A stretch of DNA of 51,831 bases from Planctomycetaceae bacterium (GTDB taxonomy: Bacteria; Planctomycetota; Planctomycetia; Planctomycetales; Planctomycetaceae), in contig JBBDNT010000301.1 of the NCBI GenBank assembly GCA_040877445.1, positions 4,622-56,452 of the forward strand. The letters are read 5' to 3'. A model generated the notes under the pieces. That model saw nothing but the letters and a program-made list of their open reading frames with translations. It did not search any database and was not told the origin of the DNA. Numbering within the stretch: the first letter of the stretch is position 1; every line of letters starts with the position of its first letter. A program made the translations under genes and the position numbers. Below are positions 1 through 51,831 of this stretch, one piece after another.

Positions 1-789
1 GTGCTGATCGGCGACATGATCACCGAAGAGGCGCTCCCGAACTACGCCGTCTCCCTGAACCTGATCGCCCGCGACGATGTCGGCACCAGCGCGCGCCCCT
101 GGGCGCGGTGGCTGCGCGGGTGGACGAGCGAGGAGAATCGCCACGGCGATTTGCTCAACGCCTACCTGCGTCTCACCGGCCGGGTCGACATGCGGGCCGT
201 CGAAGTGACCATTCACCACCTGATCGACAACGGCTTCAGCGCGAGAACCAACGGCGATCCCTACGGCAGCCTGGTCTACACGTCATTTCAGGAACGGGCC
301 ACAAAGATTTCCCACAGCAATGTCGGCCGGATCGCGATTCAGCAGGGGGACGCGGCGTTGGGGCGGATTTGCCAGCGCATCGCCGGGGACGAATCGCGTC
401 ACGAGGCGTTCTACAGCCGGGTGATGGGCAAAGCGATGGAGATCGACCCCGAAGGAGGCGTGCTGACGATGCGGTCGATGCTCCGCCGCGTCATCGCGAT
501 GCCCGGCCGCCTGATGGATGACGGGCAAGCCCCGGACCTTTTCGACCAGTTCGCCGGAGTCGCGCAGCGGCTGGGCGTTTACACGGTTCGCGACTACGCC
601 GACATCATCCGGCACCTGGTCAAGCTATGGAATGTCGAACACCTGCGCGTCACCGGCAAGGCGGCCGCGGCGCAGGATTACCTGTGCCGCCTCAGCGACG
701 ACGTGAACCGCGCGGCCGACGCCGCGGAGGACAAGCCGGCCGCACGGCCGAAGGCGAAGTTCTCGTGGATTTCCGGGCGCGAGGCGTGA
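1..789 (+). CDS. acyl-[acyl-carrier-protein] desaturase (soluble di-iron desaturase), 5'-truncated by the window edge
   Basis: The ORF runs from the window start to a stop at 789. It carries WTSEENRHGDLLNAYLRLTGRVDM, which matches the conserved stearoyl-ACP desaturase signature (WT.EENRHGDLL..YLYL.GRVDM), and a second di-iron ligand region DESRHE. Confidence 0.8.
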   Translation: MLIGDMITEEALPNYAVSLNLIARDDVGTSARPWARWLRGWTSEENRHGDLLNAYLRLTGRVDMRAVEVTIHHLIDNGFSARTNGDPYGSLVYTSFQERATKISHSNVGRIAIQQGDAALGRICQRIAGDESRHEAFYSRVMGKAMEIDPEGGVLTMRSMLRRVIAMPGRLMDDGQAPDLFDQFAGVAQRLGVYTVRDYADIIRHLVKLWNVEHLRVTGKAAAAQDYLCRLSDDVNRAADAAEDKPAARPKAKFSWISGREA

Positions 790-872
790 CGTCGCTCCCA
801 GCGGCCGCCCTCGCACGGAGGCGCGTCCGCCGCGGCGCGGAACGAGATCATCGTCGTGCGGCGCTCACCGCC

Positions 873-3872
873 TCAACGTCCCGCGAGGCATGTCAGACGG
901 CCGTCGATCATGGAGACGTACAGCTTTCCCCGGGCGGCGGCGAGGCCGTCCAGGACTGGCGGCGCCGCGAGTTCGAGTTTCGCCCGCTGCTCCCCGCTCG
1001 CCGCATCGAGCGCCAGCAGCACGCCGCCGGTCGGCTCCAGCACATCGGGCGAACCGGCGGCGAACAGCGTCTCACCCGCAGGCACCAATGCTCGCACGCG
1101 CACCGGGACCGTCAGCGACCACGCGTCCTCCGCCTGATCGCCCCGCCGCGCGAACAGGCGATGATCGCCTTCCGCGGGGCGGGTCGCGGTGTACTTGTCG
1201 GCATTGGGAAACGCGCTCAGTCCGAAGACGTCGTCCGTCGCGGCGGGGCGGGAATCGTCGCCTCCGGCGTCCTCGTTCGATTCGCGGGCGGACGTGCGGA
1301 ACGCGAGAAGTTGTCCCGTGGCGCGGCCCTTCTCCCACGCGGTGCGATTCGACCAGACGTCCGTCAGAAACGACGCCTGCGCGCGGAGCGGCGCTTCGTC
1401 GATGCGATGGCCACGGCCCCGGAACAAGCCGCTTTCCGGCTCGAGGCAGCCTTCCCACAGGAAGAGGTGCTTGGTTCCCTGCACCAGCAGGTCGGCCCGC
1501 GTCGCCTCCTTGGGAAAGGTCTCCCACGCCAGCGCTCCCGACAGTGGATCGAGGGCCACGATCCGCATGCCCCCGTCGAGCGGACCGTGACGACCCGCCA
1601 GGGCGCAGGCCGTGCCGTTCACGATCGTCACGCTCCCGATGACCGGCCACGGGGACGACAGCCGTCCGTGCGCGACGATTCGGCGAGTTCCCGGAGCGGC
1701 GCGGAACCGCCACGCGAGTTCGCCGCTCGCGGCGTCCAGGCAATACACGAACCCGTCCTCCGAACCGAACAGACAGCGTCCCTCGTGAATCGTGGGCGGA
1801 AACGGAATTCGGCCGCCCGCGGTGAATCGCCATGACTCTCGGCCGGTCGCGGCGTCGAACGCGCACACCTGCTGCGCATCGACCGCGGCGACGAATACCC
1901 GCCCCCCCGCGACCACCGGCGGGGTGATCCGCTCTCCCGGAGCGACATCCGCCGTCCAACTCGATTGCGCGTTCGGCGACACGCTGGTGCTCGCCGCGCC
2001 GCTGCGGCGGGAATCGTGCCGGTAGCACGGCCAATCCTCGGAGTCGATCGCGGCAGCGTTCCGCTCGATGCGATCGTACGCCGGTCCGCGCTCGAGTTCC
2101 CCTTTCCCGCCGCCGTCGTGCGGCAACGGATCGGGCGACATGGCGGTGACGCCGTACAGCATGGGATAGCACCGGCAATCGGTCGGGAAGGTGTAGACCA
2201 ACCCGTTTGCTGGAACCGCGCCGAAGCCGCAGGCGCCGCGCGCCACATGGGGGAAATCGACCTCTCCCGTCGTGCATTCGAAGAAGTGAATCCGCCCGGT
2301 GATGAGATACTTCTCGGTCGCCTGGCCGGGAGCGCACTTGTCCTGAAAGCTCGCGGGAAAGCTTTGCCCGAGCGCGCCGGTGCGGGGGTCGACGCCGATC
2401 CACTGGTCGGGACGCCCCGCGTCCTTGTCTCCCACGTCGTGCGCCCAGACGAGTCCATTGGAAAAGAAGGTATTGATGGGGTGCCCCCGGCCGGAAGCGG
2501 TGTAGGCGTGGGTCCAGGACCGCGAGCCGTCCTTCATCGAAAACCCAAGCAGCCGGCTGCGGGTCGCCATCGCGAGGACGTCGCCGTGGATGCCGCACAG
2601 CGCGAGGTCGCGGTCGAAACGTTCGCGCGTGAGATCCGACACGTCGATCCGCCATTGCGTCTCGCCGTCTGCGATGCGGAAACAGACGACTTCATTATTC
2701 CGCGGGACGTTGACGACCACCCGACCGCCGCCGGCGGCGAAGGCGTTCTCGCGCGAGCCCGGTTCGGCGGACCATTTCGTCTTGCCGCTCTGCGGATCGA
2801 GCAGCCGCAGTTTGTTTCGTTCGAGAAGCAGAACGCCTTCGTTCACGACGATCATGCCGTCGGGCTGGGTGTCGAGGTATTGATCGAGCGTTTTGCCGGT
2901 GGCGGCTTCGAGCGCTTCGAGCGGTCCGCCCGGCGACAGCACCGCGTACACGCGATCGCCGACCGCGACCAGCGTGTTCGCGTTGGGCGAGACGTCGTTG
3001 CGGCCGCCCAGTCGCACCGGCCGCTTCCACAGCACCGTCCCATTGAAGGCGTCGCGCGCGATGAGTTGCGCGTCGGGGGGGACGGCCATGAAGGGCGTCG
3101 CCTCGTCGATGATCGAGAAAAACCGCCCGCCGGCGGAGACCGCTCCCACGGGCCGGCCGGTATGTCCGCGCGCCCGGCCGGGGCCGTCGATCCAGCGGAG
3201 GCTGCGCGTGGGAGCGACGAGTTCATCCCGCGAGGTCGCCCGCCGCGATGGATCGTGCCGGGCGTGAGTCCAGTCATCCATTCCCGCGGGCCGCGGCCGG
3301 ACGAGCTTCACCCATTTTCCCGCGGCGTTCTCGACAGTCTCGACTTCGACGATCGAAGGCGCGGCGGCGCGGACGCGCTTCGCCAGCGCGTCCATCGTTT
3401 CCGCTTTCGCACCCAACAGCGCGACCCCGCGCGGCGTCAGCACGCGGACGATTTCCTCCATCGTCAGACCCGCCGCCGACTGCGCCGGGAAGTTTTCGAC
3501 GACGAGCAGATTGACGAGACCGTCGGCATAGGGCAATTTGCCGGCCGCGATCCATTCCGCGGAAACACGGCCGTACTCGCCCCGGGCGCGAATCGCTTCG
3601 CGGGCCTTCGGAAGCTGGTCCGCATCGCCGACCAGGCCATGCACGAGAAACGGGCGATCGCGTCCCAATTCGGCGGTGACTCGCCCGTCGCCCCCCACGT
3701 GCACGCACAGGCCCCCGGAAATGCCCGCGGCGTCGACGATCGCCCGGGCGACCGCCCGGGCCGACGCGTCGGCGGCGGACGAATCCGCCTCCGCCCGCAG
3801 CGGATTTCCGACAAGCCCGCTTCCCGCGACGGCCAGAATGAAACCGGTGACGATCCTGGTGAGTGCTTGCAT
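873..3872 (-). CDS. PQQ-like beta-propeller repeat protein (BamB/PQQ-repeat family), secreted
   Basis: The long minus-strand ORF is 873..3953. I chose the ATG at 3872 because it gives the signal peptide MQALTRIVTGFILAVAGSGLVG. Blade-like motifs recur throughout (G.LYAVD..TGK..W, DG.VYCLDAASGELAWRF), and the C-terminal blade is GKLYVSMIDGRLTCLAG. Confidence 0.7.
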   Translation of the reverse strand: MQALTRIVTGFILAVAGSGLVGNPLRAEADSSAADASARAVARAIVDAAGISGGLCVHVGGDGRVTAELGRDRPFLVHGLVGDADQLPKAREAIRARGEYGRVSAEWIAAGKLPYADGLVNLLVVENFPAQSAAGLTMEEIVRVLTPRGVALLGAKAETMDALAKRVRAAAPSIVEVETVENAAGKWVKLVRPRPAGMDDWTHARHDPSRRATSRDELVAPTRSLRWIDGPGRARGHTGRPVGAVSAGGRFFSIIDEATPFMAVPPDAQLIARDAFNGTVLWKRPVRLGGRNDVSPNANTLVAVGDRVYAVLSPGGPLEALEAATGKTLDQYLDTQPDGMIVVNEGVLLLERNKLRLLDPQSGKTKWSAEPGSRENAFAAGGGRVVVNVPRNNEVVCFRIADGETQWRIDVSDLTRERFDRDLALCGIHGDVLAMATRSRLLGFSMKDGSRSWTHAYTASGRGHPINTFFSNGLVWAHDVGDKDAGRPDQWIGVDPRTGALGQSFPASFQDKCAPGQATEKYLITGRIHFFECTTGEVDFPHVARGACGFGAVPANGLVYTFPTDCRCYPMLYGVTAMSPDPLPHDGGGKGELERGPAYDRIERNAAAIDSEDWPCYRHDSRRSGAASTSVSPNAQSSWTADVAPGERITPPVVAGGRVFVAAVDAQQVCAFDAATGRESWRFTAGGRIPFPPTIHEGRCLFGSEDGFVYCLDAASGELAWRFRAAPGTRRIVAHGRLSSPWPVIGSVTIVNGTACALAGRHGPLDGGMRIVALDPLSGALAWETFPKEATRADLLVQGTKHLFLWEGCLEPESGLFRGRGHRIDEAPLRAQASFLTDVWSNRTAWEKGRATGQLLAFRTSARESNEDAGGDDSRPAATDDVFGLSAFPNADKYTATRPAEGDHRLFARRGDQAEDAWSLTVPVRVRALVPAGETLFAAGSPDVLEPTGGVLLALDAASGEQRAKLELAAPPVLDGLAAARGKLYVSMIDGRLTCLAGR

Positions 3873-3955
3873 GTCCCGTCGTTCCAAGTTTCTCGATTCG
3901 AAGGTCTTGACGCAGCCAGCGAAATTGGAACGACTGATGTCCGATTTTCTCACTC

Positions 3956-4055
3956 AGTAGTTCCAAGTTCCAAAGTTCCGAGTTCCATTTCGGAACCCAA
4001 CTACCGGAGATCACTCCGCCCTTTCGGAACTTGGAACTCGGAACTTGGAACTACT
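3956..4055. repeat. imperfect inverted repeat built from tandem GTTCCRA heptamers; possible terminator or operator between two minus-strand genes
   Basis: The left arm at 3956-3986 is agtagttccaagttccaaagttccgagttcc. The right arm at 4026-4055 is ggaacttggaactcggaacttggaactact, nearly its reverse complement. The element lies 3' of the amidohydrolase stop (4092) and about 85 nt 5' of the PQQ gene start (3872). Confidence 0.6.
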
Positions 4056-4091
4056 GTCACTCGAACAAAACAGCCGAATCCTCGGATCGAG

Positions 4092-7000
4092 CTATTCGCG
4101 CGGGCGGTCGGTGACCTTGGATGCGTTTTCGCCGCGCTTCTCGGCCAGCCGCTGCCGGTAGCGTTCGTAAAACCGCGTCTGGCGACTTTCCGGGGCGAAG
4201 GGACGGCCCGCGATGAAGACGGCCTTCACCTGCGACGACGGCTGCAACGGCGTGCCGTCGCCGATCAACAGGTTCGCCCGCTTGCCGACCGTCAGCGATC
4301 CGAGCGAATCCCCCAGGCCGACGATCTCCGCCGCCGAGAGTGTGACCGCCCGCAGCGCCTCTTCTTCCGGCAGGCCGAAGGCGACCGCCATCCCCGCTTC
4401 GAAGGGAGCGTTGCGGCTGTTCCAGGCGCTGTCCGAGCGGATGCAGAACTTCACGCCGGCCTCGTGCAGCCGACCGGGGTTCGCGTAAGGCGCGTCGAGC
4501 GGGTCGTGCTCGGCGGGAGGAACCATCACCGGGCCGACGATCACCGGCACGTCGCGCTTCTTCAGTTCGTCGGCGAGCTTCCACGCGTCGCGGCCCCCGG
4601 TGATGACGGGCTTCAGCTTCCATTTCTCGGCGAACAGCAGCGCCTCGGCGATCTGCTGCCGGGTGTACGCCTCGATGAACACCGGCTTCTTCGCGTGCAG
4701 GTACGGCCGCATCGCTTCGAGCCGCGGATCGACGACGCCGCCGTCGAAGTCGTCGCTCGCGGAATCGTCGCTTTCCGAGTCCGACTTGTTCGAACTTCTC
4801 TTCTCGGCGGCGGCGCGGACGCGGTCGTACTCCCGGGCCTGCTCGAAGAACTCCTCGAGCTGCTCGCGCTGCTTCTTCGCGTCCTTCCCCTCGGGCCAGC
4901 CGATGACGAGGCCGGCTTCGTATTCGAGGACCATTTCCTCGGCGGTCCAGCCGGCGAGTTGCACGGTCGAGGCCTGTCCGCCGATGAGTCCGCCGTTGGG
5001 GCGAATGAGGATGCTGGTGATGCCTCCGGCGCGGGCGGCGGGAATCAGTTCGGAATCGACATTGACCGCCACGCCGGCGCGGATATCCGGTTGCAGCAGG
5101 CCGCTTTCGGCGAAGTCGTGGGTTTCGCGCAAGCGGTCGATCTCGGTCAACCCGAGCGTCGTCCCGGCGTCGATCAGCCCCGGATAGACGTGCAAGCCTT
5201 TCGCGTCGATCACCTTCGCGTCGGTCGGGACGTCGACATCGTTGGATTTGCCGAGCGCGGCGATGTTCCCGTCCTCGACGACGAGCGTGCCCTTCTCGAT
5301 CACCGGTCCGTCGACGGGATGCAGCGTGGCGCCCACGATCGCATAGCGGCCGTTGGCGTGCGGTTCGAGATCGAGCTTCTTCTCGCGAACTTCGTCGGAT
5401 GCGAATTCGAGCGGCGGGGCCTGCTTCGAGCGTTCGCGCTGCTTCTCGCTCATCACGGTCGGCGCGCCTTCGCGGTGATAGTACACCTCGCCGCCGACGA
5501 GCGCGATTTCGCACCGCGAGAAGGTGCTCAGCGGATGGCCGTTGTAGATCGCCATGTCGGCGAGCTTTCCCGGTTCGATCGTCCCGAGCCGGTCGTGCAG
5601 GCCGAGCTCGCGGGCGGCGTTGCGGGTGACCGCCTGGATGGCGCGATCCGGCGGCATGCCTCCGTAACGGATCGCCTTGGCCGCTTCGAGGTTGAGATGC
5701 CGGATCAGCTCGGCGTTGTCGCTCTTGATGACGACGTTGGCGCCGGCCTCGTCGAGGAGGGCGGCGTTGTAGGGCGTGGCGTCGAACGCTTCGACCTTGT
5801 AGGCCCACCAGTCGGCGAACGTGCTGCAGCTCGCTCCGTGCGCGACGATCTCGGGAGCGATCTTGTACCCTTCGAGCACGTGCTGCAACGACCACACGCG
5901 AATGCCCAGATCGCGGGCGGTGCGCAGCAGCATCAGGATTTCATCGGCCCGATAGCAGTGGCTGTGGATGAATTTCTTGTGGTCGACGATGTCCGCGAGC
6001 GCCTCGAGCCGCAGATCGCGCCGCGGCGGAAGGACCGATGGCGACGCCGCCTTCTCACCACCGCCGTTGCCGCCGGCCGCCTTGGCTTCCGCGGCGCGCT
6101 TCTTCTCGGCGAGCTCGAAGGCGTTCCACTGGCGGCGGTAGTCGATCGCTTCGAGGAAGGCGCGGTTGAGCGTGGCTTCGACGCCGAGGCGGGTGTTCGG
6201 GAAGCGGTCGCGGCGTCCCTTCACGTTCTCGCCGAGCGCGAACTTCACCCCCTGCGGGGCGTCGTCGAGAATCTGCGCGCGCGCCGGCTCGCCGTGCTTG
6301 AAGCGGACGACCGCGTCTTGCCCGCCGATGACGTTCGCCGAGCCATGAAACACGCGGGCGGCAGTCGTCCCGCCCGCGAGCGCGCGGTACTGGGCGACGT
6401 CCGACGTGTCGATCGCGTCCTTGATGCGAACCTCCGGCACGACCGACTGCGTGTACTCGTTCACCCCCCCTTCGATCATGATGTGGCTGTGCGTGTCGAT
6501 GATGCCGGGCATCACGTAGCGGCCCGTCGCGTCGATGACGGCGATGTCTCCCTCCGGCCGCTCGACGTCTTTGCCGACCGCGGCGATCTTGCCGTCGCGA
6601 ACGACGATCGACGCCTCTTGCAGCGTCTCGCCCGTGCCGGTGATGACGGTGGCGTTCTTGATGAAGACGTTCCCCTTCGTCTCGAACGGGCGGCGCAGGC
6701 GATCGGCTTCGAGTTCGGTCGGCCACTCCGCTTGCGGTTTCGCGCCGTCGGAACCCTCTTCCGCGGCGATGTCGATGGTGACCGGGTTCTCGTCTTCCCC
6801 AGCGCCGTCCTTCTCATCATCGCGCTGCGCGCTCCACGGGGCCGGCGCGCCGAAGGGAGACTTCAACTCGCCCGCCAGTTTTCCTTCCGCGAGCTTGCCG
6901 GTGAACTTCAGATCGACTTCGCGATCCCCCGCGCCGATCGACACCGTGAGTTCGATGCCCGCGTCGTCCGCCTTTCCCGCGGCGACGCGGCCGTTCCCCT

Positions 7001-8594
7001 GTTCGCTGACGAAGCGGCCGGTGAGGCGGGCGCCGTCCTGCGACAGTTCGAGCGTTCCCGGCACCTTGCCCGAGGCCGATTCGATGACCACGTTCCACTT
7101 CCCGGCGACCTGAAGCGCGGGCTTCTCGCCCGGCTTCACCGGTTCCACCGGCTTGGCCGATTCGTTGTACTCGTACTGGCGTCCGTCGACGAACAGATGG
7201 CGGACCTTTGCCTGCTCGTGCTCCAGCGGCCCGGTGAGCACGACGACGTGCCCCGCTTTTTCCGCTTCGAGAGTCCCCAGTCGATGCTCGACGCCGAGCA
7301 TCGCCGCGGGGTTGGTCGTGAGCGCGGCGAGCGCGGCGTCGGCGGAAAGCCCGTGTTCGATCGCTGTGCGAACCGCTTCGAGCAGTTTCGCCGGATCATC
7401 GAGTCCCTGCGAGCCGAATGCGAACCGCACGCCCGCCTCTTCGAGCGCGGCGGCCGTTCCCACGCGCCGCTTCCAGCGGTCCAGTTCCTCCTGCTGCACG
7501 CGGACGGGAGGCTTGATCTCGGCGACGAGCTTGTCGGAGGCCGGCTGCCGTTCGATCTTCGGCTCCTTGCCGAAGTCCGCCTGCAAAACGACATCGACGT
7601 TTTCCTTCTTCAAGCGATCGACCGCGCGGTGCGCGTCGCGGGCGCCCCACAGCGTGGCGGCGATTTCGCGTTCGGCCGCGAAATCGAGGGCGCGGTGAAT
7701 GTCGTCCCGCGTGGTGACGGTGAACAGCGCGCGGCGCTCGCCGGAACGTACCTGTTCCAATGCGGCGAGCGCCTCGTCGAACACCGGCCGCTCGACGCCG
7801 GGCGTTCGCTGCTCGAACAGTTCGCGATGCAGCGCGTCGCGCTCGGCGTCGAGAAACGCTTGGCGGAGGTGAGCGGTCGTGCCCATCAGCGTCGAGGGAT
7901 ACTCGTTTCCGCCCGGCGCGTACAGGCGGAAGGCGGCGAGCGAGTCCGGCGCGATGACCGCCTCGCGGAGCGGAAGATCCTCCGTCGAAATCAGTGTTCC
8001 CGTGCCGGAGGCGATGCGTCCCGTCGGCACGACATGCGCCGCCGCGAAACCCGCCTTGCGGAACGCTTCGAGCTTCGCCCCTTCGCGCTTCAGTCCGTCG
8101 CGGACGGCGAACTCGGGCGTGAGCAGCCGGCGATTGTCCGGCGGAGTGGCCGCGAGAATGTAACGGCCGAAGTCGATGTTCCGTCCGGCGACCGGCGTGG
8201 GCCTCTTGTCGCCATCGACCAGCGCGCTCGTCCCCGCGTCGATGAAGGCGGCGTACACGACGTGCCCCTGCGCGTCGACCGATTGCGCATCGGCGGGAAC
8301 CTCGACTTCACCCGCTTTGCCGACCGCGACGATCACGCCGTCCCGAATGACGAGCGTTCCCTCGTCGATCGTTTCGCCAGGCCGCACGACGATCCGCGCC
8401 CCGGTGACCGCGAAGACACGGGGCGTGAATCCGACGATGCGGTCGGCGGCTCGCGGTGAATCGCCGCCGATCAGCCCCACGATCGCCGCCGCAACGAGCA
8501 CGAACGCGGCGCGGATGAAACCGGCGACCCGCGTATTCTTGGGTGCATCGAATTTCGTCCGGCGAAGACCGGTCGCGGAATGAGTCACGCGCAT
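4092..8594 (-). CDS. large multi-domain amidohydrolase-family protein with three tandem metal-dependent hydrolase modules, secreted or membrane-anchored
   Basis: I placed the start at the ATG at 8594 (MRVTHSATGL...), which is followed by the hydrophobic anchor AGFIRAAFVLVAAAIVGLIGG. Three modules begin with V(V/I)RDG.I.AVGK. The metal-binding motif PGIIDTHSHI is present, with HxH-like patterns in the other modules. An acidic Ser/Asp-rich linker sits near the C-terminal third. Confidence 0.75.
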   Translation of the reverse strand: MRVTHSATGLRRTKFDAPKNTRVAGFIRAAFVLVAAAIVGLIGGDSPRAADRIVGFTPRVFAVTGARIVVRPGETIDEGTLVIRDGVIVAVGKAGEVEVPADAQSVDAQGHVVYAAFIDAGTSALVDGDKRPTPVAGRNIDFGRYILAATPPDNRRLLTPEFAVRDGLKREGAKLEAFRKAGFAAAHVVPTGRIASGTGTLISTEDLPLREAVIAPDSLAAFRLYAPGGNEYPSTLMGTTAHLRQAFLDAERDALHRELFEQRTPGVERPVFDEALAALEQVRSGERRALFTVTTRDDIHRALDFAAEREIAATLWGARDAHRAVDRLKKENVDVVLQADFGKEPKIERQPASDKLVAEIKPPVRVQQEELDRWKRRVGTAAALEEAGVRFAFGSQGLDDPAKLLEAVRTAIEHGLSADAALAALTTNPAAMLGVEHRLGTLEAEKAGHVVVLTGPLEHEQAKVRHLFVDGRQYEYNESAKPVEPVKPGEKPALQVAGKWNVVIESASGKVPGTLELSQDGARLTGRFVSEQGNGRVAAGKADDAGIELTVSIGAGDREVDLKFTGKLAEGKLAGELKSPFGAPAPWSAQRDDEKDGAGEDENPVTIDIAAEEGSDGAKPQAEWPTELEADRLRRPFETKGNVFIKNATVITGTGETLQEASIVVRDGKIAAVGKDVERPEGDIAVIDATGRYVMPGIIDTHSHIMIEGGVNEYTQSVVPEVRIKDAIDTSDVAQYRALAGGTTAARVFHGSANVIGGQDAVVRFKHGEPARAQILDDAPQGVKFALGENVKGRRDRFPNTRLGVEATLNRAFLEAIDYRRQWNAFELAEKKRAAEAKAAGGNGGGEKAASPSVLPPRRDLRLEALADIVDHKKFIHSHCYRADEILMLLRTARDLGIRVWSLQHVLEGYKIAPEIVAHGASCSTFADWWAYKVEAFDATPYNAALLDEAGANVVIKSDNAELIRHLNLEAAKAIRYGGMPPDRAIQAVTRNAARELGLHDRLGTIEPGKLADMAIYNGHPLSTFSRCEIALVGGEVYYHREGAPTVMSEKQRERSKQAPPLEFASDEVREKKLDLEPHANGRYAIVGATLHPVDGPVIEKGTLVVEDGNIAALGKSNDVDVPTDAKVIDAKGLHVYPGLIDAGTTLGLTEIDRLRETHDFAESGLLQPDIRAGVAVNVDSELIPAARAGGITSILIRPNGGLIGGQASTVQLAGWTAEEMVLEYEAGLVIGWPEGKDAKKQREQLEEFFEQAREYDRVRAAAEKRSSNKSDSESDDSASDDFDGGVVDPRLEAMRPYLHAKKPVFIEAYTRQQIAEALLFAEKWKLKPVITGGRDAWKLADELKKRDVPVIVGPVMVPPAEHDPLDAPYANPGRLHEAGVKFCIRSDSAWNSRNAPFEAGMAVAFGLPEEEALRAVTLSAAEIVGLGDSLGSLTVGKRANLLIGDGTPLQPSSQVKAVFIAGRPFAPESRQTRFYERYRQRLAEKRGENASKVTDRPRE

Positions 8595-8802
8595 GGAGAC
8601 ACCGTACCAGGGAGTGTCGCGGCAAAAGGAACATTCTCGCCGGATTCCCTGATCGGTGGAACCGCGCGAGACGCTCCAAGTTACCAGAGGGCGCGGGGAT
8701 CTCGCCAGAGCGTGGGGCGGCGCGCTCCGCATTCGCATCGCGGCTAACCATAAGAGTTCGCGTCGCGGCTAACACGGGGAGTCGCGGCGGCGATGCGGCG
8801 CG

Positions 8803-9297
8803 CTACGCGGGGGGAGTGGCGTCGAGGGCGGCTTGGACGGCGAGTTCGTCGCAGCGTTCGTTTTCGGGATGGCCGCTGTGGCCGCGGACGACGGTGAACC
8901 GCACTTCGTGCTTCGCGAGCAGTTCGTCGAGTTTCTGCCAGAACTCGCGGTTGAGGACCGGCTTCCATTGGCCCTTTTCGCGTCGCCGCCAGTCGTTGCG
9001 TTTCCAGTTGGGCATCCACTCGCGGGCGCCCTTGGCGACGTAGACGCTGTCGGTGACGACTTCGACGCGCGAGGGACGCTGGAGCGCTTCCAGGCCGGAG
9101 ATGACCGCCTGCAGCTCCATCTTGTTGTTGGTCGTGTGGGCCGCGCCGCCGGCGCCTTCCTTCTCGCTCCCCGAGTCGGGGTGCTTGAGGATGTAGGCCC
9201 AGCCGCCGGGGCCGGGGTTGCCCCGGCAGGCGCCGTCGGTGAAGAGTTGGACCGACGGAAGTCGCGAGCGCGAATCGGCGGGGGGCGGCTCGGGCAT
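8803..9297 (-). CDS. rnhA: ribonuclease HI
   Basis: The N-terminus VQLFTDGACRGNPGPGGWA and the segments TNNKMELQAV, VTDSVYV and GHSGHPENERCDELA are the canonical RNase H fold motifs. Confidence 0.85.
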   Translation of the reverse strand: MPEPPPADSRSRLPSVQLFTDGACRGNPGPGGWAYILKHPDSGSEKEGAGGAAHTTNNKMELQAVISGLEALQRPSRVEVVTDSVYVAKGAREWMPNWKRNDWRRREKGQWKPVLNREFWQKLDELLAKHEVRFTVVRGHSGHPENERCDELAVQAALDATPPA

Positions 9298-9315
9298 GGC
9301 GGAGATCGCGGGAAC

Positions 9316-9534
9316 TCAGCGCTCGCGATAGACGATGCGGCCGCGCGTCAGGTCGTAGGGAGAGACCTCGACGATCACCCGGTCTCCGGGGACGATGCGG
9401 ATGAAGTGCTTGCGCATCTTCCCCGCGACGTGGGCCATGATCAGGTGGCCGTTGTCCAGCTCGACGCGAAACTGCGTGTTGGCGAGGGCCTCCTTGACGA
9501 CGCCCTGTGCCTCGATGGCCTCTTCTTTGGCCAT
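9316..9534 (-). CDS. infA: translation initiation factor IF-1
   Basis: The 72-aa product [70 protein letters not shown] is full-length IF-1 (S1-like OB fold). The ATG is at 9534 on the minus strand. Confidence 0.9.
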
Positions 9535-9947
9535 GAACCGTCCTCGATGCGAAAAAAAACGAACGCGCGCCGGCGACGCCCCGCGCCGGCCGGGCCAGAA
9601 CTTCCGCCGCCGAGGCGCGATTGTAACAAGCCGACGCCCCGGCGACAAAGGGACGCAAAGAATCCCGGCGGCCTCTGTCGCTCGTCCGCGAGCCGGCCTT
9701 TCCCGACCCGTTCCGCTCGATCGTTCCCGGCGACGACGACGCCCGAACAGGACGGCGGACGCGACCGGCATGATCGGCATATTCGGCATTACCGGGACAA
9801 TCTTAATAATCGACACGAGCCATGCGGTCGATAAAGTCTTACCGTGCGGATCTTCCGCCGGCAGCCCCCGCGTCGCGTCCGCTCGTCGGCGCCGGAACGC
9901 CGTCCATTCGGGAGTGAAGTCCGTCGAAAGAAATATGAAGGGTCGCC

Positions 9948-11492
9948 TTGAATCTCCGTCGTCGCGTCGCAGGGTTTGCGTTTCTTGGCGTCATCGCGTT
10001 GAGCGATGCCTCCGCACTGGCTCAATCGGCTCGGACGGAGCCGGGATTGTTCGAATGGCGCGAATTTCCGATTCCAGGAACGGCGGCGCCGTTCGCCGAT
10101 TCCGGCTTCGCCACGGCGCAGGCCGCGTATCGAACCGCCGAAGGGGAGGAACCGCCTCCGCCGCCGGCGGCGGCGGGTCCGGCGATTCCCGGCGGAGCGC
10201 CGCCTTTCGACTCTCCCCGGTTCGCATCGCCCGAGACGACCGACGATCGATCCGGCGACGAGAAGACGTCGGATTCCTCCGCGGAGAAGCCGGCCCCGGA
10301 GAAGCCCGCGGAGAAAAAGTGGTACGACAAGTACCGCGTGGGCGGGTACGCGCAGTTCCGCTTCAACGAGACGACGCACCTCGCGCCGGGATCGGCCCCG
10401 CCACAGCATGCGGGCGATTCCTCTGTGAGCGACGACGAGACGTTCATCATCCGGCGGGCGCGGCTGATCTTCTCGGGAGACATCTCCGATCACCTGTTCG
10501 TGTATCTCCAGCCCGACTTCGCCGCGTCGGTCCCCGGCAGTCCCGACGCCAATCACTTCGTGCAGATTCGCGACTGGTACGGCGACGTCTATCTCGACAA
10601 GGAAAAGGTCAACCGCTTCCGCGTGGGGCAGTCGAAGGTGCCCTACGGCTGGGAGAACCTGCAATCCAGCTCCCGCCGCGCTCCGTTCGACCGCAACGAC
10701 GCCTTCAACAGCGCCACGCGCAACGAGCGCGATCTGGGCGTGTTCTACTATTGGACGCCCGAGTACGTGCAGGACGTGTTCGAGTACCTCTCCGACAACA
10801 ACCTGAAGGATTCGGGCAATTACGGCGCGTTCGGCACCGGGATCTATGCCGGACAGGGCGGCTCGCTCCGCGAGCAGAACGACAACGTCCATTTCGTCAG
10901 CCGCTTCACCTGGCCGTTCATGTTCGAGAATCGCCAGGTCGTGGAACTGGGCATTCAGGGCTACACCGGAGAATACACGGTCCTCGGCTCGCCGATCCGC
11001 CCGCTGGGAATCGGGTCGGAGGACATCGTCCCCTTGGGCACGCGCGACACGGGAGGCCGCGACGGGCATCTCGATCAGCGGCTGGGCTGGTCGTTCATCT
11101 GGTACCCGCAGCCGTTGGGCTTTCAGGCGGAATGGACGATCGGCCGCGGCCCGGCCCTGAACGACACGCAGACCGCCATCGAGACACGCGCTCTGTATGG
11201 CGGCTACGCGATGTTCCTTTACAAGCTCGATAGTTCGATCGGCACGTGGTTCCCATTCATTCGTTGGCAATACTTCCAGGGAGGTTACAAGTCCTTCCGA
11301 AACGCCCCCTACAGCAAGATCAACGAATTGGAATTGGGAATCGAGTGGCAGATCCGCAAGGAAATGGAACTCACCTTGATGTACACCTTCACCGACCGCA
11401 CCAACCTGGATGCGATGGCCGGCGCCGGAAGAACCTCCTACGACCAGTTCGACGGCCAACTCGTGCGGGTCCAGTTCCAGGTGAACTATTGA
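9948..11492 (+). CDS. secreted outer-membrane-type (beta-barrel) porin, possibly of the phosphate-selective OprO/P-like family
   Basis: A TTG start gives the signal peptide [27 protein letters not shown]. The sequence is rich in alternating aromatic and hydrophilic beta-strand patterns and ends in the C-terminal aromatic residues QFQVNY. An acidic Pro-rich linker follows the signal. Confidence 0.5.
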
Positions 11493-11628
11493 TCCCGACG
11501 CCCGCACAGAGAAAAAACTCCTGTTGACTCGATCGGCCGGTTCGAAGTAAATCGCCGTTTCTCACATCGGCGGCCCACTCTCCGGCCGACGCCTTCCCTC
11601 TCGCGAATCTCGAATCACGGGGTGTGAC

Positions 11629-12774
11629 GTGAACGCTTACCTCGTCTGCATGGTGGCCGTGTTGTCGGCCGATGCGCCGGCTGACGCGTGGCAGACGGCC
11701 TCTCCCTGGGACGGCACGACCGTGGTCCGGGCTCAGGGACCCGGCCCCGAAACGTACCCGTTCGACGGGGGAATGCCGCCCGGAGGAATGGGCTATCCGC
11801 CGCCGGGAGGCGCCTACGGGGCCGATCCCGGCATGTCCTTCATGCCCAATCCGTCGCAGTCCATGATGGACCCGTTCATGTACCCGGGCGGAGGCCATCC
11901 CGGCGGCGCGGTCCCCTTCGTCGCTCCGGATCGCGGGCAGTTCGCCATGAGCACCTTCGGCTATCAGCCCTTTCACATCGGCGGACAATCGCGGGCGGAC
12001 GCGTTCTACATGAGCAGCGAAGGGACGAGCGAGCCGAGCTTCGGGCGCTTTGGAATGTCCGGAGTGAACGCCGAGGCCGAGTACACCAACATCTCCGGCC
12101 TGGGGTGGATCTTCTCCACCACGGCCCAGTACGGCGTGCGGTGGTGGGACGGACCCGACGGCGGCGTCGGTCTTCCCGGCGACGTGCACCGCATCGGCCT
12201 CGATCTCGAATGGGCCACCCCCCGGGGCGACCTGGGTCCGTGGGGCCTGCAGTTCGGCTTCAATCCCTCGATGAACACCTCCTTCGAGCGGTCGATGAGC
12301 AGCGACGCCTATCAGTGGGACGTCCGCGGCCTCGCGACGTATGAAGTCTCGCCCGACCTGTTGCTCGTCGGCGGTGCCGGCCTGTGGGACCGCGTCCGCG
12401 ACCGTGTGATTCCTTACGCGGGCGTCGTCTGGATGCCCAGCGATCGTTGGGAATTGCGGATCCTGTTCCCCGAATCGCAGATCAGCTACTTCCTCGGAAA
12501 TCGCGGCGCGGTCGCCAATTGGATTTACCTCCGCGGCGAGTACCGGGTCGAGGCCTACGAAGTCGCCACCGGCGTCGGTCCCTTCCGCGACAAGGACCAG
12601 GTCGAAACCCAGGACTGGCGCATCCTGTTCGGCTACCAGGCCGACGGCGGGTTCTGTGCCGGGTTCATCGAGGCCGGCTGGGTGTTCGGCCGCGACGTCG
12701 AATTCAAGCACGACACGCAGCCGGGATTCGATATCGGTTCGGGCTTCATCGCCCGCACCGGTTTCCGGTTCTAG
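11629..12774 (+). CDS. putative secreted beta-barrel protein (planctomycete BBP7-like)
   Basis: A GTG start gives a hydrophobic N-terminus. A Gly/Pro/Met-rich N-terminal region (GGMGYPPPGGAYG) is followed by amphipathic beta-strand-like segments. The C-terminus ends in RTGFRF with a terminal Phe, as beta-barrel proteins typically do. Confidence 0.45.
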   Translation: MNAYLVCMVAVLSADAPADAWQTASPWDGTTVVRAQGPGPETYPFDGGMPPGGMGYPPPGGAYGADPGMSFMPNPSQSMMDPFMYPGGGHPGGAVPFVAPDRGQFAMSTFGYQPFHIGGQSRADAFYMSSEGTSEPSFGRFGMSGVNAEAEYTNISGLGWIFSTTAQYGVRWWDGPDGGVGLPGDVHRIGLDLEWATPRGDLGPWGLQFGFNPSMNTSFERSMSSDAYQWDVRGLATYEVSPDLLLVGGAGLWDRVRDRVIPYAGVVWMPSDRWELRILFPESQISYFLGNRGAVANWIYLRGEYRVEAYEVATGVGPFRDKDQVETQDWRILFGYQADGGFCAGFIEAGWVFGRDVEFKHDTQPGFDIGSGFIARTGFRF

Positions 12775-12828
12775 CAAGCCCGACGCTTCGGTTTCGCGAC
12801 GCCACACCCTCAGCATCGAGCCGCCATC

Positions 12829-13572
12829 GTGACCGCTCCCGTAGCCGTCCTCCTCGCCGCCGGCAAGGGGACGCGGATGAAATCCGATCGACCCAAGGTG
12901 CTGCACGAGGCCGGCGGGCGATCGCTGATCGAGCACGTGCTCGCCGCCGTCCGCGCCGCGGGAGTGGGACGGATCGTGGTCGTCGTCGGCTATCGCGCCG
13001 CTGACGTTCGCGCCGCGCTCGCCGGGCAGCCGGACGTCGAGTTCGCGCTGCAAGCCGAGCAACTGGGAACCGGCCACGCCGTGATGATGTGCGCCGAAGC
13101 CTTGCAGAACCACGACGGGCCGGTCTTCGTGCTGGCGGGGGACACGCCGCTCGTGCGCCCCGAATCGCTCCGCGCCCTGCTCGACGATCAGCGACGCGCG
13201 GGGGCGGCCTGCGTCATCGGCACCGCCGAGACCGACGCGAACGAAGGACTGGGGCGGATCGTCCGCGACGCGGCGGGAAACTTCGAGCGAATCGTCGAGC
13301 ACCGCGACGCCACGCCCGAACAACGGGCAATCCGCGAGACCAACACCGGTTGCTACGTCTTCGACTGCGCCGCGCTGCTCGCGGCGCTCGCGCAGCTTCG
13401 TCCGGACAACGCGCAGGCGGAATACTATCTCACCGACTGCCCCGCGCTCTTGAAGGCGGAGGGGCGCCCGGTGCTCGCCAGCCGCCGCTTGAGCATCGAA
13501 GAAGCGCTCGGCGTCAACACGCCCGAGCAACTCGCCGAAGCGGAACGCGCCCTCGCCGAATCGACGGGTTAG
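12829..13572 (+). CDS. sugar-phosphate nucleotidyltransferase (GlmU N-terminal domain-like; no acetyltransferase domain)
   Basis: LLAAGKGTRMKSDRPKVLH is the G-x-G-T-R-M NTP-transferase signature. The sequence ...GTGHAV... and VLAGDTPL follow the GlmU pyrophosphorylase domain pattern. The ORF ends after about 247 aa without a left-handed beta-helix repeat region. Confidence 0.7.
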   Translation: MTAPVAVLLAAGKGTRMKSDRPKVLHEAGGRSLIEHVLAAVRAAGVGRIVVVVGYRAADVRAALAGQPDVEFALQAEQLGTGHAVMMCAEALQNHDGPVFVLAGDTPLVRPESLRALLDDQRRAGAACVIGTAETDANEGLGRIVRDAAGNFERIVEHRDATPEQRAIRETNTGCYVFDCAALLAALAQLRPDNAQAEYYLTDCPALLKAEGRPVLASRRLSIEEALGVNTPEQLAEAERALAESTG

Positions 13573-13625
13573 CCGCGACCCCAAGCCTCGCGTCCCCGGC
13601 CGCGAGCGCAGGGGAGCGCGATTCC

Positions 13626-14582
13626 CTACTTCGCGTACTCCGCGTGCAAGCGGTCGAGCGCGTCGCGGCCGACGCCGTCGTGCACCACGATTCGGTAACG
13701 CAACGTCAAGTCGTCGTCCTGCGGGATCGCCGCCGCTTCGCGCCCGGGCCACGCCGGGTTCTGCATGCTCTTCTGCGCTCGCAGCACCCAGGGCTGCGGA
13801 TGCCCGGGATTCGACGGGTGCGATAGGATCGCCATCCCGCCGTTCTTCGTCGAGATATCGACCCACGGGCCGGCGTCGACCGCGGTGAGTTGCGGGGCGA
13901 TCGGGCCGCGCGGGCCAGCGAACTTCACGTCGACCGGCAGCTTGATCCGCGCGGAGAACCCGCCGTAGCCCTTGTCGTCTTCCGATCCGCCGATCCGCAC
14001 GCCGGGCAACAGCGCCCGCAGGCGGATCTCGAAATCGATCGCCCGGTGATGTTCACCGCGTCGATGCGCGCGGACGATCGTGCGTTCCTCGACGATGGGG
14101 ATGCGGCTTCCGTCCACGCCGGTGACGAGCGGCGACGTCCATTGGACGCGGGCTTCGAGCGCGAGCGCGTCGTCGTCTTGCGACTTCACCTCGATCGACC
14201 GGACTTCCGCGAGAAACCGCTGCGCCGCCCACGGATCGCCGACCCGCCGCTGGCCGATCCACAGTTGATGCCACGCCCAGTAGATGCCCCGCTGATGGAG
14301 ATGGTCCGGCGGGAAGTCCTCGGTGAGTTCCTCCCCCGCGAGATCGTACAGCGGATGCACGTAATTCGCCCGCTCGTAACGGCCCTCGGCCGACTTCGGT
14401 CGCCGCTGATAGAACAGCACCGGCCGGCCCTCTTCGGTGACGCGCACGCCGTCGTCGGTGCGCTCGAGGGCGAACGGACCGGCGAATGACGCCGCGTTCT
14501 CGGCGGGCACGCCCACGGAGCCACCGAGAGCGCCGAGGATCATCGGGAAAGTGGCGATTGCGAAAGCGCATCGGCGATTCAT
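13626..14582 (-). CDS. hypothetical secreted protein (possibly PmoA-like/DUF6807 family)
   Basis: An internal ATG at 14582 gives the signal peptide MNRRCAFAIATFPMILGALGGSVGVPA. The upstream portion of the long ORF is Arg-rich and unlikely to be translated. The family assignment is a tentative recollection only. Confidence 0.45.
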   Translation of the reverse strand: MNRRCAFAIATFPMILGALGGSVGVPAENAASFAGPFALERTDDGVRVTEEGRPVLFYQRRPKSAEGRYERANYVHPLYDLAGEELTEDFPPDHLHQRGIYWAWHQLWIGQRRVGDPWAAQRFLAEVRSIEVKSQDDDALALEARVQWTSPLVTGVDGSRIPIVEERTIVRAHRRGEHHRAIDFEIRLRALLPGVRIGGSEDDKGYGGFSARIKLPVDVKFAGPRGPIAPQLTAVDAGPWVDISTKNGGMAILSHPSNPGHPQPWVLRAQKSMQNPAWPGREAAAIPQDDDLTLRYRIVVHDGVGRDALDRLHAEYAK

Positions 14583-14712
14583 GCGATGGTTCCCGTGCGA
14601 TCGACGGTGAATGTGTCCCCGATGACGATAACGAAACCAGGCGGGGAAAGCATCGGTGCGGCGTCGATCTTCGAACGACCGGCCCGGGGCGATCGTGTGG
14701 AAATCGATCGCC

Positions 14713-15672
14713 TCACAGCCACTGCTCGAACCAGCCGCGTGTTTCCGTCGCGACGTCTCCATCGAAATCGAACCAGATCGAGACGTGCCCGGTGCGCGGC
14801 AACAGAACCAGCTTGGTTCGATCGGGGGCCGCTTCCTGAAGGCGGACGGCGTGGTACGGCGGAACGAGCCAGTCCTCCGTCCCATGGACGATCAGCACTT
14901 GCGCCCGCGATCGGCGAATCGCTTCGATCGACGACGAACGATCGGGGTCGAACTCGCCCGCAACGCCCGCCGCGGCGATCGATTCGTCCATGAATCGGTC
15001 GGAAATCATTCGCTCGACCCCCGGCAGCATCGTCCGGCCGTAGTCGGGAACGACGTCGCGCATCGCGCTGAAGGGAGCGACGGCGACCACGCAGTCGACG
15101 CGGGGGTCCAGTCCGGCGAACTGGATCGCCGTCGCCGCGCCGTAGGAGATGCCGTACACGCCGAGCCGTCCCGCAAGCAGATTCCGCCGTTCGAGATGAT
15201 CGACCACCTGCACGAGGTCGCGCGATTCCTGCTGCCCGAACGTCAGCCGATCCCCCGTGGAACGGCCGTGCCCGCGGAGATCGACGAGCACCGCCCGAAA
15301 GCCTTGCTCGGCCAGTCGGCGAGCGGTGCCGGTCATCCAGAAGCTCGAGTTTCCGATCCCGTGCAGCACGATGATGGTTCCCCGCGGGGCGTCGAATTCC
15401 GGCGGCTCGACGATCGCCACGGCGAGCGTGGCGTCGGGCGGACCGACGGGGACGCGGAGTTCCTGGTCGATCCCGATCGCTTGCCGCACCGCCGGCGGAT
15501 AGCCCGGCTGCGCGCCGAACGGATGAAACGCGTTGGGCGCGGTGGTCATCGCCTTGCCGACGAATTTCGCGCAGCCGCCGCCGGCGACCATGAGCGCGAC
15601 GGCAAGCGCGACCGGGACTGCGCCGGCGCGGCCGCGCGAGAAGGATGACTTGGGCGCTGCGGAGTGTGGCAT
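14713..15672 (-). CDS. alpha/beta-fold hydrolase, probable lipoprotein
   Basis: A lipobox-like VAGGGC lies near the N-terminus. HGIGNSS forms the oxyanion region, GISYGAA is the G-x-S-x-G nucleophile elbow, and a downstream HG motif completes the pattern. Confidence 0.75.
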   Translation of the reverse strand: MPHSAAPKSSFSRGRAGAVPVALAVALMVAGGGCAKFVGKAMTTAPNAFHPFGAQPGYPPAVRQAIGIDQELRVPVGPPDATLAVAIVEPPEFDAPRGTIIVLHGIGNSSFWMTGTARRLAEQGFRAVLVDLRGHGRSTGDRLTFGQQESRDLVQVVDHLERRNLLAGRLGVYGISYGAATAIQFAGLDPRVDCVVAVAPFSAMRDVVPDYGRTMLPGVERMISDRFMDESIAAAGVAGEFDPDRSSSIEAIRRSRAQVLIVHGTEDWLVPPYHAVRLQEAAPDRTKLVLLPRTGHVSIWFDFDGDVATETRGWFEQWL

Positions 15673-15748
15673 GGCACCGATATTCCGCGGGGAAGTGGTC
15701 CGCGTCTTACCTCGGGCCAGGCGTTCATGTCAAGACGTTTCGCGACGC

Positions 15749-16240
15749 TCACGGCTTCGCCGCCTCGATCCGCCCGAACATGTGCCCGCCGACTTCGCCG
15801 TGCTGCCAGGTTCCCGCGTAGCGGTCTTCATGGAAGAACACGCGGCAGGTGAAGGTTCCCAGGCCGGGGATCGCCAGGTCGGTCATCGAGATCATCGGCG
15901 TGTCGCCCGCCCACAGCACCTTGAGGGTGATTGGCACCGTGACGTCGGTCGTGCCGTACTTCACGCGGGAATTGAACACCCAGTAATCGTCGCGGAGCTT
16001 CGACACCTTGGAAATCTCGTAGCGTTCCTCCTTGGCGTCCGCTTCCTTGCCATCGACGGTGAATCGGCCGACCAGCGCCGCGCCGGACAGCTTCTCGGCG
16101 AAGGCCTGCTCCTGCTTCGAGAGCGCGGGGGGCGGATCGACCTGCTCTTGTGCGGCGACCATCGCCGCGCCCATGCCGAATGCCGCGCCGGCGCCGAAGA
16201 CGACCATCGCCGCCATTTTCGCGAGAACTCGCTGCCGCAT
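15749..16240 (-). CDS. hypothetical secreted protein
   Basis: An ATG at 16240 gives MRQRVLAKMAAMVVFGAGAAFGMGAAMVAAQ, a signal peptide. The upstream extension of the ORF is Arg-rich. I recognised no motif. Confidence 0.4.
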   Translation of the reverse strand: MRQRVLAKMAAMVVFGAGAAFGMGAAMVAAQEQVDPPPALSKQEQAFAEKLSGAALVGRFTVDGKEADAKEERYEISKVSKLRDDYWVFNSRVKYGTTDVTVPITLKVLWAGDTPMISMTDLAIPGLGTFTCRVFFHEDRYAGTWQHGEVGGHMFGRIEAAKP

Positions 16241-16531
16241 GGTTGCACCTCCGGTGTGGGCTGGGGATCGGTCGCGTCCCGCACGATGCGGATCGCGGTC
16301 GCGCGCCATGATAGCGGAAAGCTGCCGCCGCGTCCCTGAACCGCCCATATCCCAATCGTATCGGAAGAGCGCTCGGCGGTCACCATCGCCGACGGGCGGA
16401 TTCGCGTTGCTTGTCCGCCCCCTTCGCACCGCCTAGAATGCCGGTCGTTCCCGTTCCGCTTTCTTCACGAGCGGGGCCGAATTCCCTCCTCACGTCCGCT
16501 CCCAGCCGGATCAGCCACGGAGACCCGTCGG

Positions 16532-17242
16532 ATGCAGCCGAGGCAGGAAATCTTCCCCCACGTCATCGAGATGAACTATCAGGCGCGGCGGCGCCTGGGG
16601 TGCGGCGTGTACCTCGTGTTCGACGCCGACGAGTGGAGCCTGATCGACGTGGGCTACGAGGACACGGTCGCCGAGATCGTCGAGTTGATCCGCCAGATGG
16701 ATTTTCCGCTGGCGCAGTGCAAGCACATCGTCATCTCGCACGCCGACGTCGATCACGTGCAGGGGCTGAAGAGGCTCAAGGAATTGCTGCCCGCCGCGGA
16801 GACGCTGGCCCACCCGGACGCGGCCCGGCTGCTCGGGGAAGGGGAGCGCATCATCACCTATGCCGAGATCGCCGCGCAGGGGGTCTCGCTCGATTTGCCG
16901 GTGACCCGGATCGACCGCACGATCAACGAAGGAGACAAGCTGCGCGTCGGCGGGCTCGAGTTGGAGGTCTGGCACACCCCCGGCCACGCGCGGGCGCAAC
17001 TCGCCTTCCGCATGGGAGAATTGTTATTCTCCGGCGACAACATCTTCCGCGACGGCTGCGTGGGCAACATCGACGCGCATCACGGGTCGGACATCCCCGC
17101 CTTCATCAAGTCGCTGGAACGCATCCGCGACAGCGGCGTGAAATGGCTGCTCCCCAGCCACGGCACCTGCGCCATCGACTGGCCGCTGATGGACGAGTGG
17201 GAACAGGAACTCGTCCGCGGCTTCGATCCGGAGAAGACGTGA
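16532..17242 (+). CDS. MBL-fold metallo-hydrolase
   Basis: [11 protein letters not shown] is the H-x-H-x-D-H zinc-binding motif, with downstream His and Asp ligands at WHTPGHA. Confidence 0.8.
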
Positions 17243-17275
17243 GCGTCGCCGCGAAGTTCACGAGGTAAGTAGGAG

Positions 17276-17378
17276 CCGAGGGGTTTATCCCCTCGGTGGG
17301 GATGCGGGGGCCGCAAAGGAAGGCTCACGTTTTCTCGTTGCGGTCGCCGCAGGACCACCGCGGGGATAAACCCCGCGG
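17276..17378. terminator. pair of inverted-duplicate GC-rich stem-loops between convergent genes (bidirectional terminator candidates)
   Basis: Hairpin 1 at 17276-17296 is ccgagggg-tttat-cccctcgg. Hairpin 2 at 17358-17378 is ccgcgggg-ataaa-ccccgcgg, the reverse-complement copy of hairpin 1 with one substitution. They lie between the MBL hydrolase stop (17242) and the GTPase stop (17398). Confidence 0.55.
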
Positions 17379-17397
17379 CTCGACGAGAGATCGCGAA

Positions 17398-18507
17398 TCA
17401 TCCCCCGGCGACGCCCATCCGGTGCGTCGGCACGGGGCGGCCGGGGCGGAAACCTCGCGTGCGGCGGAACTCCGCCCGGGCATCGCGCGCGGCGCACGCC
17501 GCGGCGACCGCTTCGAGCACGCGCGACTCCAATTCCCCCGGATCACACGCCACGCGGGCGTTGACGATCAGATCGAGCGCGTCGACCTCGCAATTCGAAG
17601 GGAGCGACAACTCCGGCTCGCTCGCGCTGCTGACGAGATTCGCCACGCCGAAGAAACCCTCCCACAGGCCGATGGCCTTGAGATGCGCCGTTTCCGCGCC
17701 GTCGGTCGCGAGCGCGGCGCGCAACCGGGCGATCACGTCGAGCAGCAGATCGTCGAGCGGAAACTTGCGCTCGGACGTCACGCGGACGCTGCTGTTGAGC
17801 CAGCCGAGTTCCGCTTCTCCCTCGGCGTAGACGTCGTAGTCGATGTCGAGCACGCGGCGGCCGAAGTCGCCTTCCTGGTCGAGGAAAGCCGTCAGCGCGT
17901 CGAACCCCTGCCCCGTCTTCGCCGAGACGCGCAACACCGGCACGCCGGGGTGCTGCGCGGCGATGAGTCGTTCCAGGTCGTCCGCGTCTTCGGCCGGCAG
18001 TTCGTCGATGCGATTGATGAGAATCGCGTCGGCCTCTTCGAGTTGCTTCTTCAGGATGTACGCCGCCTTGGGCGAGAACCCGCCGCCGGCTTCGTTTCGC
18101 AGGATCCGCCCGCCATGACTCGGCTTCAGAATCACCGCATAAGGGGCGATCGAGAACTCCGCCTCGAACAATTGCTTGATCGGCTGAATGACCGTGGCGA
18201 CGAGATCGGTGCAGCTTCCGACCGGCTCGGCGAGAATCACGTCCGGCTTCTCGCCGCTACCGAGTTTCTCGACCGTGTCCATCAATTCGTCGAAGTTGCA
18301 GCAGAAGCAGGCGCCGGCGACTTCGCCGACGTCGAAGCCTTGCGCGCGAAGGTTGTTGGTGTCGACGAGATCGGCCGCCTGGTCGTTGGTGACGATGCCG
18401 ACCTTCAGGCCGCGCTGCATGTAATGCCGCGCGAGCCGTCCCAGCGTGGTCGTCTTCCCGGCGCCGAGAAACCCGCCGATCATGATGTAGCGAATGCGAT
18501 GGGGCAT
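17398..18507 (-). CDS. G3E-family P-loop GTPase (CobW/HypB/UreG-type metallochaperone)
   Basis: The P-loop is [13 protein letters not shown]. The CxCC-like metal motif GACFCCN follows Walker A, as in CobW/COG0523 proteins. The C-terminal domain is acidic. Confidence 0.75.
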
Positions 18508-18519
18508 CGTCGTCTGACC

Positions 18520-18903
18520 TTACGTTTCGTGGGGATGCGTAGCGTCCGACGCTTCGACTGAAGATACATCTTCGGTCGGCGGACTTCCTTCATTCTCGAC
18601 CGCGACGCAGAGTTCCCCCGCGCGGTCGATCACCTGATAGCGACGGACGGTGCATTTCATCGAATGCGTGAGGCACCGCCCGTCGGCGAGGTCGAACCTC
18701 CATCCGTGCCACGGGCAAGTCAGCGTTCGGTCGCGAAAGTTCGCTTCCAGCGGTCCGCCGAAATGCGGGCAGACGGACGAATACGCGACCGGCGCGCCGT
18801 CCAGCCAGAGCAGCACGACCTCGTCCCGCAATTCGTCGATCCACTTCGTGACGGACCGGCGGCGCTGGAGTTCGGCACGCGTGCAGATGGGGACGGGGGG
18901 CAT
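18520..18903 (-). CDS. Rieske (2Fe-2S) domain protein
   Basis: CPHFGGPL followed 17 residues later by CPWHGWRF gives the CxH...CxxH Rieske cluster ligands. The gene sits immediately upstream of, and is co-oriented with, the G3E GTPase. Confidence 0.8.
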   Translation of the reverse strand: MPPVPICTRAELQRRRSVTKWIDELRDEVVLLWLDGAPVAYSSVCPHFGGPLEANFRDRTLTCPWHGWRFDLADGRCLTHSMKCTVRRYQVIDRAGELCVAVENEGSPPTEDVSSVEASDATHPHET

Positions 18904-19063
18904 GGGGGAGGTCAGTGGTCAGTCGTCAGCGGTCAGTGGTCGGAGAGGCGCGAACCACGGTGCGCGCGATTCGCGTTCCTGATATGATGCTTCAGGATAT
19001 GGCCAACGCCGCGCGGCGGTCAACGCGGCACTGCGGGCGACAACGATTCCCGGATCTCCCCAT

Positions 19064-21175
19064 ATGACCGACCGCGACCGGAATGCCGATGGCGAATCGG
19101 TCCGACCCAACTTCGCTTCCTCGCGACCATTGTGCGCTGCCCTTCCGGCCTTGGCGATCGGGACCGGGTTGACGTTCGCGTTCTGGCTCCCGTTGTGGTG
19201 CGGCGGCGGGTTCACCGGCGGCGACGTGTACTTTCACACGTTCCCCGAAAAGCTGTTTCTCGTCGACTGGTGGCGGCAGGGCGTCTTTCCCGTCTGGAAC
19301 GACCGCTTCGGCAACGGCTTTCCCCTCGTCGCCGAGGGGATGACCGCTCCGTTCTACCCGACCAGTCTGTTGTTCTATGGCCTGCTCGATGCGAACTCGG
19401 CGTTCAACGCGAATCACCAACTGCACTACGCACTGTGCTTCGCGTTCACCTGGATGTTCGCGCGGAAGATGGGCCTGTCGCGCGGAGCCGCGGCGCTCGC
19501 GGGGCTGGTCTACACCTACGGCTGGTTTCCCGCGCGGCGAAGCTGGGAAGTCGCGATCATCGCGGGGGCCTATCTGCCGTTGTTCCTGTGGCTCGTCGAG
19601 AACTACCTCGAAACGCGCCGCGCGCGGTGGCTGGGATGGCTCGGTCTGGCGATCGGCGTGCAGATTCTCGCCGGCCAGTACAACCAGGCGTTCATTTCGC
19701 ACGTCGTCGTCGGGCTGTACGTGTTCGTGCGGATCGCGACGGCTGCTCCTCGATCGAGCGGATCCGGCGCACCGGATACCGACGTCCGCGAACCGCCGCG
19801 ACACCGTTGGTCTCCGCTGGCGACCGTCGCGGCGGCCGGCTTGCTGGGTTACGCGATCGCGGCGGTCACGGTCCTGCCGACGTGGGAACTCAAGCAGCGC
19901 AGCCCGCGGGGGGTGGACGGCCGGTTCGACCCGCTGCAGGGCGTCATCCCGGTCGCGTATCTTCCGCAGGCGGCGCTCCCGTGGAAGTACTACACAATCG
20001 ACGAGGAGGAGTACGTTCGCCGGTTCCGAAGCGGCAGCCGGATGGAGTCGCATCTGTACTTCGGGCTGATTCCGCTCGCGCTCGTCGCGTGGGGGACGTC
20101 GTCGTCGTCGCGGCGGCGGGCGATGCCGCCGGGATTGTGGACGGTGTGGTGCGTGGTCGGCGGCTTCACGCTGGCGTATGCGGTGGGCTGGCTGCCGTTC
20201 GTGGCGCACTTGCCGGGATTCGATTTCTTTCGCGGACCGGCGCGGTACGGATACGGGACGACGTTCGCGGTCGCGATGCTGGCGGCGGCGATGCTCGATT
20301 CGCTTCTGCTCGCCCGCCGTGTCGTCGCGCGTTGGTCGATCGTCGCGTGCGTTCTGCTGGCGACCACCGCCGACTTGTGGTGGGTCGGCCGGCAGGTGGG
20401 GGAAAGCGAACTCACGTGGCGGCCGGCGATCGACTTCCGCGACGACAGCGAACTCGCGCGCGTCCTCGCGGAAGAAAACGAGCGCGGGCCGGTCCGCGTG
20501 CTGACGGCGTTGACGGCGATTCCCGCGGAGAACGTCCCGAGTCTCTACCGCGTCGCGACGTATCCCCCGCGGCTCGCGCTGCCGCCGCTGGCGTACGCGG
20601 ACGTCGGTTCGTTCCAGCAACGCGCGGGACTGGTGCGGCCGATGGAGGGAATCATGCGCGACGAACTCGAACGGTTGCATCGCGTCGGCGTGACGCACGT
20701 GCTCAGCCCGCAGCGGCTCGATGAAGAAGCGTGGCGGGCGGAACTCGTGTGGCGCGGTCGCGACGAACTGCTCGTGCGCGAATGGCAGTCGGGCTTCAGC
20801 GGCCCGCTTCACCTTTACCGCCTGCGCAACGCCCCCGGCCGCGCGTGGTTCGCGGACGCGACTTCCGAAGGGACCGCGCGCGTCGTCTCGAGCGCGCCGC
20901 ACGAGGCGGCGATCGAGGCGAACTCGCCCCGCGGCGGAACGCTCGTTCTCACCGACCTGGCGTGGCCCGGCTGGAGCGTGTCGGTCGATGGCGAACCGGC
21001 GGAGGCGATCGTCGTCGACGAGCTGTTCCGCGGAGTCGACCTGCCGCCGGGAAAGCACGTCGTGACGTGGTGGTTCCAACCGACGAGTTTGTACTGGGGA
21101 GCCGCGATCAGTGTCGTGGCGATCGCGCTGGCATCGACGCTCGTGTGGCGCGGGGGCGCGAAACCGCAAGCGTGA
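19064..21175 (+). CDS. polytopic membrane protein, YfhO/GT-C-like putative glycosyltransferase
   Basis: At least 10 hydrophobic segments are present. An early-loop Trp- and Pro-rich region FHTFPEKLFLVDWWRQGVFPVWNDRFGNGFPL resembles YfhO/GT-C families. The large C-terminal domain is soluble. The start codon is uncertain. Confidence 0.45.
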   Translation: MTDRDRNADGESVRPNFASSRPLCAALPALAIGTGLTFAFWLPLWCGGGFTGGDVYFHTFPEKLFLVDWWRQGVFPVWNDRFGNGFPLVAEGMTAPFYPTSLLFYGLLDANSAFNANHQLHYALCFAFTWMFARKMGLSRGAAALAGLVYTYGWFPARRSWEVAIIAGAYLPLFLWLVENYLETRRARWLGWLGLAIGVQILAGQYNQAFISHVVVGLYVFVRIATAAPRSSGSGAPDTDVREPPRHRWSPLATVAAAGLLGYAIAAVTVLPTWELKQRSPRGVDGRFDPLQGVIPVAYLPQAALPWKYYTIDEEEYVRRFRSGSRMESHLYFGLIPLALVAWGTSSSSRRRAMPPGLWTVWCVVGGFTLAYAVGWLPFVAHLPGFDFFRGPARYGYGTTFAVAMLAAAMLDSLLLARRVVARWSIVACVLLATTADLWWVGRQVGESELTWRPAIDFRDDSELARVLAEENERGPVRVLTALTAIPAENVPSLYRVATYPPRLALPPLAYADVGSFQQRAGLVRPMEGIMRDELERLHRVGVTHVLSPQRLDEEAWRAELVWRGRDELLVREWQSGFSGPLHLYRLRNAPGRAWFADATSEGTARVVSSAPHEAAIEANSPRGGTLVLTDLAWPGWSVSVDGEPAEAIVVDELFRGVDLPPGKHVVTWWFQPTSLYWGAAISVVAIALASTLVWRGGAKPQA

Positions 21176-21205
21176 GGTGGGCGACGGGATCGGCCGAGCG
21201 CGCCG

Positions 21206-21793
21206 TCAACAGCCCATGACGATGGAGTTCTCGTAACCGGGGCGTGGTTTGACCGGTTCGATCGTGGCGTCGTCGATGGAGTAGAGCCACATCAGATAGC
21301 CGTCGTCATCGGTAACTGCCTCGATCCGAAATCGACCTTCGACGAGAATCGGATGGCCGGAGATGTATTTCGTGGTGATCCCATCTCGCAGACGCACGCT
21401 GATGCTGAAATGCGAGATCTTGAAGGTGTTGCCGACGCGCCAATTGAATGACGGGCCTTGTGTCTCTCCGGTGAGCATGAAAACCTTGATGCCGCGTTCC
21501 TGGTAAGGCGGGAACATCCAGCCGCGAATCCGCACGCGTCGCCTGTCGAGTTCCAGCGCGCTGGCCGGCAGAAACGAGCGGTCGAAGGGTTGCCACTCGG
21601 TCGCGAGCAGGGCGAGGTCATCCACTTCGACGTCGACCGGCGATGGATCCGTCGGAACGGAACTCGACTGCACGTCGATCATGTCGACGCCCGCCGGTTC
21701 GTGAGCGTCCGGCCGCCCTTCCGCGAGCCGCGGTAACGTGGCCGCAAGCGCGAGAGCGCATGCCGCGACGATCGTCATGCCGGTGCCGTGCAT
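21206..21793 (-). CDS. hypothetical secreted protein
   Basis: I placed the start at MHGTGMTIVAACALALAATLPRLAEG, a signal peptide. I recognised no catalytic motif. Confidence 0.4.
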   Translation of the reverse strand: MHGTGMTIVAACALALAATLPRLAEGRPDAHEPAGVDMIDVQSSSVPTDPSPVDVEVDDLALLATEWQPFDRSFLPASALELDRRRVRIRGWMFPPYQERGIKVFMLTGETQGPSFNWRVGNTFKISHFSISVRLRDGITTKYISGHPILVEGRFRIEAVTDDDGYLMWLYSIDDATIEPVKPRPGYENSIVMGC

Positions 21794-21876
21794 CGTCCAA
21801 CTCCGCCGAAGCAAGCTGATGAATCGTTCTGCCACACTGAATTACATCATGCGGCGGTGAAGGGGGCAAGAGGAAG

Positions 21877-22887
21877 TTACCCCCGCCCGCCGAGTTCCAC
21901 CAGCAGGCGTTCGACCGCCATGCGTTCCTGCGTTCGGCCTTCGCCTTTCAATTTGCCGTCTGCGACGAGCAGCCATCGCAGCAGTTTTTCCGCGCGGCGG
22001 CGGCCGATGCGGCGGAGATAAGGCTCCGTCTTCTCCCGATCGCGCGGATGCACTCCCGCGGCGTAGATGGCCGGTTGCATGCGCATGCCGCGGCCGGTGA
22101 GCGCGGTCACCCGCGCGAGGGGGCGCATCTTGAAAGCCAGCCCCCCCAGCGTGTACTCCGGCGCTTGCCGCGCGTCGTACAGTTTGCCCAGCAGCGCCAG
22201 CGCGCTCGCGAGATCGCCGTCGATGACGGCGTCCATCATCGCGAAGGTGGTTTCGGCCTTCCATCCGCCGACGAGCACGCGAACGTCGTCCACACCGATC
22301 TTCTTGCGATCGCCGGCGTAGGCGGCAAGCTTGGCGATTTCCTGGTCGAGCAGACCGAGCGACTCGCCGGCGAATTCGACCATCAGCGCGGCGGCGTCGC
22401 GGGGGAGTTGCACGTCGTGCCGATCGCGGGCGTGCTCCTGCAGCCAGCGGAGGAGCGCCGGCCCCTTCAACTCGGCACACTCGATCGGCAGGCCGGCTTT
22501 CGCGACCGCCTTGGCGAGCCGCGTGTTGCTCGGCCACGTCTTCACTTCGAGCACCAGCACCCCTTTCTTCGCGGGGTGTTCGAGATACTTTTCGAGGCCG
22601 GCCCGATGATTCGTCACGAACGTGTCCGCATCCTCGACGATCACCAGCCGGCGATCGCCCCACATCGAGACGGTCCGCAACTCGTCGGCGACCGACTTCA
22701 GTTCGAGAAATTCATCGGTGCCGTCGAACCGGCTCGCGAGCTGATCTTCCCCTTCCACCTCGCCCAGCACCGCGCGGACGACCTCGGCCAGCGCCGCCTG
22801 CTTCAGGAAGCGTTCCTTCCCGTGAATCGCCACGACCGGCCCGGTCGCGTGCTTCGCGGAATCCTTGACGTACTCGGCGGCGTGCAT
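21877..22887 (-). CDS. holA: DNA polymerase III subunit delta
   Basis: The 336-aa product has the N-terminal clamp-loader-like region (VVAIHGKERFLK, LVLEV) and a helical C-terminal region typical of HolA. Its size and composition are consistent with that assignment. Confidence 0.6.
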   Translation of the reverse strand: MHAAEYVKDSAKHATGPVVAIHGKERFLKQAALAEVVRAVLGEVEGEDQLASRFDGTDEFLELKSVADELRTVSMWGDRRLVIVEDADTFVTNHRAGLEKYLEHPAKKGVLVLEVKTWPSNTRLAKAVAKAGLPIECAELKGPALLRWLQEHARDRHDVQLPRDAAALMVEFAGESLGLLDQEIAKLAAYAGDRKKIGVDDVRVLVGGWKAETTFAMMDAVIDGDLASALALLGKLYDARQAPEYTLGGLAFKMRPLARVTALTGRGMRMQPAIYAAGVHPRDREKTEPYLRRIGRRRAEKLLRWLLVADGKLKGEGRTQERMAVERLLVELGGRG

Positions 22888-22933
22888 GAAAAAACTCGTC
22901 GATTTTCGTGACCTTGAATCGCCGCGATGCCCT

Positions 22934-23115
22934 GGTTAGCCGCGACGCGAAGGCTCTGCGCAGCGGAGCGCTCGCCCCGCGCGCGACCCGCGATTGACCC
23001 GTTCGACGGGCTGGTCTACAGTCCCGCCGCCTCACGATACGCTGGCAGAGGCGCGCTGTCCAATGTGGCGTGGCGGAGCGCTCCGCTGCGCAGAGCCTTC
23101 GCGTCGCGGCTAACC
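22934..23115. repeat. MITE-like element: perfect 40-bp terminal inverted repeats flanking a 102-bp core
   Basis: The sequence at 22934-22973, ggttagccgcgacgcgaaggctctgcgcagcggagcgctc, is the exact reverse complement of 23076-23115. The element lies between divergent holA and the phosphohexomutase-like gene. The outer 13-16 nt (CGCGTCGCGGCTAACC) recur at 4 other intergenic sites in the window. Confidence 0.8.
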
Positions 23116-23122
23116 GGACGAT

Positions 23123-24449
23123 GTCGATGACTGCGCCGATCGCACTCCCTTCACGAACGCAATACATCTGCCCCGGCGAGACGCATCCGATCAGCCGGTC
23201 GGTGCATCTCGCGCGGCTGGCGGCGTTCTTCCCGGCGTGCCGCGATTGCCCGCTGCGATCCGACGTGGGCCATCTATCCGTCGAAACGAAACAACGGCTG
23301 GAAAGCACGCGCCGCCGCGTTCCCCGCGCCTCGCTGTTCACGGTCGAGGGCGTCCGCGGAGTGCATCTCAACGAATTGACGCGCCCGCTCGCGGCACGCA
23401 TCGCGACGGCGTTCGCCCATCTGCTGTGGGAAGAGTTTCCGACGGCGGCGCGCAGCGAGTCGCCGGCGTCCCGCGCCACGCCGGCCGTCGTCGTCGCGCA
23501 CGACGAGCGCCCTTCCGCGCCGGACCTCGTGACCGGCGTCGTCTCGGCGTTGCGGCGGATGAGTTGCCGGGTGATCGACATCCGCCTCGCGACCACGCCC
23601 GTGTTCCGCTTCGCGGTCGATCACCTGCAGGCGCACGGCGGAATCTTCGTGACGGGGAGCGGACACGGCCCGGCTTGGATGGGCATGGACTTCGTCCGCG
23701 CCGCGGGACGGCCGTCGTCGCGCGAAACCGAGGGCGCGGTCGATTCGCGCGGCGGACTGGAGCGCCTGGAAGCCGAAGTCGATCGACCGCACGAGCGCCC
23801 CGTGCGGCATGGCGGCGCGTATCGCACGTTCCAAGCCGCGCTGCCTTACGAAGCGGGGCTGTGGAAGCACTTCCACGCCTTGCGGCCGTTGCGGATCGTC
23901 TGCGGATCCCCCTTGTCGTCGCAACGCCGGTTGTTGGAGAAATTGTTCGAGCGGCTGCCTTGCACGCTCGTCGCGAACGCCCTTCCGGTCCGCCGCCGCG
24001 ACGTGAACGATCCCGAAGACGCCGACGTGCGCCGTGTCGCCGAGGCGGTGCGCCGCGAGCACGCGCATCTGGGCGTCGTGATCGACGACGACGCGCAGGC
24101 CGGCGGCTTTCTCGACGAAACGGGGGAACTCGTCCCGCGGGATGCGATCGCGCGGATGATCGCCGACGTGCTGCTGTCCGAATCGCCGGGACGCCGGATC
24201 GCCGTCGCCGGCGAGCGGTTCGACGCACTTCATGGGGCGATCGCGGCACTCGGCGGCGAGCCGATCGATGCGGGGCGCACCCAGGCGGCGATGTGGCAAG
24301 CGGTTTCGGAAGGAGCGATCCACGGAATCGAAGGGAACCGCCACTGGTTCCACGAAGCCTCCCCCGCCAGCGACGCGATCCTCTCGCTGGCCCGCGTGTT
24401 GCAAGCGCTCAGTCGCGGCGACGCGCCGCTTTCAGCCATGCGCGCGTGA
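23123..24449 (+). CDS. alpha-D-phosphohexomutase-family-like protein with divergent active-site loop
   Basis: EGVRGVHLNELT resembles the PGM/PMM domain-I G-(I/V)-R-G...LT motif. VTGSGHGP stands where T-A-S-H-N-P would be expected. An Asp-rich loop IDDDAQAGGFLDE resembles the Mg-binding loop. The N-terminal region contains CPGE...CRDC. The start is uncertain: ATG 23123, or GTG 23070. Confidence 0.4.
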
Positions 24450-24582
24450 ATCGCAAGCCGGGCGAAATCGCCGCGCGACACCCCGTCTCGACGCGCGCCG
24501 CGGCGACTGCTAGACTGCCGCCCGAAATTCAGGCCGGGGAATCGCCTCGGCGGCGCAAGGACGCGAACAGGCGAGCGGCGGT

Positions 24583-25398
24583 ATGATCGGCGCGGAGTAT
24601 CTCGAGGCGATCGTGCTGGGCGTCGTGCAGGGGATCGCCGAGTTCCTGCCGATCAGTTCGTCCGGGCACCTGGTCGTCTGCGGCGCGATCTGGCGGGAGG
24701 CGACGGGGAAATCCGCATCGCCCGCGGACGATCTCGCTCTGAACGTGGCGCTGCACGTGGGGTCGCTGTTTTCGATTCTGTGGGTCTACCGCCGCGACCT
24801 GTGGGCCTTGGCGCGCGCGGGGGACTGGCGATTGGGCGCGGCGATCGTCATCGCGACGATCCCGACCGCGATCGTGGGGCTGCTGTTCCAGGAACGCTTC
24901 GAGACGGCGTTCGCGACGCCGCTGGTCGCCGGCTGCGGCCTGCTGGTCACGGCGTGCTTGCTGGTGCTCGGGCAGCGACTGGAACGGGGCGAGCGGGGGT
25001 TGGCGGGAATCACCGCGACGCGGGCGGCGGCGATCGGCGCGTTTCAGGCGGCGGCGCTCGTGCCGGGAATCTCGCGCTCGGGAAGCACGATCGCGGCGGG
25101 GTTGTTCGTCGGCGCGAAGCGCGACGCGGCGGCGGCGTTTTCGTTCTTCATTGCGATTCCGGCGATCGGCGGAGCGGCGGCGCTGACGTTTCGCGACGCG
25201 ATCGTGTCGGGAGTCGCGCCAACCAACGCCGGGGCGCTCGCGCTGGGAGCGGTGGTTTCGTTCTTCGTGGGAGTGCTCGCGCTGCGGGGACTATTGCGCG
25301 TCATCGCGCGGGGGAAGTTGCACTGGTTCGCGGCGTATTGCGTGATCGTCGGGGCGGGAACGATCGCCTGGCAACTCGCCGAGATGGCGGGATCCTGA
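24583..25398 (+). CDS. uppP: undecaprenyl-diphosphate phosphatase
   Basis: GIAEFLPISSSGHL is the hallmark BacA/UppP motif. PGISRSGSTI is the second conserved motif. The product has eight hydrophobic helices. Confidence 0.85.
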   Translation: MIGAEYLEAIVLGVVQGIAEFLPISSSGHLVVCGAIWREATGKSASPADDLALNVALHVGSLFSILWVYRRDLWALARAGDWRLGAAIVIATIPTAIVGLLFQERFETAFATPLVAGCGLLVTACLLVLGQRLERGERGLAGITATRAAAIGAFQAAALVPGISRSGSTIAAGLFVGAKRDAAAAFSFFIAIPAIGGAAALTFRDAIVSGVAPTNAGALALGAVVSFFVGVLALRGLLRVIARGKLHWFAAYCVIVGAGTIAWQLAEMAGS

Positions 25399-25457
25399 CC
25401 GCGGCGCGAAACCGCCGGCGTCCGGGACGGCCGGCCGAAATTCGAAGACGTCGAGAT

Positions 25458-28400
25458 TCATGTGCCGGGGGCCGTCTCCGGCTGGGAGCCGCGCGGTCGG
25501 CGACGGATCGCGAGCCAGAGCGAAGACAAGAGAATCACGACCCCCACGATCGCCGGACCGAGCCACCACCACCAGATGAAGCCGACCAGCGCCCACGCCG
25601 CCGCGGGATGAGCCGCGAGCCAGTTCGCCATGGCGGGGGCGGGACGCCAGGCCAGCACGACGACGAGCAAGAACAGGGCGGCCGCGGCGATCGCGTCGGC
25701 GGCGGTCGCCCGGATCGCCCAGAACGAAGCCGGCGCCGCTTGGGCGCGTGATTTCTCCGCGATTCGCCCCTCCACCGCCGGCTCGCCGATCATGGGGAAC
25801 GATGCCGATCGCGGCTCCGGCCGCAGCGCCTCCGGAACGGTGGCGAACGTCGGCGGCGGGACTTGTTCGGTGACGAGTCCCGTCCGGAGCCGGGGCATCA
25901 GGTGGATGTCGCGGTCCGGAACGATCGACAGGTAGACGTTCTCGACGGCCGCCTCGCGCGGCAGAGGATACGCGTCGGAGACGCGCCGCATCACGGCGGG
26001 AGCCGCCGCCGCGGACCGCGTCCAGAACAGCGCCACCGTGCGCGTGCCGACCGCCACCGGCAGCACGAGTTCGTTCCCGCCGGGAGGATCGAAAGCGACC
26101 CCTTCGCCGTCGATGAAGGCGGCCGACGGCACGCAATCGGCGGGCCATCTCCATCGCAGGCGGCCTTGCTGGCGGGGCGGGAGTTCGGCGATCGTCGTGC
26201 CGTGTTCGCGCTCCGCTCCGCGCTGCCAGACCCGCGTCCACACCGCCGAGACCTGAAGCGGTCCGGCTTCCGCCGCCGTCGGCCGACGTTCCAGGTTCCA
26301 CGAAGGCGTCGGCCCGCGGAACAGCAGCGATTCGCTGGAAAGCCCCGCGTCGTCGCGCGCGATCACCCAGTCCGGCGCCTCGTCGTGGGCCGACGCCGAT
26401 CCGTCCGCGGGCAACCACTCCATCGCCGGCGGAAGCAACAGGAAATGTTCGCCGGGCGCGGCATCGAGCACTTCGGCGCGGGGCAGCAGCCAGGTCTCGG
26501 CGGCGGTCGTGGCGATCGCGCCGCTCACCTCGACGCTCGTTTCGCCGGCGGATCCGGGTTGCGACTGGATCGATCTTTCGATGGCTCCGTCCGGCCGCTC
26601 GACCGGCGGCCCGATGAGGCAATTCACCGCCGTGATGCGATGATCGGCCGCGAGCGACGGCGGAACGTGGAGGCGATAGGGGGCGGTCCCCGCGGCCGGT
26701 GCGGGAAACCTCGACACGATGGAATATTCGAGCGCGCCGGGCGCTGATTTGGTTGGATCGCCGAGCATCGTCAGCGTATCGACGCGCGGACGTTCGTTGA
26801 CGAGGGCGCGAAGTCGAACGGGCGGCGCCGCCTCGGTCCGGGAGAACTTGCCGATCGCCACGTCGTCCGGGCGGGCCATTTCGGGAAAGGTCGCGGCGGC
26901 GGCGACGCCCTCGGTCGTCGCGCCGGCGAGCAAATCGACCGTGACCTCCGGATCGCGGACCAATTCCAGTCGCGACTCGACGATCTCGGCACCCTCGAAA
27001 TGCAAGTCGGGGAGAGTCGTCTCGGCGCTGAAATCGAGCGGCAGGTCGGCCGACAGGGCCACCCGCTGCGTGGCCGTCGTCCCGCGGTCGAGGAACAGGT
27101 GCAGGCGATCTCCCTCGCGACTCCAATGGACGAGCCGCTCGACGTCCGCCTCTTCCACCGAGATCGAGCGAATCCGCAGTCGCGGATCGGCGACGAGCGT
27201 GTGGCGATAGGCGGGAGCGCCGGCCACCTCGACTTCGGCGAGCAACTTCCACGCGAGTTGCTCGCGGCCCACGCGGCCCGCCTGGAACTGCCGCACGCGC
27301 CGAACCGCGACGAGCGGCTCGAGCGCGAACCGCACGACCGCCGGACCGCGCAGGTCGAACGCGAACTGCGGCCGCCTCGAACCACCGCCCGGTGTCGTCT
27401 CGACCGGAAACGACTCGGCGGCGATCGGGGTCGCCGCGGGACCGCGCTCTCCGGCGGTCAACCTGAACTCGGGCGCGGTGCGGACGCCGACGCGATACGG
27501 AATGAGCGGTTTCCCCGCCCGATCCGTCGCCGCGGACAGCAGTTGGCCGAGCGGGACGGCGATCGTGTCGGCCCGCTCGACGACCGCGGCAAAAAAGGTC
27601 GCCTCGACGACGAACTCCCCGGCGCGCGGCGCCGGAAGCGTCAGCAACACTTCGGCCCGGTCCTCGTCGCGGGGGGATTGTTCGGCGGCGGCGGGCACGC
27701 CGTCGATCGTCGCGCCGCGGAAGAGCATCGACCTGGGGACGTTCCAGGCGAGGTAATCGATCGGATCGTCGGGGGCGCGGTACGCGATGCGGTAGCGGTA
27801 TTCGATCCAGGCGGGGCGAACGTCCACGTCGCAGAGCACGCTCGTTTCGACGACCGCGGGGGCGGAACTGGCCTCGCGCCCCGCGAACCACGTGGCCCGC
27901 AAACGCCCCGCGCCGCCCAGATCGGCCGTCACCGTTCGCGATTCGTCATCGATCGACACGCGGCCCCGCGCGGGAGGGACCGACACCGCGGGAGGCGGCA
28001 CGCTGAAGCTCAACACGGCACGGCTCGCGGCGACCGGCGGGATCTCGATGTCGAAGCCCGGCACCGCCGTCGGCGGCGGATGCAGCGCGAACGCGATTTC
28101 CACCCGCCACGGCGCCGCGAGGTCGTCGAGATCGGGGCGCGCGATCGCGACCGTGAACGCCTTGCCCCCCGCCAGCGGTACGACCGGCACCGGCTCGCCG
28201 GCGACAAGACACGCATCCGGACCGCCGGGATTGGCCGCCGCCAACGGGAACTCGACCTCCGCGGTTCGCACGCCCGGCAACACGATCACGTCGTATCGGG
28301 CGTCCAGCGTCACCGCGTCGCGGTCCTCGATGCGGGCGAGATAGTCGGCCCGCGCGATGAGATACCGCGGCGACTCCGACGCGAGACCGGGCGCCCGCGC

Positions 28401-31400
28401 CAGACGGTCGCGGAGCGCGTCGTTCACGTACACCACCGACAGGTCCGCCGGAGCGCCCTCGGGATCGACCGGCACGAGGACCGCCTGGTCCTCGAATGCC
28501 GGTCGCGGGTCGGCGATCGCCGGAGAAGGCGCGGCTTCCTGCGCGACGGTCGAAGAGACGACGCACGCCAGCCCGAACCCTCCGGCGACGATCGCCAGCG
28601 TCATCGCCGAGGCATGTTGGAACGTCGCGGTGCTGCCGGTCATGCCCTGTTCGACCGGGCGAGGCCGGCCGATGCGGCGGAACAAGCCGATCGGCGTCAG
28701 CGCCGACAACACGCACCCCGCGAAGATCCCGCCGGCGAACGAAGTCCAGGCCGGCGGAGCGGCGATCGCGGCGGCGAGGGCGGTCGCGATCGCGACCACC
28801 GCCAGCGACGACCGCCGCGGAAGCCGCGCCAGCCGGATCGCGATCCCCATCAGGCAGGTTCCCAGAAACAACGTCCAGGCCACGAACGCGACGCGGCCTT
28901 CCTGCTGCGTGCGCAGGACGAGCCGCTCCGGCAGATATGGCGCCCAGGCCTCGATGACGCGCCAACCGGCCGGGGCGAACGCGATATCCGCCGAACGATC
29001 TTCGTCCGAGGCGCGGGGCGTGCCGAGCGGGGCCGGTCCGTCGGAACGCGTGCCGGCATCGCCGAACAGTCCGCTCCACGACGACGGCAGAAAGGGATTG
29101 AAGAACGACTGGTGCGCGGGGCGCCCCAGCGGTCCGAACAGGCGCACGGTCCAGGCCTGTCGCGGGAAGCGCGCATCGAGGGCGACGAACTTCGGTTCCT
29201 CGGCGCAGCGGATGCCCGGTGGGAGGGCGATCGTCCAGTCGAAGGCGAGCACCGCCAGCGAAGTTCGCGGCGTGGGAATGTCGTGCGTCCGCGCCGTCCA
29301 GCCATCGCTGGAACGAGTGCGATAGTCGAGCGTCACCACGTTCGGCCGCCCCGGTTCGAGGGGCGCTTCGCCACTCGACGAGTGCTTCGTCCCGTTGACG
29401 TCCAGGCCCGTCAGTTCGGCGCCTTCGGGAAGCCGGAACACGAACGTCGTCTCGGTCGAGTCGGGAGGAATGCGGAACACGGCGCGGTGATCGTCGAACT
29501 CGAACGAGTCGGCGGCGAGTCGCGAAGCAAGCGACAGGCCGGCCCAACCGGCGGCATGCCGAGCGGACGACGGGGCCGCGCTCGGAGTTCGCTCCTCGTT
29601 CGCGACATCCACGGGGATCGCGGCGCCCGGGACTGGTTCGCCTCCGGAGACTCCAACGACGTTCCGCGCGCCCGCGACGGGAAACATGAGCGTGCCGTCC
29701 GGCGTTCCGACGGCGCGAAGCCACAGGGTCGCGTCGTCGCGGTCGACGACATCGCGCCAGAACGACGCGTCCCGAACCGGTTCGGGCAATGCCTGAAAGC
29801 GGATCGATTCGGAGCGCCGCGCGTCGCGGAGTCGCAACTCCCCGGAATGCGAAAGGCCCGCGATCGATTCGGTCACTTCGCAATCGAGCGGACGGAGGCC
29901 CGGCACGGGGAACGGCTCGCCCGCGGCGACCGGCAAGCGTTGCGCGACCACGACGATCGCCTTGCCCGGCTCGTCCGCTCGGCCGGCGGGAACGAGCGCG
30001 TCGCGAAACTCGATTCGCAATTCCGCAGAACCGTCCTCTTCCGGGACGACATCCCAGCCCGCCACGGCCGATTGCCGCGCGCTCTCCGCCGGACGGACTT
30101 CGGCGATCTGCCAGCCGGGAGGAATGCCGCAGCGGGCGGCGAACGTCGAGCCGGACGAAGCGCGCCATTCGATCCGCGTTCGGGCGGTCCAATTCTCGGC
30201 GTCGAACAGCACGGCGGTGAGCGTGCGGGCCGAGAGGACCGGCTCGGGATGGTCGGCGTCGACGATCAACCCCCCGGGACCATCTTCCCGGGGGTCGTTC
30301 GTGCGGAACCGCTGAAACGTGAAACTGCGCCCGTCCGACTCGGTCCCGATCTGCCGCGCGCCCGGCGAAGAAAGGCCGCGGACTTCGAGCGGCTTCTCGA
30401 CTTCCAGCGTCGAACGCCCTTCGAGAAACAGCAGGTCGTAGTTTTCCGCGGCGACCAACCGCGGCCGGGGGAGCATCCACTTGCGTCCCAGCCGGGGGGG
30501 CGCGAACCCGCGGATGCGAACGGGCCGCGGCATCGGCCCCAGCACCGCATCGGGAAGGGCCACATCGATCAGCCGCATGCCGTCCCGGACCGACGCGGTC
30601 CAGGCCAGCGCGTCTTCCACCGCCAGTCCTCCGCCGATGCGGCGACGGGACGAACGGTATTCGATGGACAGGACTTCGGCGGCGGCGGGGAGCGCGAAAC
30701 GCAACTGGCCGACTGCACCGCCGGCCACATCCAGGTTGAAGTCGCATTGAAATTCCAATCCGTCGGATCGCAGCACGTACGACGTGTCGACCCGCGCCAG
30801 CACCACGGGATGCATGCGGGCGGACCGGGCTTCACGGACGACGGAAAGATGAAAGTCGGTCCGGCTGCCGGCATCCACGCGCCACGCGCTCCACCCCGGT
30901 CGGGATCCGCGATGCGGACCGCTCACCACGACTTCCGCGCTCGAGGTGCGCAGCGCGTGCGAATCGGGAATGGCGAGTTCGAACCGCGAGACGGTGGCGC
31001 GGGGGATATGAATTTCGAACTCGACGCTGCCGGGCAATTTGCGGCCGTTGAGACTCCACGCGCCCGCCAGCCGCTCCCCCGCGCGATCGATGAGCACCGC
31101 CGTTCGCCCCTCGCGGTCGGCCCCCCAGATCGCCGAATGATCGCTCCACGACAGGGCGGACAGGGCGAGATTGGACGAGTCCAGCCACATCAATTGCGGC
31201 GTCTCGGACGATGCCGTGACTGCCGACGACAACTCCGCCAGGAGCGTCCCGGCGGCGAACGCGTCGCCGATGAATTCCGCCTGATACACGGCGGAGGCGA
31301 AGCGGGGCGCCTCGCCTGCGGGGGGCGAACGATCGGCCGCGGAGAGCCGCTTGCGGAACTCGTCGGCGTCCATCACGTGCCAGCGGTCGGGAGACTGCTC

Positions 31401-31712
31401 GAGGAACTCGGACAAATGCTCGACCGGAACGAGCACTTGCCGCACCGGCGAGGCGCCGGCCGGAAGCGCGCTCTTCGCCGCCATCGCGAGGTCCGACGGC
31501 GCCGGCGATGGAGCGAGTGATGTCGATTTCGCCGGCGGTCTCGGCGGAGATGGTTCGTCCCCTTCGGAATCGACGCGGGCGACGGCCAGGCAAGCGATCG
31601 CGGCGATCGCGACGACGCTCGCTCGCAAGGCTTCGCGCCGCCCGCCGCGCTTCGCGGTGGCGATGACGCCGGGCCGAAGCGTTCGGCGCGTTCGTCGCGC
31701 AAGGTGACTCAT
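25458..31712 (-). CDS. giant hypothetical envelope protein (2084 aa) made of two tandem modules, each a large extracytoplasmic region followed by a 3-helix TM cluster
   Basis: The ORF has coding-like composition throughout, unlike the antisense Arg-rich ORFs. Hydrophobic N-terminus: SVVAIAAIACLAVA. Internal TM cluster at about aa 890-1010: FVAWTLFLGTCLMGIAI...LAVVAIATALAAAIAA...MTLAIVAGGFGLACVV. C-terminal TM cluster: AAALFLLVVVLAW...WALVGFIWWWWLGPAIVGVVILLSSLWLAIRRR. I recognised no catalytic motif. Its start overlaps the upstream gene's stop (ATGA). Confidence 0.6.
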   Translation of the reverse strand: MSHLARRTRRTLRPGVIATAKRGGRREALRASVVAIAAIACLAVARVDSEGDEPSPPRPPAKSTSLAPSPAPSDLAMAAKSALPAGASPVRQVLVPVEHLSEFLEQSPDRWHVMDADEFRKRLSAADRSPPAGEAPRFASAVYQAEFIGDAFAAGTLLAELSSAVTASSETPQLMWLDSSNLALSALSWSDHSAIWGADREGRTAVLIDRAGERLAGAWSLNGRKLPGSVEFEIHIPRATVSRFELAIPDSHALRTSSAEVVVSGPHRGSRPGWSAWRVDAGSRTDFHLSVVREARSARMHPVVLARVDTSYVLRSDGLEFQCDFNLDVAGGAVGQLRFALPAAAEVLSIEYRSSRRRIGGGLAVEDALAWTASVRDGMRLIDVALPDAVLGPMPRPVRIRGFAPPRLGRKWMLPRPRLVAAENYDLLFLEGRSTLEVEKPLEVRGLSSPGARQIGTESDGRSFTFQRFRTNDPREDGPGGLIVDADHPEPVLSARTLTAVLFDAENWTARTRIEWRASSGSTFAARCGIPPGWQIAEVRPAESARQSAVAGWDVVPEEDGSAELRIEFRDALVPAGRADEPGKAIVVVAQRLPVAAGEPFPVPGLRPLDCEVTESIAGLSHSGELRLRDARRSESIRFQALPEPVRDASFWRDVVDRDDATLWLRAVGTPDGTLMFPVAGARNVVGVSGGEPVPGAAIPVDVANEERTPSAAPSSARHAAGWAGLSLASRLAADSFEFDDHRAVFRIPPDSTETTFVFRLPEGAELTGLDVNGTKHSSSGEAPLEPGRPNVVTLDYRTRSSDGWTARTHDIPTPRTSLAVLAFDWTIALPPGIRCAEEPKFVALDARFPRQAWTVRLFGPLGRPAHQSFFNPFLPSSWSGLFGDAGTRSDGPAPLGTPRASDEDRSADIAFAPAGWRVIEAWAPYLPERLVLRTQQEGRVAFVAWTLFLGTCLMGIAIRLARLPRRSSLAVVAIATALAAAIAAPPAWTSFAGGIFAGCVLSALTPIGLFRRIGRPRPVEQGMTGSTATFQHASAMTLAIVAGGFGLACVVSSTVAQEAAPSPAIADPRPAFEDQAVLVPVDPEGAPADLSVVYVNDALRDRLARAPGLASESPRYLIARADYLARIEDRDAVTLDARYDVIVLPGVRTAEVEFPLAAANPGGPDACLVAGEPVPVVPLAGGKAFTVAIARPDLDDLAAPWRVEIAFALHPPPTAVPGFDIEIPPVAASRAVLSFSVPPPAVSVPPARGRVSIDDESRTVTADLGGAGRLRATWFAGREASSAPAVVETSVLCDVDVRPAWIEYRYRIAYRAPDDPIDYLAWNVPRSMLFRGATIDGVPAAAEQSPRDEDRAEVLLTLPAPRAGEFVVEATFFAAVVERADTIAVPLGQLLSAATDRAGKPLIPYRVGVRTAPEFRLTAGERGPAATPIAAESFPVETTPGGGSRRPQFAFDLRGPAVVRFALEPLVAVRRVRQFQAGRVGREQLAWKLLAEVEVAGAPAYRHTLVADPRLRIRSISVEEADVERLVHWSREGDRLHLFLDRGTTATQRVALSADLPLDFSAETTLPDLHFEGAEIVESRLELVRDPEVTVDLLAGATTEGVAAAATFPEMARPDDVAIGKFSRTEAAPPVRLRALVNERPRVDTLTMLGDPTKSAPGALEYSIVSRFPAPAAGTAPYRLHVPPSLAADHRITAVNCLIGPPVERPDGAIERSIQSQPGSAGETSVEVSGAIATTAAETWLLPRAEVLDAAPGEHFLLLPPAMEWLPADGSASAHDEAPDWVIARDDAGLSSESLLFRGPTPSWNLERRPTAAEAGPLQVSAVWTRVWQRGAEREHGTTIAELPPRQQGRLRWRWPADCVPSAAFIDGEGVAFDPPGGNELVLPVAVGTRTVALFWTRSAAAAPAVMRRVSDAYPLPREAAVENVYLSIVPDRDIHLMPRLRTGLVTEQVPPPTFATVPEALRPEPRSASFPMIGEPAVEGRIAEKSRAQAAPASFWAIRATAADAIAAAALFLLVVVLAWRPAPAMANWLAAHPAAAWALVGFIWWWWLGPAIVGVVILLSSLWLAIRRRPRGSQPETAPGT

Positions 31713-34700
31713 CGCTCCCGTCCCGCGGTGGTGGTGGAGACGGGTTCGAACGGACTAGGCGCCGGCCGGACGGCGGTCGGATCGTCGGCGCCGGCCGGGA
31801 GCGCGCGATGATTGCCGGACCCGCCCGCGGAGGGGGCGTAGAAATCGCTGGCCGCCGACAGCGTGATGATCGACGGGGCCCGCCGACGTTGAATCGTGTG
31901 CTCGATCGCCGCCGCCGCCACCGCCAGCAGCAGTCCCAGCAATGCCGGTTGCAACAGCACGCGCACCGGTTCGGCGTGCCACAGTCCCACGAGGGCGCCG
32001 GCGAAGGCGATCACCAGCAGCGTCAGCGCGTCGCGCGTGGCGGGAATCTTCAGCAGCACGAAGCCGGCCGCGAGCGCCAGTCCCGCGCCGAGCAGCACGA
32101 TCAGCGATTGGCTCATCGCTCGGAACTCGAGTGCGTCCACCGGTCCGAACCTGGCGAAGAGATACGAGTTGCCGGCCTCGAACATCGGTTCCGGCGCGGG
32201 GCCGTCGCCGGCGCCGATCCAGGCGTCGAGGTCCGCGTAGCCCGGCCGGACGTTTCGGGTCCAGAAGGCCGTGCCCCGCCGCCACTCATACATGGGCGTT
32301 AGCCCGCGCGGCGTGACGAACAAGTGCAGGTCGACCGGAAGGACGATTTCGGTCAACGACTGATCGACGCGAACGTTCGCCGGAAACCGGGCGACCGCCA
32401 ACCGCGACGCGTCCGCCCAGGTGAAGCCCCGCGGCGCGCTCTCCCGGAAGTCGATCGTCAAGAGGTGCTCGCCGGACACCGCTCCCGAAGTCCCATCGGC
32501 GATTTCCAACCGGTGCAAGCCGCCGTCGTCGTCGACCGGAACGAGGCGCTCCGGCGCGATCGTCTCGTGGTTCCACCACAGCGCCTGGACGGTTTGCTCT
32601 TCGGGAACGTGCAGCAGCAGCCTGGTGAAATCGCCCCGCAGGCGAAACTGCGCCCGGATCGACGCGTCGCCGTTGTGATCGAAAACCGTGCGGACTAGCG
32701 AGCGGCGGACGACGTAGTGCTGCGGGATGTCCGGACTGGCGCGTTCCAGTCGCACCACGATCGCGTCGCCGGGAGTCGAGGTCCGCCATTGCCGGCGATC
32801 GTCCATCGCCATCTGGCGCGTCCATCCGGATTCGGCGACGCTCACTTCAACCGTTTCGGTCGGTGGGGCCGACAAGACCAGCGCGCCGAACGGGGCCTCC
32901 GTCGGCAGCACGAGGGGCAACTTCGAATCGACCGGCTCGACCGGAGGGAGCGCCGTCCCGGGGTCGACGAAGTATTCCGCCACGATTTCGAACCAGCCGA
33001 TCCGCGGTTCCGAAAAGCGGATCGTCGCCTGCCGGTGGTCCGCATCGCCGCGGTCGGTCCAACTCGGCGTGAGGACCGCGCCATCGGCCGCCAGGAAGCG
33101 GACTTGTTCCCCCACGCCGCGGGGGACGAGTAGTCGCGCCTGCGGCAGCCGTTCATAGCGCACGTCGTAGGCGATCCGCTGGCGCACGAGCAGCCGGCCA
33201 TCAACCAGTTCGACCGCGGCGTCGGCCGAAGTCCGCACGATCCGCTCGTGCAGCGACAGCCGCACCGCGAGCAGCGCCGACGGCGACGGAACGCGATAGT
33301 GGGCGACTTCGTTCCGCGACGCGGGGGGGGACGCGCCGGCCATCGACCCTTCGCCGAACAACGGAAACGCATCGGCCAACTGGATGCGTTCGAGCGCGGT
33401 CTCGGCCGTCGGTTCGAGCTGCGCTTCGACCGCGTCGGCGGTGGTCACGAACAGGTCGGCCGGGGAGAGACTGGTGGTGTCGATTCCCGGCAGCGAAAGC
33501 ACCGTCGCTTCCGGCTCGGGAAGCATCTTCCGCCCGGCACGGACCCGGACCGTGAACTCGCCCGCTTGACGATCGCGCAACTGGATGCGGACGACATCGC
33601 TGGTCTCGTCCGTGTCGAAGTCGAACCGCTCGATGGCGGCCCCGTCCGCGGCGGGGGCGAACATGTCCGGCGGCTCGATCGTCCAGCCTTCGGCCCGCCG
33701 ATTCGGCCACGCCAGGTCCAGCGACTCGACGACGCCCCGATAGACGCGCACCTTGAACTCCGCGGTCAACTCCGCCCGCTGGCCCGAAAAGTGCAGCTTG
33801 TGCTCCGGTTGCACCGTGAACCCCGGAGGATTCCGCGTGACCGCCAGGCCCAGGCGGAACGGCTGCCGCAAGAAGCGATAAGCGCTTGCCAATGAAGGCT
33901 GCCCGATCACATCGCCGGCGTTGATGCGGTGCACGTTCGCCGCTTCGTAGCGGGCGATCCGCAATCCCTCCACGTGGGAGACGGCGATGTCGCCCGTTTG
34001 CCGCCGCGCGTGTTCGACTTCGAAACCCTCGAGCAACACCCGGCCCGATTCGGGCAACGGCGCCTGCAGCGTCCACCGCAGTTCGATCGGCCCCGTGCCC
34101 GGCTCGGTGAGTTTCACCGCCACGCGCTCGTCCGGAAGCGTCTCGTGCGAGGCGTAGCGCCGGCCTTCGACCGCGATCAGTTCGAATCCCGACGGAAGCC
34201 GGACCGTCAACGAGTCGAAGCTGCCCTGCCGCGCCTGCACGGACTGCACGACTTCCAGCAGCACGGAGTCGATCGTCGGCTTGACGGCGATCGACGCGAG
34301 CGACTCCAGCACCATTTCGACCTGCGCCGGATCGGGAAGCGGCTGCCAGGTCAGATCGAGCCGTTGCTCCAGTCCGAAGATTTCGATTTCGGTCGCGTCG
34401 TCCGACACGGCCCGAGTGCGAATCGTCGAGCGCGGGTCGCGTTCGGCGAGCGGATCGCCCGTTTTCACCGACACCCGCCGCATCGGGACCGCGATCCGCG
34501 CCTGACTCACCGCGGTCGCCGGCAGCGCGAGTTGAACCCGGCGCGTGGGAGACTGCTTGCGGACCGGCACGAACACCGACAGCGTGAGCGTGTGCAGCCC
34601 CTGTCCCTTGAGCGACCAGCGATAACCAGCGTCGCGGTCGAATTCGTCGAAGGCGGCGGTCCCCGGCCCGTCGTACGACGTGTCCCGCAGCACCGCTTCG

Positions 34701-35347
34701 TTCAACCGCAGGGGAACCCGCACCCATCCATCCGCGCGGTCGACCTGCACGCGGATCGTGGCGGTCAATTCCGCCCGCTCGTCTCCCGCCGTTCCCGCGA
34801 GCGCCACCGACGTGATGGCGTAATCCGGCCGAGCCGCCCGAGGAGGCGCGTTCTTCGCCGCGCGCCATTCGAGAAACGCCTTCAAATCCCCGTCGAGCGG
34901 GACCGGAACCAACTGGCCGCGTTCGTTTCTCAGGTAGATCGCGTCCCACTTCACCCCCCCTTCGGCGGGACGCGACACGGATGCGCCGCCGCCGTTCGAG
35001 GGAGTGAACATCGGCGCGACCGGCGACGCTCCCGTCGCGCGGGGCGTCGCTTCGGTCGGCGTTCCGTTCGCCTCTCGCGATCCGCCGCTCGTCCCGGATC
35101 GCGCTTCCGCGGGCGAACCGTTCGTCGAGTTCGAAGGCGACGAAGCATCGGCGGGCGCGGCGACGACGGAACGTGCCGGTGCCGCGGGCTGCTCCGATTG
35201 CGCGATTTGCTCCTGTCCCACGGCGGCGGTCGAGACCATCCACAGCGCCGCGAGCAGGCAAGCCGTGTAACCCAAACGGCGCACGTGGAAGCCCGATCGG
35301 TTCGACGGAGACATGTGCAGAGTGCGGACCATTCCCCCGGCCCGCAT
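31709..35347 (-). CDS. giant hypothetical envelope protein (1212 aa), a paralogous module of the downstream 2084-aa protein
   Basis: The signal peptide is GYTACLLAALWMVSTAAVGQ, followed by a Ser/Thr/Gly-rich linker, a large soluble region and the C-terminal TM cluster LIVLLGAGLALAAGFVLL...LLVIAFAGALVGLW...ALLGLLLAVAAAAIEHTIQRRR. This is the same TM1-loop-TM2-TM3-RRR layout as both modules of the neighbouring gene. The exact start is uncertain, with several in-frame ATGs at 35347-35314. Confidence 0.6.
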   Translation of the reverse strand: MRAGGMVRTLHMSPSNRSGFHVRRLGYTACLLAALWMVSTAAVGQEQIAQSEQPAAPARSVVAAPADASSPSNSTNGSPAEARSGTSGGSREANGTPTEATPRATGASPVAPMFTPSNGGGASVSRPAEGGVKWDAIYLRNERGQLVPVPLDGDLKAFLEWRAAKNAPPRAARPDYAITSVALAGTAGDERAELTATIRVQVDRADGWVRVPLRLNEAVLRDTSYDGPGTAAFDEFDRDAGYRWSLKGQGLHTLTLSVFVPVRKQSPTRRVQLALPATAVSQARIAVPMRRVSVKTGDPLAERDPRSTIRTRAVSDDATEIEIFGLEQRLDLTWQPLPDPAQVEMVLESLASIAVKPTIDSVLLEVVQSVQARQGSFDSLTVRLPSGFELIAVEGRRYASHETLPDERVAVKLTEPGTGPIELRWTLQAPLPESGRVLLEGFEVEHARRQTGDIAVSHVEGLRIARYEAANVHRINAGDVIGQPSLASAYRFLRQPFRLGLAVTRNPPGFTVQPEHKLHFSGQRAELTAEFKVRVYRGVVESLDLAWPNRRAEGWTIEPPDMFAPAADGAAIERFDFDTDETSDVVRIQLRDRQAGEFTVRVRAGRKMLPEPEATVLSLPGIDTTSLSPADLFVTTADAVEAQLEPTAETALERIQLADAFPLFGEGSMAGASPPASRNEVAHYRVPSPSALLAVRLSLHERIVRTSADAAVELVDGRLLVRQRIAYDVRYERLPQARLLVPRGVGEQVRFLAADGAVLTPSWTDRGDADHRQATIRFSEPRIGWFEIVAEYFVDPGTALPPVEPVDSKLPLVLPTEAPFGALVLSAPPTETVEVSVAESGWTRQMAMDDRRQWRTSTPGDAIVVRLERASPDIPQHYVVRRSLVRTVFDHNGDASIRAQFRLRGDFTRLLLHVPEEQTVQALWWNHETIAPERLVPVDDDGGLHRLEIADGTSGAVSGEHLLTIDFRESAPRGFTWADASRLAVARFPANVRVDQSLTEIVLPVDLHLFVTPRGLTPMYEWRRGTAFWTRNVRPGYADLDAWIGAGDGPAPEPMFEAGNSYLFARFGPVDALEFRAMSQSLIVLLGAGLALAAGFVLLKIPATRDALTLLVIAFAGALVGLWHAEPVRVLLQPALLGLLLAVAAAAIEHTIQRRRAPSIITLSAASDFYAPSAGGSGNHRALPAGADDPTAVRPAPSPFEPVSTTTAGRER

Positions 35348-35411
35348 CCACCTTCATCATAACCTCCGGAAATTCCCCGTAGAAGGAGGAATCGGCGGCG
35401 AGCGGCAAAAT

Positions 35412-35717
35412 TCATGCGATCGTCCAAGGGACCGTGCGTGTCCAAGGAACCATGCGAGTCGTACCGCCCCCGGGCGGAACGGAAACGACTCGATCTCCAA
35501 CCCGGTCTCGAGCAAAAGAACCGAGGACCGGCAGGCCGGGGGCCGTGATGTCGTAGCACATGAGCGTGTCCTGCTCGCGAAGATAGAGTTTTCCGCCGCA
35601 GACGACCGGGTGCGCCCAACTGGGGGATTCAACGACCTCGGGACGTAGCGTTCCCTTCAACTGGTAGCGTTCGGGCGTCGCCGCGATCAACGCCACTTCG
35701 ACTGACTCCTCGGACAC
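35412..35717 (-). pseudogene. possible remnant of a PQQ beta-propeller gene (terminal blade only)
   Basis: The short ORF carries WAHPVVCGGKLYLREQDTLMCYDI, which resembles the last blade of a PQQ/BamB propeller. Compare GKLYVSMIDGRLTCLAG at the end of the 873..3872 gene. The remainder is low-complexity. Confidence 0.3.
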
Positions 35718-35893
35718 GAGGCGGCTACCGGCGCATCACCGGCGCCAAGCCGACGGTGACGGCATTCCACGACGATTACCTGTCGCGAGCGAGCGCGTGT
35801 GACCGCCTCCCCAAGCCGGAAAGCACCGGGCGCCACGGGGTTTCGGGTCTCAGAGATTGTGAAACTTTCTTTCCGCTGAGTGAGCTTCGGAAT

Positions 35894-35994
35894 CGTCATT
35901 CCCGCGCAGGCGGGAATCCAGTAATCGCCAAGGCGGTTACCAATGGGATTACTGTCCGTGCATCGACTGGGTTCCCGCCTTCGCGGGAATGACG
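35894..35994. repeat. nested multi-hairpin element (three stem-loops enclosed by a 13-bp outer inverted repeat)
   Basis: Outer inverted repeat: cgtcattcccgcg at 35894-35906 pairs with cgcgggaatgacg at 35982-35994. Inner hairpin A at 35898-35917 is attcccgc-gcag-gcgggaat. Inner hairpin B at 35919-35954 pairs cagtaatc with gattactg. Inner hairpin C at 35972-35989 is ttcccgc-cttc-gcgggaa. The element lies between the ECF sigma gene stop (36035) and the PQQ remnant and giant-gene operon. Confidence 0.5.
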
Positions 35995-36034
35995 CGCTGC
36001 GGACACGGTCGAATGGCGAAAGATTCACAACCTC

Positions 36035-36613
36035 TCAGGACTGGACCTTGCGTTCGGCCAGTTTGCGGCGCGCCCGCGTGAGCACGGGGCCGATCGTGTT
36101 TTCCGGAATTCCCAATCCGGAACTGATCTCGCCGTACGACCGTCCTTCCAGATGAAACAGGCGGACGATCTCGGCGTCGGCGGCGGGAAGGACCTTCAAC
36201 AGTTGGTGAACTTCGTCGCGGTCTTCGATGCGCTTGAAATCGGACGGTTGCGTGCGGACCTTCTCGAGCGACGTCCGGTTCACCTGCACGTGCCCCAGCG
36301 CCTCGGCCATCTTGCGGCGCGACATCTCGCGCACTACGATCCGCCGGGCGACCACGGTCAGATACGTGGCCAGCGAACTGTTTCCGCGAAAGTTCCGCAG
36401 CACGGCGAAGTCGCGGGATACCAGCGTCGTGAAAATCTCCGCGCAGATATCATCCACGTCTTCGGGACGCACCCCCACGCTGCGCGCCTGGGCGGTGTGG
36501 TGGATCACATGCACGAACAACCCGATGAACCGATCGACGAGATCCTTCCAAGCGCCCGGTTCCTGGGCGAGACACCGCCGCAGCAGGTTGCGATCGATTT
36601 CGGTCAAGGCCAC
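36035..36613 (-). CDS. RNA polymerase sigma-70 factor, ECF subfamily
   Basis: The sigma-2 region is LVDRFIGLFVHVIHH...DVDDICAEIFTTL. The sigma-4 HTH is RLFHLEGRSYGEISSGLGIPENTIGPVLTRARRKL. I chose the GTG at 36613; the ORF extends to 36709. Confidence 0.7.
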   Translation of the reverse strand: MALTEIDRNLLRRCLAQEPGAWKDLVDRFIGLFVHVIHHTAQARSVGVRPEDVDDICAEIFTTLVSRDFAVLRNFRGNSSLATYLTVVARRIVVREMSRRKMAEALGHVQVNRTSLEKVRTQPSDFKRIEDRDEVHQLLKVLPAADAEIVRLFHLEGRSYGEISSGLGIPENTIGPVLTRARRKLAERKVQS

Positions 36614-36775
36614 TGGTATTCCGACTCCCTCTGCGGCGCCGCGGCCGCGGCTGCCGAAACGAGTGAACGGGATACCGTCAAATGTACGTTCCCGGCGCCA
36701 TTCCGGCAAGATGAACCCGCCCGTTTCGCCCCGCGGCGGTGGCCGCCCGACCGAAAAGCCGTGCCGAAGTCCGGC

Positions 36776-37369
36776 TCAATCGCAGTCGCGGCACACCGTC
36801 CGGTCGGGCCGGGGTTCGTAGTCCGTCAGGTTTCCGCGGCGGTCGAACTCGAACGTGCAACAGCGATCGAGAGCTTCCTTGAGCAGCCTCCGGCCGCGTT
36901 GGATGCGGGATTTGGCTCCGGACAGCGAGAGTCCCAGCCTGTCCGCGACTTCCCGCCCCGGCACTCCCTCGATCTCCGCCAACCGGACCGCCTCGCGGTA
37001 CTTTTCGGGCAACTCGCGGATCAATCCCTCGAGCCACGATCCCGCCTCGTTCCGCAGATGTCCCACGCGATCCATCTCGGCGGCGGCCGGTTCCGTATCG
37101 GACAGTTCGACGGCGGATTCCGAGGTCTTGCGGTAGTGATCGACGATGACGTTGCGGGCGATGCGATGGACCCACGCCGCCAGGCGATCCGCATCGGCGA
37201 GCGCGTCGATCCCGCGGTGAATCCGCAGAAACGTCTCCTGCAGCAGATCCTCGGCGGCGTGGTCGTCGGCGACGCGGCGGCGGATGAACCGCCGCAGGTC
37301 GCCGCTCAATCGCAGCCACGCCGCATCAGTGGCCGGTCGTGCCGTCATGCGACGGCCTCCCGGCAGCAC
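36776..37369 (-). CDS. ECF sigma factor with C-terminal cysteine-rich extension (CorE-like candidate metal-sensing sigma)
   Basis: Sigma-2: EDLLQETFLRIHRGI...AWVHRIARNVIVDHYR. Sigma-4: LPEKYREAVRLAEIEGVPGREVADRLGLSLSGAKSRIQRGRRLL. An extra 28-aa tail, CCTFEFDRRGNLTDYEPRPDRTVCRDCD, carries a CC pair and a CxxC. Confidence 0.7.
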   Translation of the reverse strand: MLPGGRRMTARPATDAAWLRLSGDLRRFIRRRVADDHAAEDLLQETFLRIHRGIDALADADRLAAWVHRIARNVIVDHYRKTSESAVELSDTEPAAAEMDRVGHLRNEAGSWLEGLIRELPEKYREAVRLAEIEGVPGREVADRLGLSLSGAKSRIQRGRRLLKEALDRCCTFEFDRRGNLTDYEPRPDRTVCRDCD

Positions 37370-37803
37370 TCGCTCTGCGACGAACGATGATTCACCCCGT
37401 CGTCGTCGAGGACGACGTACGTCTCCCAGCGGTTTCCGTCCGGATCGGCCGCCCAGACCTTGTTCTGCACGGCATAGCAGCAGGCGACCCGCTCCTCGGT
37501 CCGGGTGGCGTATCCGGCGGCGGCGAGTCGGTCGGCGACCGTCCGAACCGCGTCGCTCGACTTGACCTGAATCCCGAAGTGAGCGATCGGGTCGGACGGA
37601 CCCGTTGCTCCGCCGGCCTCGTTCAGCGACAGGTTCACCGGCGGCTCGGCGACCTCGAACTTCGCGTAACCCGGACGGGTTTTCGACGGCCCCTGCCCGA
37701 ACAGCATCCGATAGAAGGCGACCGAGCGCTCCAAGTCGTTCACGGCCAGCCCCATGTGAATGCGGCTGTTCGTCTCGAATCGCACCGCGGATTCATGGCT
37801 CAT
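37345..37803 (-). CDS. VOC (glyoxalase/bleomycin-resistance/dioxygenase) family protein, ArsI/CadI-like with vicinal cysteines
   Basis: The N-terminal half has a glyoxalase-fold beta-alpha-beta pattern (HMGLAVNDLERSVAFYRMLFG ... HFGIQV). Vicinal Cys pairs VACCYAV and SECC lie near the C-terminus, as in ArsI/CadI-type metalloenzymes. Its stop overlaps the CorE-like sigma start by 25 nt. Confidence 0.6.
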   Translation of the reverse strand: MSHESAVRFETNSRIHMGLAVNDLERSVAFYRMLFGQGPSKTRPGYAKFEVAEPPVNLSLNEAGGATGPSDPIAHFGIQVKSSDAVRTVADRLAAAGYATRTEERVACCYAVQNKVWAADPDGNRWETYVVLDDDGVNHRSSQSECCREAVA

Positions 37804-38169
37804 GGTTCAGCTCCAAGTTCATCGTGGTTCACGATCGTGGTTCATGTCCGGCGGCTGCCGGCCCTTCCAATCATACAGACGAACGCGGGGCAAAAAGGAC
37901 GCGGAAAATCCCCGGCGCCGCGCGGTGTCGCGACGCCGGCGAATTGCCGTTGACGGGGTTCGCGAAACCGCCTATGGTTCGCCCCGCTTCGGCCGGGGCG
38001 ATCGCCTCCGGTCGAAGCAGCGGCCTGTCGGCCACTCTCTCTCGATGTTCTCCGCCGATCGCCGAACGACCCGCACACGTTGGTTCATTCATCGAAGCGC
38101 CGTCCCATTCCGAGCGGCACTTCGGCTGCACGTCTCCCCCGCAATTCGTGGTCGCGAAAGGACTCGACG

Positions 38170-38505
38170 ATGAGGAATCTCATTCTCCGAACGCTGTGCC
38201 TGGCCCTCATTTTCACGGCGTGTGGATGCTGTTGCCACGGCAGCCACCGGATGTGGCCGTTCTGCGGAACGAAGCGCTGCTTCGGCGGCGGATCGTACCC
38301 GGGTTACATCGGCCCCTCGACCGCCCCCTGCAATCCCTGCCCGACCGGCGCCTGCCCGCCGAGCGGCGGCGGCGCCGTGCCCTACTATCCCTCCGGCTCG
38401 TACCAATCGTACGACACGATTTCGCCGGTCTCCGGACCGGTTGCGTCGCCGACGTACTATCCAGCCTCGGCCATGGCGCCGATCGAATCGCTCCCGACGT
38501 ATTGA
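38170..38505 (+). CDS. small secreted/lipoprotein-like Cys-, Pro- and Gly-rich protein with a CGCCCH cluster
   Basis: An ATG at 38170 gives MRNLILRTLCLALIFTACGCCCHGSHRMWPFCGTKRCFGGG.... The signal peptide ends in a lipobox-like FTAC. The mature part holds 10 cysteines in about 50 residues, followed by a PYYPSGSYQSY-type low-complexity tail. GC3 is high and coding-like. Confidence 0.5.
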   Translation: MRNLILRTLCLALIFTACGCCCHGSHRMWPFCGTKRCFGGGSYPGYIGPSTAPCNPCPTGACPPSGGGAVPYYPSGSYQSYDTISPVSGPVASPTYYPASAMAPIESLPTY

Positions 38506-38581
38506 TCCCGATCCGCGGCACCGATACCGCAACTCGGCCACGAGTTCGGACAGGGGCGTCCTCCGCGACCAATCAGAATCG

Positions 38582-38609
38582 CCCCCGGCGCGATCCCGCG
38601 CGCCGGGGG
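38582..38609. terminator. perfect GC palindrome between convergent genes (bidirectional intrinsic-terminator candidate)
   Basis: The palindrome is cccccggcgcg-atcc-cgcgccggggg. It lies 77 nt after the Cys-rich gene stop and 12 nt after the SPFH gene stop. Confidence 0.55.
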
Positions 38610-38620
38610 CGTGTTCGTCG

Positions 38621-39727
38621 TCACAGCAGGTTGACGATCCGCTCGGCGAGTCCTTTTTCGCCGAGAACGACGTTGAGGTGTCCCGCCGAGGCGACCTTCT
38701 CGAGAACCTCCAGTTCCCGCAGCCGCATCAGCGTCGGGTTGTCGGCCAGCAACTTGGCCGTGTTGGCCTGGCTGCGCATCGCCGCCGTCTCCTCGCGGCG
38801 GGAGATGAGGTTGGCCTCGGCGGCCTTCTTCGCCTCCGTGACCTTGTTCATCAGGTCCTTCATGTCGCCCGGGAGGATGACGTCGCGGATGCCGGCCGAA
38901 ACGACCTGCAATCCCAGTTCACCCGCCCGCGCGCGAACCATCTCCTCCACCTCCCGCGCGATCGCGTCCTTGTCCGCGAGGAAGGCGTCGAGTTCCCGCG
39001 CACCGATCACGGCCCGCAGCGCCAGCTGCGCTTCGCGGTACAGCGCCTGGCGGACGTCCTCCGCCGCGCTCACCGCCTTCCGCGCATCGACGATGCGGTA
39101 GGTGACCACGGCGTTCATGCGGAGCGTGACCTTGTCCGCCGTCATGATCTCCTGACCGGCGACGTCGGACATGCTTTCCCGCAGGTCCACCTCGACCACC
39201 TTCGAGTCGGCCGCGTCCTTCCAGAACGCGTACCGGCCCGAAGGCAGCGTCTCGACGTACGCGCCGTCCACGAACAGCACGCCCAAGCGGTCGCGCTCGA
39301 CCGTGCAGACGTCGAGCACCCGGCTCACCAGCGGCGAACAGGCGATCGTCTTCAGCTCGTCGTGGACGAACCGCACCCGCCGCGCGTCGACGATCTCGAC
39401 CCGCACGTCGCGGAATCCGATCCAGTAGGCGTACAGTCCCTTCGGCAGGACGTGGCTGAAGCGGCCGTCGATCCAGACGAGCGCCCGCTCGTGGTCCTTC
39501 AGGTCGAGGACGACGGCGCGCTCGGCGAGCGCCCCCGACTTGACGATCACGTCGAGCTTCTCGTGGACGAGCCACGGATCGCGCTGCGAGACGACCTGCA
39601 CGCGGACCTTCCGCAGCGGGTCGAAGAAGACGTAACGACCCGCGCCGAGCAGACCCCGGAACTCCTCGTCCCGGAAGTACAGGCCGATCTCGTAGCTGCG
39701 GATCTTGACGCGGCGGAAGGGGAACAT
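38621..39727 (-). CDS. SPFH/band-7 domain protein (stomatin/flotillin-like)
   Basis: The N-terminal beta-rich region is followed by the band-7 core (TADKVTLRMNAVVTYRIVD...) and a long Ala/Glu/Arg coiled-coil tail (EAKKAAEANLISRREETAAMRSQANTAKLLADNP) typical of SPFH proteins. Confidence 0.8.
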   Translation of the reverse strand: MFPFRRVKIRSYEIGLYFRDEEFRGLLGAGRYVFFDPLRKVRVQVVSQRDPWLVHEKLDVIVKSGALAERAVVLDLKDHERALVWIDGRFSHVLPKGLYAYWIGFRDVRVEIVDARRVRFVHDELKTIACSPLVSRVLDVCTVERDRLGVLFVDGAYVETLPSGRYAFWKDAADSKVVEVDLRESMSDVAGQEIMTADKVTLRMNAVVTYRIVDARKAVSAAEDVRQALYREAQLALRAVIGARELDAFLADKDAIAREVEEMVRARAGELGLQVVSAGIRDVILPGDMKDLMNKVTEAKKAAEANLISRREETAAMRSQANTAKLLADNPTLMRLRELEVLEKVASAGHLNVVLGEKGLAERIVNLL

Positions 39728-40271
39728 TGGGGATAGTAGTCAGTGGATAGTGGATAGTGGGTAGTAGTCGGCGAGCCTCCCGCGTGAGCGGGGGGGTGAA
39801 GTCAGCGATCAGAGGTCAGAGATGAGTACTGAGCACTCTGTACTCAGTACTTGGTATTCGCGACGGTTGCGGGGTGAAACGAAAACGCCTTTGGGAGGCG
39901 GGCTGCGTCGTGCGGTCACACGTCGGCACGCGGAGTATCGCTTGAGCGCTCGCGGCCGCCGGCGTCCGAATGCTTCGCTCGACCGGATCCCGCGCGGCCG
40001 AAGCCGCGCGTTTCGCCGGTCGCGTTCCGCAAACTTCTTCCGACGGCGGACCAACGCGGAATCCACACACTGCAAGGCGTCCGTGCGTGCTGCCGTCCTC
40101 CGCGACACGCGCCGCCGCGGTTCGGTTCACCGAACTGGCCGAAGCCGGTTCGGGTTCCCGCCTCGCGGCGTGCGATTACGAATCGACGGCGGACCGTGCG
40201 ACCGCCCGCCTCCCTCGGGCAAAGTGGAGGACGCTTTCGCGCCCGCGTGGTCAGGTCGATTTCAAGTCGAC

Positions 40272-40344
40272 CGGGTGGTACGGGAGTCGAACCCGTGACA
40301 GCCAGATTATCAGTCTGGTGCTCTACCCACTGAGCTAACCACAG
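40272..40344 (-). tRNA. tRNA-Ile (anticodon GAT), with an imperfect acceptor stem
   Basis: The reverse complement reads CTGTGGT-TA-GCTC-AGTGGGTA-GAGC-A-CCAGA-CTGATAA-TCTGG-CTGTC-ACGGG-TTCGACT-CCCGT-ACCACCC-G. The D-arm, anticodon arm (loop CTGATAA, anticodon GAT) and T-arm (TTCGA) are canonical. Positions 1-2 (C,T) do not pair with 71-72 (C,C). CCA is not encoded. Confidence 0.6.
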
Positions 40345-40820
40345 CCGATGCCATCCGGTTCCGAACCCAGTGAGGAACACGCGCCGCCAAATCGCCTGAT
40401 GACGAGGCGCCGCGCGCCGCTGGCCGAACGACACCGTCCGTTTGCCTGAATTTCCTCCTTTGACAGCCGTGGAACGGACGCACCGTCGGGCGAAATGGTT
40501 CGCGTCATCCCGACCATTCTCGACAATCATCCCGCAACTCCGCTCCGCGAGCGCCCCGTCATTCGACGTCCGGCGCATCCGGCGGGGTGCGGCAATCTTC
40601 ACTGGCGTGTGGCAAAAAGTCGGGTGGCGGGGGCGCTTCGCGCAGCGAAAGCCCCCGTCGCGCGCCACGGGGGCTTCCGCGTTGCGGAGCGCCCCCGCCA
40701 CCCATCGCCACAGAGATTGGCGTCGCCAGGAACTCTTGCCGCCCCATCCGGCGACCATCTTCGGTTCCGCCTTGATCCGGCGTTCCATGTCGTTTACGAT
40801 CGATGGTCGAGGCGAACGTC

Positions 40821-41219
40821 ATGACGGCCACTCTTCAACGAGCCTTTCTCTGCGTCGTCGTTCTGGTCTGTCCGCTGTGGTGCGGCGCCGGAGCGGCTGC
40901 CGGGCCGGATCCGCCGGCCAGCGGTCGCTGCTGTTGTTGTCACCACCCCGCGGCGCCGACCGGCCCGTCGCAACTTCCGCCGACGAACGATCACGACGAC
41001 TCCGCCTGCCAATGCTTCTGCGGCGGGGCCGTGGTCGACAAGGAAGCCGGTCCGCGGCTTCCCCTCGACGATGCCGGTCCGTTCGACGGTTCGATCGTCG
41101 CGGCGATCCTCGCGGATCGCAGCGGCACGCGGCTCGTTCTTCCCGAGCCCGCGACTTCCCGCGAGTGCGCACAACCGGGGCGCGCCGTCTGTCTGCGCGC
41201 GATGCGCTTTCTCTGCTAG
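40821..41219 (+). CDS. small secreted Cys-rich protein with a CCCCHH cluster
   Basis: An ATG at 40821 gives MTATLQRAFLCVVVLVCPLWCGAGAAAG, a signal peptide. The mature region carries GRCCCCHHP, then Pro-rich sequence and a second cluster CQCFCGG. It lies in a different frame from the long Arg-rich ORF 40442.., which I take to be an artefact upstream of 41369. Confidence 0.45.
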   Translation: MTATLQRAFLCVVVLVCPLWCGAGAAAGPDPPASGRCCCCHHPAAPTGPSQLPPTNDHDDSACQCFCGGAVVDKEAGPRLPLDDAGPFDGSIVAAILADRSGTRLVLPEPATSRECAQPGRAVCLRAMRFLC

Positions 41220-41368
41220 CGCGCCTTCCGCCCGCTTTCGACCCCGTGTGCGGACGCGCCGCGCGTTCTTCTCGAATGCGGCTCCGGCGTGATCCGCGGT
41301 CGATTTCTTCGTCGTTCGTTCGTGCCGCATCGGCGGCTCGCGCGAGCCGAATCGCGGAAGGCCTTCCG

Positions 41369-42532
41369 GTGTTTCGACTGCTCCCGTGGGAGTACGGCGT
41401 TCGCAACCTGATGCGCCGGCCCGTCCGCACGCTGCTGACGTTCGCCGGGCTGACGACGGTGATCGTGCTGATTCTCGTCGTCGCGGGATTCATCCGCGGG
41501 CTGGAGCGGTCGCTGGCGGTCAGCGGCGACCCGGCCACGGCGATCGTGTTCGGTCTCGGCATGGGCGAAAACCTCGAATACTCGTCGATCCCCATGCGGA
41601 CCAGCGATCTCGTCGCGGCCAGCGTCGGCGGCATTTCCGAACGGCACGGGCGGAAGTACGTCTCGCCGGAACTGTATCTCGGAACGGAAGTCGGCATTCA
41701 GGGACGGGACAAGCCGGGCTTTGGACTGGTGCGCGGACTGACGCCGGCCGTGTTGCTTGTCCGGCAGCAAGTCGAGATCGAAGCAGGCGCGTGGCCCAAG
41801 AGCGGCGAAGTGCTCGTCGGTCGAATGGCGGCCGTCAAACTCGGACTGGCGCGCGATGCGTTGCGAATCGGCGACGTGCTCGAGTTCGAAAACCGGCGGT
41901 GGCGGATCAGCGGGCTGTTCTCGGCCGGCGGGGCGACGTTCGAATCCGAAATCTGGTGCCGGCTGGATGAACTCCAGCAGGCGATGAAGCGGCAGGATCT
42001 GAGTCTGGTGGCGCTCACGCTCGCTCCGGGGGGGGACTTCGCCGATCTCGATCTGTTCTGCAAGGAACGGCTCGACCTGGAGTTGCAGGCGATGCGCGAG
42101 ACCGCCTACTACGACACGCTCCAGAAGGATTACCGTCCCGTGCGGATGCTCGCCTGGCTGGTGGTGCTGCTGGTCGCGGGGGCCGGAACGTTCGCCGGTC
42201 TCAACACGATGTACGGCGCGGTCGTGGGCCGCGTCCGCGAGTTGGCGACGTTGCAAACGCTCGGCTTCGTCCGCCGGGCGATCGTCGTCAGTCTGTTCCA
42301 GGAAGGACTGCTGCTCGCGGCGGCGGCGAGCCTGTTCGCCACGCTGCTGGCGGTGACGATTCTCGACGGGGCCGCCGTGCGGTTCACGATGAGCGCCTTC
42401 GCGCTCCGCGTGGATGAGGTCGCCGTGCTCATCGGCTGCGGAGCCGGTATGGCGATCGGCCTGTTGGGGGCGATTCCCCCGGCGATCCGCGCGATGCGGC
42501 AACCCATCGTCGAAGGATTGAAGGCGATTTGA
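41369..42532 (+). CDS. ABC transporter permease, FtsX/MacB-like family
   Basis: A GTG at 41369 gives VFRLLPWEYGVRNLMRRPVRTLLTFAGLTTVIVLILVVAG, the FtsX N-terminal signature (LRNL.RRP.RTLLT + TM1). A large periplasmic domain and three C-terminal TM helices follow. The upstream 309 codons of the ORF are Arg-rich non-coding-like sequence. Confidence 0.75.
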   Translation: MFRLLPWEYGVRNLMRRPVRTLLTFAGLTTVIVLILVVAGFIRGLERSLAVSGDPATAIVFGLGMGENLEYSSIPMRTSDLVAASVGGISERHGRKYVSPELYLGTEVGIQGRDKPGFGLVRGLTPAVLLVRQQVEIEAGAWPKSGEVLVGRMAAVKLGLARDALRIGDVLEFENRRWRISGLFSAGGATFESEIWCRLDELQQAMKRQDLSLVALTLAPGGDFADLDLFCKERLDLELQAMRETAYYDTLQKDYRPVRMLAWLVVLLVAGAGTFAGLNTMYGAVVGRVRELATLQTLGFVRRAIVVSLFQEGLLLAAAASLFATLLAVTILDGAAVRFTMSAFALRVDEVAVLIGCGAGMAIGLLGAIPPAIRAMRQPIVEGLKAI

Positions 42533-42597
42533 ATTCCAAGATTCTCCGTCGGAAGGAGGCCGACGCAATTAAGGGTTCCACAGAACTGAATTTGGAT

Positions 42598-42698
42598 GCT
42601 GGAGGCGTGTAAGACGGATTGGCAATCCTTCCAATGGTGATCGAGTCGGCAGAACGATCGACCTCCGGCGACGTTGATGCCCCACCGGCGGATTGCCA
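42598..42698. repeat. two copies of a palindromic GTAAGACGGATTGGCAATCCGTCTTAC-type element
   Basis: The sequence at 42598-42617 is gtaagacggattggcaatcc. The sequence at 42678-42698, cggattgccaatccgtcctac, is its approximate reverse complement. More copies lie at 45997-46016 and 51782-51796. Confidence 0.5.
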
Positions 42699-42761
42699 AT
42701 CCGTCCTACGGGCTACCCACGATTTCGAAACCGAATCTTCTACTCTCGAAAGGTACTCCCC

Positions 42762-43313
42762 ATGCAATGCTCGAAGAAGCTCATGCAGGTGAAATGGTTG
42801 GCCGCGCTCGCGATCGTCGCGGTGTTCGCCGGATGCAACCGCGGAACGACGGAGACTGCACCCGATCGAACTGACGCGAGCGAATCGAACGCCGACCGTG
42901 CCGAATTCGTGCTCGCCGACGAGCCGGACGGTGCGAACGACGTGATCGCCGCCCGCGAATCTTCATCGGACGGCGACGATGTGGTCGTCGTCGGTCGGAT
43001 CGGCGGCAGCGAAAACCCGTGGGTCGAGGGACGCGCGGCGTTCTCGATCGTCGATCGCTCGCTCCAGGCGTGCAGCGACATCCCCGGCGACGCCTGTTCG
43101 ATGCCGTGGGACTATTGTTGCGAGACCGACAAACTGCCGAAGGCGACCGCGCTCGTGAAGTTCGTCGATGCCGACGGCCAGCTCGTGAAGTCCGACGCCC
43201 GCGAACTGCTGGGGCTGAAGGAATTGCAAACGGTCGTCGTCCGCGGCAAGTCGCACCGCGACGAGAGCGGCAACCTGACCGTGCTCGCGAACGGCGTCTT
43301 CGTCCGCGAATGA
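42762..43313 (+). CDS. hypothetical lipoprotein
   Basis: An ATG at 42762 gives MQCSKKLMQVKWLAALAIVAVFAGC with the lipobox FAGC. The mature region is acidic and includes CSDIPGDACSMPWDYCCE. It sits between the permease and the HlyD adaptor in one orientation. Confidence 0.55.
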   Translation: MQCSKKLMQVKWLAALAIVAVFAGCNRGTTETAPDRTDASESNADRAEFVLADEPDGANDVIAARESSSDGDDVVVVGRIGGSENPWVEGRAAFSIVDRSLQACSDIPGDACSMPWDYCCETDKLPKATALVKFVDADGQLVKSDARELLGLKELQTVVVRGKSHRDESGNLTVLANGVFVRE

Positions 43314-43335
43314 GAGAGAGTGTGTCTTCGAATCC

Positions 43336-43405
43336 GTAGCGGAAGTCGCAAGACTTCCGACGCTCGCTCGGACGCTCTCGGAATTCTTGCGAATTCCGCT
43401 ACGTC
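43336..43405. repeat. composite REP-like element: two inverted 24-bp hairpin motifs (CGGAATTCTTGCGAATTCCGCTAC family), also resembling an ECF-type -35/-10 promoter
   Basis: The sequence at 43336-43359 is gtagcggaagtcgcaagacttccg. The sequence at 43379-43402 is cggaattcttgcgaattccgctac, followed by gtc. Each motif is an 8-bp stem with a ttgc loop. The two substitutions in the first copy are compensatory (cggaagtc/gacttccg). On the plus strand this reads GGAAT-N17-CGTC, 55 nt upstream of the HlyD start. Confidence 0.6.
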
Positions 43406-43460
43406 GATGGCGGCGTCAACGCATCACCACGGCTTTCGAAGACAGACTCGGAGGTGCTCC

Positions 43461-45068
43461 ATGCGTGCCGATGTCGATCTGTCGCAATTGGCGCTCGATC
43501 GCGGTCCGGGGCCGGCCATCCGGTCCCGGAGCCGCATCGGGTCGCGGTATGTCCTGCCGGGAGCGTTGTTGCTGGGCGTGTGCGGACTCGCGGTGTGGGG
43601 CACATGGAATCTGCTGTTCCCGCCGCGGGCGGTGACGGTCGTTCCCGTACACGTCAGCCGCAGCGCGATCCAGCGGGAAGGGACGCCGCTGTTTCAGGCC
43701 GCCGGCTGGGTCGAGCCGCGTCCCACGCCGATCCGCGTCGCCGCGCTCGCGCCCGGAGTGATCGAGGAACTGCTCGTCGTGGAAGATCAGGTGGTCGAGG
43801 CGGGGGAGCCGGTCGCCCGTCTTGTCCGGGAAGACGCCGAACTCTCTTACCGCCGGGCGCAGGCCGATCTCGCCCTTCGCCAGGCGGAAGTCGCCGAGAC
43901 CCGCGCGCTGTTGCAGGCGGCGGCGACGCGCCTCGATCAGCCGGTGCATCTGGAAGCCGTCGTCGGCGACGCGGAGGCCTCGCTGGCGAAGGTCGAGACC
44001 GCCCTGGAGACGATCCCGTCCGAAATCGACTCGGCCGTTGCGAAAGTCGAGTACGCCCAGGCCGACTACGATCGGCGCATCGCCGCCCGCGACGCGGTGA
44101 CGACTCTCATGCGCGAGGAAGGCCGAAGCGCGCTCGCGATTGCGCGAGCGAATCTGGAAGGACTGAAGCGTCGTCGAGTCGCGCTCGACAACGAGCGGAA
44201 GGCGCTCGCGGCGCGGCGCGACGCGCTCCGCACGCAGCTCGAATTGCTCGCCGACGAAATCGAAGCCCGCGACACCGCTTACGCGCGGCTGAAATCCGCC
44301 GAGGCCCGCGTCGAACAGGCCGAGGTGGCGCTGGCGGAGGCGAAGCTGCGGCTCGACCGCATGACCGTCCGCGCCCCGGTCGCCGGACGCGTGTTGAACC
44401 TCACCTCCGATCCCGGCACGCGGTTGACCGAGGGAATGGGAGACGCCGGCACCGAAGACATGAGCACCGTCGTCACCATGTACCGGCCGGAAAGCCAGCA
44501 GGTCCGCGTCGACGTGCGTTTCGCGGACATTCCTCATGTCGCGCTCGGCCAGCCGGTGCGGATCGAGAACCCGGCGGTGAAGGAACCGCTCAGCGGGCGG
44601 GTGTTGTTCATCAGCTCGCGGGCCGACATTCAAAAGAACACGCTGGAAGTGAAGGTCTCGATCGACTCGCCGCCTTCGGTGTTCAAGCCGGAGATGCTCG
44701 TCGACGTGACGTTCCTCGCGCCGGAGATCCTCGACGATGAATCCGAACCGTCGGAAGAGCTGCGGATCTACGTCCCGCAACGGTTGATCACGCGCGACGG
44801 CGACGCCGCTTTCGTATGGGTGGCCGATCAGTCGGAAGGCCGCGCCCGTCGCGTTTCCGTCGAACTCGGTGCGGCGAGCGGCGACGGGCTGGTCGAAGTC
44901 GCGTCCGGGCTGACGATCGCGAGTCGCCTGATCGCGGGGGGGCACGATGGACTCCGCGACGGCGACCGAATCCGCGTGACTGGCGAAGAGACCCTCTCGG
45001 AAGCCACGGCCCCGGCCGCCGAGCGCTCCCGCAACCCCAGCCGCTTTCCCACGGGAGACGCATCGTGA
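43461..45068 (+). CDS. HlyD-family periplasmic adaptor (membrane fusion protein)
   Basis: An ATG at 43461 is preceded by a GGAGG RBS. The product has an N-terminal TM anchor [16 protein letters not shown], a long Ala/Glu/Arg/Leu coiled-coil ([26 protein letters not shown] ... [31 protein letters not shown]) and a beta-barrel C-terminus. Its stop overlaps the next gene's GTG (GTGA). Confidence 0.8.
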
Positions 45069-45796
45069 CCGCACTCGTCCAGGTTCGCCACGTCGCCAAG
45101 CGCTATCACAAAGGGGGCGAAACGATCACGCCGCTCGACGGCGTCTCGCTCGACGTCGCGCAAGGGGAGTTTCTTTCGCTGATGGGGGCCAGCGGGACCG
45201 GGAAATCGACGCTGTTGAACCTCATCGCGGGCATCGACCGCCCGGACGAAGGAAGCATCGCCGTCGCCGGAACCGAAATCACCCGCCTCTCGCGCACGCG
45301 GCTGGCGCATTGGCGGGCGGCGAACGTCGGCTACATCTTTCAGACGCACAACCTCGTGCCGGTGCTCACCGCCTACGAGAACATCGAGCTGCCGTTGCTC
45401 TTGCTTTCGATGTCGCGAGCCGAGCGCCGCAAGCGCGTCGCCGTCGCGTTGGAAGCGGTCGGGCTGACCGACCGGGCGGACCATTATCCCCGGCAGCTTT
45501 CCGGCGGACAGGAGCAGCGGGTCGGCATCGGCCGGGCGATCGTGGCGCATCCCACGCTGGTCGTCGCCGACGAGCCGACCGGCGACCTCGACCCCGAAAC
45601 CTCGGAGCAGATTCTACACCTGCTGCGGCGGCTCAACGACGAACTCGGCATCACGCTGCTGATGGTCACGCACGATCGGGAGGCGGCGGGAATCGCCGAC
45701 CGGCAATTCCATCTCGATCAGGGCCGGCTGGTGGAATCGGGAATGGGAGATCGAAAATCAGAGATCAGAGATCCGGCGTTGTCATCGAACCGGTAG
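45065..45796 (+). CDS. ABC transporter ATP-binding protein (MacB/LolD-type)
   Basis: Walker A is [12 protein letters not shown]. The ABC signature is [14 protein letters not shown]. Walker B is [12 protein letters not shown], and the H-loop is VTHD. Confidence 0.85.
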
Positions 45797-46016
45797 GACG
45801 GAATTGTATTCCGTCCGCCAAGAAAACCGTTGCGTTTCGTGTTGCAGACGATGATCGGGAACGGCGACGATCGCGCATGTCTCACCGGCGGGCGGGGACG
45901 ACGGAATATAATTCCGTCCTACCCGCCCATGCGTCTCTCCACAAAATGAAACGTGAAAACGTACTACTGCCTCTATCAACATCGACGTCGTGGGAAGGAT
46001 TGCCAATCCGCCTTAC
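45793..46016. repeat. cluster of three related palindromic hairpin elements (GTAGGACGGAAT...ATTCCGTCCTAC and GGATTGCCAATCCGCCTTAC types)
   Basis: The sequence at 45793-45816 is gtaggacggaat-tgt-attccgtcc. The sequence at 45898-45921 is gacgacggaat-ata-attccgtcctac. The sequence at 45997-46016 is ggattgccaatccgccttac. All lie in the 330-bp gap between the ABC ATPase and the second permease. Confidence 0.5.
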
Positions 46017-46125
46017 ACGCTGCCACCGCAAATGCGAACTTGACGAGGTACTTCGGCATGATGCCTATCGCGCGCATTGACCGCTTTTGGCTGGCACTTG
46101 GCCTCTGACCTCTGGGAACCAAACA

Positions 46126-47268
46126 ATGCTCCGCTTCCTCCCCTACATCGCGAAGACGCTCTGGCGGCATCGCTCGCGGACGCTGTTGACCGTGAGCGGT
46201 TCGGCCGTGGCGTTGTTCGTGTTCTGCGTCATCGGCGCGATCCATGAAGGCATGCACGATCTGCGGACCCGGCAGGAGGCGGAGCAATCGCTGATCGTCT
46301 TCCAGGCGAACAAGTTCTGCCCCGCGACCAGCCATTTGCCGCAGGATTACGACGAGCAGATCGCACGCTTCGACGGCGTGCGCGACGTCGTGCCGATCCA
46401 GGTCTTCACCAACAACTGCCGGGCGAGTCTCGACGTCGTCGTGTTCTATGGACTGCCGGCGGCGAAGCTCCGCGCGATCCGCGATTTCGAGCTGACCGAC
46501 GGGAACTGGTCGGAGTTCGAGCGCAATCAGGACGCGGCGGTCGTCGGCCGGGCGGTCGCCGCGCGGCGGGGCATCCGCGTGGGCGACAAGTTCTCCATCG
46601 GCGACATCTCGACGGTGGTCGCCGGGATCTACTCGTCGGGCAATCCGGCCGAGGAGAATTACATCTACACGCACCTCGACTTCCTGCAGCGCCGCCGGGG
46701 GGCGGACTCGGTCGGTACGGTGACGCAGCATGAAGTGCTGTTGGCCGAAGGCATCGACGCCGCGGCGGTGGCCGAAAATATCGACGACCAGTTCCGCGGC
46801 GGCCCGGTCGAAACCGACACGCGGCCGAAGGGCGTCTTCCAGGCGAAAAGCCTCGGCGATCTCGCGCAGCTCATCGCGCTGTCGTATTATCTGGGACTCG
46901 CCTGCGTGGGGCTGGTGCTCGCGCTGGTGGCGACGACGACGCTGATGTCGGTCCAGGATCGCGTCCAAGAGCACGCGGTGTTGCAGACGCTCGGCTTTTC
47001 CGGCCCGCGGGTGTTCGCGCTCGTGCTGACCGAGAGCGTCGTGCTCGGCTTGGCGGGCGGCGCGCTCGGCGTGGGCGGGGCGTTCGTCGTCCTCGAGTCG
47101 ACGAGCCTCGCGATCAGCGCCGAGGCGGTCAGCGTCGCCTTTCAGGCTTCCTGGCGTCTCGCCGGCGTCGCCTTGTTGACGGCCCTCGCGACCGGCTTCC
47201 TCGCCGGCATTCTCCCCGCCTGGCAAGCCGCCCGCACCGAGATCGTCCCGGCGCTGCGGAATGCATGA
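46126..47268 (+). CDS. ABC transporter permease, FtsX/MacB-like family (second copy)
   Basis: An ATG at 46126 gives MLRFLPYIAKTLWRHRSRTLLTVSGSAVALFVFCVIGAI, the FtsX N-terminus plus TM1. A periplasmic domain and three C-terminal TM helices (LIALSYYLGLACVGLVLAL..., VFALVLTESVVLGLAGGALG..., LAGVALLTALATGFLAGILPA) follow. Confidence 0.75.
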   Translation: MLRFLPYIAKTLWRHRSRTLLTVSGSAVALFVFCVIGAIHEGMHDLRTRQEAEQSLIVFQANKFCPATSHLPQDYDEQIARFDGVRDVVPIQVFTNNCRASLDVVVFYGLPAAKLRAIRDFELTDGNWSEFERNQDAAVVGRAVAARRGIRVGDKFSIGDISTVVAGIYSSGNPAEENYIYTHLDFLQRRRGADSVGTVTQHEVLLAEGIDAAAVAENIDDQFRGGPVETDTRPKGVFQAKSLGDLAQLIALSYYLGLACVGLVLALVATTTLMSVQDRVQEHAVLQTLGFSGPRVFALVLTESVVLGLAGGALGVGGAFVVLESTSLAISAEAVSVAFQASWRLAGVALLTALATGFLAGILPAWQAARTEIVPALRNA

Positions 47269-47333
47269 GAATGGGTGAGATGGTCCTCGACCGGGCGTGC
47301 CCAGACAGGAACGCTGATCTCCGCTGAGTCGCA

Positions 47334-47603
47334 CTAATCCGAAGTTTCGTTCGCGGTGTTCTCATCGGCGGGATCCCAAGGCGGCTCCGTTGAACCGAGG
47401 AGTTTCAGTGCGCCCCACAGCGTTTCCCACGACCATCCGGCCTTTCGGCGGACGCGCGCCACGAGTCCTCGCATCGTTTCTTCCCAGTGCTTCTCGACGA
47501 GTTCGATGGCCGCGTCGCGATACGGACTGTCGCTGCGGCGGAGTTGAGCGACGATGTGGGCTCTCGGTGCGTGTAATGGAGGAAACTCTCGATGGTCGCT
47601 CAT
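47334..47603 (-). CDS. hypothetical protein
   Basis: The 89-aa ORF starts MSDHREFPPLHAPRAHIVAQLRR at the ATG at 47603. I recognised no motif. Its codon composition is acceptable. Confidence 0.3.
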   Translation of the reverse strand: MSDHREFPPLHAPRAHIVAQLRRSDSPYRDAAIELVEKHWEETMRGLVARVRRKAGWSWETLWGALKLLGSTEPPWDPADENTANETSD

Positions 47604-47693
47604 GGCGCGCTCCCCTTCGCTCGCGGCGCCGCTCGGCTGCGGGTCGCGGCTAACCGGCGAACGCAAATGATCGCGCGTCGCGCGGCGCGGGCG

Positions 47694-49181
47694 TCAAGCG
47701 ACGATCTCGTGAATCGGTTCGCCGTGGTCGATTTCCAGTCGCTTGCGGCCCGGGATTTCCAGCTTCCGCGAGTCGAGGCCGAGTTGCCGCAGCACCGTTG
47801 CGTGTACGTCGGTGACGTAATGCGGGTGCTCGGCCGCGGCGAAGCCGATTTCGTCCGTCGAACCATGGACGATCCCCTTCTTCAACCCGCCTCCCGCCAT
47901 GAAGATCGAAAAGCCGAACGGGTGATGGTCGCGGCCGGTCGAGCCTTCCGCCCCCGGCGAGCGGCCGAACTCGGTCCCCCACACGACGAGCGTTTCATCC
48001 AGCAGGCCGCGACGCTTGAGATCCCGGATGAGCGCGGCGATCGGCTTGTCGACCTGCGCCGCGAGCCCGGCGTGGTTCTGCTTGAGGCTGCTGTGTGCGT
48101 CCCACGCGCCGGCGCCGCCGTTCGAGCCGTGATAAATCTGGACGAACCGCACGCCCCGCTCGACGAGCCGCCGCGACACGAGGCAGTTGCGGGCGAACTC
48201 GGACAGGTTTCCCTTGTCGTCGCCGTACAGCTTGAGCGTCTCGGCCGTTTCGCCGTCGGCGCCGACCGCTTCGGGTACCGCCATCTGCATCCGGAACGCC
48301 AGTTCGTACGAGCGGATGCGGGCGCGGAGCGCCGCGTCCTCGGGATACTCGACCGCCTGCATCGCGTTCAACCGATCGAGCAACCGGAACTGGGCCGCCT
48401 GCTCTTCGCGATACACGTCGCTGCCCGGCGCGGAGAACGGCAGCGGGTTTTTCGGATCGGCGCTCATCGGCACGCCGTCGTGCTCCGGGCCGAGATAATC
48501 CGCGCGATGCCCTTCGTTTCCTCCGCAGCAATCGGCGAGCGGCGTTCCGAGGACGACGAACTTCGGCAGGTTCTCGTTGAGCGTGCCGAGGCCGTAGTGA
48601 ATCCACGAGCCGATCGTCGGAAAGTTGCCGTCGAGCGTGTTTCGGCCGGTGTGAAATTGAAGCTGCGCGCCGTGGTCGATGTCGGTGGTCCACATCGAGC
48701 GGACGATGGCGAGATCATCCACCACGCCGCCGACGTGCGGGAACCAGTCGCTCACCTCGATTCCCGACTCGCCGCGCTTCTTGTAGCCGACTTGCAGCGG
48801 ATACAACTTGGGCAGCACCTTCCGCAAATCGGGGGCGAGCGTGCGGATCTTGTCCTTGAGAAAGTCGGGATCGAGGAAGTGCTTGTACGGCGTCTCGTCG
48901 AGCGACTTGCCGGCGTAGTCGTTCAGCGCGGGCTTGGGGTCGAAGCTTTCGAGGTGGCTCACCCCGCCGACCATGAACAGCCAGATGACGTTCTTCGCTT
49001 TGGGAGCGAAATGCGGTCGGCCGTCGGGAACGATCGCGGCGGGTTCGTCGCCGCGTGCCGCGCGCTCTCCGGCGAGCATCGCTCCCAGGGCGAGGCCGGT
49101 GAAGCCCATCCCGACGTCCGCGAGGAACGTGCGTCGCGAGATTCGGCCGGATGAGACGCCATGAATCGGGCAGGTGCGCAT
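47694..49181 (-). CDS. DUF1501 domain protein (Tat-secreted sulfatase-like fold, planctomycete family)
   Basis: The Tat motif is SRRTFLADVGMGFTGLALGAMLA. The segments NVIWLFMVGGVSHLESFDPKP, WGTEFGRSP and DHHPFGFSIFMAGGG are characteristic DUF1501 blocks. Confidence 0.85.
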   Translation of the reverse strand: MRTCPIHGVSSGRISRRTFLADVGMGFTGLALGAMLAGERAARGDEPAAIVPDGRPHFAPKAKNVIWLFMVGGVSHLESFDPKPALNDYAGKSLDETPYKHFLDPDFLKDKIRTLAPDLRKVLPKLYPLQVGYKKRGESGIEVSDWFPHVGGVVDDLAIVRSMWTTDIDHGAQLQFHTGRNTLDGNFPTIGSWIHYGLGTLNENLPKFVVLGTPLADCCGGNEGHRADYLGPEHDGVPMSADPKNPLPFSAPGSDVYREEQAAQFRLLDRLNAMQAVEYPEDAALRARIRSYELAFRMQMAVPEAVGADGETAETLKLYGDDKGNLSEFARNCLVSRRLVERGVRFVQIYHGSNGGAGAWDAHSSLKQNHAGLAAQVDKPIAALIRDLKRRGLLDETLVVWGTEFGRSPGAEGSTGRDHHPFGFSIFMAGGGLKKGIVHGSTDEIGFAAAEHPHYVTDVHATVLRQLGLDSRKLEIPGRKRLEIDHGEPIHEIVA

Positions 49182-49365
49182 CGCACTTCCTTCCAGGCGC
49201 TGAGAGAGTCGCTCTCCGCGATATCGGAACCGGCAGGCAAATGCATCGGTCGTCGTCGATGCATGTTAGCAGCGCGGATGGGCGCTCGCCACGCTCCGCG
49301 CCGATTCGACGATCCCGACATTCGGATTTCGTATCACTTGATCGGGGTGGCGCGGCGCACGGGCG

Positions 49366-49440
49366 GTAGCGGAATTCGCAAGAATTCCGGCGATGTCGCA
49401 GTTGCTGGCCCATGTCGGAACTCTTGCGAATTCCGCTACG
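49366..49440. repeat. second copy of the composite REP-like double-hairpin element
   Basis: The sequence at 49366-49389 is gtagcggaattcgcaagaattccg, the exact reverse complement of 43379-43402. The sequence at 49416-49439 is cggaactcttgcgaattccgctac. The arrangement matches the copy at 43336-43405. It lies between the DUF1501 start (49181) and the small gene ending at 49469. Confidence 0.6.
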
Positions 49441-49468
49441 ACAGATCCGACGATCCCCGCTTCGGCAT

Positions 49469-49747
49469 TCAATCGACCACGTCCGCGAGGGCCGAGAGGC
49501 CGACCACCTCGTCGCGGCGGACGACGACGCGGCGGCGATTGGCGCGGATCCCGTGCCGCCGGGCCTCGAGCACGTACCGCTCGCGGTTCGTCTGCGTGTC
49601 GCGGAGGTCGTGGACGTCGGCCTCTTCGAGAACCAGCGCGTCGCGGTCGATCGCGACGAGCGTTCCGAGAAACACGTACTGGCTCGTCACGTCGAGTACG
49701 ACCTCGCGGCCGAGGAATTGCGTGAAGATGTCGTCGGAATCGTGCAT
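49469..49747 (-). CDS. hypothetical protein, possible Sm-like fold
   Basis: An ATG at 49747 gives MHDSDDIFTQFLGREVVLDVTSQYVFLGTLVAIDRDALVLEEADVHDL, an alternating beta-strand pattern reminiscent of Sm/Hfq-like proteins. This call is weak. Confidence 0.35.
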   Translation of the reverse strand: MHDSDDIFTQFLGREVVLDVTSQYVFLGTLVAIDRDALVLEEADVHDLRDTQTNRERYVLEARRHGIRANRRRVVVRRDEVVGLSALADVVD

Positions 49748-50067
49748 GGGAACTCGGATTGACCGGCGGAGCGGCCCCGGCGTACCCTCCCCGCCCGAAC
49801 CTCGGAACATTCCTCTCGACCGCGTCGATCAATGGAGCCTCTCCAATGATGACGAATTCTTCCACGCACGCCAATGGACGGATTCCGCGACGAAGCCGTC
49901 CGTCGGCGGATGAGGCGTGCCTTCACGATACGGCGACCAGCGCGCTCCCCCTCGCCCCCTTGGGGGGAGAGGGTCGGGGAGCGGGGACAATCGCGGCAGC
50001 CGTTTCCCGATTCGCGACGTCTCGCATTGAAGCGGAATGGGGTAACGAGTCGGTCCAGACGCAGGCC

Positions 50068-51744
50068 GTGTCCCATGCTCCCCCTCACCCTAACCCTCTC
50101 CCCCGCAAAGCCGGGGGAGAGGGGACCGAAGACCGGCGGCTGCCGGGTCGGAATCGAATCCGCATCGCGCCGCTCTCTTGGACGCTCGCGCCGCTAGGGA
50201 TTGCTGCGCTGGCCCTCGTCGTCACGGCGGCGCTCGCCCAAGTGGAATCGGAACCGTCGGCGGGAGCGACGAGCGCCCTCGTGATGGTGGACGGGCGGCT
50301 GATCGAAGGGCGGATCGAACGCACCAACGAAGGCTACATGGTGCACCAGCCCGGTTCGAAATTCCTGCTGCTCTCATCGCATGTGCGGGTTCACGGGAAG
50401 GATCGCCGCGACGCCTATCTCAAGCTGCGGCGGACCTACCCGCTGGGCCGTCCCGATCCGCACGTGGAACTCGCGCGGTGGTGCGTCGCCCACGGGCTGC
50501 TGGACGACGCCCGGCGCGAGCTCCGCGAGGCGCTGCGTCTGGCCCCCAACCACGCCGCCGCCCGCGCATTGTTCGACGATCTCCGCGCCGTCGCGCCGGA
50601 CGAGCGCGGCGGCGCGCGCGATCGACCGGCGGACGTCGCGAGCGAGTCCCCGCCATCCGAAAACGGCGGCATCGGTCTTGCTTCGGCTTTCACGCCGGCG
50701 AGCATCGCCCCGGGACACGCGCTTCCCGCCGTCGAGCCGCTCGACAGCCGCGTGCTGGTGACCCTTGAAGGGCGAATCGTCGAGGGGCGGATCACCCGCA
50801 ACGCGGGGGGCTATCAGATCGAGCGGACCGGCGCGCGGTTCGTCATTCCCGACGCGCAGGTCCGCGTCGAAGCCGCCGATCGGAGCGAGGCGTTCGACAA
50901 GATTCGAAGCACGCTGCCTCCCGGACGACCCGAGCCGCACGTCGCGCTGGCCCGCTGGTGCATCGGACACCAGATGCGGGATGAAGCCCGCGTCGCGCTG
51001 CTGCACGCGCTGCGGCTCGATCCGGCGAACGCCGACGCGCGTTCGACGCTGAAGCGGCTTGAAGAGTCGAACGATCCGCGGAACGCGGCCCATCTCGAGC
51101 GCCCCGCCGCGCCGCCGCGCACCGCGGACGGGTTCGATCCGCCGGCCGCCGTCTCGCTGGCGGGACTCACTCCCGAGACCGCCGAGGAGTTCGTGGTCCG
51201 CGTGCAGCCGCTGTTGATGAACAAGTGCGGGAACGCCGCGTGTCACGGCAGCGTCTCCGACCAGGCATTTCGACTCGAAATGGTGCGTCCCGGACGAGGG
51301 GCGCATCGCGCGGCGTCGGAGCGGAACCTGGCGGCGGTGCTCCGCCGCATCGATCGCGAGCGGCCCGAGCGGAGCACGCTGTTGACCGCTCCCGAGGACG
51401 CCCACGACCGCGGGCGACCGGTGTTCCGCGACCACAACGCGCCGGCGCAGCGGGAGGTTCTTTCCGAATGGGTGCGGAAGATCGCGGCCGACATGCCGGA
51501 GACGCCGACGACCTCGCAACCCGTCGCGGCGCGGCCGGCGGCGGAAACGCGCAGTCCGACGAAACCATCGGCGATCGCGACCGCTCCCCCGCGTGGAGTG
51601 CCGGCACGTCCCACGAGTCCCCGCGCGGCGAACTCGACTTCGCTGACGGACGCGGACGAGAAGTTCCTCGAGGACATCCTGCGGGAAGAACGCCCCGACG
51701 CGTTCGATCCCGAAGAGTTCAACCGGCTTCATCGCACCCCGTAG
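50068..51744 (+). CDS. hypothetical membrane-anchored protein with two tandem ~100-aa repeat modules and a C-terminal CX4CH motif
   Basis: The ORF is open from 49759, but its first ~125 codons overlap GC hairpin elements. I chose an in-frame GTG at 50068 that precedes the anchor RIRIAPLSWTLAPLGIAALALVVTAALAQ. The repeat modules are GRLIEGRIERTNEGYMVHQPGSKFLLLSSHVRVHGKDRRDAYLKLRRTYPLGRPDPHVELARWCVAHGLLDDARRELREALRLAPNHAAARALFDDL and GRIVEGRITRNAGGYQIERTGARFVIPDAQVRVEAADRSEAFDKIRSTLPPGRPEPHVALARWCIGHQMRDEARVALLHALRLDPANADARSTLKRL. KCGNAACHG lies downstream. Confidence 0.5.
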   Translation: MSHAPPHPNPLPRKAGGEGTEDRRLPGRNRIRIAPLSWTLAPLGIAALALVVTAALAQVESEPSAGATSALVMVDGRLIEGRIERTNEGYMVHQPGSKFLLLSSHVRVHGKDRRDAYLKLRRTYPLGRPDPHVELARWCVAHGLLDDARRELREALRLAPNHAAARALFDDLRAVAPDERGGARDRPADVASESPPSENGGIGLASAFTPASIAPGHALPAVEPLDSRVLVTLEGRIVEGRITRNAGGYQIERTGARFVIPDAQVRVEAADRSEAFDKIRSTLPPGRPEPHVALARWCIGHQMRDEARVALLHALRLDPANADARSTLKRLEESNDPRNAAHLERPAAPPRTADGFDPPAAVSLAGLTPETAEEFVVRVQPLLMNKCGNAACHGSVSDQAFRLEMVRPGRGAHRAASERNLAAVLRRIDRERPERSTLLTAPEDAHDRGRPVFRDHNAPAQREVLSEWVRKIAADMPETPTTSQPVAARPAAETRSPTKPSAIATAPPRGVPARPTSPRAANSTSLTDADEKFLEDILREERPDAFDPEEFNRLHRTP

Positions 51745-51831
51745 TACCGCTTCAGGCTTGAACTTGGCGGTTGAATCCGTGGTAAGACGGATTGGCGGCA
51801 CCCATGCGATCAAGCCTCACTGGCGTGTCGG

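Follow-up and report, generated by a model that had tools for sequence, protein, structure and literature searches.

Two probable inverted REP units around the predicted holA/phosphohexomutase promoter region of a Planctomycetaceae genome

Described REP systems and the units in the window

REP/RAYT (TnpA-REP) systems were reportedly treated in work of Nunvar from 2010 and of Ton-Hoang from 2012, with E. coli and P. fluorescens as the named examples. REPs, their inverted doublets (BIME/REPIN) and the RAYT/TnpA-REP enzymes are well described (PMC3116915; PMC3733652; PMC6006769). In the REP/BIME/REPIN-RAYT systems of E. coli and Pseudomonas fluorescens the units are extragenic hairpins of about 40 nt with an unpaired 5′ foot, which occur in high copy, commonly as inverted doublets, lack target-site duplications and are homogeneous within a genome, and units flank a HUH/Y1 gene of the Y---NP type in a REPtron-like arrangement (Bertels and Rainey, 2011, PMC3116915); all of these traits are also found in the family described here. 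By contrast, the classical foot GT[AG]G is replaced by (N)NTTA(G), the hairpin is broken by a tandem G.A loop and carries a long variable apical insert, and, unlike in a REPIN, the two units at the present locus lie 102 bp apart around host promoter DNA and hence form no transposable doublet.

Class 2 TnpA-REP proteins are defined by Y---NP, while the rare class 3, known from Planctomycetes, Acidobacteria and Proteobacteria, is associated with atypical hairpins without GT[AG]G, as is the atypical class 2.6 (Quentin et al., 2018, PMC6006769). The atypical REPs of Table S1 in that study follow the scheme CnGA-GCCGCGACC-GTNA-GGGAGCG(G), and REP-like sequences of class 3 reach about 600 copies in Solibacter and are also present in Legionella and Planctomyces limnophilus (PMC6006769). 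The present family shares with class 3 the half-sites GCCGCGAC(C) and GG(G)AGCG(G), the order of stem, G.A loop and stem, the missing GTAG, the high copy number and the occurrence in Planctomycetes. However, its foot is TTA instead of CnGA and its insert measures 5–34 nt where class 3 has a loop of 4 nt, and in place of the class 3 motifs NHVH, W[TA] and Y----Q the associated protein shows EHIH, WK and Y---NP, the signature of class 2. The kind of element is thus known, but this REP family appears to be undescribed and to mix features of the two published classes; the arm sequence was found in no paper in a relevant context, and no paper linking Gemmata with REPs was found.

Correia elements of Neisseria and enterobacterial ERIC/IRU elements are intergenic palindromes of 70–130 bp with long terminal inverted repeats, as seen here, and are often co-transcribed and capable of altering leaders and gene ends. 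Both are DDE-derived or DDE-mobilised and have target-site duplications (TA for Correia), whereas no such duplication is found here and the enzyme is of the HUH type. In TIRYT elements a tyrosine transposase gene lies within long inverted repeats (Di Nocera et al., 2013, PMC3733652), an arrangement to be compared with the loci L196 and L058 below, but TIRYT repeats form a moderately abundant family, while the flanking repeats here are hairpins, single or in doublets, that belong to a very abundant one. The CGTC-tagged REP class, with stems of 8–9 bp, loops of 4–5 nt and no associated transposase, was considered and set aside as unlike the present family (PMC3733652).

The window, i.e. the whole stretch of 51,831 nt that was analysed, contains as its longest perfect inverted repeat two arms of 40 nt that are 100% complementary and 102 nt apart, so that the 40/40 match of 22934–22973 with the reverse complement of 23076–23115, as first annotated, is borne out. 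The arms lie between the divergent holA and phosphohexomutase-like genes, a placement also claimed initially and now supported by Pfam assignments of both neighbours. Very probably, the feature consists of two inverted REP units of a RayT-associated REP/REPIN family that flank the ancestral bidirectional promoter of holA and the phosphohexomutase-like (PGM) gene, and on this reading the window holds the following features, L002 and L004 being loci of two relatives:

22934..22976, plus strand: left REP unit (left arm), head GGTTAGCCGCGAC outermost, its outer end 46 nt from the holA ATG; perfect repeat 22934–22973
23072..23115, minus strand: right REP unit (right arm), inverted copy, its head stopping 5 nt short of the PGM-like ATG; perfect repeat 23076–23115
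22974..23075, no strand: interior, ancestral holA/PGM intergenic DNA by alignment with L002 and L004; outside any mobile element
22994..23022, plus strand: predicted sigma70-type promoter of the PGM-like gene (TTGACC, 17 nt, TACAGT)
23034..23062, minus strand: predicted sigma70-type promoter of holA (TGGACA, 17 nt, TATCGT)
21877..22887, minus strand: holA, DNA polymerase III delta subunit (Pfam DNA_pol3_delta and DNA_pol3_delta_C; homologs)
23121..24449 (about), plus strand: phosphoglucomutase/phosphomannomutase-like gene (Pfam PGM_PMM_I; tblastn matches from residue 2; start codon inferred by alignment with L002)
13567..13620, plus strand: REP unit, long-insert C-type variant, filling the gap of two convergent genes
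47604..47655, minus strand: REP unit, C-type, between two minus-strand genes and ending directly at the downstream ATG (47603)
8719..8774, minus strand: two tandem family members in the same orientation, a short unit (8719–8749) and a truncated head (8750–8774)

Past the 40 nt, both arms match for three more bases beyond a 1-nt indel (GGAGCGCTC-GCC versus GGAGCGCTCC-GCC), from which an arm unit of about 44 nt follows. The head GGTTAGCCGCGAC is found exactly at 13567(+), 22934(+), 23115(−) and 47655(−), and with one mismatch at 8749(−) and 8774(−), which confirms the four additional sites of the terminal motif, two of them exact (13567, 47655) and two with one mismatch (8749, 8774). Its core TTAGCCGCG occurs six times in the window against 0.31 expected, a number reached in 0/100 shuffles, and a second block GCGMAGSGGAGCGC follows the head at 13606, 22958, 23078 and 47607. 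The recurring item is the head of a longer unit and not a bare 13-mer. The additional sites belong to the same family as the arms, as had been proposed, but they are whole or truncated REP units and not footprints of a 182-bp element. They were also described as always intergenic, which nearly holds, since the copies in the window lie between genes or at gene termini; the exception is the unit at 13567, in whose head the TAG at 13570–13572 is the stop codon of the gene 12829–13572.

Each unit comprises a conserved single-stranded head, NN-TTA-GCCGCGAC, and an imperfect hairpin whose closing stem pairs CCGCG.AC[S] with [S′]GG.A.GCGCG; tandem G.A forms an internal loop in the hairpin, and the apical insert varies (5–34 nt, with modes at 9, 14 and 16 among the matches listed). 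The foot NN-TTA-G occurs as GGTTAG, GTTTAG, AATTAG and CGTTAG, and the unit length of about 31–54 nt falls within that of the short imperfect palindromes called REPs (about 21–65 nt). In 164/171 arms among the matches listed, the position following GAC is paired with the one preceding GGAGCG, and the two covary (141 G-C, 23 C-G, 0 G-G and 1 C-C among these matches), with a Fisher p of 3e-27 that overstates independence because the family copies are related to one another. Folded as single-stranded DNA, the 182-bp region reaches −87.4 kcal/mol (z = −9.9), while single arms are no more stable than shuffles in the GC-rich background. Rfam models searched over the whole window returned tRNA-Ile only, and a microRNA-precursor model hit in a permissive search of 22850–23200 scored 38.7 bits against a gathering score of 142 and was dismissed as a hairpin artefact.

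The repeat family and the associated RayT-like enzyme

A pattern scan with one genome per species returned at least 119 stretches with the family, and among the matches listed nearly all hosts are Gemmatales MAGs, including Gemmataceae, Limnoglobus, Zavarzinella, Urbifossiella, an “Isosphaera” MAG and other Planctomycetota. The listed loci and the window together contain at least 203 heads and at least 39 convergent pairs. Among the matches listed these pairs span 66–130 bp, save for one of 164 bp with an N-gap and the 182 bp of the window, and a typical doublet reads NN-TTAGCCGCGAC-[G/C]CG.AG..., then GGAGCGCG, 0–50 nt and the inverted arm, with arms of 38–43 nt. The doublet arm of L082 differs from the window arm by 1 nt, and terminal complementarity is perfect for at least 36 nt in at least 7 of the 38 tallied doublets. 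No target-site duplications were detected at the flanks of the 38 doublets among the matches listed or of the window feature, so that the check for such a duplication, which the initial annotation had proposed, came out negative. In many genomes among the matches listed about 0.5–2 additional heads are present per 10 kb, from which a copy number per genome in the hundreds or above is extrapolated.

Among the matches listed, heads of one genome nearly always share their outermost dinucleotide, which differs from genome to genome: AA in 26/27 heads of three Limnoglobus MAGs, GT in 9/9 and 7/7 heads, GG in 9/9 and 5/5 heads and CG in 4/4 heads of others, with GG in 5/6 heads of the window. On the evidence of the head sequences compared, such genome-specific dinucleotides indicate that copies are still being amplified or homogenised in each lineage. 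The arms belong to a dispersed, non-autonomous and apparently mobile repeat family, in line with what was first suggested. Clustering of the ORFs from the at least 119 loci gave no recurrent transposase, but ordinary planctomycete paralogs (DUF1501, kinases, ECF sigma factors, PSD1).

A weak IS200-like match led to an ORF of 197 aa in L058 (2186–2779) with the HUH motif SEHIHLV, the tyrosine motif RYVEDNP and WK. Its best model is NCBIfam REP_Tyr_transpos (E = 2.9e-7, 30.5 bits; curated cut-off 80), with Pfam Y1_Tnp at E = 1.3e-4 and 22.5 bits (curated cut-off 23), and the protein has weak matches to ISDra2-type transposase structures. This ORF takes its stop codon, TAG, from a doublet head, and 32 nt upstream of its start lies a further arm. 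The protein has 4867 homologs, which are well conserved and many of which are named RayT by JGI. Those checked were L195 (a complete 8.7-Mb Gemmataceae chromosome), L196, L197 and L198, the latter being the cultured phycisphaera Humisphaera borealis. Family arms or doublets are present within about 130 nt on both sides of the RayT-like gene in 5/5 cases (L058 and L195–L198), and the head TAG is the stop codon in 3/5 of the genes, L058 included. RayT-like genes flanked by family units amount to a REPtron arrangement, and from homology and gene context we infer that the HUH/Y1 protein is the cognate enzyme of these repeats. No RayT gene is located in the window, where tblastn with the RayT of the family gave nothing significant, in agreement with the earlier statement that the window lacks a transposase.

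The family points to a large and apparently uncatalogued REP/REPIN population in Gemmatales that reaches Phycisphaerae, and the association of a protein of class 2 signature with a REP that resembles class 3 and lacks GTAG bears on the co-evolution of REP types and enzymes. For annotation, this family should be checked for before a long perfect inverted repeat of a planctomycete is called an insertion or a regulatory palindrome.

Age of the interior and origin of the arms

The orthologous holA/PGM loci of the closest relatives of the source Planctomycetaceae MAG were compared. In L002/L003 (holA 79% identical) the same divergent genes are 182 bp apart and the spacer holds the left arm and the interior, but no right arm, whereas in L004/L005 (holA 75% identical) the spacer measures 90 bp and consists of the interior only, with both arms missing. 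Between the window and L002, 70/78 aligned columns of the promoter block and 36/40 positions of the left arm are identical. A metagenome scan with the holA alignment gave 69 loci, every one at 54% holA identity or less, so that closer relatives above this value were not obtained from metagenomes. The divergent PGM-like/holA arrangement is kept in 20 loci, L002 and L004 included, and the family head is present upstream of holA in 0/56 of the more distant orthologous loci. The right arm was seen at this locus in no relative examined. In the MAFFT alignment L002 seemed to retain a decayed right arm and L004 a decayed left one, a hint that was discarded, as Smith-Waterman alignment against 1000 dinucleotide shuffles finds no signal (p 0.07–0.9).

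A promoter scan of the interior, based on consensus predictions, returned two sites against 0.0 expected in shuffles. The hexamers of the predicted PGM-facing promoter are located at 22994–22999 and 23017–23022 on the plus strand, and those predicted to face holA coincide with the blocks TGTCCAA and CACGATA, which are invariant in the window, L002 and L004. In several arm-less lineages, with holA identities as low as about 45%, ATTGACC-N17-TAcAgT adjoins the holA start, and the motif is kept in L002, L004, L126, L133, L138, L140, L143, L149 and others. By these alignments the 102-bp interior is ancestral host DNA and older than both arms, and since it also holds the predicted promoters, the “loop” of the supposed element would be a compact bidirectional promoter. 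The comparison of loci likewise shows the armless state to be the ancestral one.

The left arms of the window and L002 are on the same side and in the same orientation, at distances of 20 and 12 nt, respectively, from the −35 hexamer and of 46 and 8 nt from the holA ATG. The conservation of the left arm (36/40) matches that of the adjacent promoter block (70/78 columns). The two left arms are likely orthologous as judged by alignment, and the unit would have been gained before the species of the window and of L002 split. For the right arm, its distribution leads us to infer a recent addition in this lineage only, which would have come either from a RayT-type event with the same master variant or from copying or correction from the left arm; either would explain the 40/40 identity. 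In the former case RayT would cut and rejoin the units as single-stranded DNA, a mode of action established for E. coli TnpA-REP. After TGTCCAAT, the PGM leader spans 56 nt in the window, arm included, and 49 nt in L002, and as the two leaders do not align, an insertion is not separable from replacement or local copying.

The history of the interior also bears on the initial annotation, in which the 182 bp are one non-autonomous MITE bounded by terminal inverted repeats of 40 bp and the other sites are solo ends or footprints. The full complementarity of the arms, the dispersal of their termini within the window, the lack of a transposase there and the MITE-like look of the family doublets would all suit such an element, and terminal inverted repeats are indeed present; however, neither a target-site duplication nor an orthologous site devoid of the whole element is found, and the interior, instead of being part of an insertion, is orthologous to DNA that persists in L002 with the left arm only and in L004 with no arms and that holds conserved predicted promoters. 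Moreover, the 182 bp fall outside the 66–130 bp usual for the family among the matches listed, complete hairpins whose stems covary are present at the dispersed sites, and the enzyme linked to the family is of the HUH/Y1 and not the DDE type, so that a MITE is hardly credible. In the search of related loci for the insertion, as had been proposed, the right arm is missing from every relative examined and the interior remains in L002 and L004. The opposite reading, offered at the outset as the one that would refute a mobile insertion, is an ancient regulatory palindrome, taken here as a selected pair of operators for a DNA-binding protein or as a cruciform that would control the bidirectional holA/PGM promoter, and it gains from the symmetry of the arms about the predicted promoter and from a left arm that is conserved in L002 (36/40) like the promoter block. 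It applies to the interior, which is ancient, but not to the arms: these are lacking in L004 and in the 56 orthologous loci of more distant relatives, with the PGM-facing promoter kept in several of the latter, the right arm is confined to the lineage of the window, and the same sequence recurs at unrelated sites (at least 203 heads), including gene 3′ ends and convergent gene pairs, and flanks RayT genes. Such a palindrome is therefore very improbable.

Granting a pair of REP units, a local origin of the right arm is possible, if somewhat doubtful; the left arm would have been copied by template switching or duplicated in inverted orientation, or hairpin-templated repair (gene conversion) would have made an older divergent REP perfect. 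Over 40 nt the two arms show no difference, whereas the four remaining family members of the window are plainly distinct variants, the left arm appears old because it is common to the window and L002, and the near-perfect complementarity (at least 36 nt) of at least 7/38 doublets indicates that homogenisation of paired arms is common. Yet this arm variant is also present elsewhere, in L082 (1 mismatch) and in L049/L118, so that a shared active master copy could also give the identity, no intermediate state was observed, and a simple fold-back copy does not predict the 1-nt indel with which the unit ends on its inner side. An artefact of the MAG assembly seems extremely unlikely as the source of the right arm, even though one assembly only spans the whole feature and look-ups of exact proteins (three PGM start variants, BacA) gave no second contig: the arm lies inside a 52-kb contig with unique syntenic sequence on either side, and the independent Logan contig L001 breaks exactly 30 nt (k−1) into the left arm, as would be expected of a k=31 assembler if the 31-mers of the arm have two different flanks in that sample.

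Consequences at gene boundaries

For the pair of REP units favoured here, start sites are predicted near 23029 (rightwards) and 23027 (leftwards), both between the arms, so that each of the divergent mRNAs would carry the same 40-nt GAGCGCUCCGCUGCGCAGAGCCUUCGCGUCGCGGCUAACC in its 5′ leader. This copy of the arm would end 5 nt before the AUG of PGM and 46 nt before that of holA, and neither transcript would hold both arms. The structure of the PGM leader RNA alone is unremarkable (z = +1.3). The local effect is likely to be modest, and from the predicted leaders it may concern leader structure, stability or translation initiation, together with a hairpin-prone DNA; the feature is probably not a dedicated regulatory device of this locus, and its consequence for holA and PGM is probably small. 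A co-option of the REP pair, in which holA and PGM would come under a coordinated REP-dependent control through the shared leader or through pairing of the arms in single-stranded or supercoiled DNA that loops the promoter out, and in which arm, promoter and arm could even have become a mobilisable promoter cassette, is very unlikely; if it were true, a replication gene (clamp-loader delta) and an envelope-precursor gene would be controlled together.

Side effects on genes are seen across the family, whose heads often contribute a stop codon or lie next to a start codon. Many heads among the matches listed are located 100 nt or less from contig ends, and short-read assemblies are broken by the REP repeats. 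No pair of filled and empty sites with boundaries exact to the base was obtained; the candidate pair L009 and L038 is explained by a deletion of 1.1 kb, at whose junction a solo arm lies, and not by a clean insertion. A solo unit marks a gene deletion. Heads are found 5–14 nt from start codons at L002 holA, at two L006 sites and at RayT genes. Among the matches listed, the head serves as the stop codon for 17/95 heads that have a gene ending toward them, with the gene calls in the fetched loci being GC3-based approximations.

REP heads as stop codons and solo arms at deletions

The TAG at window positions 13570-13572 lies within the head, i.e. the conserved unpaired end, of a unit of the main REP family (RayT-associated hairpin units with a TTA(G) foot) and acts as stop codon for the neighboring gene. 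On its reverse strand, the head has a TAA. Among the matches listed, the head TAG is used as stop codon at 17 of the 95 main-family heads that face the 3' end of a gene. The same arrangement is seen for three of the five examined RayT genes, which encode HUH/Y1 proteins and are flanked by main-family units (L058 2186, L195 3589, L197 3586).

Comparison of two Limnoglobus species (L009 5190-5253 and L038 5663-6805; 93% identity here) revealed a 1.1-kb deletion in L009 with a solo REP arm at its junction; the lost segment includes a GGDEF-domain gene, which L038 retains intact. A solo arm can thus be the mark of a REP-associated deletion. In the complete genome OY970367.1, one main-family doublet (inverted pair of units) occurs twice with identical 10-nt flanks, at L049 3944-4032 and L118 2048-2136, ~0.8 Mb apart, and is probably part of a larger duplicated segment.

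Atypically labelled carriers and the neighborhood of holA

Three main-family heads, including a doublet at 591-672, are present on a "viral" contig (L006, IMGVR_UViG_3300047160_018780), which aligns with a Gemmataceae MAG contig (L030) over 2.4 kb at 75% identity. Rather than a free virus, this contig appears to be a stretch of planctomycete chromosome or the flank of a prophage. The family is also found in L021/L099/L102, L025/L120 and L045/L094, from MAGs labelled Vicinamibacteraceae (isolate PLA1), Alcaligenaceae and Phycisphaerae, and RayT fragments with 63-65% identity are also present in Bin_17. This suggests that the carriers so labelled are mislabelled or mis-binned planctomycete contigs, or that the host range is wider.

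The left arm is separated from the holA ATG by a 46-nt spacer, in which positions 22905-22927 match 22813-22835 inside the holA coding region at 18 of 23 nucleotides. This similarity may stem from a small duplication or be due to chance; the relative L002 lacks the spacer. The L002 contig also carries a transposase gene that is unrelated to the main REP family:

L002 1-982: IS4-type DDE transposase gene (DDE_Tnp_1), at the end of the contig, ~1 kb beyond the PGM-like gene

Other repeats in the window

Two further sets of REP-like repeats are present:

43336-43402 and 49366-49439: classical REP with a GTAG tag, one inverted doublet at each site, GTAGCGGAATTCGCAAG...
42609-42709, 45793-45922 and 51782: two inverted doublets and a single head of a third REP-like family, GTAGGACGGAAT..ATTCCGTC

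The GTAG-tagged REP, with four heads in the window against 0.16 expected, is a second REP family beside the TTA(G)-foot family in the same genome. The third family consists of GTAG and an 8-bp hairpin, its extra head at 51782 being located at the end of the window.

Longer inverted structures are also seen:

17273-17381, 35894-35994 and 40622-40703: long imperfect palindromes, complementarity 84-93%
49963-50104: inverted repeat with GGGGAGAGGGTTAGGGTGAGGGG inside

GGGGAGAGGGTTAGGGTGAGGGG also occurs upstream of holA in an intergenic region of an unrelated planctomycete contig (L131), and is therefore probably a further phylum-wide repeat. One of the three palindromes is CGTCATTCCCGCGCAGGCGGGAATC, and another lies ~280 nt from tRNA-Ile (40272-40344).

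Follow-up and report, generated by a model that had tools for sequence, protein, structure and literature searches.

Paralogous beta-sandwich modules with predicted cytoplasmic-membrane anchors encoded by a conserved gene pair of Planctomycetota

Planctomycetota possess an unusual cell envelope with an enlarged, invaginated periplasm and crateriform structures, and they divide without FtsZ. To our knowledge, the protein basis of these envelope features is largely unknown. Several described proteins offer a comparison for beta-rich regions held at a membrane. Ost1/ribophorin I, subunit 1 of the OST complex (PF04597), consists of two domains and one transmembrane (TM) helix. The N-terminal domain of LTA4H and other M1 aminopeptidases belongs to the same fold group as DUF4424 of lpg2210, the TAF2 N-domain, and the VIT domain of ITIH1. 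The thigh, calf-1, and calf-2 domains of the integrin alpha leg form a long string of beta-sandwiches leading to a membrane anchor. BatD/DUF4175 proteins of aerotolerance operons, found in PVC and Bacteroidota genomes, likewise attach large beta-rich exported portions to TM anchors.

The genes analysed here, p2 and p1, lie in a stretch of 51,831 nucleotides from a Planctomycetaceae bacterium (the window). As in Ost1, tandem LTA4H-N-type beta-sandwich domains precede a C-terminal TM anchor, but the p2/p1 modules comprise four to five such domains and three TM helices, occur in three paralogous copies per operon, and are bacterial and planctomycete-specific. They also lack a sequence-profile match to Ost1: Pfam Ribophorin_I (PF04597) matched neither p1 nor p2 at E<=1, nor any of 43 homologues at E<=0.1. 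Unlike Ost1 within OST, p2/p1 are not linked to an STT3-type catalytic partner, and neither the window nor the set of conserved neighbours contains an STT3/PglB-like gene. With M1 aminopeptidases, p2/p1 have only the N-domain fold in common; the catalytic thermolysin-like domain is absent, and the LTA4H-type domain is tandem-repeated and membrane-anchored instead. The integrin alpha legs are alike in structural searches (Foldseek E-values of 1e-8 to 1e-5 over 800-1000 aligned columns), whereas p2/p1 have no beta-propeller head and the TM-scores of ~0.1 do not imply homology; in functional terms, the leg may be compared to a stalk holding a distal binding site off the membrane. In contrast to BatD/DUF4175 systems, no MoxR, DUF58, or vWA genes are located near p2/p1.

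A translationally coupled gene pair and its module architecture

The two giant minus-strand open reading frames reported in an earlier note on this DNA are present exactly as claimed, with a coding-type GC3 of 0.84. The p2 gene (31709..35347, minus strand; NCBI WD066_18180), supported by its translated open reading frame, GC3, and homologues, encodes a one-module protein of 1212 aa. The p1 open reading frame (25458-31712, minus strand) encodes 2084 aa in two modules, N and C. The genes overlap by ATGA (31709..31712, minus strand), and within these four nucleotides the junction sequence ...CGATGAGT... has both the TGA that ends p2 and the ATG that opens p1. The identical 4-nt overlap exists at the loci L002, L003, L004, and L056, and the p2-p1 pair recurs at approximately 43 of 50 loci, whereas the remaining flanking genes vary. 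These data show that p2 and p1 are real coding genes forming a conserved, translationally coupled pair. A start codon was likely mis-called in the public annotation and is corrected by the present analysis.

Each module follows one plan, in which an export signal is followed by four to five tandem beta-sandwich domains of ~175 aa, a beta-hairpin, three TM helices, and an Arg-rich cytoplasmic stop; the family likewise combines a signal, tandem ~175-aa repeats, and a C-terminal three-TM cluster, with a one-module gene preceding a two-module gene. In p2, the signal peptide region (aa 1-45; 35213..35347, minus strand) contains a hydrophobic segment at residues 25-43 behind an Arg-containing n-region, and the family consensus ends in "AQ". 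It connects to a low-complexity Pro/Ser/Ala/Thr linker (aa 46-135; 34943..35212, minus strand), which has low pLDDT at the start of the model and is weakly conserved (0.63 bits vs ~2 bits elsewhere). The predicted periplasmic array of about five tandem beta-sandwich domains (aa 136-1035; 32243..34942, minus strand) leads into a juxtamembrane beta-hairpin and three TM helices (aa 1036-1153; 31889..32242, minus strand). Hydropathy places these helices at residues 1077-1149, and the AF2 helices fall at model residues 961-1036. This region is the most conserved (2.39 bits), followed by the distal domains, and R1105, Q1133, P1134, and G1138 are almost invariant.

Module N of p1 (aa 1-1025; 28638..31712, minus strand), delineated by AF2, Foldseek, and hhalign, comprises a signal with a hydrophobic segment at residues 26-49, four beta-sandwich domains with a disordered insert, and three TM helices. 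Its TM cluster is assigned to aa 938-1011 (28680..28901, minus strand), with hydropathy segments spanning 940-1011 and AF2 helices at residues 889-956 of the module N model. The cluster begins near aa 940 by hydropathy rather than at about aa 890, as proposed earlier. Behind it lies an internal hydrophobic segment (aa 1033-1058; 28539..28616, minus strand), located as in the signal peptides of single-module homologues, and the profile alignment of module C begins directly past it. From its sequence position, we predict that this segment acts as a signal-anchor re-exporting the second ectodomain. Module C (aa 1026-2084; 25461..28637, minus strand), defined by hhalign and hydropathy, ends in a three-TM cluster (25500-25718; aa 1999-2071 by hydropathy). 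One Arg-rich stop follows each cluster (QRRR, FRRIGRPR, and IRRRPR). In the AlphaFold models, the TM clusters become three helices that follow an all-beta ectodomain. The TM assignments are based on hydropathy and AF2 helices, and the architecture outlined in the earlier note, i.e., a signal or TM sequence, a large beta-rich ectodomain, a three-TM cluster, and an Arg-rich stop, is self-consistent.

Paralogy, family searches, and predicted fold

Pairwise BLASTP among the three modules produced no significant match, and profiles were needed to relate them. As had been suggested, the modules could be aligned in register by hhalign with 99.1-99.9 % probability, against 1.4 % for a reversed-profile control. 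Module N of p1 matched the p2 family with 99.6 % (E 3e-24) and module C with 99.9 % (E 4e-34) over 913 columns in register. Plain p2 HMMs also match both halves of distant two-module proteins of the p1 type. Judged from sequence profiles, the only level at which the relationship is visible, the three modules are true paralogues.

Homologues of p2 fall into 43 close clusters and, at 50 % identity, 8263 representative ones; the query of the genome scan for relatives was a 12-sequence alignment. All named members are "hypothetical proteins" from Planctomycetota MAGs, so the family is large, unnamed, and, as far as named members show, confined to Planctomycetota. One locus, L056, carries a variant with five modules in four genes. 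Profiles of Pfam, NCBIfam, and PADLOC assigned neither p1 nor p2 to a family; PDB sequence-profile searches, as well as Pfam searches of the 43 p2 homologues and four unusually long relatives, were uninformative. A LacZ_4 match of one homologue and a sub-threshold MASE8 match of a second were discounted because each stood alone. BatD (PF13584) and DUF4175 (PF13779), families whose detection would have contradicted the earlier proposal, were absent from the hmmscan of p1, p2, and the 43 homologues. Neither the M1 peptidase motifs HEXXH-(18)-E and GXMEN nor the thioester C[GALS]EQ (CGEQ) or sortase LPXTG motifs exist in p1 or p2, in line with the claim that no catalytic or known-family motif is present. 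Cysteine is nearly lacking, and the single Cys of p2 resides within the signal peptide. We found no description of the p2/p1 family in the literature on the planctomycete envelope, crateriform proteomes, ribophorin, cell division, and periplasm cryo-ET; as the earlier note proposed, the family is uncharacterised, and it carries no family-database annotation.

The statement that there are no recognisable domains holds for sequence searches but not for the fold, as AlphaFold and Foldseek point to tandem LTA4H-N/Ost1-type beta-sandwiches. The two models have pLDDT values of 85 and 78, the latter for p1 module N, and with a pTM of 0.43-0.49 the domains may be arranged either as a rod or compactly. 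Both match the N-terminal domain fold of LTA4H/M1 aminopeptidases, and their best whole-chain matches are Ost1/ribophorin I, with integrin-alpha legs next; further matches include PIG-T, Gram-positive adhesin stalks, and alpha-2-macroglobulin/TEP1, the Foldseek probability against alpha-2-macroglobulin/TEP being 0.16-0.41. The beta-sandwich fold is generic and points to no ligand. Going by the models, the fold type is already known.

Genomic neighbourhood and possible roles in the envelope

Downstream of the pair lies a convergent uppP/bacA gene for undecaprenyl-diphosphatase (24583..25398, plus strand; Pfam BacA 5.8e-69; NCBIfam UppP), which tblastn and clustering of open reading frames across loci identified, often as a convergent neighbour, at 14 other loci. 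Upstream of p2, the window contains a nested-hairpin inverted repeat (35894-35994) and two ECF sigma genes (36035-36709 and 36776-37369, minus strand), as the earlier note described. Rfam detected only a tRNA in the window, with no match at the hairpin element. The candidate PQQ-blade remnant has no Pfam match, and its BLASTP comparison with the PQQ_2 protein of the window (E 0.26) is not significant. In relatives, a gene of the inositol-monophosphatase (IMPase) family often occupies the upstream position of the sigma genes; the window therefore appears locally rearranged, with the inverted repeat and a possible gene remnant between sigma and p2. This bears on the proposal that the neighbouring ECF sigma factors, encoded 0.7-2 kb upstream in the same orientation, control the complex. 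The synteny comparison found no homologue of the window's ECF sigma at 54 related loci and no sigma-70 family gene at eight loci with Pfam-annotated gene calls. Because the sigma genes have no counterpart at related loci, ECF regulation is unsupported, and we regard it as very improbable.

The neighbourhood bears differently on a role as Ost1/PIG-T-like accessory subunits, which would scaffold a periplasmic enzyme acting on polyprenyl-diphosphate-linked glycans in peptidoglycan, polysaccharide, or protein glycosylation. UppP recycles undecaprenyl-PP, and the recurrent convergent uppP agrees with such a role, as do the whole-chain matches to Ost1 and PIG-T; we nevertheless consider it unlikely. 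Less likely again is a conduit across the periplasm, with 9-12 TM helices and the stalks carrying lipids or some other substrate from one membrane to the other, a functional parallel to MCE/LetB or AsmA-type bridges. The highly conserved TM cluster, the multi-paralogue operon, and an ectodomain long enough for a wide periplasm are consistent with it. However, there is no MCE, AsmA, or transporter family match (Pfam/NCBIfam on p1/p2 and Pfam on homologues), the conserved neighbours include neither an ATPase nor a permease partner, the TM helices contain no conserved charged residues, and we know of no groove or tunnel in tandem closed beta-sandwiches. The matches to integrin legs, adhesin stalks, and alpha-2-macroglobulin/TEP1 might suggest cell-surface adhesins or a protease trap, but their low TM-scores reflect generic beta-sandwich strings; in a diderm, proteins with alpha-helical TM anchors such as these sit in the cytoplasmic membrane, and with no thioester CxEQ, no LPXTG, and hardly any cysteine, such a function is scarcely to be expected.

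We tentatively prefer, at somewhat below an even chance, a non-enzymatic, hetero-oligomeric complex of the three paralogous modules, serving as a periplasmic scaffold or spacer in the cytoplasmic membrane. The predicted export route of each module is an N-terminal signal or, for the fused second module of p1, the internal signal-anchor. Each module presents a periplasmic string of ~850 aa with four to five LTA4H-N/Ost1-type domains, held by the conserved three-helix cluster with its Arg-rich end in the cytoplasm. The modules may join through these clusters into a single hetero-oligomer, for which a varying module number, as in the five-module variant, is expected, although the conserved TM helices could equally be compatible with transport or signalling. 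The lack of a catalytic motif in any module argues for a non-enzymatic scaffold or spacer. The conserved membrane-distal domains D1-D2 and an N-terminal RRVxVP-plus-helix motif probably dock a partner far from the membrane, for example the outer membrane, peptidoglycan, or enzymes of the periplasm. Since the family is Planctomycetota-specific, the enlarged, invaginated periplasm is the likeliest setting.

In a bolder and more doubtful version of the scaffold, the pair and the five-module variant would be the core of a planctomycete-specific, hetero-oligomeric, periplasm-spanning machine, whose beta-sandwich stalks would stand on the cytoplasmic membrane like a tripod. The machine could tether or space that membrane against the wall and outer membrane, and could also be the basis of a lineage-specific envelope structure, for example the crateriform pits; in that case, no counterpart of such a complex has been described in other bacteria. 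The p2/p1 family is a candidate, not a discovery. About 10 kb of "hypothetical" sequence has now obtained a predicted domain architecture, topology, and structural class, and this large, multi-paralogue, unannotated family, with its predicted anchors in the cytoplasmic membrane, provides a concrete, testable candidate for a component of the planctomycete envelope.

A translationally coupled gene pair

The two minus-strand ORFs described in the earlier note, p2 (1212 aa, 31709-35347) and p1 (2084 aa, 25458-31712), have the same GC3 of 0.84, which is typical of real genes (window GC 67 %). They are identical to the deposited hypothetical proteins WD066_18180 and WD066_18175 of the source genome, a Planctomycetaceae MAG. 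The p2-p1 junction reads CGATGAGT, confirming that p2 stops and p1 starts within the reported ATGA overlap, and the identical 4-nt overlap recurs in four further loci. The NCBI annotation of p1 (WD066_18175, 2008 aa) begins at Met77, leaving out the hydrophobic segment at the N-terminus. In all p1 homologues, a signal peptide precedes a conserved RRVxVP motif. Because the Met77 start drops this segment, the upstream ATG overlapping the p2 stop is more likely the true start (region 31485-31712, minus strand). The GC3 of p1 codons 1-76 is 0.74, an intermediate value.

Three paralogous modules with β-sandwich ectodomains

Pairwise BLASTP alone found no match between the one module of p2 and the N- and C-terminal modules of p1. 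However, when homologues had been gathered (43 p2 clusters and, after a profile search, 29 p1 clusters) and the profiles were compared by hhalign, the p2 family aligned in register with the p1 C-half (99.9 %, E = 4e-34, 913 columns) and also with the p1 N-half (99.6 %, E = 3e-24, 694 columns), as did the two p1 halves with each other (99.1 %, E = 7e-19, 502 columns). Reversed-profile controls gave a probability of 1.4 % (E = 0.04). Profile HMM searches with p2 also match distant two-module proteins in each half, over ~850 residues with 130-160 bits. These sequence comparisons establish the three modules as paralogues, and the earlier description of a coupled pair with three modules and three-TM anchors proved largely right.

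Hydropathy analysis of p2 revealed a signal sequence (25-43) and three TM segments near the C-terminus (1077-1149). p1 contains an N-terminal segment (26-49), three TMs (940-1011), an extra segment (1033-1058), and a C-terminal cluster (1999-2071). Every TM cluster in both proteins has an Arg/Lys-rich first loop and end, and the ectodomains begin outside the membrane; the orientation therefore fits the positive-inside rule throughout. The second p1 ectodomain is predicted to be re-exported by the segment 1033-1058, and p1 thus resembles two single-module proteins fused into one.

The AlphaFold2 model of p2 (aa 120-1165, 43 sequences, pLDDT 84.9) comprises five β-sandwich domains, a β-hairpin, and three long helices, and that of p1 (aa 50-1030, 28 sequences, pLDDT 78.0) has four β-domains and a disordered insert in addition to the same hairpin and a set of three helices. 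With a pTM of 0.43-0.49, the models do not define the mutual placement of domains. Comparing the p2 profile with itself detected a tandem repeat with a shift of 165-180 aa (98.9 %, E = 1e-17). Foldseek ranked Ost1/ribophorin I chains at the top for both models (E = 3e-10 to 4e-7), followed by integrin-alpha legs, adhesin stalks, PIG-T, and alpha-2-macroglobulin. As modeled, the ectodomains are shown to be tandem LTA4H-N/Ost1-type β-sandwiches. Neither protein contains a peptidase, thioester, or sortase motif. The previous statement that no domain is recognisable holds for sequence-level searches, whereas the fold can be recognised.

Distribution and genomic neighbourhood

A full HMMER scan of 1.84 billion representatives retrieved 8263 proteins at E ≤ 1e-3, of which 3697 reach E ≤ 1e-30. 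The best 150 matches are all full-length proteins of roughly 1050-1230 aa, apart from two with lengths of 913 and 1742 aa. When GTDB species genomes were searched in a pattern-limited scan, 49 loci emerged, all from Planctomycetota MAGs. Every name found among the homologues is "hypothetical protein," and all named homologues are from Planctomycetota. The family is large, unnamed, and, judging by its named members, planctomycete-restricted, with an architecture now defined.

In about 43 of 50 loci, the gene after p2 is a two-module one of 2000-2500 aa, and the exceptions are mostly contig ends. No p1 homologue was detectable downstream of p2 in one related locus (L053), and in two others it is broken over several frames (L051, 12570-19194; L002, 12640-19857), reflecting assembly errors or decay. 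A distant relative (L056, 6546-26583) bears four consecutive family genes (1152, 2746, 1305, and 1475 aa) with five modules in all, so lineages differ in how many paralogous modules an operon carries.

Cross-locus ORF clustering found only two conserved neighbours. In 29 loci, L003 and L005 among them, an inositol-monophosphatase-family gene (PF00459, under the NCBIfam cut-offs for SuhB, HisN, and CysQ) lies directly upstream of p2 and shares its strand. L057 keeps this gene as well, even though its p2 homologue has just 26 % identity with that of the window. The other is uppP, convergent and downstream of the pair in the window (24583-25398) and 14 other loci. The window lacks the phosphatase gene, the position being occupied by a nested-hairpin inverted repeat, a putative gene remnant, and two ECF sigma genes. 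The repeat (35894-35994; 29-nt arms, 93 % complementary, 43-nt spacer) is located just 3' of an ECF sigma gene's stop and occurs once within the window. Each arm forms a hairpin of its own (TTCCCGCG-NAGG-CGGGAA), and Rfam gave no match to the element. The putative remnant, a minus-strand ORF (35412-35717) with a PQQ/β-propeller-like motif (24 residues), has no Pfam match and only E = 0.26 against the PQQ_2 protein of the window.

Envelope/glycan-related genes and holA make up the downstream stretch 18983-25398: a YfhO-like membrane protein gene (18983-21175), holA (21877-22887), a phosphoglucomutase/phosphomannomutase-family gene (23070-24449), and uppP, the only one conserved beside the pair elsewhere. 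Two other giant minus-strand genes encode a 1026-aa PQQ_2 β-propeller protein (876-3953) and a 1558-aa protein (4095-8768) with amidohydrolase domains in the C-terminal half only, the N-terminal ~750 aa having no Pfam match. A tRNA-Ile(GAT) (40272-40344, minus strand) is the sole Rfam or ARAGORN match in the window.

Possible roles of the modules

p2-p1 is a conserved, coupled gene pair with three paralogous modules, conserved three-TM anchors, and no catalytic signature. Conservation is highest in the TM clusters (2.39 bits), followed by the distal domains D1-D2. The modules probably assemble through these TM clusters. Such an assembly would serve as a non-enzymatic periplasmic scaffold or spacer, with the distal ends docking a partner.

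As the main alternative, the modules could be Ost1/PIG-T-like accessories of a polyprenyl-PP-glycan enzyme, a role hinted at by the top structural matches to Ost1/ribophorin I and by the adjacency of uppP. However, the fold is generic, and there is no linked GT-C enzyme. Control of the pair by an ECF sigma factor, which the earlier note considered plausible, is less likely, as the tested sigma gene (36035-36709) has no homologue at any related locus. Also less likely are a role as a conduit or in transport and one as an adhesin or protease trap. The p2-p1 family, whose scaffold or spacer function is inferred, is best seen as a good candidate for experiments, not as a surprising discovery.

What the first reader, a model, noticed from the sequence alone, without database searches (positions are those of the whole stretch)
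35894..35994. 101-bp nested hairpin element (three stem-loops inside a 13-bp outer inverted repeat) at the head of the giant-protein operon, next to a PQQ-blade gene remnant
The outer pair cgtcattcccgcg/cgcgggaatgacg encloses the hairpins ATTCCCGC-gcag-GCGGGAAT, cagtaatc...gattactg and TTCCCGC-cttc-GCGGGAA. Two of the hairpins share the ATTCCC-N8-GGGAAT format. Its position is downstream of an ECF sigma gene and upstream of the 31709-35347 and 25458-31712 genes. It could be a structured leader, an attenuator or a small RNA. It could also be a REP-like insertion that disrupted a former PQQ-propeller gene; the 35412-35717 ORF retains only a terminal blade.
Basis: seen in the sequence. Interest (0 to 1): 0.5.

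Follow-up and report, generated by a model that had tools for sequence, protein, structure and literature searches.

The report
Known hairpin repeat inside a MITE
The 101-bp nested hairpin is an inverted pair of the widespread NTS/dRS3 (CGTC-type REP) palindromic repeat, carried inside a 182-bp miniature transposon that landed on the stop codon of a sigma-factor gene; it is selfish repeat DNA of a known kind, not a dedicated regulator of the giant genes.

Summary
Window 35894-35994 is a 29-nt inverted repeat (27/29 complementary), and each arm is itself an 8-bp/4-nt-loop hairpin.

Both arms match the published 28-nt Neisseria Transformation Sequence (NTS), also known as the Ssn-related motif, CGTC-1 REP or dRS3: CGTCATTCCCGCGMAVGCGGGAATCYRG. 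The left arm has 0 mismatches and the right arm 1. Near-identical dimers with unrelated spacers occur in more than 10 phyla.

Window 35853-36034 (182 bp) is a MITE. Its terminal inverted repeats (GAGGTTGTGAATCTTTC) are those of roughly 1.6-kb IS1182-family insertion sequences found in metagenomes. It is flanked by the family's typical 3-bp duplication, TCA. The right-hand TCA is the TGA stop codon of the ECF sigma gene.

Close relatives keep the giant-gene pair and the sigma gene but lack the element. It has no Rfam match and no terminator tail. A conserved leader, attenuator or sRNA is therefore not supported.

The PQQ-propeller remnant is real (35541-35819). A 182-bp insertion cannot account for its truncation.

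No Ssn, RAYT or IS1182 transposase is encoded in the window.

Verdict: a new member of known kinds. A side lead of wider interest is that NTS dimers recur as cores of unrelated MITEs.

The parts
35850..35852 (.). Left copy of the 3-bp target-site duplication (TCA)
   Evidence: Read directly. It is identical to 36035-36037. The same TIR family shows matched TCA/TCA, TGA/TGA, GCA/GCA and GGA/GGA flanks in 16 short elements and 5 full-length IS copies.
35853..35869 (+). Left terminal inverted repeat of the MITE (GAGATTGTGAAACTTTC)
   Evidence: 15/17 match to the IS1182-type TIR GAGGTTGTGAATCTTTC. Only two such sites occur in the window, against 0.03 expected.
35870..35893 (.). Left linker (24 nt) between the TIR and the NTS; not complementary to the right linker
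   Evidence: No similarity to other fetched MITEs beyond the TIR.
35894..35921 (+). Left NTS / CGTC-1 REP unit (CGTCATTCCCGCGCAGGCGGGAATCCAG), containing a perfect dRS3 at 35898-35917
   Evidence: 0 mismatches to the published NTS consensus (consensus from PMC11893778). On its own it folds as an 8-bp stem with a 4-nt loop, -13.7 kcal/mol.
35922..35966 (.). Variable spacer of the dimer. With the last bases of the left NTS it forms the third stem, 35919-35926 / 35947-35954.
   Evidence: Spacers of 5 aligned dimers and of about 160 fetched dimers are unrelated to each other.
35967..35994 (-). Right NTS / CGTC-1 REP unit (reverse complement CGTCATTCCCGCGAAGGCGGGAACCCAG)
   Evidence: 1 mismatch to the NTS consensus. 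The CGTC tags face outward, which makes this an 'HH' dimer by the Di Nocera definition.
35995..36017 (.). Right linker (23 nt)
36018..36034 (-). Right terminal inverted repeat of the MITE (reverse complement GAGGTTGTGAATCTTTC)
   Evidence: 17/17 identical to the left end of IS1182-family elements from metagenomes.
36035..36037 (.). Right copy of the target-site duplication (TCA). It is the TGA stop codon of the sigma gene on the - strand.
   Evidence: Orthologues stop at the same position with TGA.
36035..36613 (-). ECF-type sigma-70 family gene, 192 aa as annotated in the source MAG. The longest ORF runs to 36709.
   Evidence: Pfam Sigma70_r4_2 and Sigma70_ECF. P0194 is 99% identical and named a sigma-70 family RNA polymerase sigma factor.
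35541..35819 (-). 3' fragment of a PQQ_2 / BamB-like beta-propeller pseudogene. It covers the last 55-90 residues, has two in-frame stops, and lacks about 350 N-terminal residues.
   Evidence: 826 library hits. The matches fall at the extreme C-terminus of proteins of about 420-440 aa, and these carry PF13360 PQQ_2. tblastn extends the homology to 35819.
35348..35400 (-). Conserved leader block immediately upstream of the 1212-aa gene. This is the only part of the intergenic region shared with relatives.
   Evidence: Compare with L005 and L006.
25458..35347 (-). Giant-gene pair (1212 aa and 2084 aa, 4-nt overlap). It is downstream context, not part of the element.
   Evidence: The pair and the convergent BacA gene are conserved in L005 and L006.

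Best explanation
The 101-bp element is a head-outward (HH) inverted dimer of the pan-bacterial CGTC-1 REP. That repeat is also called the Neisseria Transformation Sequence / Ssn-related motif, and it contains dRS3.

The dimer forms the core of a 182-bp non-autonomous transposon (MITE, 35853-36034) whose ends are those of IS1182-family insertion sequences. An IS1182-type DDE transposase supplied in trans inserted this MITE at a TCA target, which is the TGA stop codon of the ECF sigma gene on the other strand. The 3-bp duplication regenerated the stop codon, so the sigma protein is unchanged.

**Shown here**
- The identity of the arms.
- The identity of the terminal repeats with those of transposase-bearing elements.
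- The flanking duplication.
- The absence of the element from orthologous loci.
- The lack of any partner enzyme gene in the window.

**Inferred**
- The unit is primarily selfish DNA.
- Its effects on the host are by-products.
  - On the - strand it is transcribed as the 3' end of the sigma mRNA. There it would fold into a very stable hairpin that can block 3' exonucleases or impede read-through, as described for REPs.
  - As single-stranded DNA, each arm is a potential binding and cleavage site for an Ssn-type GIY-YIG nuclease, if the genome encodes one.

Whether the NTS dimer travelled inside the MITE or entered it later is not resolved.
For: **Arms are NTS repeats**
- The arms have 0 and 1 mismatch to CGTCATTCCCGCGMAVGCGGGAATCYRG (consensus in PMC11893778).
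- They show the CGTC-1 features: an 8-bp stem starting AT, a 4-nt loop, a CCA tail and HH dimer organisation (PMC3733652).
- The arms are nearly invariant and the centres unrelated in Neisseria, Sphingomonas, Azospirillum and a phage record.
- The same dimer architecture occurs in 36 viral-contig stretches. These span Proteobacteria, Binatia, Chloroflexota, Gemmatimonadota, Acidobacteriota, Hydrogenedentota, Elusimicrobia, Nitrospirota, Bacteroidota and others.

**The outer repeat is a MITE end**
72 of 120 hits carry exactly GAGGTTGTGAATCTTTC, and 53 of those 72 are preceded by TCA or TGA.
- Roughly 1.6-kb copies with this left end carry a matching right end and matched TCA or TGA flanks.
- They encode 436-472-aa proteins that score 362 and 358 bits on NF033551 'IS1182 family transposase' (cut-off 270). 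These proteins have DUF772 and DDE domains.
- 16 short elements of 68-147 nt carry both ends and identical 3-bp flanks.
- The window copy has both ends and TCA/TCA flanks.
- Sigma orthologues stop with TGA at the same codon.

**Not conserved, not autonomous**
- Relatives lack the element.
- An independent Logan contig is identical to window 36008-37479. It stops exactly where its 31-mers become TSD plus MITE only, as expected at the edge of a repeat.
- No GIY-YIG, RAYT or transposase is found in the window.
Against: - Only one copy of the NTS pair and one copy of the MITE is visible in 51.8 kb. The rest of the source MAG could not be retrieved, so multi-copy status in this genome rests on an indirect k-mer argument.
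- For a TNA-type target, T and A would also match as an extension of the inverted repeat. The direct-repeat evidence in this single copy therefore rests on the middle base alone. It is the family-wide pattern, including GCA/GCA and GGA/GGA, that carries the argument.
- No empty-site allele was found.
- No second copy of this exact MITE-plus-NTS composite was found.
- No expression data exist, so a host-level role cannot be excluded.
Confidence: 0.85

Rival explanations
1. It is a structured RNA leader, attenuator or small RNA that controls the giant-gene operon.
For: - It is very stable as RNA on the transcribed (-) strand: -96.4 kcal/mol, z = -7.5.
- It lies between a sigma gene and the giant genes, which are on the same strand.
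Against: - It is absent from both retrievable loci that carry the orthologous giant-gene pair. Their upstream regions are 92-130 nt and share only a block of about 45 nt next to the start codon.
- No Rfam family comes near its threshold.
- No terminator-like site lies at the element.
- The same arms occur in DNA of more than 10 phyla next to unrelated genes.
- It has transposon ends and a target duplication.
Confidence: 0.04
2. It is an exapted 3'-UTR element. Whatever its origin, the palindrome now acts at the RNA level as a stabiliser of the sigma mRNA or as a partial barrier that insulates the sigma gene from downstream transcription, as proposed for REPs. This does not exclude the best explanation.
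For: - The unit starts at the stop codon of the sigma gene on the transcribed strand.
- It forms a strong hairpin.
- CGTC-1 REPs between same-direction genes typically sit close to the 3' end of the upstream ORF and are thought to act as RNA (PMC3733652).
Against: - There is no U-tract after the stem.
- It is not conserved in orthologues, so it is not needed for sigma function.
- No expression data are available.
Confidence: 0.25
3. The NTS dimer is an independently mobile REPIN-like element. It would be mobilised by a RAYT tyrosine transposase, as argued for Neisseria, or propagated with an Ssn GIY-YIG nuclease gene. On this view it inserted into the centre of a pre-existing 81-bp MITE, rather than being cargo that moved with the MITE.
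For: - Removing the dimer leaves a 41 + 40 nt unit, which is within the size range of bare MITEs of this TIR family (68-147 nt).
- About 80% of NTS dimers elsewhere have no flanking inverted repeat, so they can spread without a MITE.
- Neisseria REPINs with this sequence track a Group 2 RAYT (bioRxiv 10.1101/2021.07.10.451892).
- Single-domain GIY-YIG genes lie within 8 kb of 3 of 119 dimers, one of them about 65 nt away. This agrees with PMC11893778.
Against: - No RAYT or GIY-YIG gene is in the window.
- No bare version of this MITE subfamily was found.
- In Binatia the whole TIR-linker-dimer composite is multi-copy, with conserved linkers at different loci. This favours movement as a unit there.
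- Mobility of NTS has never been demonstrated (PMC3733652 conclusions; PMC11893778 discussion).
Confidence: 0.35
4. It is a functional Ssn target that restricts or shapes recombination of incoming single-stranded DNA around this locus, as NTS does for transformation in Neisseria meningitidis.
For: - The left arm is an exact NTS and the right arm has 1 mismatch. Both carry the oriented CGTC head needed for SsnA binding.
- The locus is a junction of rearranged synteny blocks.
Against: - There is a single pair in 51.8 kb, whereas functional arrays in Neisseria are dense clusters (PMC11893778).
- No Ssn homologue is in the window: the best tblastn E-value is 2.1, using three validated GIY-YIG queries.
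- Natural transformation in this lineage is not documented in anything I could test.
Confidence: 0.1

Closest known systems
Neisseria Transformation Sequence (NTS) / Ssn-related motif (SRM), the target of SsnA GIY-YIG single-strand DNA nucleases (Nat Commun 2025, PMC11893778)
   Same: - It has the 28-nt sequence: 0 and 1 mismatch to the consensus.
- It has the hairpin core with an oriented CGTC head.
- It is intergenic.
- It occurs far outside Neisseria.
   Different: - Here there is a single inverted pair, not a cluster.
- No ssn gene lies beside it.
- It sits inside a DDE-type MITE.
- The host is a Planctomycetaceae MAG.
- Cleavage and any role in transformation are untested.
dRS3 repeat and Neisseria intergenic mosaic elements (ATTCCC-N8-GGGAAT)
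   Same: The left arm contains a perfect dRS3 and the right arm has one mismatch.
   Different: There is no mosaic array of RS units. Neisseria carries hundreds of copies per genome.
CGTC-1 family of tagged REPs, HH dimers (Di Nocera et al. 2013, PMC3733652)
   Same: - It has the CGTC tag, an 8-bp stem beginning AT, a 4-nt loop and a CCA tail.
- It is a head-outward dimer with a spacer of 20-100 bp that carries a small stem-loop at one end.
- It lies just after the 3' end of the upstream ORF, between same-direction genes.
   Different: That paper found no transposase linked to CGTC repeats. It reported palindromic 'target' flanks only for some species, such as H. neapolitanus. Here the flanks are identifiable as IS1182-type ends with a target duplication.
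REPIN / RAYT systems (Bertels and Rainey)
   Same: There are two inverted REPs less than 130 bp apart that fold into one long hairpin. The Neisseria REPIN master sequence, ATTCCCGCGCAGGCGGGAATC, is present verbatim at 35898-35918.
   Different: No RAYT is in the window. Multi-copy population structure in this genome could not be examined.
MITEs derived from IS1182-family insertion sequences
   Same: - It has 17-nt terminal inverted repeats identical or near-identical to those of transposase-bearing elements.
- It has a 3-bp TNA-type duplication.
- It is 182 bp long with no coding capacity.
   Different: The core is an NTS dimer. Other members fetched here carry GTAG-type REP-like hairpins, GC-rich palindromes or other CGTC-type pairs. 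The autonomous partner was not seen in this genome.

Membership tests
NTS / Ssn-related motif | Match to CGTCATTCCCGCGMAVGCGGGAATCYRG (the authors allowed at most 1 mismatch) | tested here: met
   35894-35921 (+) has 0 mismatches and 35967-35994 (-) has 1. Both also match the degenerate SRM expression.
NTS / Ssn-related motif | Semi-palindromic hairpin with a non-palindromic 5' CGTC head that gives orientation | tested here: met
   8-bp and 7-bp stems with 4-nt loops, -13.7 and -12.6 kcal/mol, and an unpaired CGTC head.
NTS / Ssn-related motif | Repeated many times in the genome | not testable with these tools
   Only this pair occurs in 51.8 kb. The rest of the MAG could not be fetched.
NTS / Ssn-related motif | The genome encodes a single-domain GIY-YIG (cd10448) Ssn, often flanked by the motif | tested here: inconclusive
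   None in the window: tblastn with three Pfam-validated GIY-YIG proteins gives a best E-value of 2.1. The whole genome was not available. In other genomes, 3 of 119 dimer loci carry such a gene.
NTS / Ssn-related motif | Single-strand-specific cleavage upstream of the motif by the cognate Ssn | not testable with these tools
   This is a biochemical assay.
dRS3 | ATTCCC-N8-GGGAAT | tested here: met
   35898-35917 is exact and 35971-35990 has 1 mismatch, against 0.09 expected.
CGTC-1 REP (HH dimer) | CGTC tag, 8-bp stem starting AT, 4-nt loop, CCA-type tail, tags outward in dimers, spacer 20-100 bp | tested here: met
   Read from the sequence against the definitions. The spacer between the 28-nt units is 45 nt.
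REPIN | Two inverted REPs within 130 bp that form one hairpin | tested here: met
REPIN | A cognate RAYT (IS200/IS605-like Y1 transposase) in the genome | tested here: inconclusive
   No Y1_Tnp domain was found among the window's plausible genes. The genome was not available.
IS1182-family MITE | Terminal inverted repeats matching those of autonomous family members | tested here: met
   17/17 and 15/17 matches to GAGGTTGTGAATCTTTC. The autonomous elements carry NF033551 transposases scoring 362 and 358 bits, with a cut-off of 270.
IS1182-family MITE | Target-site duplication of the size and type made by the family | tested here: met
   TCA at 35850-35852 and at 36035-36037. The family shows TCA, TGA, GCA and GGA direct duplications. 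Caveat: in this single copy only the middle base distinguishes a duplication from an extension of the inverted repeat.
IS1182-family MITE | Small and non-coding, with no transposase | tested here: met
   182 bp. ORFs across it have no family match. There is no transposase homology in the window.
IS1182-family MITE | Several copies, plus an autonomous partner, in the same genome | not testable with these tools
   There is only indirect support. Logan contig L043 ends exactly at the k-mer boundary of TSD plus MITE.
Intrinsic terminator | GC-rich hairpin followed by a U-tract | tested here: not met
   No terminator-like site lies at the element; the two found nearby are at shuffle level. No T-run follows the stem on the - strand.
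Any Rfam RNA family | Score at or above the family's gathering threshold | tested here: not met
   The best hit scores 31.2 bits against a threshold of 90. It is a plant miRNA hairpin model, in other words a generic hairpin.

The most novel reading that the evidence does not exclude
NTS/CGTC-1 REP dimers have no demonstrated transposase of their own. They may spread by riding as the central cargo of MITEs that are mobilised in trans by ordinary DDE transposases.

**Cases seen here**
- In this window the vehicle is an IS1182-type MITE with a 3-bp duplication.
- Among 121 dimers from other genomes, 24 (20%) have flanking inverted repeats, against 2.2% in a mismatched-flank control.
- Several of those are clean MITEs with unrelated ends and duplications:
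  - a Dehalococcoidia unit with a 10-bp duplication;
  - a Dehalococcoidia unit with an 8-bp duplication;
  - a Dysgonomonadaceae unit with an 8-bp duplication;
  - a multi-copy Binatia family.
- In these units the dimer is usually near-central, with 20-34-nt linkers on both sides.

If this is a real vehicle-and-passenger relationship, rather than REPs landing in MITE loops, it would help explain how a 28-nt hairpin stays almost identical across more than 10 phyla.
Probability: 0.3. Interest if true: 0.6.

Novelty: new member of a known kind. Interest (0 to 1): 0.3.

Why it matters
**For this window.** The result removes a tempting but wrong annotation. The hairpin is not a riboswitch-like leader of the giant genes. 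It is a nested pair of known selfish elements at a junction of rearranged gene blocks. Gene callers should not call the ORFs that cross it.

**More widely**, it adds three things:
- a Planctomycetaceae example of the NTS/SRM repeat that was recently tied to Ssn single-strand DNA nucleases;
- a tidy case of a MITE using a stop codon as its TNA target and regenerating it;
- a testable lead on how CGTC-type REPs move, namely as passengers in MITEs of several unrelated transposase families.

If the source genome also encodes an Ssn, the pair would be a ready-made substrate and enzyme combination from a new phylum for the single-strand DNA tool applications proposed for that family.

Tried and rejected
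- **Rfam.** A permissive scan of 35000-37000 gave only sub-threshold generic hairpin hits.
- **Promoters and terminators.** The scan found nothing at the element.
- **Orthologous loci in species-representative genomes.** The 1212-aa protein found no relative.
- **Source contig.** Exact look-ups of the 1212-aa ORF, of P0001 and of the PQQ-remnant ORF were not on record.
- **Other copies of the 182-bp composite.** A protein-level search with the spurious ORF across it found no candidate. A short-word BLAST of the linkers and spacer against all 290 fetched loci found nothing beyond the TIRs and the identical Logan contig.
- **Universal motif upstream of the CGTC head.** Across 244 flanks there is only a pyrimidine at -1 and mild C-richness at -5 to -10, so the outer repeat is not part of the NTS itself.
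- **Third stem as a general feature of such spacers.** This was rejected after trimming the tails.
- **Pfam on the PQQ-remnant ORF.** It gave nothing even at E = 10. The remnant was identified only through full-length homologues.
- **Supplementary tables of the Ssn paper.** They are not held, so the paper's own list of phyla could not be checked for Planctomycetota.
- **Outer-arm metagenome hits as chance.** Chance was rejected because one of the four pattern variants dominates (72 of 120), 74% of those follow TCA or TGA, and many lead into the same transposase gene.
Full report
**1. The observation**

The sequence at 35894-35994 is as described, and more regular than described.

- The outer inverted repeat has 29-nt arms, 35894-35922 and 35966-35994, which are 93% complementary.
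- Each arm is itself a small hairpin: ATTCCCGC-GCAG-GCGGGAAT at 35898-35917 and TTCCCGC-CTTC-GCGGGAA at 35972-35990.
- A third 8-bp stem, CAGTAATC/GATTACTG, lies in between.
- The ATTCCC-N8-GGGAAT format occurs twice in the window (at most 1 mismatch), against 0.09 expected.
- The region folds at z = -7.5 and z = -6.9 relative to shuffles on the two strands.
- In the optimal fold the arms pair with each other as one long hairpin.
- A second, outer inverted repeat at 35849-35869 and 36018-36038 (21 nt, 86%) was not in the finding.

**2. What the arms are**

A distant-similarity search of plasmid and phage records found the same arms in several unrelated hosts. These were Neisseria gonorrhoeae, Sphingomonas, Azospirillum, Cupriavidus, Novosphingobium, Photobacterium, Aeromonas and a large phage record. 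In an alignment of five such elements the arms are almost invariant and the centres are unrelated.

The literature names the sequence.

- ATTCCC-N8-GGGAAT is the dRS3 repeat of Neisseria.
- The longer oriented form, CGTCATTCCCGCGMAVGCGGGAATCYRG, is the Neisseria Transformation Sequence. It generalises to the 'Ssn-related motif' and is bound and cut as single-stranded DNA by the small GIY-YIG nuclease SsnA (PMC11893778).
- The same unit is the CGTC-1 family of tagged REPs: an 8-bp stem starting AT, a 4-nt loop, a CCA tail, mostly as 'HH' dimers with the CGTC tags outward (PMC3733652).
- Its dimers are the Neisseria REPINs of Bertels and Rainey.

The left arm matches the NTS consensus with 0 mismatches and the right arm with 1. 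Nothing else in the window matches within 3 mismatches.

A pattern requiring both complete ends found the following:

- 36 stretches in viral contigs;
These come from Alpha-, Beta- and Gammaproteobacteria, Binatia, Dehalococcoidia, Thermoflexales, Gemmatimonadota, Acidobacteriota, Hydrogenedentota, Elusimicrobia, Syntrophobacterales, Nitrospiraceae, Bacteroidota and one Arthrobacter record.

These dimers are 76-106 bp long, with a median of 93. The window's 101 bp is typical.

**3. The outer repeat is a pair of transposon ends**

Chance alone could give a number of that order, but the hits are not random.

- 72 of 120 carry exactly GAGGTTGTGAATCTTTC. This is the window's right arm read inward.
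- 53 of those 72 are preceded by TCA or TGA.
- Many lead, after 65-104 nt, into an ORF of 436-472 aa.
- Two such proteins score 362 and 358 bits on NCBIfam NF033551, 'IS1182 family transposase' (cut-off 270). One has Pfam DUF772 and DDE_Tnp_1_6.
- About 1.6 kb downstream these elements end in ...GATTCACAGCCTC.
- Five of them show the same trinucleotide, TCA or TGA, on both sides.

The same ends also bracket many short non-coding elements of 68-147 nt. Sixteen of these have identical 3-bp flanks: TCA nine times, TGA five times, GCA once and GGA once. This is therefore a family of IS1182-type insertion sequences and their MITEs, with a 3-bp, mostly TSA, target duplication.

The window unit fits this family.

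- The left end, GAGATTGTGAAACTTTC, lies at 35853-35869.
- The right end, GAAAGATTCACAACCTC, lies at 36018-36034.
- TCA lies at 35850-35852 and again at 36035-36037.

One caveat applies. In a TNA target the outer two bases would also match as an extension of the inverted repeat. In this one copy only the middle base distinguishes a duplication from that.

**4. Where it landed**

36035-36037 is the TGA stop codon of the ECF-type sigma gene on the - strand. Orthologues at 88% and 81% identity end ...LAERKV-x-x-TGA at the same codon. The MITE therefore used the stop codon as its target, the duplication restored it, and the protein is unchanged.

A Logan contig from run SRR27977662 is 100% identical to window 36008-37479 and ends at 36008. 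Its last 31-mer is one unique base, plus TCA, plus 27 nt of the MITE end. The unitig thus stops exactly where k-mers cease to contain unique flank. That is what a repeat boundary produces, and it suggests more copies of this MITE end in that sample. This is an inference only.

**5. It is not a conserved regulator**

The source is an NCBI MAG labelled Planctomycetaceae bacterium. Two relatives keep the pair of giant genes followed by a convergent BacA gene.

- Upstream of the first giant gene they have an inositol-phosphatase gene or an FxsA gene at 130 or 92 nt.
- They share with the window only a block of about 45 nt next to the start codon (window about 35348-35400).
- They have no NTS or SRM in 12 kb.

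Sigma orthologues are followed by an HSP70-family gene after 215-241 nt of unrelated sequence.

The 635 bp between 35400 and 36034 is therefore junction DNA between two blocks that are not neighbours in relatives. It holds the pseudogene fragment and the MITE. There is no Rfam match and no terminator-like site.

**6. The PQQ remnant**

- Residues 4-59 of ORF 35412-35717 (-) match the extreme C-terminus of proteins of about 420-440 aa, with 826 hits and 20 below 1e-10.
- Those proteins carry PF13360 PQQ_2.
- tblastn carries the homology through two in-frame stops up to 35819.
- About 350 N-terminal residues are missing.
- The fragment ends about 30 nt outside the MITE, whose two ends and duplication are intact. 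A 182-bp insertion cannot remove a kilobase, so the truncation was a separate deletion or rearrangement.

**7. Partner enzymes**

Pfam annotation of the window's plausible genes shows no transposase, GIY-YIG or Y1 transposase.

tblastn gave best E-values of 2.1 and 0.61. The queries were three GIY-YIG proteins that I first validated by Pfam, and an IS1182 transposase.

In the 119 genome loci with dimers, three carry a 98-aa GIY-YIG gene within 8 kb. In Dyella mobilis the dimer lies about 65 nt upstream of it. This agrees with the published association. Whether the source genome has such a gene could not be tested.

**8. How it most likely works**

*Shown:* the unit is a non-autonomous IS1182-type MITE with an NTS dimer core, inserted at the sigma stop codon and absent from relatives.

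*Inferred:*
- It was mobilised in trans by an IS1182-family transposase.
- It persists as selfish DNA.
- As RNA it adds a very stable hairpin to the 3' end of the sigma transcript. This could protect the transcript or impede read-through, as proposed for REPs that sit just after upstream ORFs.
- As single-stranded DNA each arm is a candidate Ssn site.

*Open:* whether the dimer moved with the MITE or entered it later.

**9. A wider pattern seen in passing**

- Of 121 NTS dimers from other genomes, 24 have a flanking inverted repeat scoring at least 12. This compares with 22 of 1000 in a control that pairs left and right flanks of different dimers.
- Some of these flanks are extra NTS half-sites. 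Others are clean MITE-like units with unrelated ends and duplications:
  - L099, Dehalococcoidia, 10-bp GCTTCCGCTA;
  - L130, Dehalococcoidia, 8-bp AGCTAAGG;
  - L149, Dysgonomonadaceae, 8-bp AAACTTCC.
- A multi-copy Binatia family has conserved linkers, and the whole unit sits in the loop of a split NTS hairpin.
- Linkers between end and dimer are 20-34 nt on both sides, so the dimer is usually near-central.
- Conversely, bare MITEs of the IS1182-type family often have GTAG-type REP-like hairpins or other CGTC-type pairs as cores.
- Di Nocera et al. noted REP dimers inside palindromes in a few species without identifying them. IS5-family IS1106 is known to associate with dRS3 regions (PMC1525189).
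- Either REP dimers hitch-hike in MITEs or MITE centres are preferred landing sites. The data here do not decide between these.

**10. Verdict**

This is a real feature that is now fully explained in kind. It is a new member of known families: NTS/SRM, also known as CGTC-1 REP or dRS3, nested in an IS1182-type MITE. The host phylum is one where I found no previous example in what I could read. The finding itself is of low to moderate interest. The MITE-passenger lead is the part worth a systematic follow-up.

Noticed in passing
L099 7528-7702; L130 740-918; L149 523-671; L090 4459-4683; L106 171-392; L151 2742-2965; L156 6274-6490; L129 4060-4263: NTS dimers in other phyla sit near the centre of MITE-like units. 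These have unrelated terminal repeats and clean 8-10-bp duplications, or in Binatia and one alphaproteobacterium they lie inside the loop of a split NTS hairpin. 24 of 121 dimers have flank inverted repeats, against 2.2% in a control.
   Followed up: partly
L252, L250, L176, L179, L271, L197, L205, L257, L217, L235, L171, L198 (metagenome loci, coordinates): Short MITEs with the IS1182-type ends GAGGTTGTGAATCTTTC...ATTCACAACCTC and matched TCA or TGA flanks usually have REP-like cores. These are GTAG-tagged hairpins, CGTAGCGGCGGCG palindromes, or GTCTCGAAGGRTGG-type CGTC pairs.
   Followed up: partly
L043 (Logan SRR27977662), equal to window 36008-37479: An independent assembly is 100% identical to the window. 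Its contig ends exactly where 31-mers contain only TSD plus MITE sequence, as expected if this MITE end is repeated in that sample.
   Followed up: partly
window 35348-35400; L005 about 1455-1500; L006 about 1130-1175: A conserved block of about 45 nt (GATTCsTCCTTCTACsGGG..TTTCCGGrGGTTATGAT) lies directly upstream of the first giant gene in three genomes. It is the only conserved part of that intergenic region and is a better candidate for a leader or ribosome-binding structure than the hairpin.
   Followed up: no
window 35400-36034 versus L005, L006, L044, L049: Both flanks of the junction have different neighbours in relatives. Inositol phosphatase or FxsA lies upstream of the giant genes, and HSP70 lies downstream of the sigma gene. 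The window's gene order is therefore a lineage-specific rearrangement.
   Followed up: partly
L167 3248-3698 (Dyella mobilis); also L166, L066: A 98-aa single-domain GIY-YIG gene (PF01541) lies about 65 nt from an NTS dimer, and another REP-like hairpin follows its 3' end. Three of 119 dimer loci have such a gene within 8 kb.
   Followed up: yes
MW495066.1 (record named Microcystis phage MaAM05), L004 1500-1604: This 274-kb phage record from hospital wastewater holds 9 places similar to the element, with TGTC-headed NTS dimers. That is unusual for a phage genome.
   Followed up: no
window 43809-43836 (-): There is one further match to the very degenerate SRM expression, inside the HlyD-family gene. 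It has no similarity to the NTS proper, and the Markov-shuffle mean is 0.65 hits, so it is probably chance.
   Followed up: yes
window 36035-37369: Two sigma-70/ECF-type genes lie in tandem on the - strand (36035-36613 and 36776-37369). The same tandem is present in L043.
   Followed up: no
window 873-3953 (-): A full-length 1026-aa protein with PQQ_2 propeller repeats is encoded elsewhere in the window. The propeller family of the pseudogene fragment therefore has intact paralogues nearby.
   Followed up: no

Follow-up and report, generated by a model that had tools for sequence, protein, structure and literature searches.

The locus discussed here carries a gene for an ECF sigma factor that continues beyond its sigma-4 domain into a short cysteine-rich tail, and the question it raises is what such a tail might sense and which genes would answer to it. 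In the first-pass annotation, the protein was taken for a candidate CorE-like sigma factor that would sense Cu, Cd or Zn and govern a metal-responsive regulon made up of its neighbours. The features of the 51.8-kb stretch of DNA that was analysed (the window) are collected in Table 1.

Table 1. Coordinates of the sigZ locus and of neighbouring features in the window
Feature	Position	Strand	Basis or remark
REP-like palindromes, two, TTCCCGC-N4-GCGGGAA	35898..35991 (35898-35917, ~35971-35991)	-	downstream of second sigma gene
Second ECF sigma factor gene, 192 aa from GTG	36035..36613 (longest ORF to 36709)	-	TIGR02937 71.9 bits, Sigma70_r4_2
sigZ-family ECF sigma factor gene, 190 aa plus stop	36776..37348	-	TIGR02959 and Pfam
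Cys-rich C-terminal tail of the sigZ product, residues 163-190 (CC, beta-hairpin, CxxC); candidate in-cis sensor	36779..36862	-	conservation and AlphaFold2 model
arsI-like gene, ArsI/CadI-family VOC metalloenzyme, 152 aa; first gene of the operon	37345..37803	-	NF041414, 5c4p alignment
SigZ-family ECF-type promoter of arsI-sigZ	37871..37908	-	PWM 33.9 bits; core pattern search
Cys-cluster proteins, two, predicted secreted	38170-38505, 40803-41219	+	signal sequence, then CGCCCH and CCCCHH clusters
SPFH-domain gene	38621-39727
tRNA-Ile(GAT)	40272-40344	-	between SPFH-domain gene and second Cys-cluster protein
MacB/FtsX-lipoprotein-HlyD-ABC ATPase-FtsX gene cluster	41393-47268	+	headed by the Cys-cluster protein at 40803-41219

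A SigZ-family sigma factor, probably of group ECF238

The open reading frame listed for this gene begins at a GTG and encodes 197 aa (36776..37369, minus strand). The true start of sigZ is almost certainly the ATG at 37348, with a predicted product of 190 aa, because a GGGAGG Shine-Dalgarno sequence sits 7 nt 5' of this ATG and because the 190-aa NCBI product (P0001) and the N-termini of 17 orthologues agree with it. The complete sigma-2/sigma-4 core claimed for the protein is borne out by Pfam, which places Sigma70_r2 (PF04542) at residues 14-76 and Sigma70_r4_2 (PF08281) at residues 106-156. These domains, a score of 78 bits against TIGR02937 (cut-off 42.9) and the ECF sigma factors that are its top PDB fold matches mark the product as an ECF (group 4) sigma-70 factor. 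It has 1606 sequence relatives at E<=1e-5, and the SigZ-type family comprises 368 representative clusters at E<=1e-30. On TIGR02959, the NCBIfam model for SigZ (cut-off 168.65), the protein scores 193.4 bits, residues 15-180 covering model positions 5-168 of 170, the tail included; the related model NF007215 gives 196 bits, under its own cut-off of 212. Membership of the SigZ family can be regarded as virtually certain.

According to the main text of the ECF reclassification, the former groups ECF24 and ECF44 are merged as ECF238, a group whose members carry a Cys-rich extension roughly 20 aa long and lack anti-sigma factors, and in which B. subtilis SigZ forms part of subgroup 9 and CorE2 of subgroup 15 (Casas-Pastor 2021, PMC7826278). 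From this published placement of SigZ, the window sigma is predicted to belong to ECF238 as well (PMC7826278, main text), and it has both a 28-aa tail with four cysteines and no anti-sigma neighbour. The absence of an adjoining anti-sigma gene, already remarked on for this locus, holds in the window beside sigZ and also among its relatives, since no anti-sigma-like gene is conserved near sigZ in 80 related loci. Its place within the SigZ family and ECF238 likewise sets the protein apart from those ECF sigma factors that depend on a separate anti-sigma, as the first-pass annotation had supposed.

Assignment to the CorE-like type, by contrast, could not be upheld. The feature that defines the CorE-like proteins is a CxC in the linker (PMC4937300; PMC8999054), which is restricted to the former ECF44 and missing in about 85% of ECF238 (PMC8999054). 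Only one of 140 SigZ-family representatives has a linker CxC, and the window sigma has none. The cysteines of its tail also depart from the compact CorE-type domain, for which the published motif descriptions are C-x4-C-x2-C-x-C in CorE and CC-x3-C-x2-C-x-C in CorE2 (PMC9023288), against CC-x21-C-x2-C with an intervening beta-hairpin here. Neither of the genes that typically accompany CorE-like sigma factors, for a P1B ATPase and for a cation-diffusion facilitator, stands beside the sigma gene. Because there is no Cys before residue 163, because the linker CxC is so rare in the family and because the spacing differs, the window sigma is placed within the non-CxC majority of ECF238. To judge from its sequence, it is CorE-like in the likely outline of its working and stands outside the CorE/ECF44 set.

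The cysteine-rich tail

After sigma-4, the last 28 aa of the protein read CCTFEFDRRGNLTDYEPRPDRTVCRDCD, exactly as first reported, and contain its only cysteines (C163, C164, C186 and C189). All four are invariant across 18 close orthologues, in which the tail follows the pattern CCxFExDxRGNxxDxxPxPDRxxCxxC. Of the 140 family representatives, selected at no more than 50% identity, 135 have the CC pair, and at least two distal cysteines follow it in 125 of these 135, the other ten having one or none. The distance from the CC pair to the next cysteine is mostly 16-22 residues, while the distal cluster itself differs among relatives and may be CxxC, CC, CxC or CCCC. The conservation on which the earlier reading of the tail had been made to depend is thus confirmed, and the conserved Cys tail is a family signature of SigZ-type sigma factors.

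An AlphaFold2 model of the window sigma was built from 110 sequences, with a mean pLDDT of 88.7. In this model, the final sigma-4 helix (residues 142-163) is followed by two strands (164-168 and 174-179), the three blocks having pLDDT values of 93, 89 and 78, respectively. The CC pair is situated at the very end of the helix, and the beta-hairpin and then the CxxC come after it. Helix 142-163 is presumably the -35 recognition helix, as the general architecture of sigma-4 would have it. A fold search among solved structures gave no structural precedent for the tail hairpin and matched ECF sigma cores only. The tail is also devoid of histidine, and the HxxxCxxC signature of zinc-binding anti-sigma (ZAS) domains is therefore absent from it.

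The arsI-sigZ operon and its promoter

Directly upstream of sigZ lies a gene for a VOC-family metalloenzyme that scores 151 bits against NF041414, the ArsI/CadI model (cut-off 116), and matches T. curvata ArsI (PDB 5c4p) at E = 4.6e-33. CadI-type relatives, which are cadmium-induced, fall under this same NF041414 model. In the alignment with the T. curvata enzyme (TcArsI), residues H16, H75 and E127 correspond to the Fe(II) ligands Q8, H65 and E117, and C108-C109 to the arsenical-binding pair C98-C99 (residue roles from PMC6138428); a second CC pair is formed by C146-C147. Of 30 sigZ-linked orthologues, 28-30 retain the Fe-site and arsenical-site residues and a CC pair near the C-terminus. With the family model, the Fe(II) triad and the vicinal Cys pair of an ArsI C-As lyase all present, and with all five functional residues kept, the gene is predicted to encode an ArsI-type C-As lyase.

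An overlap between the sigma gene and an ArsI/CadI-like gene with two CC pairs had been recognized correctly, but it had been assigned to the wrong end of the sigma gene. The VOC stop codon is joined to the sigZ ATG as ATGA, preceded by GGGAGG as ribosome-binding site, whereas the stop codon of the sigma gene overlaps nothing. Since it is the start of sigZ that overlaps, the VOC gene is the upstream gene of the operon. Reviews describe arsI as occurring within ars operons, and ars genes as being under ArsR control (PMC6205960, PMC11868830). The window has an ECF-type promoter instead; relatives of ArsR, ArsC, Acr3 and ArsB were found nowhere in its 51.8 kb.

The -35 element of this promoter is ccGCGTCCttttt, with GCGTCC at 37897-37902, and is separated by a 15-nt spacer from the -10 element tCGTCTgta, with CGTCT at 37877-37881, which ends 73 nt 5' of the arsI ATG. 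Transcription is predicted to begin about 6-8 nt past CGTCT. The site at 37906(-) has a PWM score of 33.9 bits, against a maximum of 13.4 bits in 20 shuffles, and no other strong site exists in the window. The core by itself is expected 0.49 times in a sequence of this length, so that a single match to it is not significant. The next best match, at 9660(-) and about 125 nt upstream of infA, has a good -35 element (TTTGCGTCCCTTT) and a poor -10 element, and is probably due to chance because its 12.7 bits fall within the range of the shuffles.

The pattern GC[GA]TC[CT]-N15/16-CGT[CG]T is located 54-99 nt before the VOC start codon in 29 of 31 loci, and the family consensus reads tTTGCGTCCTTT...tcCGTCTnTa, a bipartite TTGCGTCY-N15/16-CGTCT. 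In a relaxed form, the motif adjoins sigZ in about 60 of the 80 related loci, where it precedes arsI, arsM, sigZ itself or the next gene. Over these loci, the core is 54-fold denser in the sigZ-proximal zone of the same strand (56 sites in 164 kb) than elsewhere (12 in 1907 kb). An autoregulated ECF sigma would be expected to have just such a CGTC-type -10 element and a promoter ahead of the operon that encodes it. We infer that SigZ reads this promoter because motif and sigZ co-occur; an arsI-sigZ operon with an autoregulated promoter is very probable.

Folding of the 5' leader in the window is no better than that of shuffled sequences (z = -0.83). A small hairpin, GGCYG-N3-5-CAGCC, occurs 10-25 nt past the -10 element in Planctomycete arsI leaders, namely in the window (37848-37861, minus strand) and in L002, L003, L004, L006 and L009, while in Binatia loci an inverted repeat, CGTCT-N8-AGACG, overlaps the -10 element instead. 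Each is a possible operator or 5' stabilizer, and covariation over the six sequences is weak.

Gene neighbourhoods in 80 related loci

The related loci, 80 in number and limited to one genome per species, carry relatives of the window sigma at 40-64% identity and span more than ten phyla, including Planctomycetota, Binatia, Verrucomicrobiota, Nitrospirota, Acidobacteriota, Chloroflexota, Bacillota and Proteobacteria. An arsI-like VOC gene stands directly 5' of sigZ and on the same strand in 30 of them. In 28 others, sigZ is adjoined by arsM (arsenite methyltransferase), identified by NF008823 at 296-370 bits against a cut-off of 263. Novipirellula rosea JCM 17759 (L014) is a cultured bacterium with the arsI-sigZ operon, and Cohnella laeviribosi DSM 21336 (L080) has the arsM-sigZ pairing; sigZ is also present in complete genomes such as OZ244203.1 and the Binatia chromosomes. 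Overall, arsI or arsM is paired with a Cys-tailed sigma and the conserved promoter in about 58 of the 80 loci, and several of the remaining 23 contain ArsC, Acr3, ArsB, ArsR, a MIP channel, a PF03773 permease or small Cys-repeat peptides. No neighbour other than arsI and arsM is conserved in the 80 loci, and no P-type ATPase or cation-diffusion gene occurs among the conserved neighbours.

On a tree of the sigma factors, the arsI-linked and the arsM-linked proteins form two large clades, each extending across several phyla. Because there are two such clades, the pairing is best explained by a few ancient associations that were kept, and not by dozens of independent events. The Cu, Cd or Zn signal originally proposed fits this evidence less well: since arsI and arsM are the conserved partners, with ArsC, Acr3, ArsB or ArsR at some loci, arsenicals rather than these metals are indicated.

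One locus, L003, has a gene for a 563-aa MerT/MerP-like and CopZ-like fusion (5620-7311) directly 5' of its promoter-arsI-sigZ unit, and a divergent ArsR-ArsC-MIP channel cluster lies beside this fusion gene.

Other genes near sigZ in the window

A second ECF sigma gene next to sigZ had been reported and was confirmed (Table 1). It has no relatives beside sigZ in the 80 other loci and is present on this contig only, which rules out a conserved role for it, whether as partner or as regulator. The stretch that separates it from sigZ has no terminator-like site, folding again being no better than in shuffles (z = -0.45), and the second gene may for this reason be co-transcribed with sigZ.

The neighbourhood on the other side was thought to place two secreted Cys-cluster proteins and an ABC efflux system within about 4 kb. 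The two Cys-cluster proteins are indeed there, but the ABC system starts more than 4 kb away. Neither Cys-cluster protein has a Pfam or NCBIfam match, the two show no similarity to each other, and they have no relatives near sigZ in the other loci; the ABC genes likewise have none adjoining sigZ elsewhere. A metal regulon comprising these genes is contradicted by the family promoter, which occurs once in the window, before arsI-sigZ, and by the lack of sigZ linkage of the CCCH and ABC genes at other loci. The local regulon is therefore rejected, the PWM having given no further site when run over all of the window.

A proposed arsenic-responsive circuit and its alternatives

What is established directly is that the protein is a SigZ-family member with a conserved tail, that its gene forms an operon with arsI behind a conserved promoter, and that arsI and arsM are linked to sigZ family-wide. 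From this we lean towards an autoregulated arsI-sigZ operon in which the Cys tail would act as the sensor and a trivalent arsenical as the signal. Taken separately, a sensory role of the tail is fairly probable, and an arsenical as its signal has slightly better than an even chance; we infer both what the ligand is and which way the switch works. The wider suggestion, put forward tentatively and at a little under even odds, is that the SigZ family at large senses trivalent arsenicals directly, through a gating S2/S3 site formed by the CC pair and one or two distal cysteines.

Under this proposal, SigZ, having no anti-sigma factor, would be inactive or weakly active at the basal level. Binding of As(III) or methylarsenite to two or three of the tail thiols would switch the sigma factor between its inactive and active states, much as Cd/Zn switches CorE2, with the ligand on the CC pair and the distal cysteines altering the C-terminal end of the recognition helix. 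RNA polymerase bearing SigZ would then read the TTGCGTCY-N15/16-CGTCT promoter, leading to production of ArsI and, by translational coupling of sigZ as the second gene, of more SigZ, which would boost its own synthesis; the second ECF sigma might perhaps be produced as well. The output would be the cleavage of toxic organoarsenicals by ArsI. As(III) or methylarsenite is the most likely ligand because the conserved outputs act on exactly these species, and because known arsenic sensors use a CC pair and a third Cys at helix ends. Of the two arsenicals, MAs(III) needs just two thiols, and As(III) sensors have a vicinal CC pair and a third Cys at the ends of helices (PMC11868830). Several things count against the proposal: the window has no arsC, acr3, arsB or arsR; a CC pair and a CxxC around a hairpin also resemble a structural zinc knuckle; the distal cluster varies, with one or no distal cysteine in 10 of 135 representatives; the linkage to arsI and arsM goes back to a few old associations; and sigZ of B. 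subtilis is not known to lie beside ars genes.

The reading first given to this locus, of a CorE/CorE2-type Cu, Cd or Zn sensor in control of a local regulon that takes in the VOC, CCCH-protein and ABC efflux genes, now appears improbable. It can draw on the inclusion in ECF238 of CorE2, which is activated by Cd and Zn through its Cys-rich tail (PMC4937300; main text of PMC7826278) and whose Cys domain likewise opens with a CC pair (PMC9023288), on the CadI in the name of the VOC family and on the MerTP/CopZ fusion just upstream at L003. For the window locus taken alone, Cd would be possible because the ArsI/CadI family includes a cadmium-induced member. However, the linker CxC is absent and the Cys spacing is different; the targets are arsI and arsM, and the conserved neighbours include no P-type ATPase or cation-diffusion gene; and the CCCH and ABC genes lack the family promoter and are not conserved with sigZ.

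There is a small chance that the tail is instead a structural Zn(Cys)4 knuckle that stabilizes sigma-4, control being exerted by an unlinked anti-sigma, by proteolysis or by another regulator of the promoter. The CC pair and the CxxC flank a confidently modelled beta-hairpin in the manner of a zinc ribbon, the four cysteines are invariant in close orthologues, and the small hairpin or inverted repeat after the -10 element in several lineages is a possible operator. Yet a purely structural Zn4 site would not usually show such wide variation in the number and spacing of its distal cysteines, and the related tails of CorE, CorE2 and OrbS have a sensory role. Without any input, moreover, a positively autoregulated ECF sigma would be bistable and uncontrolled; arsI and arsM are the only conserved neighbours in the 80 loci. 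A general thiol-redox or electrophile switch working through a disulphide, as in the zinc-binding anti-sigma factors, seems quite improbable. Redox activity is classically associated with vicinal and CxxC cysteines, and AhpD-like and flavoprotein genes stand beside some family members, but the outputs are arsenic-specific enzymes and not thioredoxin or thiol-repair genes, and a tail without histidine has no HxxxCxxC.

Relation to known systems and significance

Among characterized proteins, CorE and CorE2 of Myxococcus xanthus (former ECF44, now ECF238) are, like the window sigma, ECF factors without an anti-sigma, and theirs is a regulation in cis by a C-terminal Cys-rich extension to which a thiophilic ion binds. 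CorE2 shares with the window sigma the CC pair that opens the Cys domain and, by the main text of the reclassification, the same broad group as SigZ (PMC7826278). Apart from the tail geometry and the essential linker CxC that the window sigma lacks, the differences are that CorE2 is not autoregulating, whereas the promoter of the window family precedes the sigma factor's own operon, and that CorE and CorE2 target Cu or Cd/Zn transporters, whereas the SigZ-linked targets are arsI or arsM. B. subtilis SigZ (TIGR02959, a model that the window sigma also passes; ECF238 subgroup 9) has C-terminal cysteines and no anti-sigma according to the same main text (PMC7826278). For that protein, only two C-terminal cysteines and no known signal or regulon are reported, against four cysteines and an arsI operon in the window.

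OrbS of Burkholderia cenocepacia is another ECF sigma that senses a cytoplasmic ion by means of its own C-terminal Cys cluster (PMC9023288). It differs in belonging to another ECF group, in the motif C-x2-C-x3-C-x5-C, in having siderophore targets and in its mode of action, Fe(II) inhibiting the binding of core RNA polymerase. The role proposed for the window sigma is that of the ArsR-family As(III)/MAs(III) repressors (R773, AfArsR, CgArsR and ArArsR), the accepted regulators of ars, arsM and arsI, which bind through two or three cysteines and often have a CC pair at a helix end (PMC11868830). They are not sigma factors but repressors of the winged-helix type that come off the DNA, and the window has no arsR.

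Part of this picture is already known: ECF238 tails have been published as metal sensors, and the gene is annotated as SigZ. The pairing of sigZ with arsI and with arsM, the shared promoter, the distinct Cys geometry and the arsenic signal that they imply appear to be undescribed. Full-text searches found no literature linking SigZ or ECF sigma factors to arsenic, arsM or arsI, and the main text of the ECF reclassification makes no mention of arsenic, a methyltransferase or a glyoxalase (PMC7826278).

The pairing of arsI or arsM with a sigma factor and its own promoter, in the window and in about 58 of the 80 loci, contrasts with the picture of control by ArsR repressors. If the tail binds arsenicals, SigZ would become the first example of direct metalloid sensing by a sigma factor, and a function would be given to the SigZ clade, the bulk of ECF238, whose sole characterized member is the orphan SigZ of B. 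subtilis. Such binding would also make the sigma factor and its promoter available to arsenic biosensors as a compact, orthogonal pair. More broadly, the proposal, if true, would mean an ArsR-independent, sigma-based arsenic control of demethylation in the arsI clade and of methylation in the arsM clade across more than ten phyla, with a bearing on how soils and sediments switch on arsenic methylation and demethylation.

Additional observations

In some relatives, a SigZ-type promoter precedes genes for metallothionein-like peptides of 57-84 aa that consist almost entirely of CC repeats or Cys clusters (L007; L010; L011, 6950-7144; L030, 11715-11969; L038, 6308-6541). The peptide gene sits either just before sigZ or before a gene for a 425-434 aa flavoprotein with faint similarity to ArsO.

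In the window, the two REP-like palindromes downstream of the second sigma gene may mark the end of the transcript or act as a stabilizer, and they create a spurious ORF with the peptide 'IPACAGMT'. Further along, a 101-aa ORF at 35412-35717(-) has similarity to a PQQ/beta-propeller protein in its C-terminal blades alone and may be a gene fragment, situated between the gene for a 1212-aa protein and the sigma genes.

Follow-up and report, generated by a model that had tools for sequence, protein, structure and literature searches.

A cysteine-rich small protein family linked to a MacB-type efflux cassette in Planctomycetota, with parallels to copper-sensing leader proteins

Several described systems place a small exported protein next to genes for metal homeostasis or efflux. 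CutF of Rhodobacter capsulatus, a 118-aa exported protein whose gene lies immediately 5' of a metal-homeostasis gene, carries a central Cys motif (C69xxxC73) and a conserved extreme C-terminus, and a structured RNA downstream of it shields the ribosome-binding site (RBS) of the next gene; the protein product itself is hardly detectable, and CutF-like genes often lie near OEP, HlyD_D23, and RND efflux genes (Ozturk et al., bioRxiv 10.1101/2022.11.11.516240, 10.1101/2025.02.05.636593; PMC8456105). CruR of Bordetella pertussis (Bp2923; DUF2946, PF11162) is a 145-aa exported upstream ORF in which a Cys motif lies at a tight, functionally required distance (45 +/- 1-2) from a C-terminal motif, itself fixed a few residues before the stop codon; 162 bp separate it from the regulated genes, and a few homologues have been reported in Planctomycetes (Roy et al. 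2022, PMC9426467). CruR stands at the head of operons for copper uptake (TonB-dependent transporter) and works through Rho. Published criteria for CutF-like and CruR proteins are a length of <150 aa, an N-terminal export signal, a central Cys motif, a same-strand downstream gene at <1000 nt, and efflux-pump neighbors (bioRxiv 10.1101/2022.11.11.516240; PMC9426467). CusF of the CusCFBA Cu/Ag efflux system, a small periplasmic protein with a Met/His/Trp OB-fold (Pfam CusF_Ec), is encoded between the genes for the outer membrane factor (OMF) and those for the adaptor and the RND pump (PMC6235853).

We analyzed a 51,831-nt stretch of Planctomycetaceae DNA (the window), in which an earlier note had singled out two small Cys-rich ORFs, here called A and B, as potential periplasmic metal-sequestering or exported peptides. 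The setting it described is borne out, with an SPFH gene, tRNA-Ile, a sigma/VOC pair, and a MacB-type exporter. The features are as follows.

36776-37369, minus strand: SigZ-type ECF sigma gene (exceeds the NCBIfam cut-off)
37345-37803, minus strand: ArsI/CadI VOC gene (exceeds the NCBIfam cut-off)
37950..37978, plus strand: sigma-70-like promoter of ORF A (TTGACG, 17 nt, TATGGT; consensus scan)
37980..38169, plus strand: conserved, probably structured 5'UTR of ORF A, about 190 nt
38170-38505, plus strand: ORF A, 111 aa, lipoprotein-like, rich in Cys, Pro, Gly, and Tyr
38580..38611, no strand assigned: perfect 13-bp GC hairpin, terminator-like, in the gap where ORF A and the SPFH gene converge (13 pairs in a terminator scan, every one G-C)
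38621-39727, minus strand: SPFH/Band_7 gene (Pfam E 1e-24)
40272-40344, minus strand: tRNA-Ile(GAT)
40821-41219, plus strand: ORF B, 132 aa, member of a Planctomycetota family
41220..41368, plus strand: intergenic region between ORF B and FtsX1, 149 nt
41369-42532, plus strand: FtsX1, MacB-type permease (Pfam MacB_PCD and FtsX; GTG start)
42762..43313, plus strand: periplasmic or lipoprotein component with invariant GRIGG..PW..C-x7-C-x2-PWDYCC (alignment of 11 homologues)
43320..45068, plus strand: membrane-fusion (periplasmic adaptor) protein (Pfam HlyD_3, HlyD_D23; start codon uncertain)
45083..45796, plus strand: ABC ATPase of LolD/DevA/FtsE/MacB type (Pfam ABC_tran E 4e-35)
46087..47268, plus strand: FtsX2, a second, distinct MacB-type permease (Pfam MacB_PCD E 2e-18, FtsX E 1e-12)

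ORF B (MTATLQRAFLCVVVLVCPLWCGAG...GRCCCCHHP...DHDDSACQCFCGGAVV...QPGRAVCLRAMRFLC) begins with a hydrophobic N-terminus (mean Kyte-Doolittle hydropathy 2.15 over 17 residues, K/R at positions 3-4) that ends in C17-P-x-x-C21, followed by C37-C40 with H41-H42, by C63-Q-C65-F-C67-G-G-A70, and by the C-terminal QPGRAVCLRAMRFLC. In an AF2 model, residues 2-21 form a helix (pLDDT about 90), and there is no confident fold beyond it (pLDDT 62). A word-indexed search found no homologue of ORF B; a full HMMER scan returned 30 full-length homologues of 125-180 aa, all cluster representatives (P0015, a truncated 100-aa representative, was left out of the motif statistics). Together with 18 genomic loci, 15 of them genome loci that all come from Planctomycetota MAGs, these sequences define an undescribed and unannotated Planctomycetota family. 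As the earlier note had supposed, neither ORF A nor ORF B belongs to a described family in Pfam, NCBIfam, or PDB, and both have signal-peptide-like N-termini that are compatible with export.

Members of the ORF B family share a 16-residue hydrophobic N-terminus ending in CPxxC, a C-x-CC unit, CQCICGGAV, and an invariant C-terminal NPGRAxRCLxxxxLC, with exactly 13 residues from its Gly to the stop in 43/43 members. The last Cys of CxCxC lies 53-54 residues from that Gly in 35/43 members (SD 1.2); the N-terminal linker, which is equally long, ranges from 42 to 77 (SD 5.8). The fixed-length spacer is poorly conserved in sequence and is not neutral (dN/dS 0.2-0.5), and family pairs have dN/dS values of 0.25-0.5. 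Cysteine content is about 12 per 138 residues, in three or four conserved motifs. The residues ahead of invariant Cys17 resemble a lipobox, with I/V/L at -3 in 43/44 members and A/G/S/T at -1 in 25/44; position -1 is bulky in the other 19 (43% imperfect). The clusters CGCCCHGSH and CCCCHH, each behind a hydrophobic N-terminus, had been reported exactly, in sequence and coordinates, and only six runs of at least three Cys occur in the window's six reading frames (103,662 codons), two of them supplied by ORFs A and B and both followed by His. As a shared hallmark the poly-Cys-His cluster fares less well: a run of at least three Cys is present in just 8/44 ORF B family members, in which the unit that is kept is C-x-C-C, with His next in about half.

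An ORF B homologue, in one copy per locus, lies 79-318 nt upstream of a MacB-type cassette on the same strand in 17 of 18 loci (the 15 genome loci plus L025 and L027; the contig of the 18th stops 267 nt past the gene). The earlier note had rightly placed ORF B beside a MacB exporter and had missed that this gene is conserved immediately 5' of it. The cassette order is FtsX, 4-Cys periplasmic protein, membrane-fusion protein, ATPase, FtsX. In each of the 17 related loci whose contig is long enough, FtsX1 comes next after the ORF B homologue and is 54-76% identical (54% in L027, 66-76% in L025 and the genome loci); FtsX2 is 66-71% identical among related loci. Overall, the pump proteins are about 45-78% identical among loci and ORF B about 30%, and ORF B evolves 3-8 times faster. 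In 8 of the 15 genome loci, a TolC-like gene precedes ORF B on the same strand. Across the related loci, conservation downstream ends with FtsX2, and the cassette is not flanked by any regulator gene that is conserved.

The adaptor matches NCBIfam RND_mfp at 122 bits (cut-off 94.9), and its second-best match there, the CzcB/NccB metal-efflux adaptor family, is far below cut-off; the 4-Cys protein has no match in Pfam, NCBIfam, or PDB. With the type VII ABC systems MacAB-TolC, LolCDE, DevBCA, and Aat, the cassette shares MacB_PCD+FtsX permeases, a separate LolD/DevA-like ATPase, and a HlyD-family adaptor (PMC5985334, PMC8333309). As in LolCDE, two different permeases go with one ATPase, and relatives of the cassette have a TolC-like OMF, as in MacAB-TolC; every equivalog cut-off is missed, including those of the best NCBIfam matches of the ATPase (LolD, DarD, FtsE, DevA). 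To our knowledge, no described MacB-superfamily member has a conserved Cys-rich small ORF before the permease gene or a 4-Cys PWDYCC protein. We read ORF B as the dedicated first gene of a tripartite efflux cassette of MacB type (type VII ABC) that is specific to Planctomycetota.

ORF A (MRNLILRTLCLALIFTACGCCCHGSHRMWPFCGTKRCFGGG...PCNPCPTGACPP...APIESLPTY) presents a different picture. Its motifs run CGCCCHGSH..C..C..PCNPCPTGACPP..APIESLPTY, and it has only two known relatives (77% and 69% identity; dN/dS 0.15-0.21), across which every Cys from C20 onward is invariant. The N-terminus is lipobox-like, as had been claimed for its FTAC; however, C18 of FTAC is Ser in one homologue and C20-C22 are invariant, so the lipobox Cys is more likely C20 (A-[CS]-G-C). 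Both promoter hexamers are kept at the two homologue loci despite differing upstream genes, and the 5'UTR is 74-76% identical to those of L001 and L004, a conservation equal to that of the coding sequence. The 5'UTR has no match in Rfam; RNAalifold on these three sequences predicts 54 pairs, with weak covariation, and pairs a CU-rich stretch with the GAAAGGA Shine-Dalgarno. Promoter, 5'UTR, ORF, and hairpin terminator thus form a self-contained unit that recurs in three different neighborhoods. ORF A is a rare, lineage-restricted, stand-alone small lipoprotein-like protein with no ties to ORF B, and we predict that it is an envelope protein, either metal binding or disulfide cross-linked. Cys, Pro, Gly, Ser, and Tyr make up 61 of its 111 residues, and planctomycete envelopes are classically rich in these same amino acids. 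It shares a Cys/Pro-rich, envelope-type composition and predicted export with the YTV proteins of Rhodopirellula baltica (Hieu et al. 2008 as cited in PMC3343278), from which it differs in having no match to Pfam YTV, a length of only 111 aa, a lipobox-like signal, and an invariant CCCHGSH.

Compared with the leader proteins, ORF B has the size, predicted signal, Cys motif, downstream gene, and pump neighbors of the CutF-like/CruR criteria. Like CutF and CruR it is a small, putatively exported protein upstream of the gene it may serve; it has central Cys motifs, a conserved extreme C-terminus fixed just before the stop, a tight distance between the two, a long intergenic region, and adjacent efflux genes. 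The differences are also clear. Its C-terminus is NPGRAxRCLxxxxLC, and since PP is absent from the last 15 residues in all 44 members and no RAPP motif is present, ORF B lacks the stalling element that defines CutF/CruR. It has three or four Cys motifs (CxCxC, CC, CPxxC) instead of CutF's one or CruR's CxxC, a spacing of 53-54 residues instead of about 40 in CutF, and a different phylum, Planctomycetota; its downstream partner is a MacB-type ABC pump, and FtsX, MacB, and ABC are absent from the main text of bioRxiv 10.1101/2022.11.11.516240. Unlike at copper-uptake operons headed by CruR, an OMF gene stands ahead of ORF B in about half of the loci, and ORF B loci lack C>G skew of the Rho utilization-site type. 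Three members show faint, near-full-length similarity to Pfam DUF2946 at 11.6-14.3 bits; the gathering threshold is 23.7 bits, so the family is not a member by Pfam's criterion, and chance hits are expected at the E-value of even the best score.

The intergenic RNA was compared among loci. In the window, a predicted helix (41223-41231 with 41354-41362) hides the GGAAGG just 5' of the FtsX1 GTG start; the 149-nt region folds at -88.4 kcal/mol (z = -2.2), with 11.7 expected pairs between the stop-proximal region and the RBS versus 2.9 in shuffles. Summed over 15 loci, this pairing amounts to 55.6 versus 34.3 +/- 11.5, a value reached by 3/60 shuffle sets (about p 0.05), and about one third of loci have none. 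The 7-mer GCTGCGC recurs in 8/17 intergenic regions (at most 5 for any 7-mer in 200 shuffles), one subclade has a conserved hairpin 12-17 nt past the stop codon with one compensatory pair, and one locus carries a palindromic insertion; a comparison of all ORF B intergenic regions gave no consensus structure. As an equivalent of the CutF RNA, RBS sequestration by the stop-proximal region is suggestive only.

As the most likely mechanism we postulate, with a probability of about 0.4, that ORF B is an exported thiol-based metal sensor that acts in cis, in the manner of CutF and CruR; its architecture points to such a sensor no less strongly than to a sequestering peptide. We infer that the hydrophobic N-terminus would direct the nascent chain cotranslationally to the Sec translocon, so that CPxxC (at the membrane edge), C-x-CC, and CQCICGGAV could reach the periplasm before the ribosome has left NPGRAxRCLxxxxLC. 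If a thiophilic metal (Cu(I), Zn, Cd) binds the motif 53-54 residues away, or its thiols are oxidized, the time for which the ribosome dwells at the end of ORF B might then change. A ribosome at the stop codon would remodel the structured intergenic RNA, in the window by opening the helix between the first post-stop nucleotides and GGAAGG/GTG of the permease gene, and this remodeling may set the expression level of the pump genes. Weighed against this are the missing PP/RAPP motif, the sub-threshold DUF2946 scores, the constrained spacer, the lack of a shared RNA structure, the unpaired third of loci, the palindromic insertion, and the missing C>G skew; moreover, with a TolC-like gene ahead in 8/15 loci, the place of cusF in cusCFBA, ORF B is not always first.

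Nearly as likely is that ORF B works in trans, as a membrane-anchored or lipidated periplasmic metal-binding protein (a CusF-like metallochaperone or small pump subunit) whose Cys motifs capture a thiophilic metal and pass it via the FtsX1/FtsX2 heterodimeric permease and the adaptor to a TolC-like duct. Its cysteines (CPxxC, CxCC, CQCICGG, RC..LC) go far beyond what a CxxC sensor needs, so a genuine metal-binding protein fits better, and a folded, metal-dependent domain would account for the fixed spacing just as well. Purifying selection along the whole ORF, the cusF-like gene position, the proposed soft-metal ligand set, the invariant 4-Cys motif of another cassette protein, the sub-threshold CzcB/NccB match of the adaptor, and the lipobox-like residues all accord with a role in trans, and a chaperone was the first interpretation of CutF too (PMC8456105). 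Yet ORF B lacks similarity to known chaperones or metallothioneins and resembles CusF neither in sequence nor in predicted fold; it further differs from CusF in its use of Cys, its retained hydrophobic N-terminus with invariant CPxxC, and its ABC rather than RND pump. No confident fold is predicted, it evolves much faster than the pump, the lipobox is often imperfect, an exact C-terminal end and spacer length with a poorly conserved spacer sequence are unusual for a soluble domain, and no metal-handling role is known for a MacB-type pump. An unlikely alternative casts ORF B as the pump's cargo: a small protein, disulfide-rich or lipidated, that is exported by Sec and whose C-terminal peptide serves as recognition signal for extraction from the periplasm or inner membrane and expulsion to the surface or medium. 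The strict one-to-one linkage of a fast-evolving, putatively exported protein with a pump resembling the lipoprotein extractor LolCDE would suit a lipobox-bearing cargo. There is precedent in the MacB family: E. coli MacAB-TolC exports the enterotoxin STII, and the Aat system exports lipidated dispersin/CexE. Against a cargo stand the absence of a maturation or acyl-transfer enzyme in the cassette, the invariant CPxxC placed in the presumed signal peptide or on its border, the fixed spacer length, the imperfect lipoboxes, and the absence of any sign of toxin or adhesin function.

Comparative data contradict the idea that ORFs A and B are linked metal-sequestering peptides in a local metal-resistance island with the sigma/VOC genes, which we consider very improbable. 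Both do have C3-4-H beside a hydrophobic N-terminus, and an ArsI/CadI-type VOC gene and a Cys-tailed ECF sigma gene lie 366 nt from ORF A. However, hhalign of the ORF A profile against the ORF B profile gave a probability of 3.6% and aligned the signal peptides alone, the ORF B family HMM did not detect ORF A, and the two are neither homologous nor functionally linked. ORF A homologues adjoin XdhC/def-fmt or HEAT/EVE genes, and ORF B, SPFH, VOC, sigma, and pump genes are all missing from their surroundings; none of the 15 ORF B genome loci has a homologue of ORF A, SPFH, VOC, or SigZ; and ORF A is served by a promoter and a terminator of its own. The pairing, the link of ORF A to its neighbors, and a conserved partnership with the sigma/VOC genes thus find no support. 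That either ORF is a chance open frame in GC-rich DNA is next to impossible: the GC3 contrast of ORF B is only moderate (0.76; ORF A 0.81, adjoining genes 0.77-0.93), other frames hold long overlapping ORFs, and the word-indexed search was empty, but dN/dS is far below 1 for both, and for ORF B there are 30 full-length homologues, whose motifs are invariant and whose termini are fixed, and synteny is conserved in 17 loci. Both ORFs are genuine and their Cys positions are kept in homologues, so the grounds on which the earlier note would have given up its claim do not apply.

On either the cis or the trans reading, ORF B belongs to an undescribed pump-linked Cys-rich family of Planctomycetota whose build parallels that of the copper-sensing leader proteins CutF and CruR.

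The one invariant adjacency around the two small cysteine-rich genes of the window, ORF A and ORF B, is that of ORF B followed by FtsX1, the first permease gene of a MacB-type ABC cassette (FtsX1, a four-cysteine periplasmic protein, a membrane-fusion adaptor, an ABC ATPase, and a second permease, FtsX2). On re-reading, both ORFs exactly matched the positions and sequences first reported for them, and the reported neighbors (an SPFH gene, a tRNA-Ile, a VOC/sigma pair, and the MacB-type permeases) were all present.

Features of the window
36776 to 37369, minus strand: SigZ-type ECF sigma factor gene (193 bits against a cut-off of 168.65)
37345 to 37803, minus strand: ArsI/CadI-type VOC gene (151 bits against a cut-off of 116), with a 25-nt overlap with the sigma gene
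37950 to 37978, plus strand: sigma-70-like promoter of ORF A (TTGACG, 17 nt, TATGGT), conserved in 3/3 loci
38170 to 38505, plus strand: ORF A, 111 aa, starting MRNLILRTLCLALIFTACGCCCHGSHRMWPFCGTKRCFGGG, then PCNPCPTGACPP, with a Pro/Tyr/Ser-rich tail ending in APIESLPTY
38580 to 38611, no strand assigned: perfect 13-bp G-C hairpin between ORF A and the convergent SPFH gene
38621 to 39727, minus strand: SPFH gene
40272 to 40344, minus strand: tRNA-Ile(GAT)
40821 to 41219, plus strand: ORF B, 132 aa, MTATLQRAFLCVVVLVCPLWCGAG...GRCCCCHHP...DHDDSACQCFCGGAVV...QPGRAVCLRAMRFLC
41369 to 42532, plus strand: FtsX1
42762 to 43313, plus strand: four-Cys periplasmic protein or lipoprotein component of the cassette (45 to 63% identity; GRIGG..NPW..C-x7-C-x2-PWDYCC invariant in 11 homologs)
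46087 to 47268, plus strand: FtsX2

Both ORFs are genuine genes. Counted over all six frames, or 103,662 codons, the window has six runs of at least three Cys, two of which are those of ORF A and ORF B, each followed by His. GC3 is 0.81 in ORF A and 0.76 in ORF B, with neighbor genes at 0.77 to 0.93 and overlapping alternative frames lower. Pairwise dN/dS is 0.15 to 0.21 at a dS of 0.7 to 1.2 for ORF A and its two homologs, and 0.25 to 0.5 for close pairs within the ORF B family. The possibility raised in the earlier note, that these are spurious, nonconserved ORFs arising by chance, is contradicted by the comparative data: both are conserved, dN/dS is below 1, and Cys positions are kept in homologs.

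ORF A and ORF B are neither related nor linked. Homology was ruled out by a profile-profile comparison, which gave a probability of 3.6% with the signal peptides alone aligned, and by an HMM of 45 ORF B-family sequences, which found exactly one copy per locus and did not detect ORF A. The homologs of ORF A are surrounded by XdhC and def-fmt genes in one genome and, in another, by genes for a HEAT-repeat protein and an EVE protein, and no ORF A, SPFH, VOC, or SigZ homolog was found at the ORF B loci. The earlier note could be read as suggesting a linked pair in a metal island; that probability, the differing neighborhoods, and the absence of co-occurrence speak against it. The consecutive-Cys/His cluster on which the pairing was based is present in both ORFs but is not a conserved unit in the ORF B family, as just 8 of 44 members have a run of at least three Cys. 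Because the two genes are unrelated and unlinked, we regard the C3-4-H string common to both as convergence.

To recover homologs of ORF B, 1.84 billion cluster representatives were scanned exhaustively with HMMER, which yielded 30 sequences (E values from 7e-9 to 9e-4), full length save for one truncated representative of 100 aa (P0015). A word-indexed protein search with ORF B matched only itself, and one with the family profile returned only four proteins, the candidates having been swamped by low-complexity words. Among GTDB species genomes, a pattern scan based on a 13-sequence subset of the alignment identified 15 loci, all in Planctomycetota MAGs (Pirellulales, Lacipirellulaceae, Pirellulaceae, and Planctomycetaceae). 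These numbers set a minimum for the size of the family, since the representatives come from clustering at 50% identity and only two peptide patterns went into the genome scan. Every relative is from a MAG, and at four loci (L010, L016, L017, and L018) the pump genes or the ORF B C terminus are broken by apparent frameshifts, which are probably assembly errors and not pseudogenes.

At all 15 genome loci and on two contigs retrieved by exact-protein look-up, an ORF B homolog lies 79 to 318 nt 5′ of the cassette on the same strand (149 nt in the window); a third look-up contig, L026, stops 267 nt past its ORF B homolog and does not cover the next gene. Identity of FtsX1 to the window copy is 66 to 76% at the genome loci and on look-up contig L025, and 54% on look-up contig L027. 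The other cassette proteins show identities of ~50 to 60% (adaptor), ~75% (ATPase), and ~68% (FtsX2), and ORF B ~30% across the same loci. By its domain content, which includes MacB_PCD plus FtsX twice, ABC_tran (E value of 4e-35), and RND_mfp (122 bits against a cut-off of 94.9), the cassette qualifies as a true tripartite system of the MacB superfamily (type VII ABC), and none of its proteins reached an equivalog cut-off. The four-Cys protein had no match in Pfam, NCBIfam, or the PDB, and its single-sequence AF2 model had a pLDDT of 40; about half of its homologs have a lipobox and the rest an ordinary signal peptide.

In 8 of 15 loci, a gene for a TolC-like outer-membrane factor (OMF; Pfam OEP, PF02321, E value of 6e-34) lies directly 5′ of ORF B on the same strand. 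No OMF homolog was found in the window (tblastn of the whole window, E values up to 1e-3), where tRNA-Ile and the SPFH gene take its place. Besides the tRNA, the ~1.1 kb at 39728 to 40820, which is the OMF position in those 8 of 15 related loci, contains no convincing gene. No gene is conserved across loci on the 3′ side of FtsX2; a conserved regulator or extra gene beside the cassette was sought in the flanks, and none was conserved.

Most members of the ORF B family are 125 to 150 aa long (mean, 138), with three at 163 to 180 aa. In 32 of 44, a Met lies exactly 16 residues ahead of an invariant Cys, with K/R at positions 3 to 4. The N-terminal segment has a mean hydropathy of 2.15 over 17 residues, and the remainder is acidic (net charge, -5.9); a signal peptide or N-in/C-out anchor is thus predicted, by a heuristic test only. 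Position -3 of the lipobox is I/V/L in 43 of 44 members, -2 is L/V/F, and +2 is an invariant Pro; position -1 is A/G/S/T in 25 of 44 and V/L/I/M/Q/C in 19 of 44. Since the residues before Cys17 are lipobox-like yet the -1 residue is bulky in those 19, the N terminus may be either a lipoprotein signal or an uncleaved anchor, and strict lipoprotein status for the family was rejected.

The remainder of the protein combines invariant motifs with variable sequence. C-P-x-x-C is invariant (44 to 45 sequences) and is followed by an acidic, Pro-rich linker of 42 to 77 residues (SD, 5.8) that holds C-x-C-C, then His in about half of the members. Next comes a conserved C-Q-C-I-C-G-G-A-V, and the spacer from CxCxC to the C-terminal Gly is 53 to 54 residues in 35 of 43 members (SD, 1.2; range, 49 to 56), its sequence being the least conserved portion of the protein. 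The C terminus reads P-D-D-G-M-N-P-G-R-A-[LM]-[RC]-C-L-x-x-[ST]-[FY]-L-C, then the stop codon, and in every one of 43 sequences G-R lies at precisely 13 residues from the end. An AF2 model from 31 sequences (mean pLDDT, 62; pTM, 0.28) was confident solely for a helix at residues 2 to 21 (pLDDT of ~90). Neither ORF A nor ORF B matched a Pfam or NCBIfam family at E values up to 0.1, including CusF_Ec (PF11604), bacterial metallothionein, and metal-chaperone families, and the profiles of ORF A, ORF B, and the four-Cys protein all returned nothing in sequence searches of the PDB (E values up to 1 for those of ORF A and ORF B).

Three members of the ORF B family align near the full profile of DUF2946 (PF11162) at 11.6 to 14.3 bits, compared with a gathering threshold of 23.7; the best has an E value of 0.069 and all three are below 0.5 (all 31 members scanned at E values up to 0.1 and 20 of them at up to 1), and ORF B of the window itself had no PF11162 hit. 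Because of this faint similarity, we considered a mechanism of the CutF/CruR type. CruR of Bordetella, a DUF2946 protein, is an exported upstream ORF of 145 aa, after which comes an intergenic region of 162 bp. Its CxxC is kept 45 +/- 1-2 residues away from RAPP, a C-terminal arrest motif that lies three residues before the stop, and it exerts post-transcriptional, copper-responsive control of downstream genes (PMC9426467). CutF of Rhodobacter, also a DUF2946 protein, has 118 aa, is exported by the SRP/Sec route, and carries C69xxxC73 as well as PPP at its C terminus; its copper-dependent translation stalling melts a stem-loop masking the cutO ribosome-binding site (10.1101/2022.11.11.516240; 10.1101/2025.02.05.636593; PMC8456105).

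The working definition of a CutF-like protein asks for fewer than 150 aa, a signal peptide, PP among the last 15 residues, and, less than 1 kb downstream, another gene on the same strand; genes for such proteins often precede OEP, HlyD_D23, and RND efflux genes (10.1101/2022.11.11.516240). ORF B resembles them in length and in its predicted N-terminal signal or anchor. FtsX1 lies on its strand 149 nt downstream, though an OMF gene precedes the ORF B homolog in 8 of 15 loci. It also reproduces the distinctive CutF/CruR trait of fixed Cys-motif spacing to the C terminus (53 to 54 residues, against 45 +/- 1-2 in CruR and ~40 in CutF), and its C-terminal peptide is at an invariant distance from the stop. 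In contrast to CutF and CruR, no ORF B-family member has PP in the last 15 residues (0/44), and 8 of 44 have it in the last 30. ORF B would work most like CutF/CruR or CusF and belongs to neither family by the tests available. Planctomycetota do not appear in the CutF-like survey (10.1101/2022.11.11.516240), and neither the survey nor the CruR paper mentions MacB/FtsX neighbors; the latter refers to “a few” DUF2946 proteins in Planctomycetota (PMC9426467).

In the window, nucleotides 41223 to 41231, right after the ORF B stop codon, pair with 41354 to 41362, which contain GGAAGG immediately 5′ of the GTG start of FtsX1; the 149-nt fold has an energy of -88.4 kcal/mol (z = -2.2), such statistics being weak evidence in GC-rich sequence. 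Were a ribosome to dwell on the stop codon, the helix would come apart. Across loci, the expected pairs of this kind sum to 55.6, compared with 34.3 +/- 11.5 in shuffled sets (3 of 60 sets reach 55.6), and the pairing is absent in about one-third of loci; it is thus modestly enriched, with limited support beyond the window. RNAalifold found no consensus structure in all 16 intergenic regions. A hairpin 12 to 17 nt past the stop codon is kept in one subclade and shows a single compensatory change. Of 17 intergenic regions, 8 have the heptamer GCTGCGC (L010 to L024 and L027), where the maximum for any 7-mer was five in 200 shuffles; it lies 30 to 32 nt past the stop codon in five regions and is missing from that of the window. 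A Rho-utilization-like C>G skew was rejected, as was intergenic length as an argument for regulation, other gaps within the cassette also being long by window coordinates. The 318-nt region of locus L019 is enlarged at ~3115 to 3215 by a long near-perfect palindrome (CCACTGCTGGCTTGTCCAGCAGTGG...CACTGCTGGGCAAGCCAGCAGTGG) that looks like a REP- or MITE-type insertion.

We rank first, at a probability of roughly 0.4, the reading that ORF B is a cis-acting exported thiol/metal sensor; we infer its export, lipidation, metal binding, stalling, and regulation. The RNA folds bear only indirectly on metal-dependent ribosome stalling in cis. A more specific version, which we consider doubtful, is that it is a proline-independent transmembrane nascent-chain sensor that switches on the MacB-type pump by means of a new arrest peptide. 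That peptide would be NPGRAxRCLxxxxLC, ending exactly at the ORF B stop codon, and the 53-54-residue ruler would couple it to Cys clusters exposed to the periplasm. Thiophilic metal or thiol stress would then turn on the tripartite pump through ORF B.

ORF B might instead act in trans, as a membrane-anchored metallochaperone or pump subunit, a possibility that we take seriously without favoring it. A mean of 12.3 Cys per 138 residues is a load well above what a sensor requires, and purifying selection reaches into the spacer. Its place after the OMF gene in half of the loci is cusF-like, and a further Cys-motif protein is encoded in the cassette. CutF was itself originally interpreted as a chaperone (PMC8456105), and chaperone and sensor are therefore hard to separate by sequence alone. 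We think it improbable that ORF B is cargo of the pump, as in STII/MacAB or Aat: a design with two permeases like that of LolCDE would fit, as would an N terminus resembling a lipobox, but the fixed spacing would be left unexplained and the cassette has no maturation enzyme.

ORF A is an uncharacterized orphan of narrow distribution. It has two homologs (P0003 at 77% and P0004 at 69% identity), in which all Cys from C20 on are invariant. Scans of metagenomes with motif patterns and with a back-translated PCNPCPTGACPP pattern found no relatives, and ORF A therefore stays a three-member family. Promoter, 5′UTR, ORF, and hairpin form a self-contained module; none of its parts matched Rfam, Pfam, NCBIfam, or the PDB, and the sole Rfam match was the tRNA. 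The 5′UTR of ~190 nt is 74 to 76% identical, against 68 to 73% for the coding sequence, despite differing upstream genes. In its predicted fold, a CU-rich stretch pairs with the GAAAGGA Shine-Dalgarno sequence (three sequences, weak covariation), and it could be an undescribed cis-regulatory leader. Promoter and 5′UTR lie at 37950 to 38169 in the window, ~3420 to 3631 in L001, and ~3750 to 3971 in L004 (the loci of ORF A homologs), in three different neighborhoods. ORF A was rejected as a CutF-like leader: no gene downstream of it on the same strand is conserved, and a strong terminator lies on its 3′ side.

The FTAC of ORF A has a noncanonical -3 residue, and C18 is replaced by Ser in P0004, while A-[CS]-G-C20 is conserved. 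Because of this replacement, the acylated Cys, if any, is more likely C20, in which case the mature protein would begin C-C-C-H-G-S-H. With 61 of 111 residues Cys, Pro, Gly, Ser, or Tyr, its composition is compatible with two readings, a lipoprotein that binds metal or an envelope protein cross-linked by disulfides. Disulfide-cross-linked envelope proteins have long been reported for planctomycetes. Planctomycete YTV proteins are cited in PMC3343278; ORF A matched no YTV repeat family and no Pfam family at E values up to 0.1.

The VOC and SigZ-type sigma genes look like a sensor-sigma pair, and their adjacency to ORF A homologs is not conserved. The SigZ-type sigma has a Cys-rich C-terminal tail (CC...C.DC), and another ECF sigma gene lies at 36035 to 36709 (minus strand). 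Two adjacent very large ORFs of 2084 and 1212 aa occupy 25458 to 35347 on the minus strand; the 1212-aa ORF has out-of-frame CCC runs inside it and no Pfam match at E values up to 0.01.

The genetics of Planctomycetota are poorly understood, with efflux and metal homeostasis in the phylum essentially uncharacterized. ORF A is of lesser importance here, although its mobile promoter-UTR-ORF module and invariant CCCHGSH make it a tidy target for metal-binding tests. In ORF B, a small family obligatorily coupled to one ABC cassette offers a direct experimental handle on the role of the pump. If it is a chaperone or cargo, type VII ABC systems would have a new accessory component in it. If it is CutF/CruR-like, co-translational transmembrane metal sensing would reach beyond Proteobacteria and Bacteroidota, its targets would widen from copper oxidase, RND, and TonB to MacB-type pumps, ribosome studies would gain a new nonproline arrest motif, and rule-based searches that require PP would be overlooking whole families. 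A nascent-chain sensor, if true, would be the first case of a type VII ABC pump controlled by a leader peptide and the first such sensor characterized in Planctomycetota, with a new class of arrest sequence.
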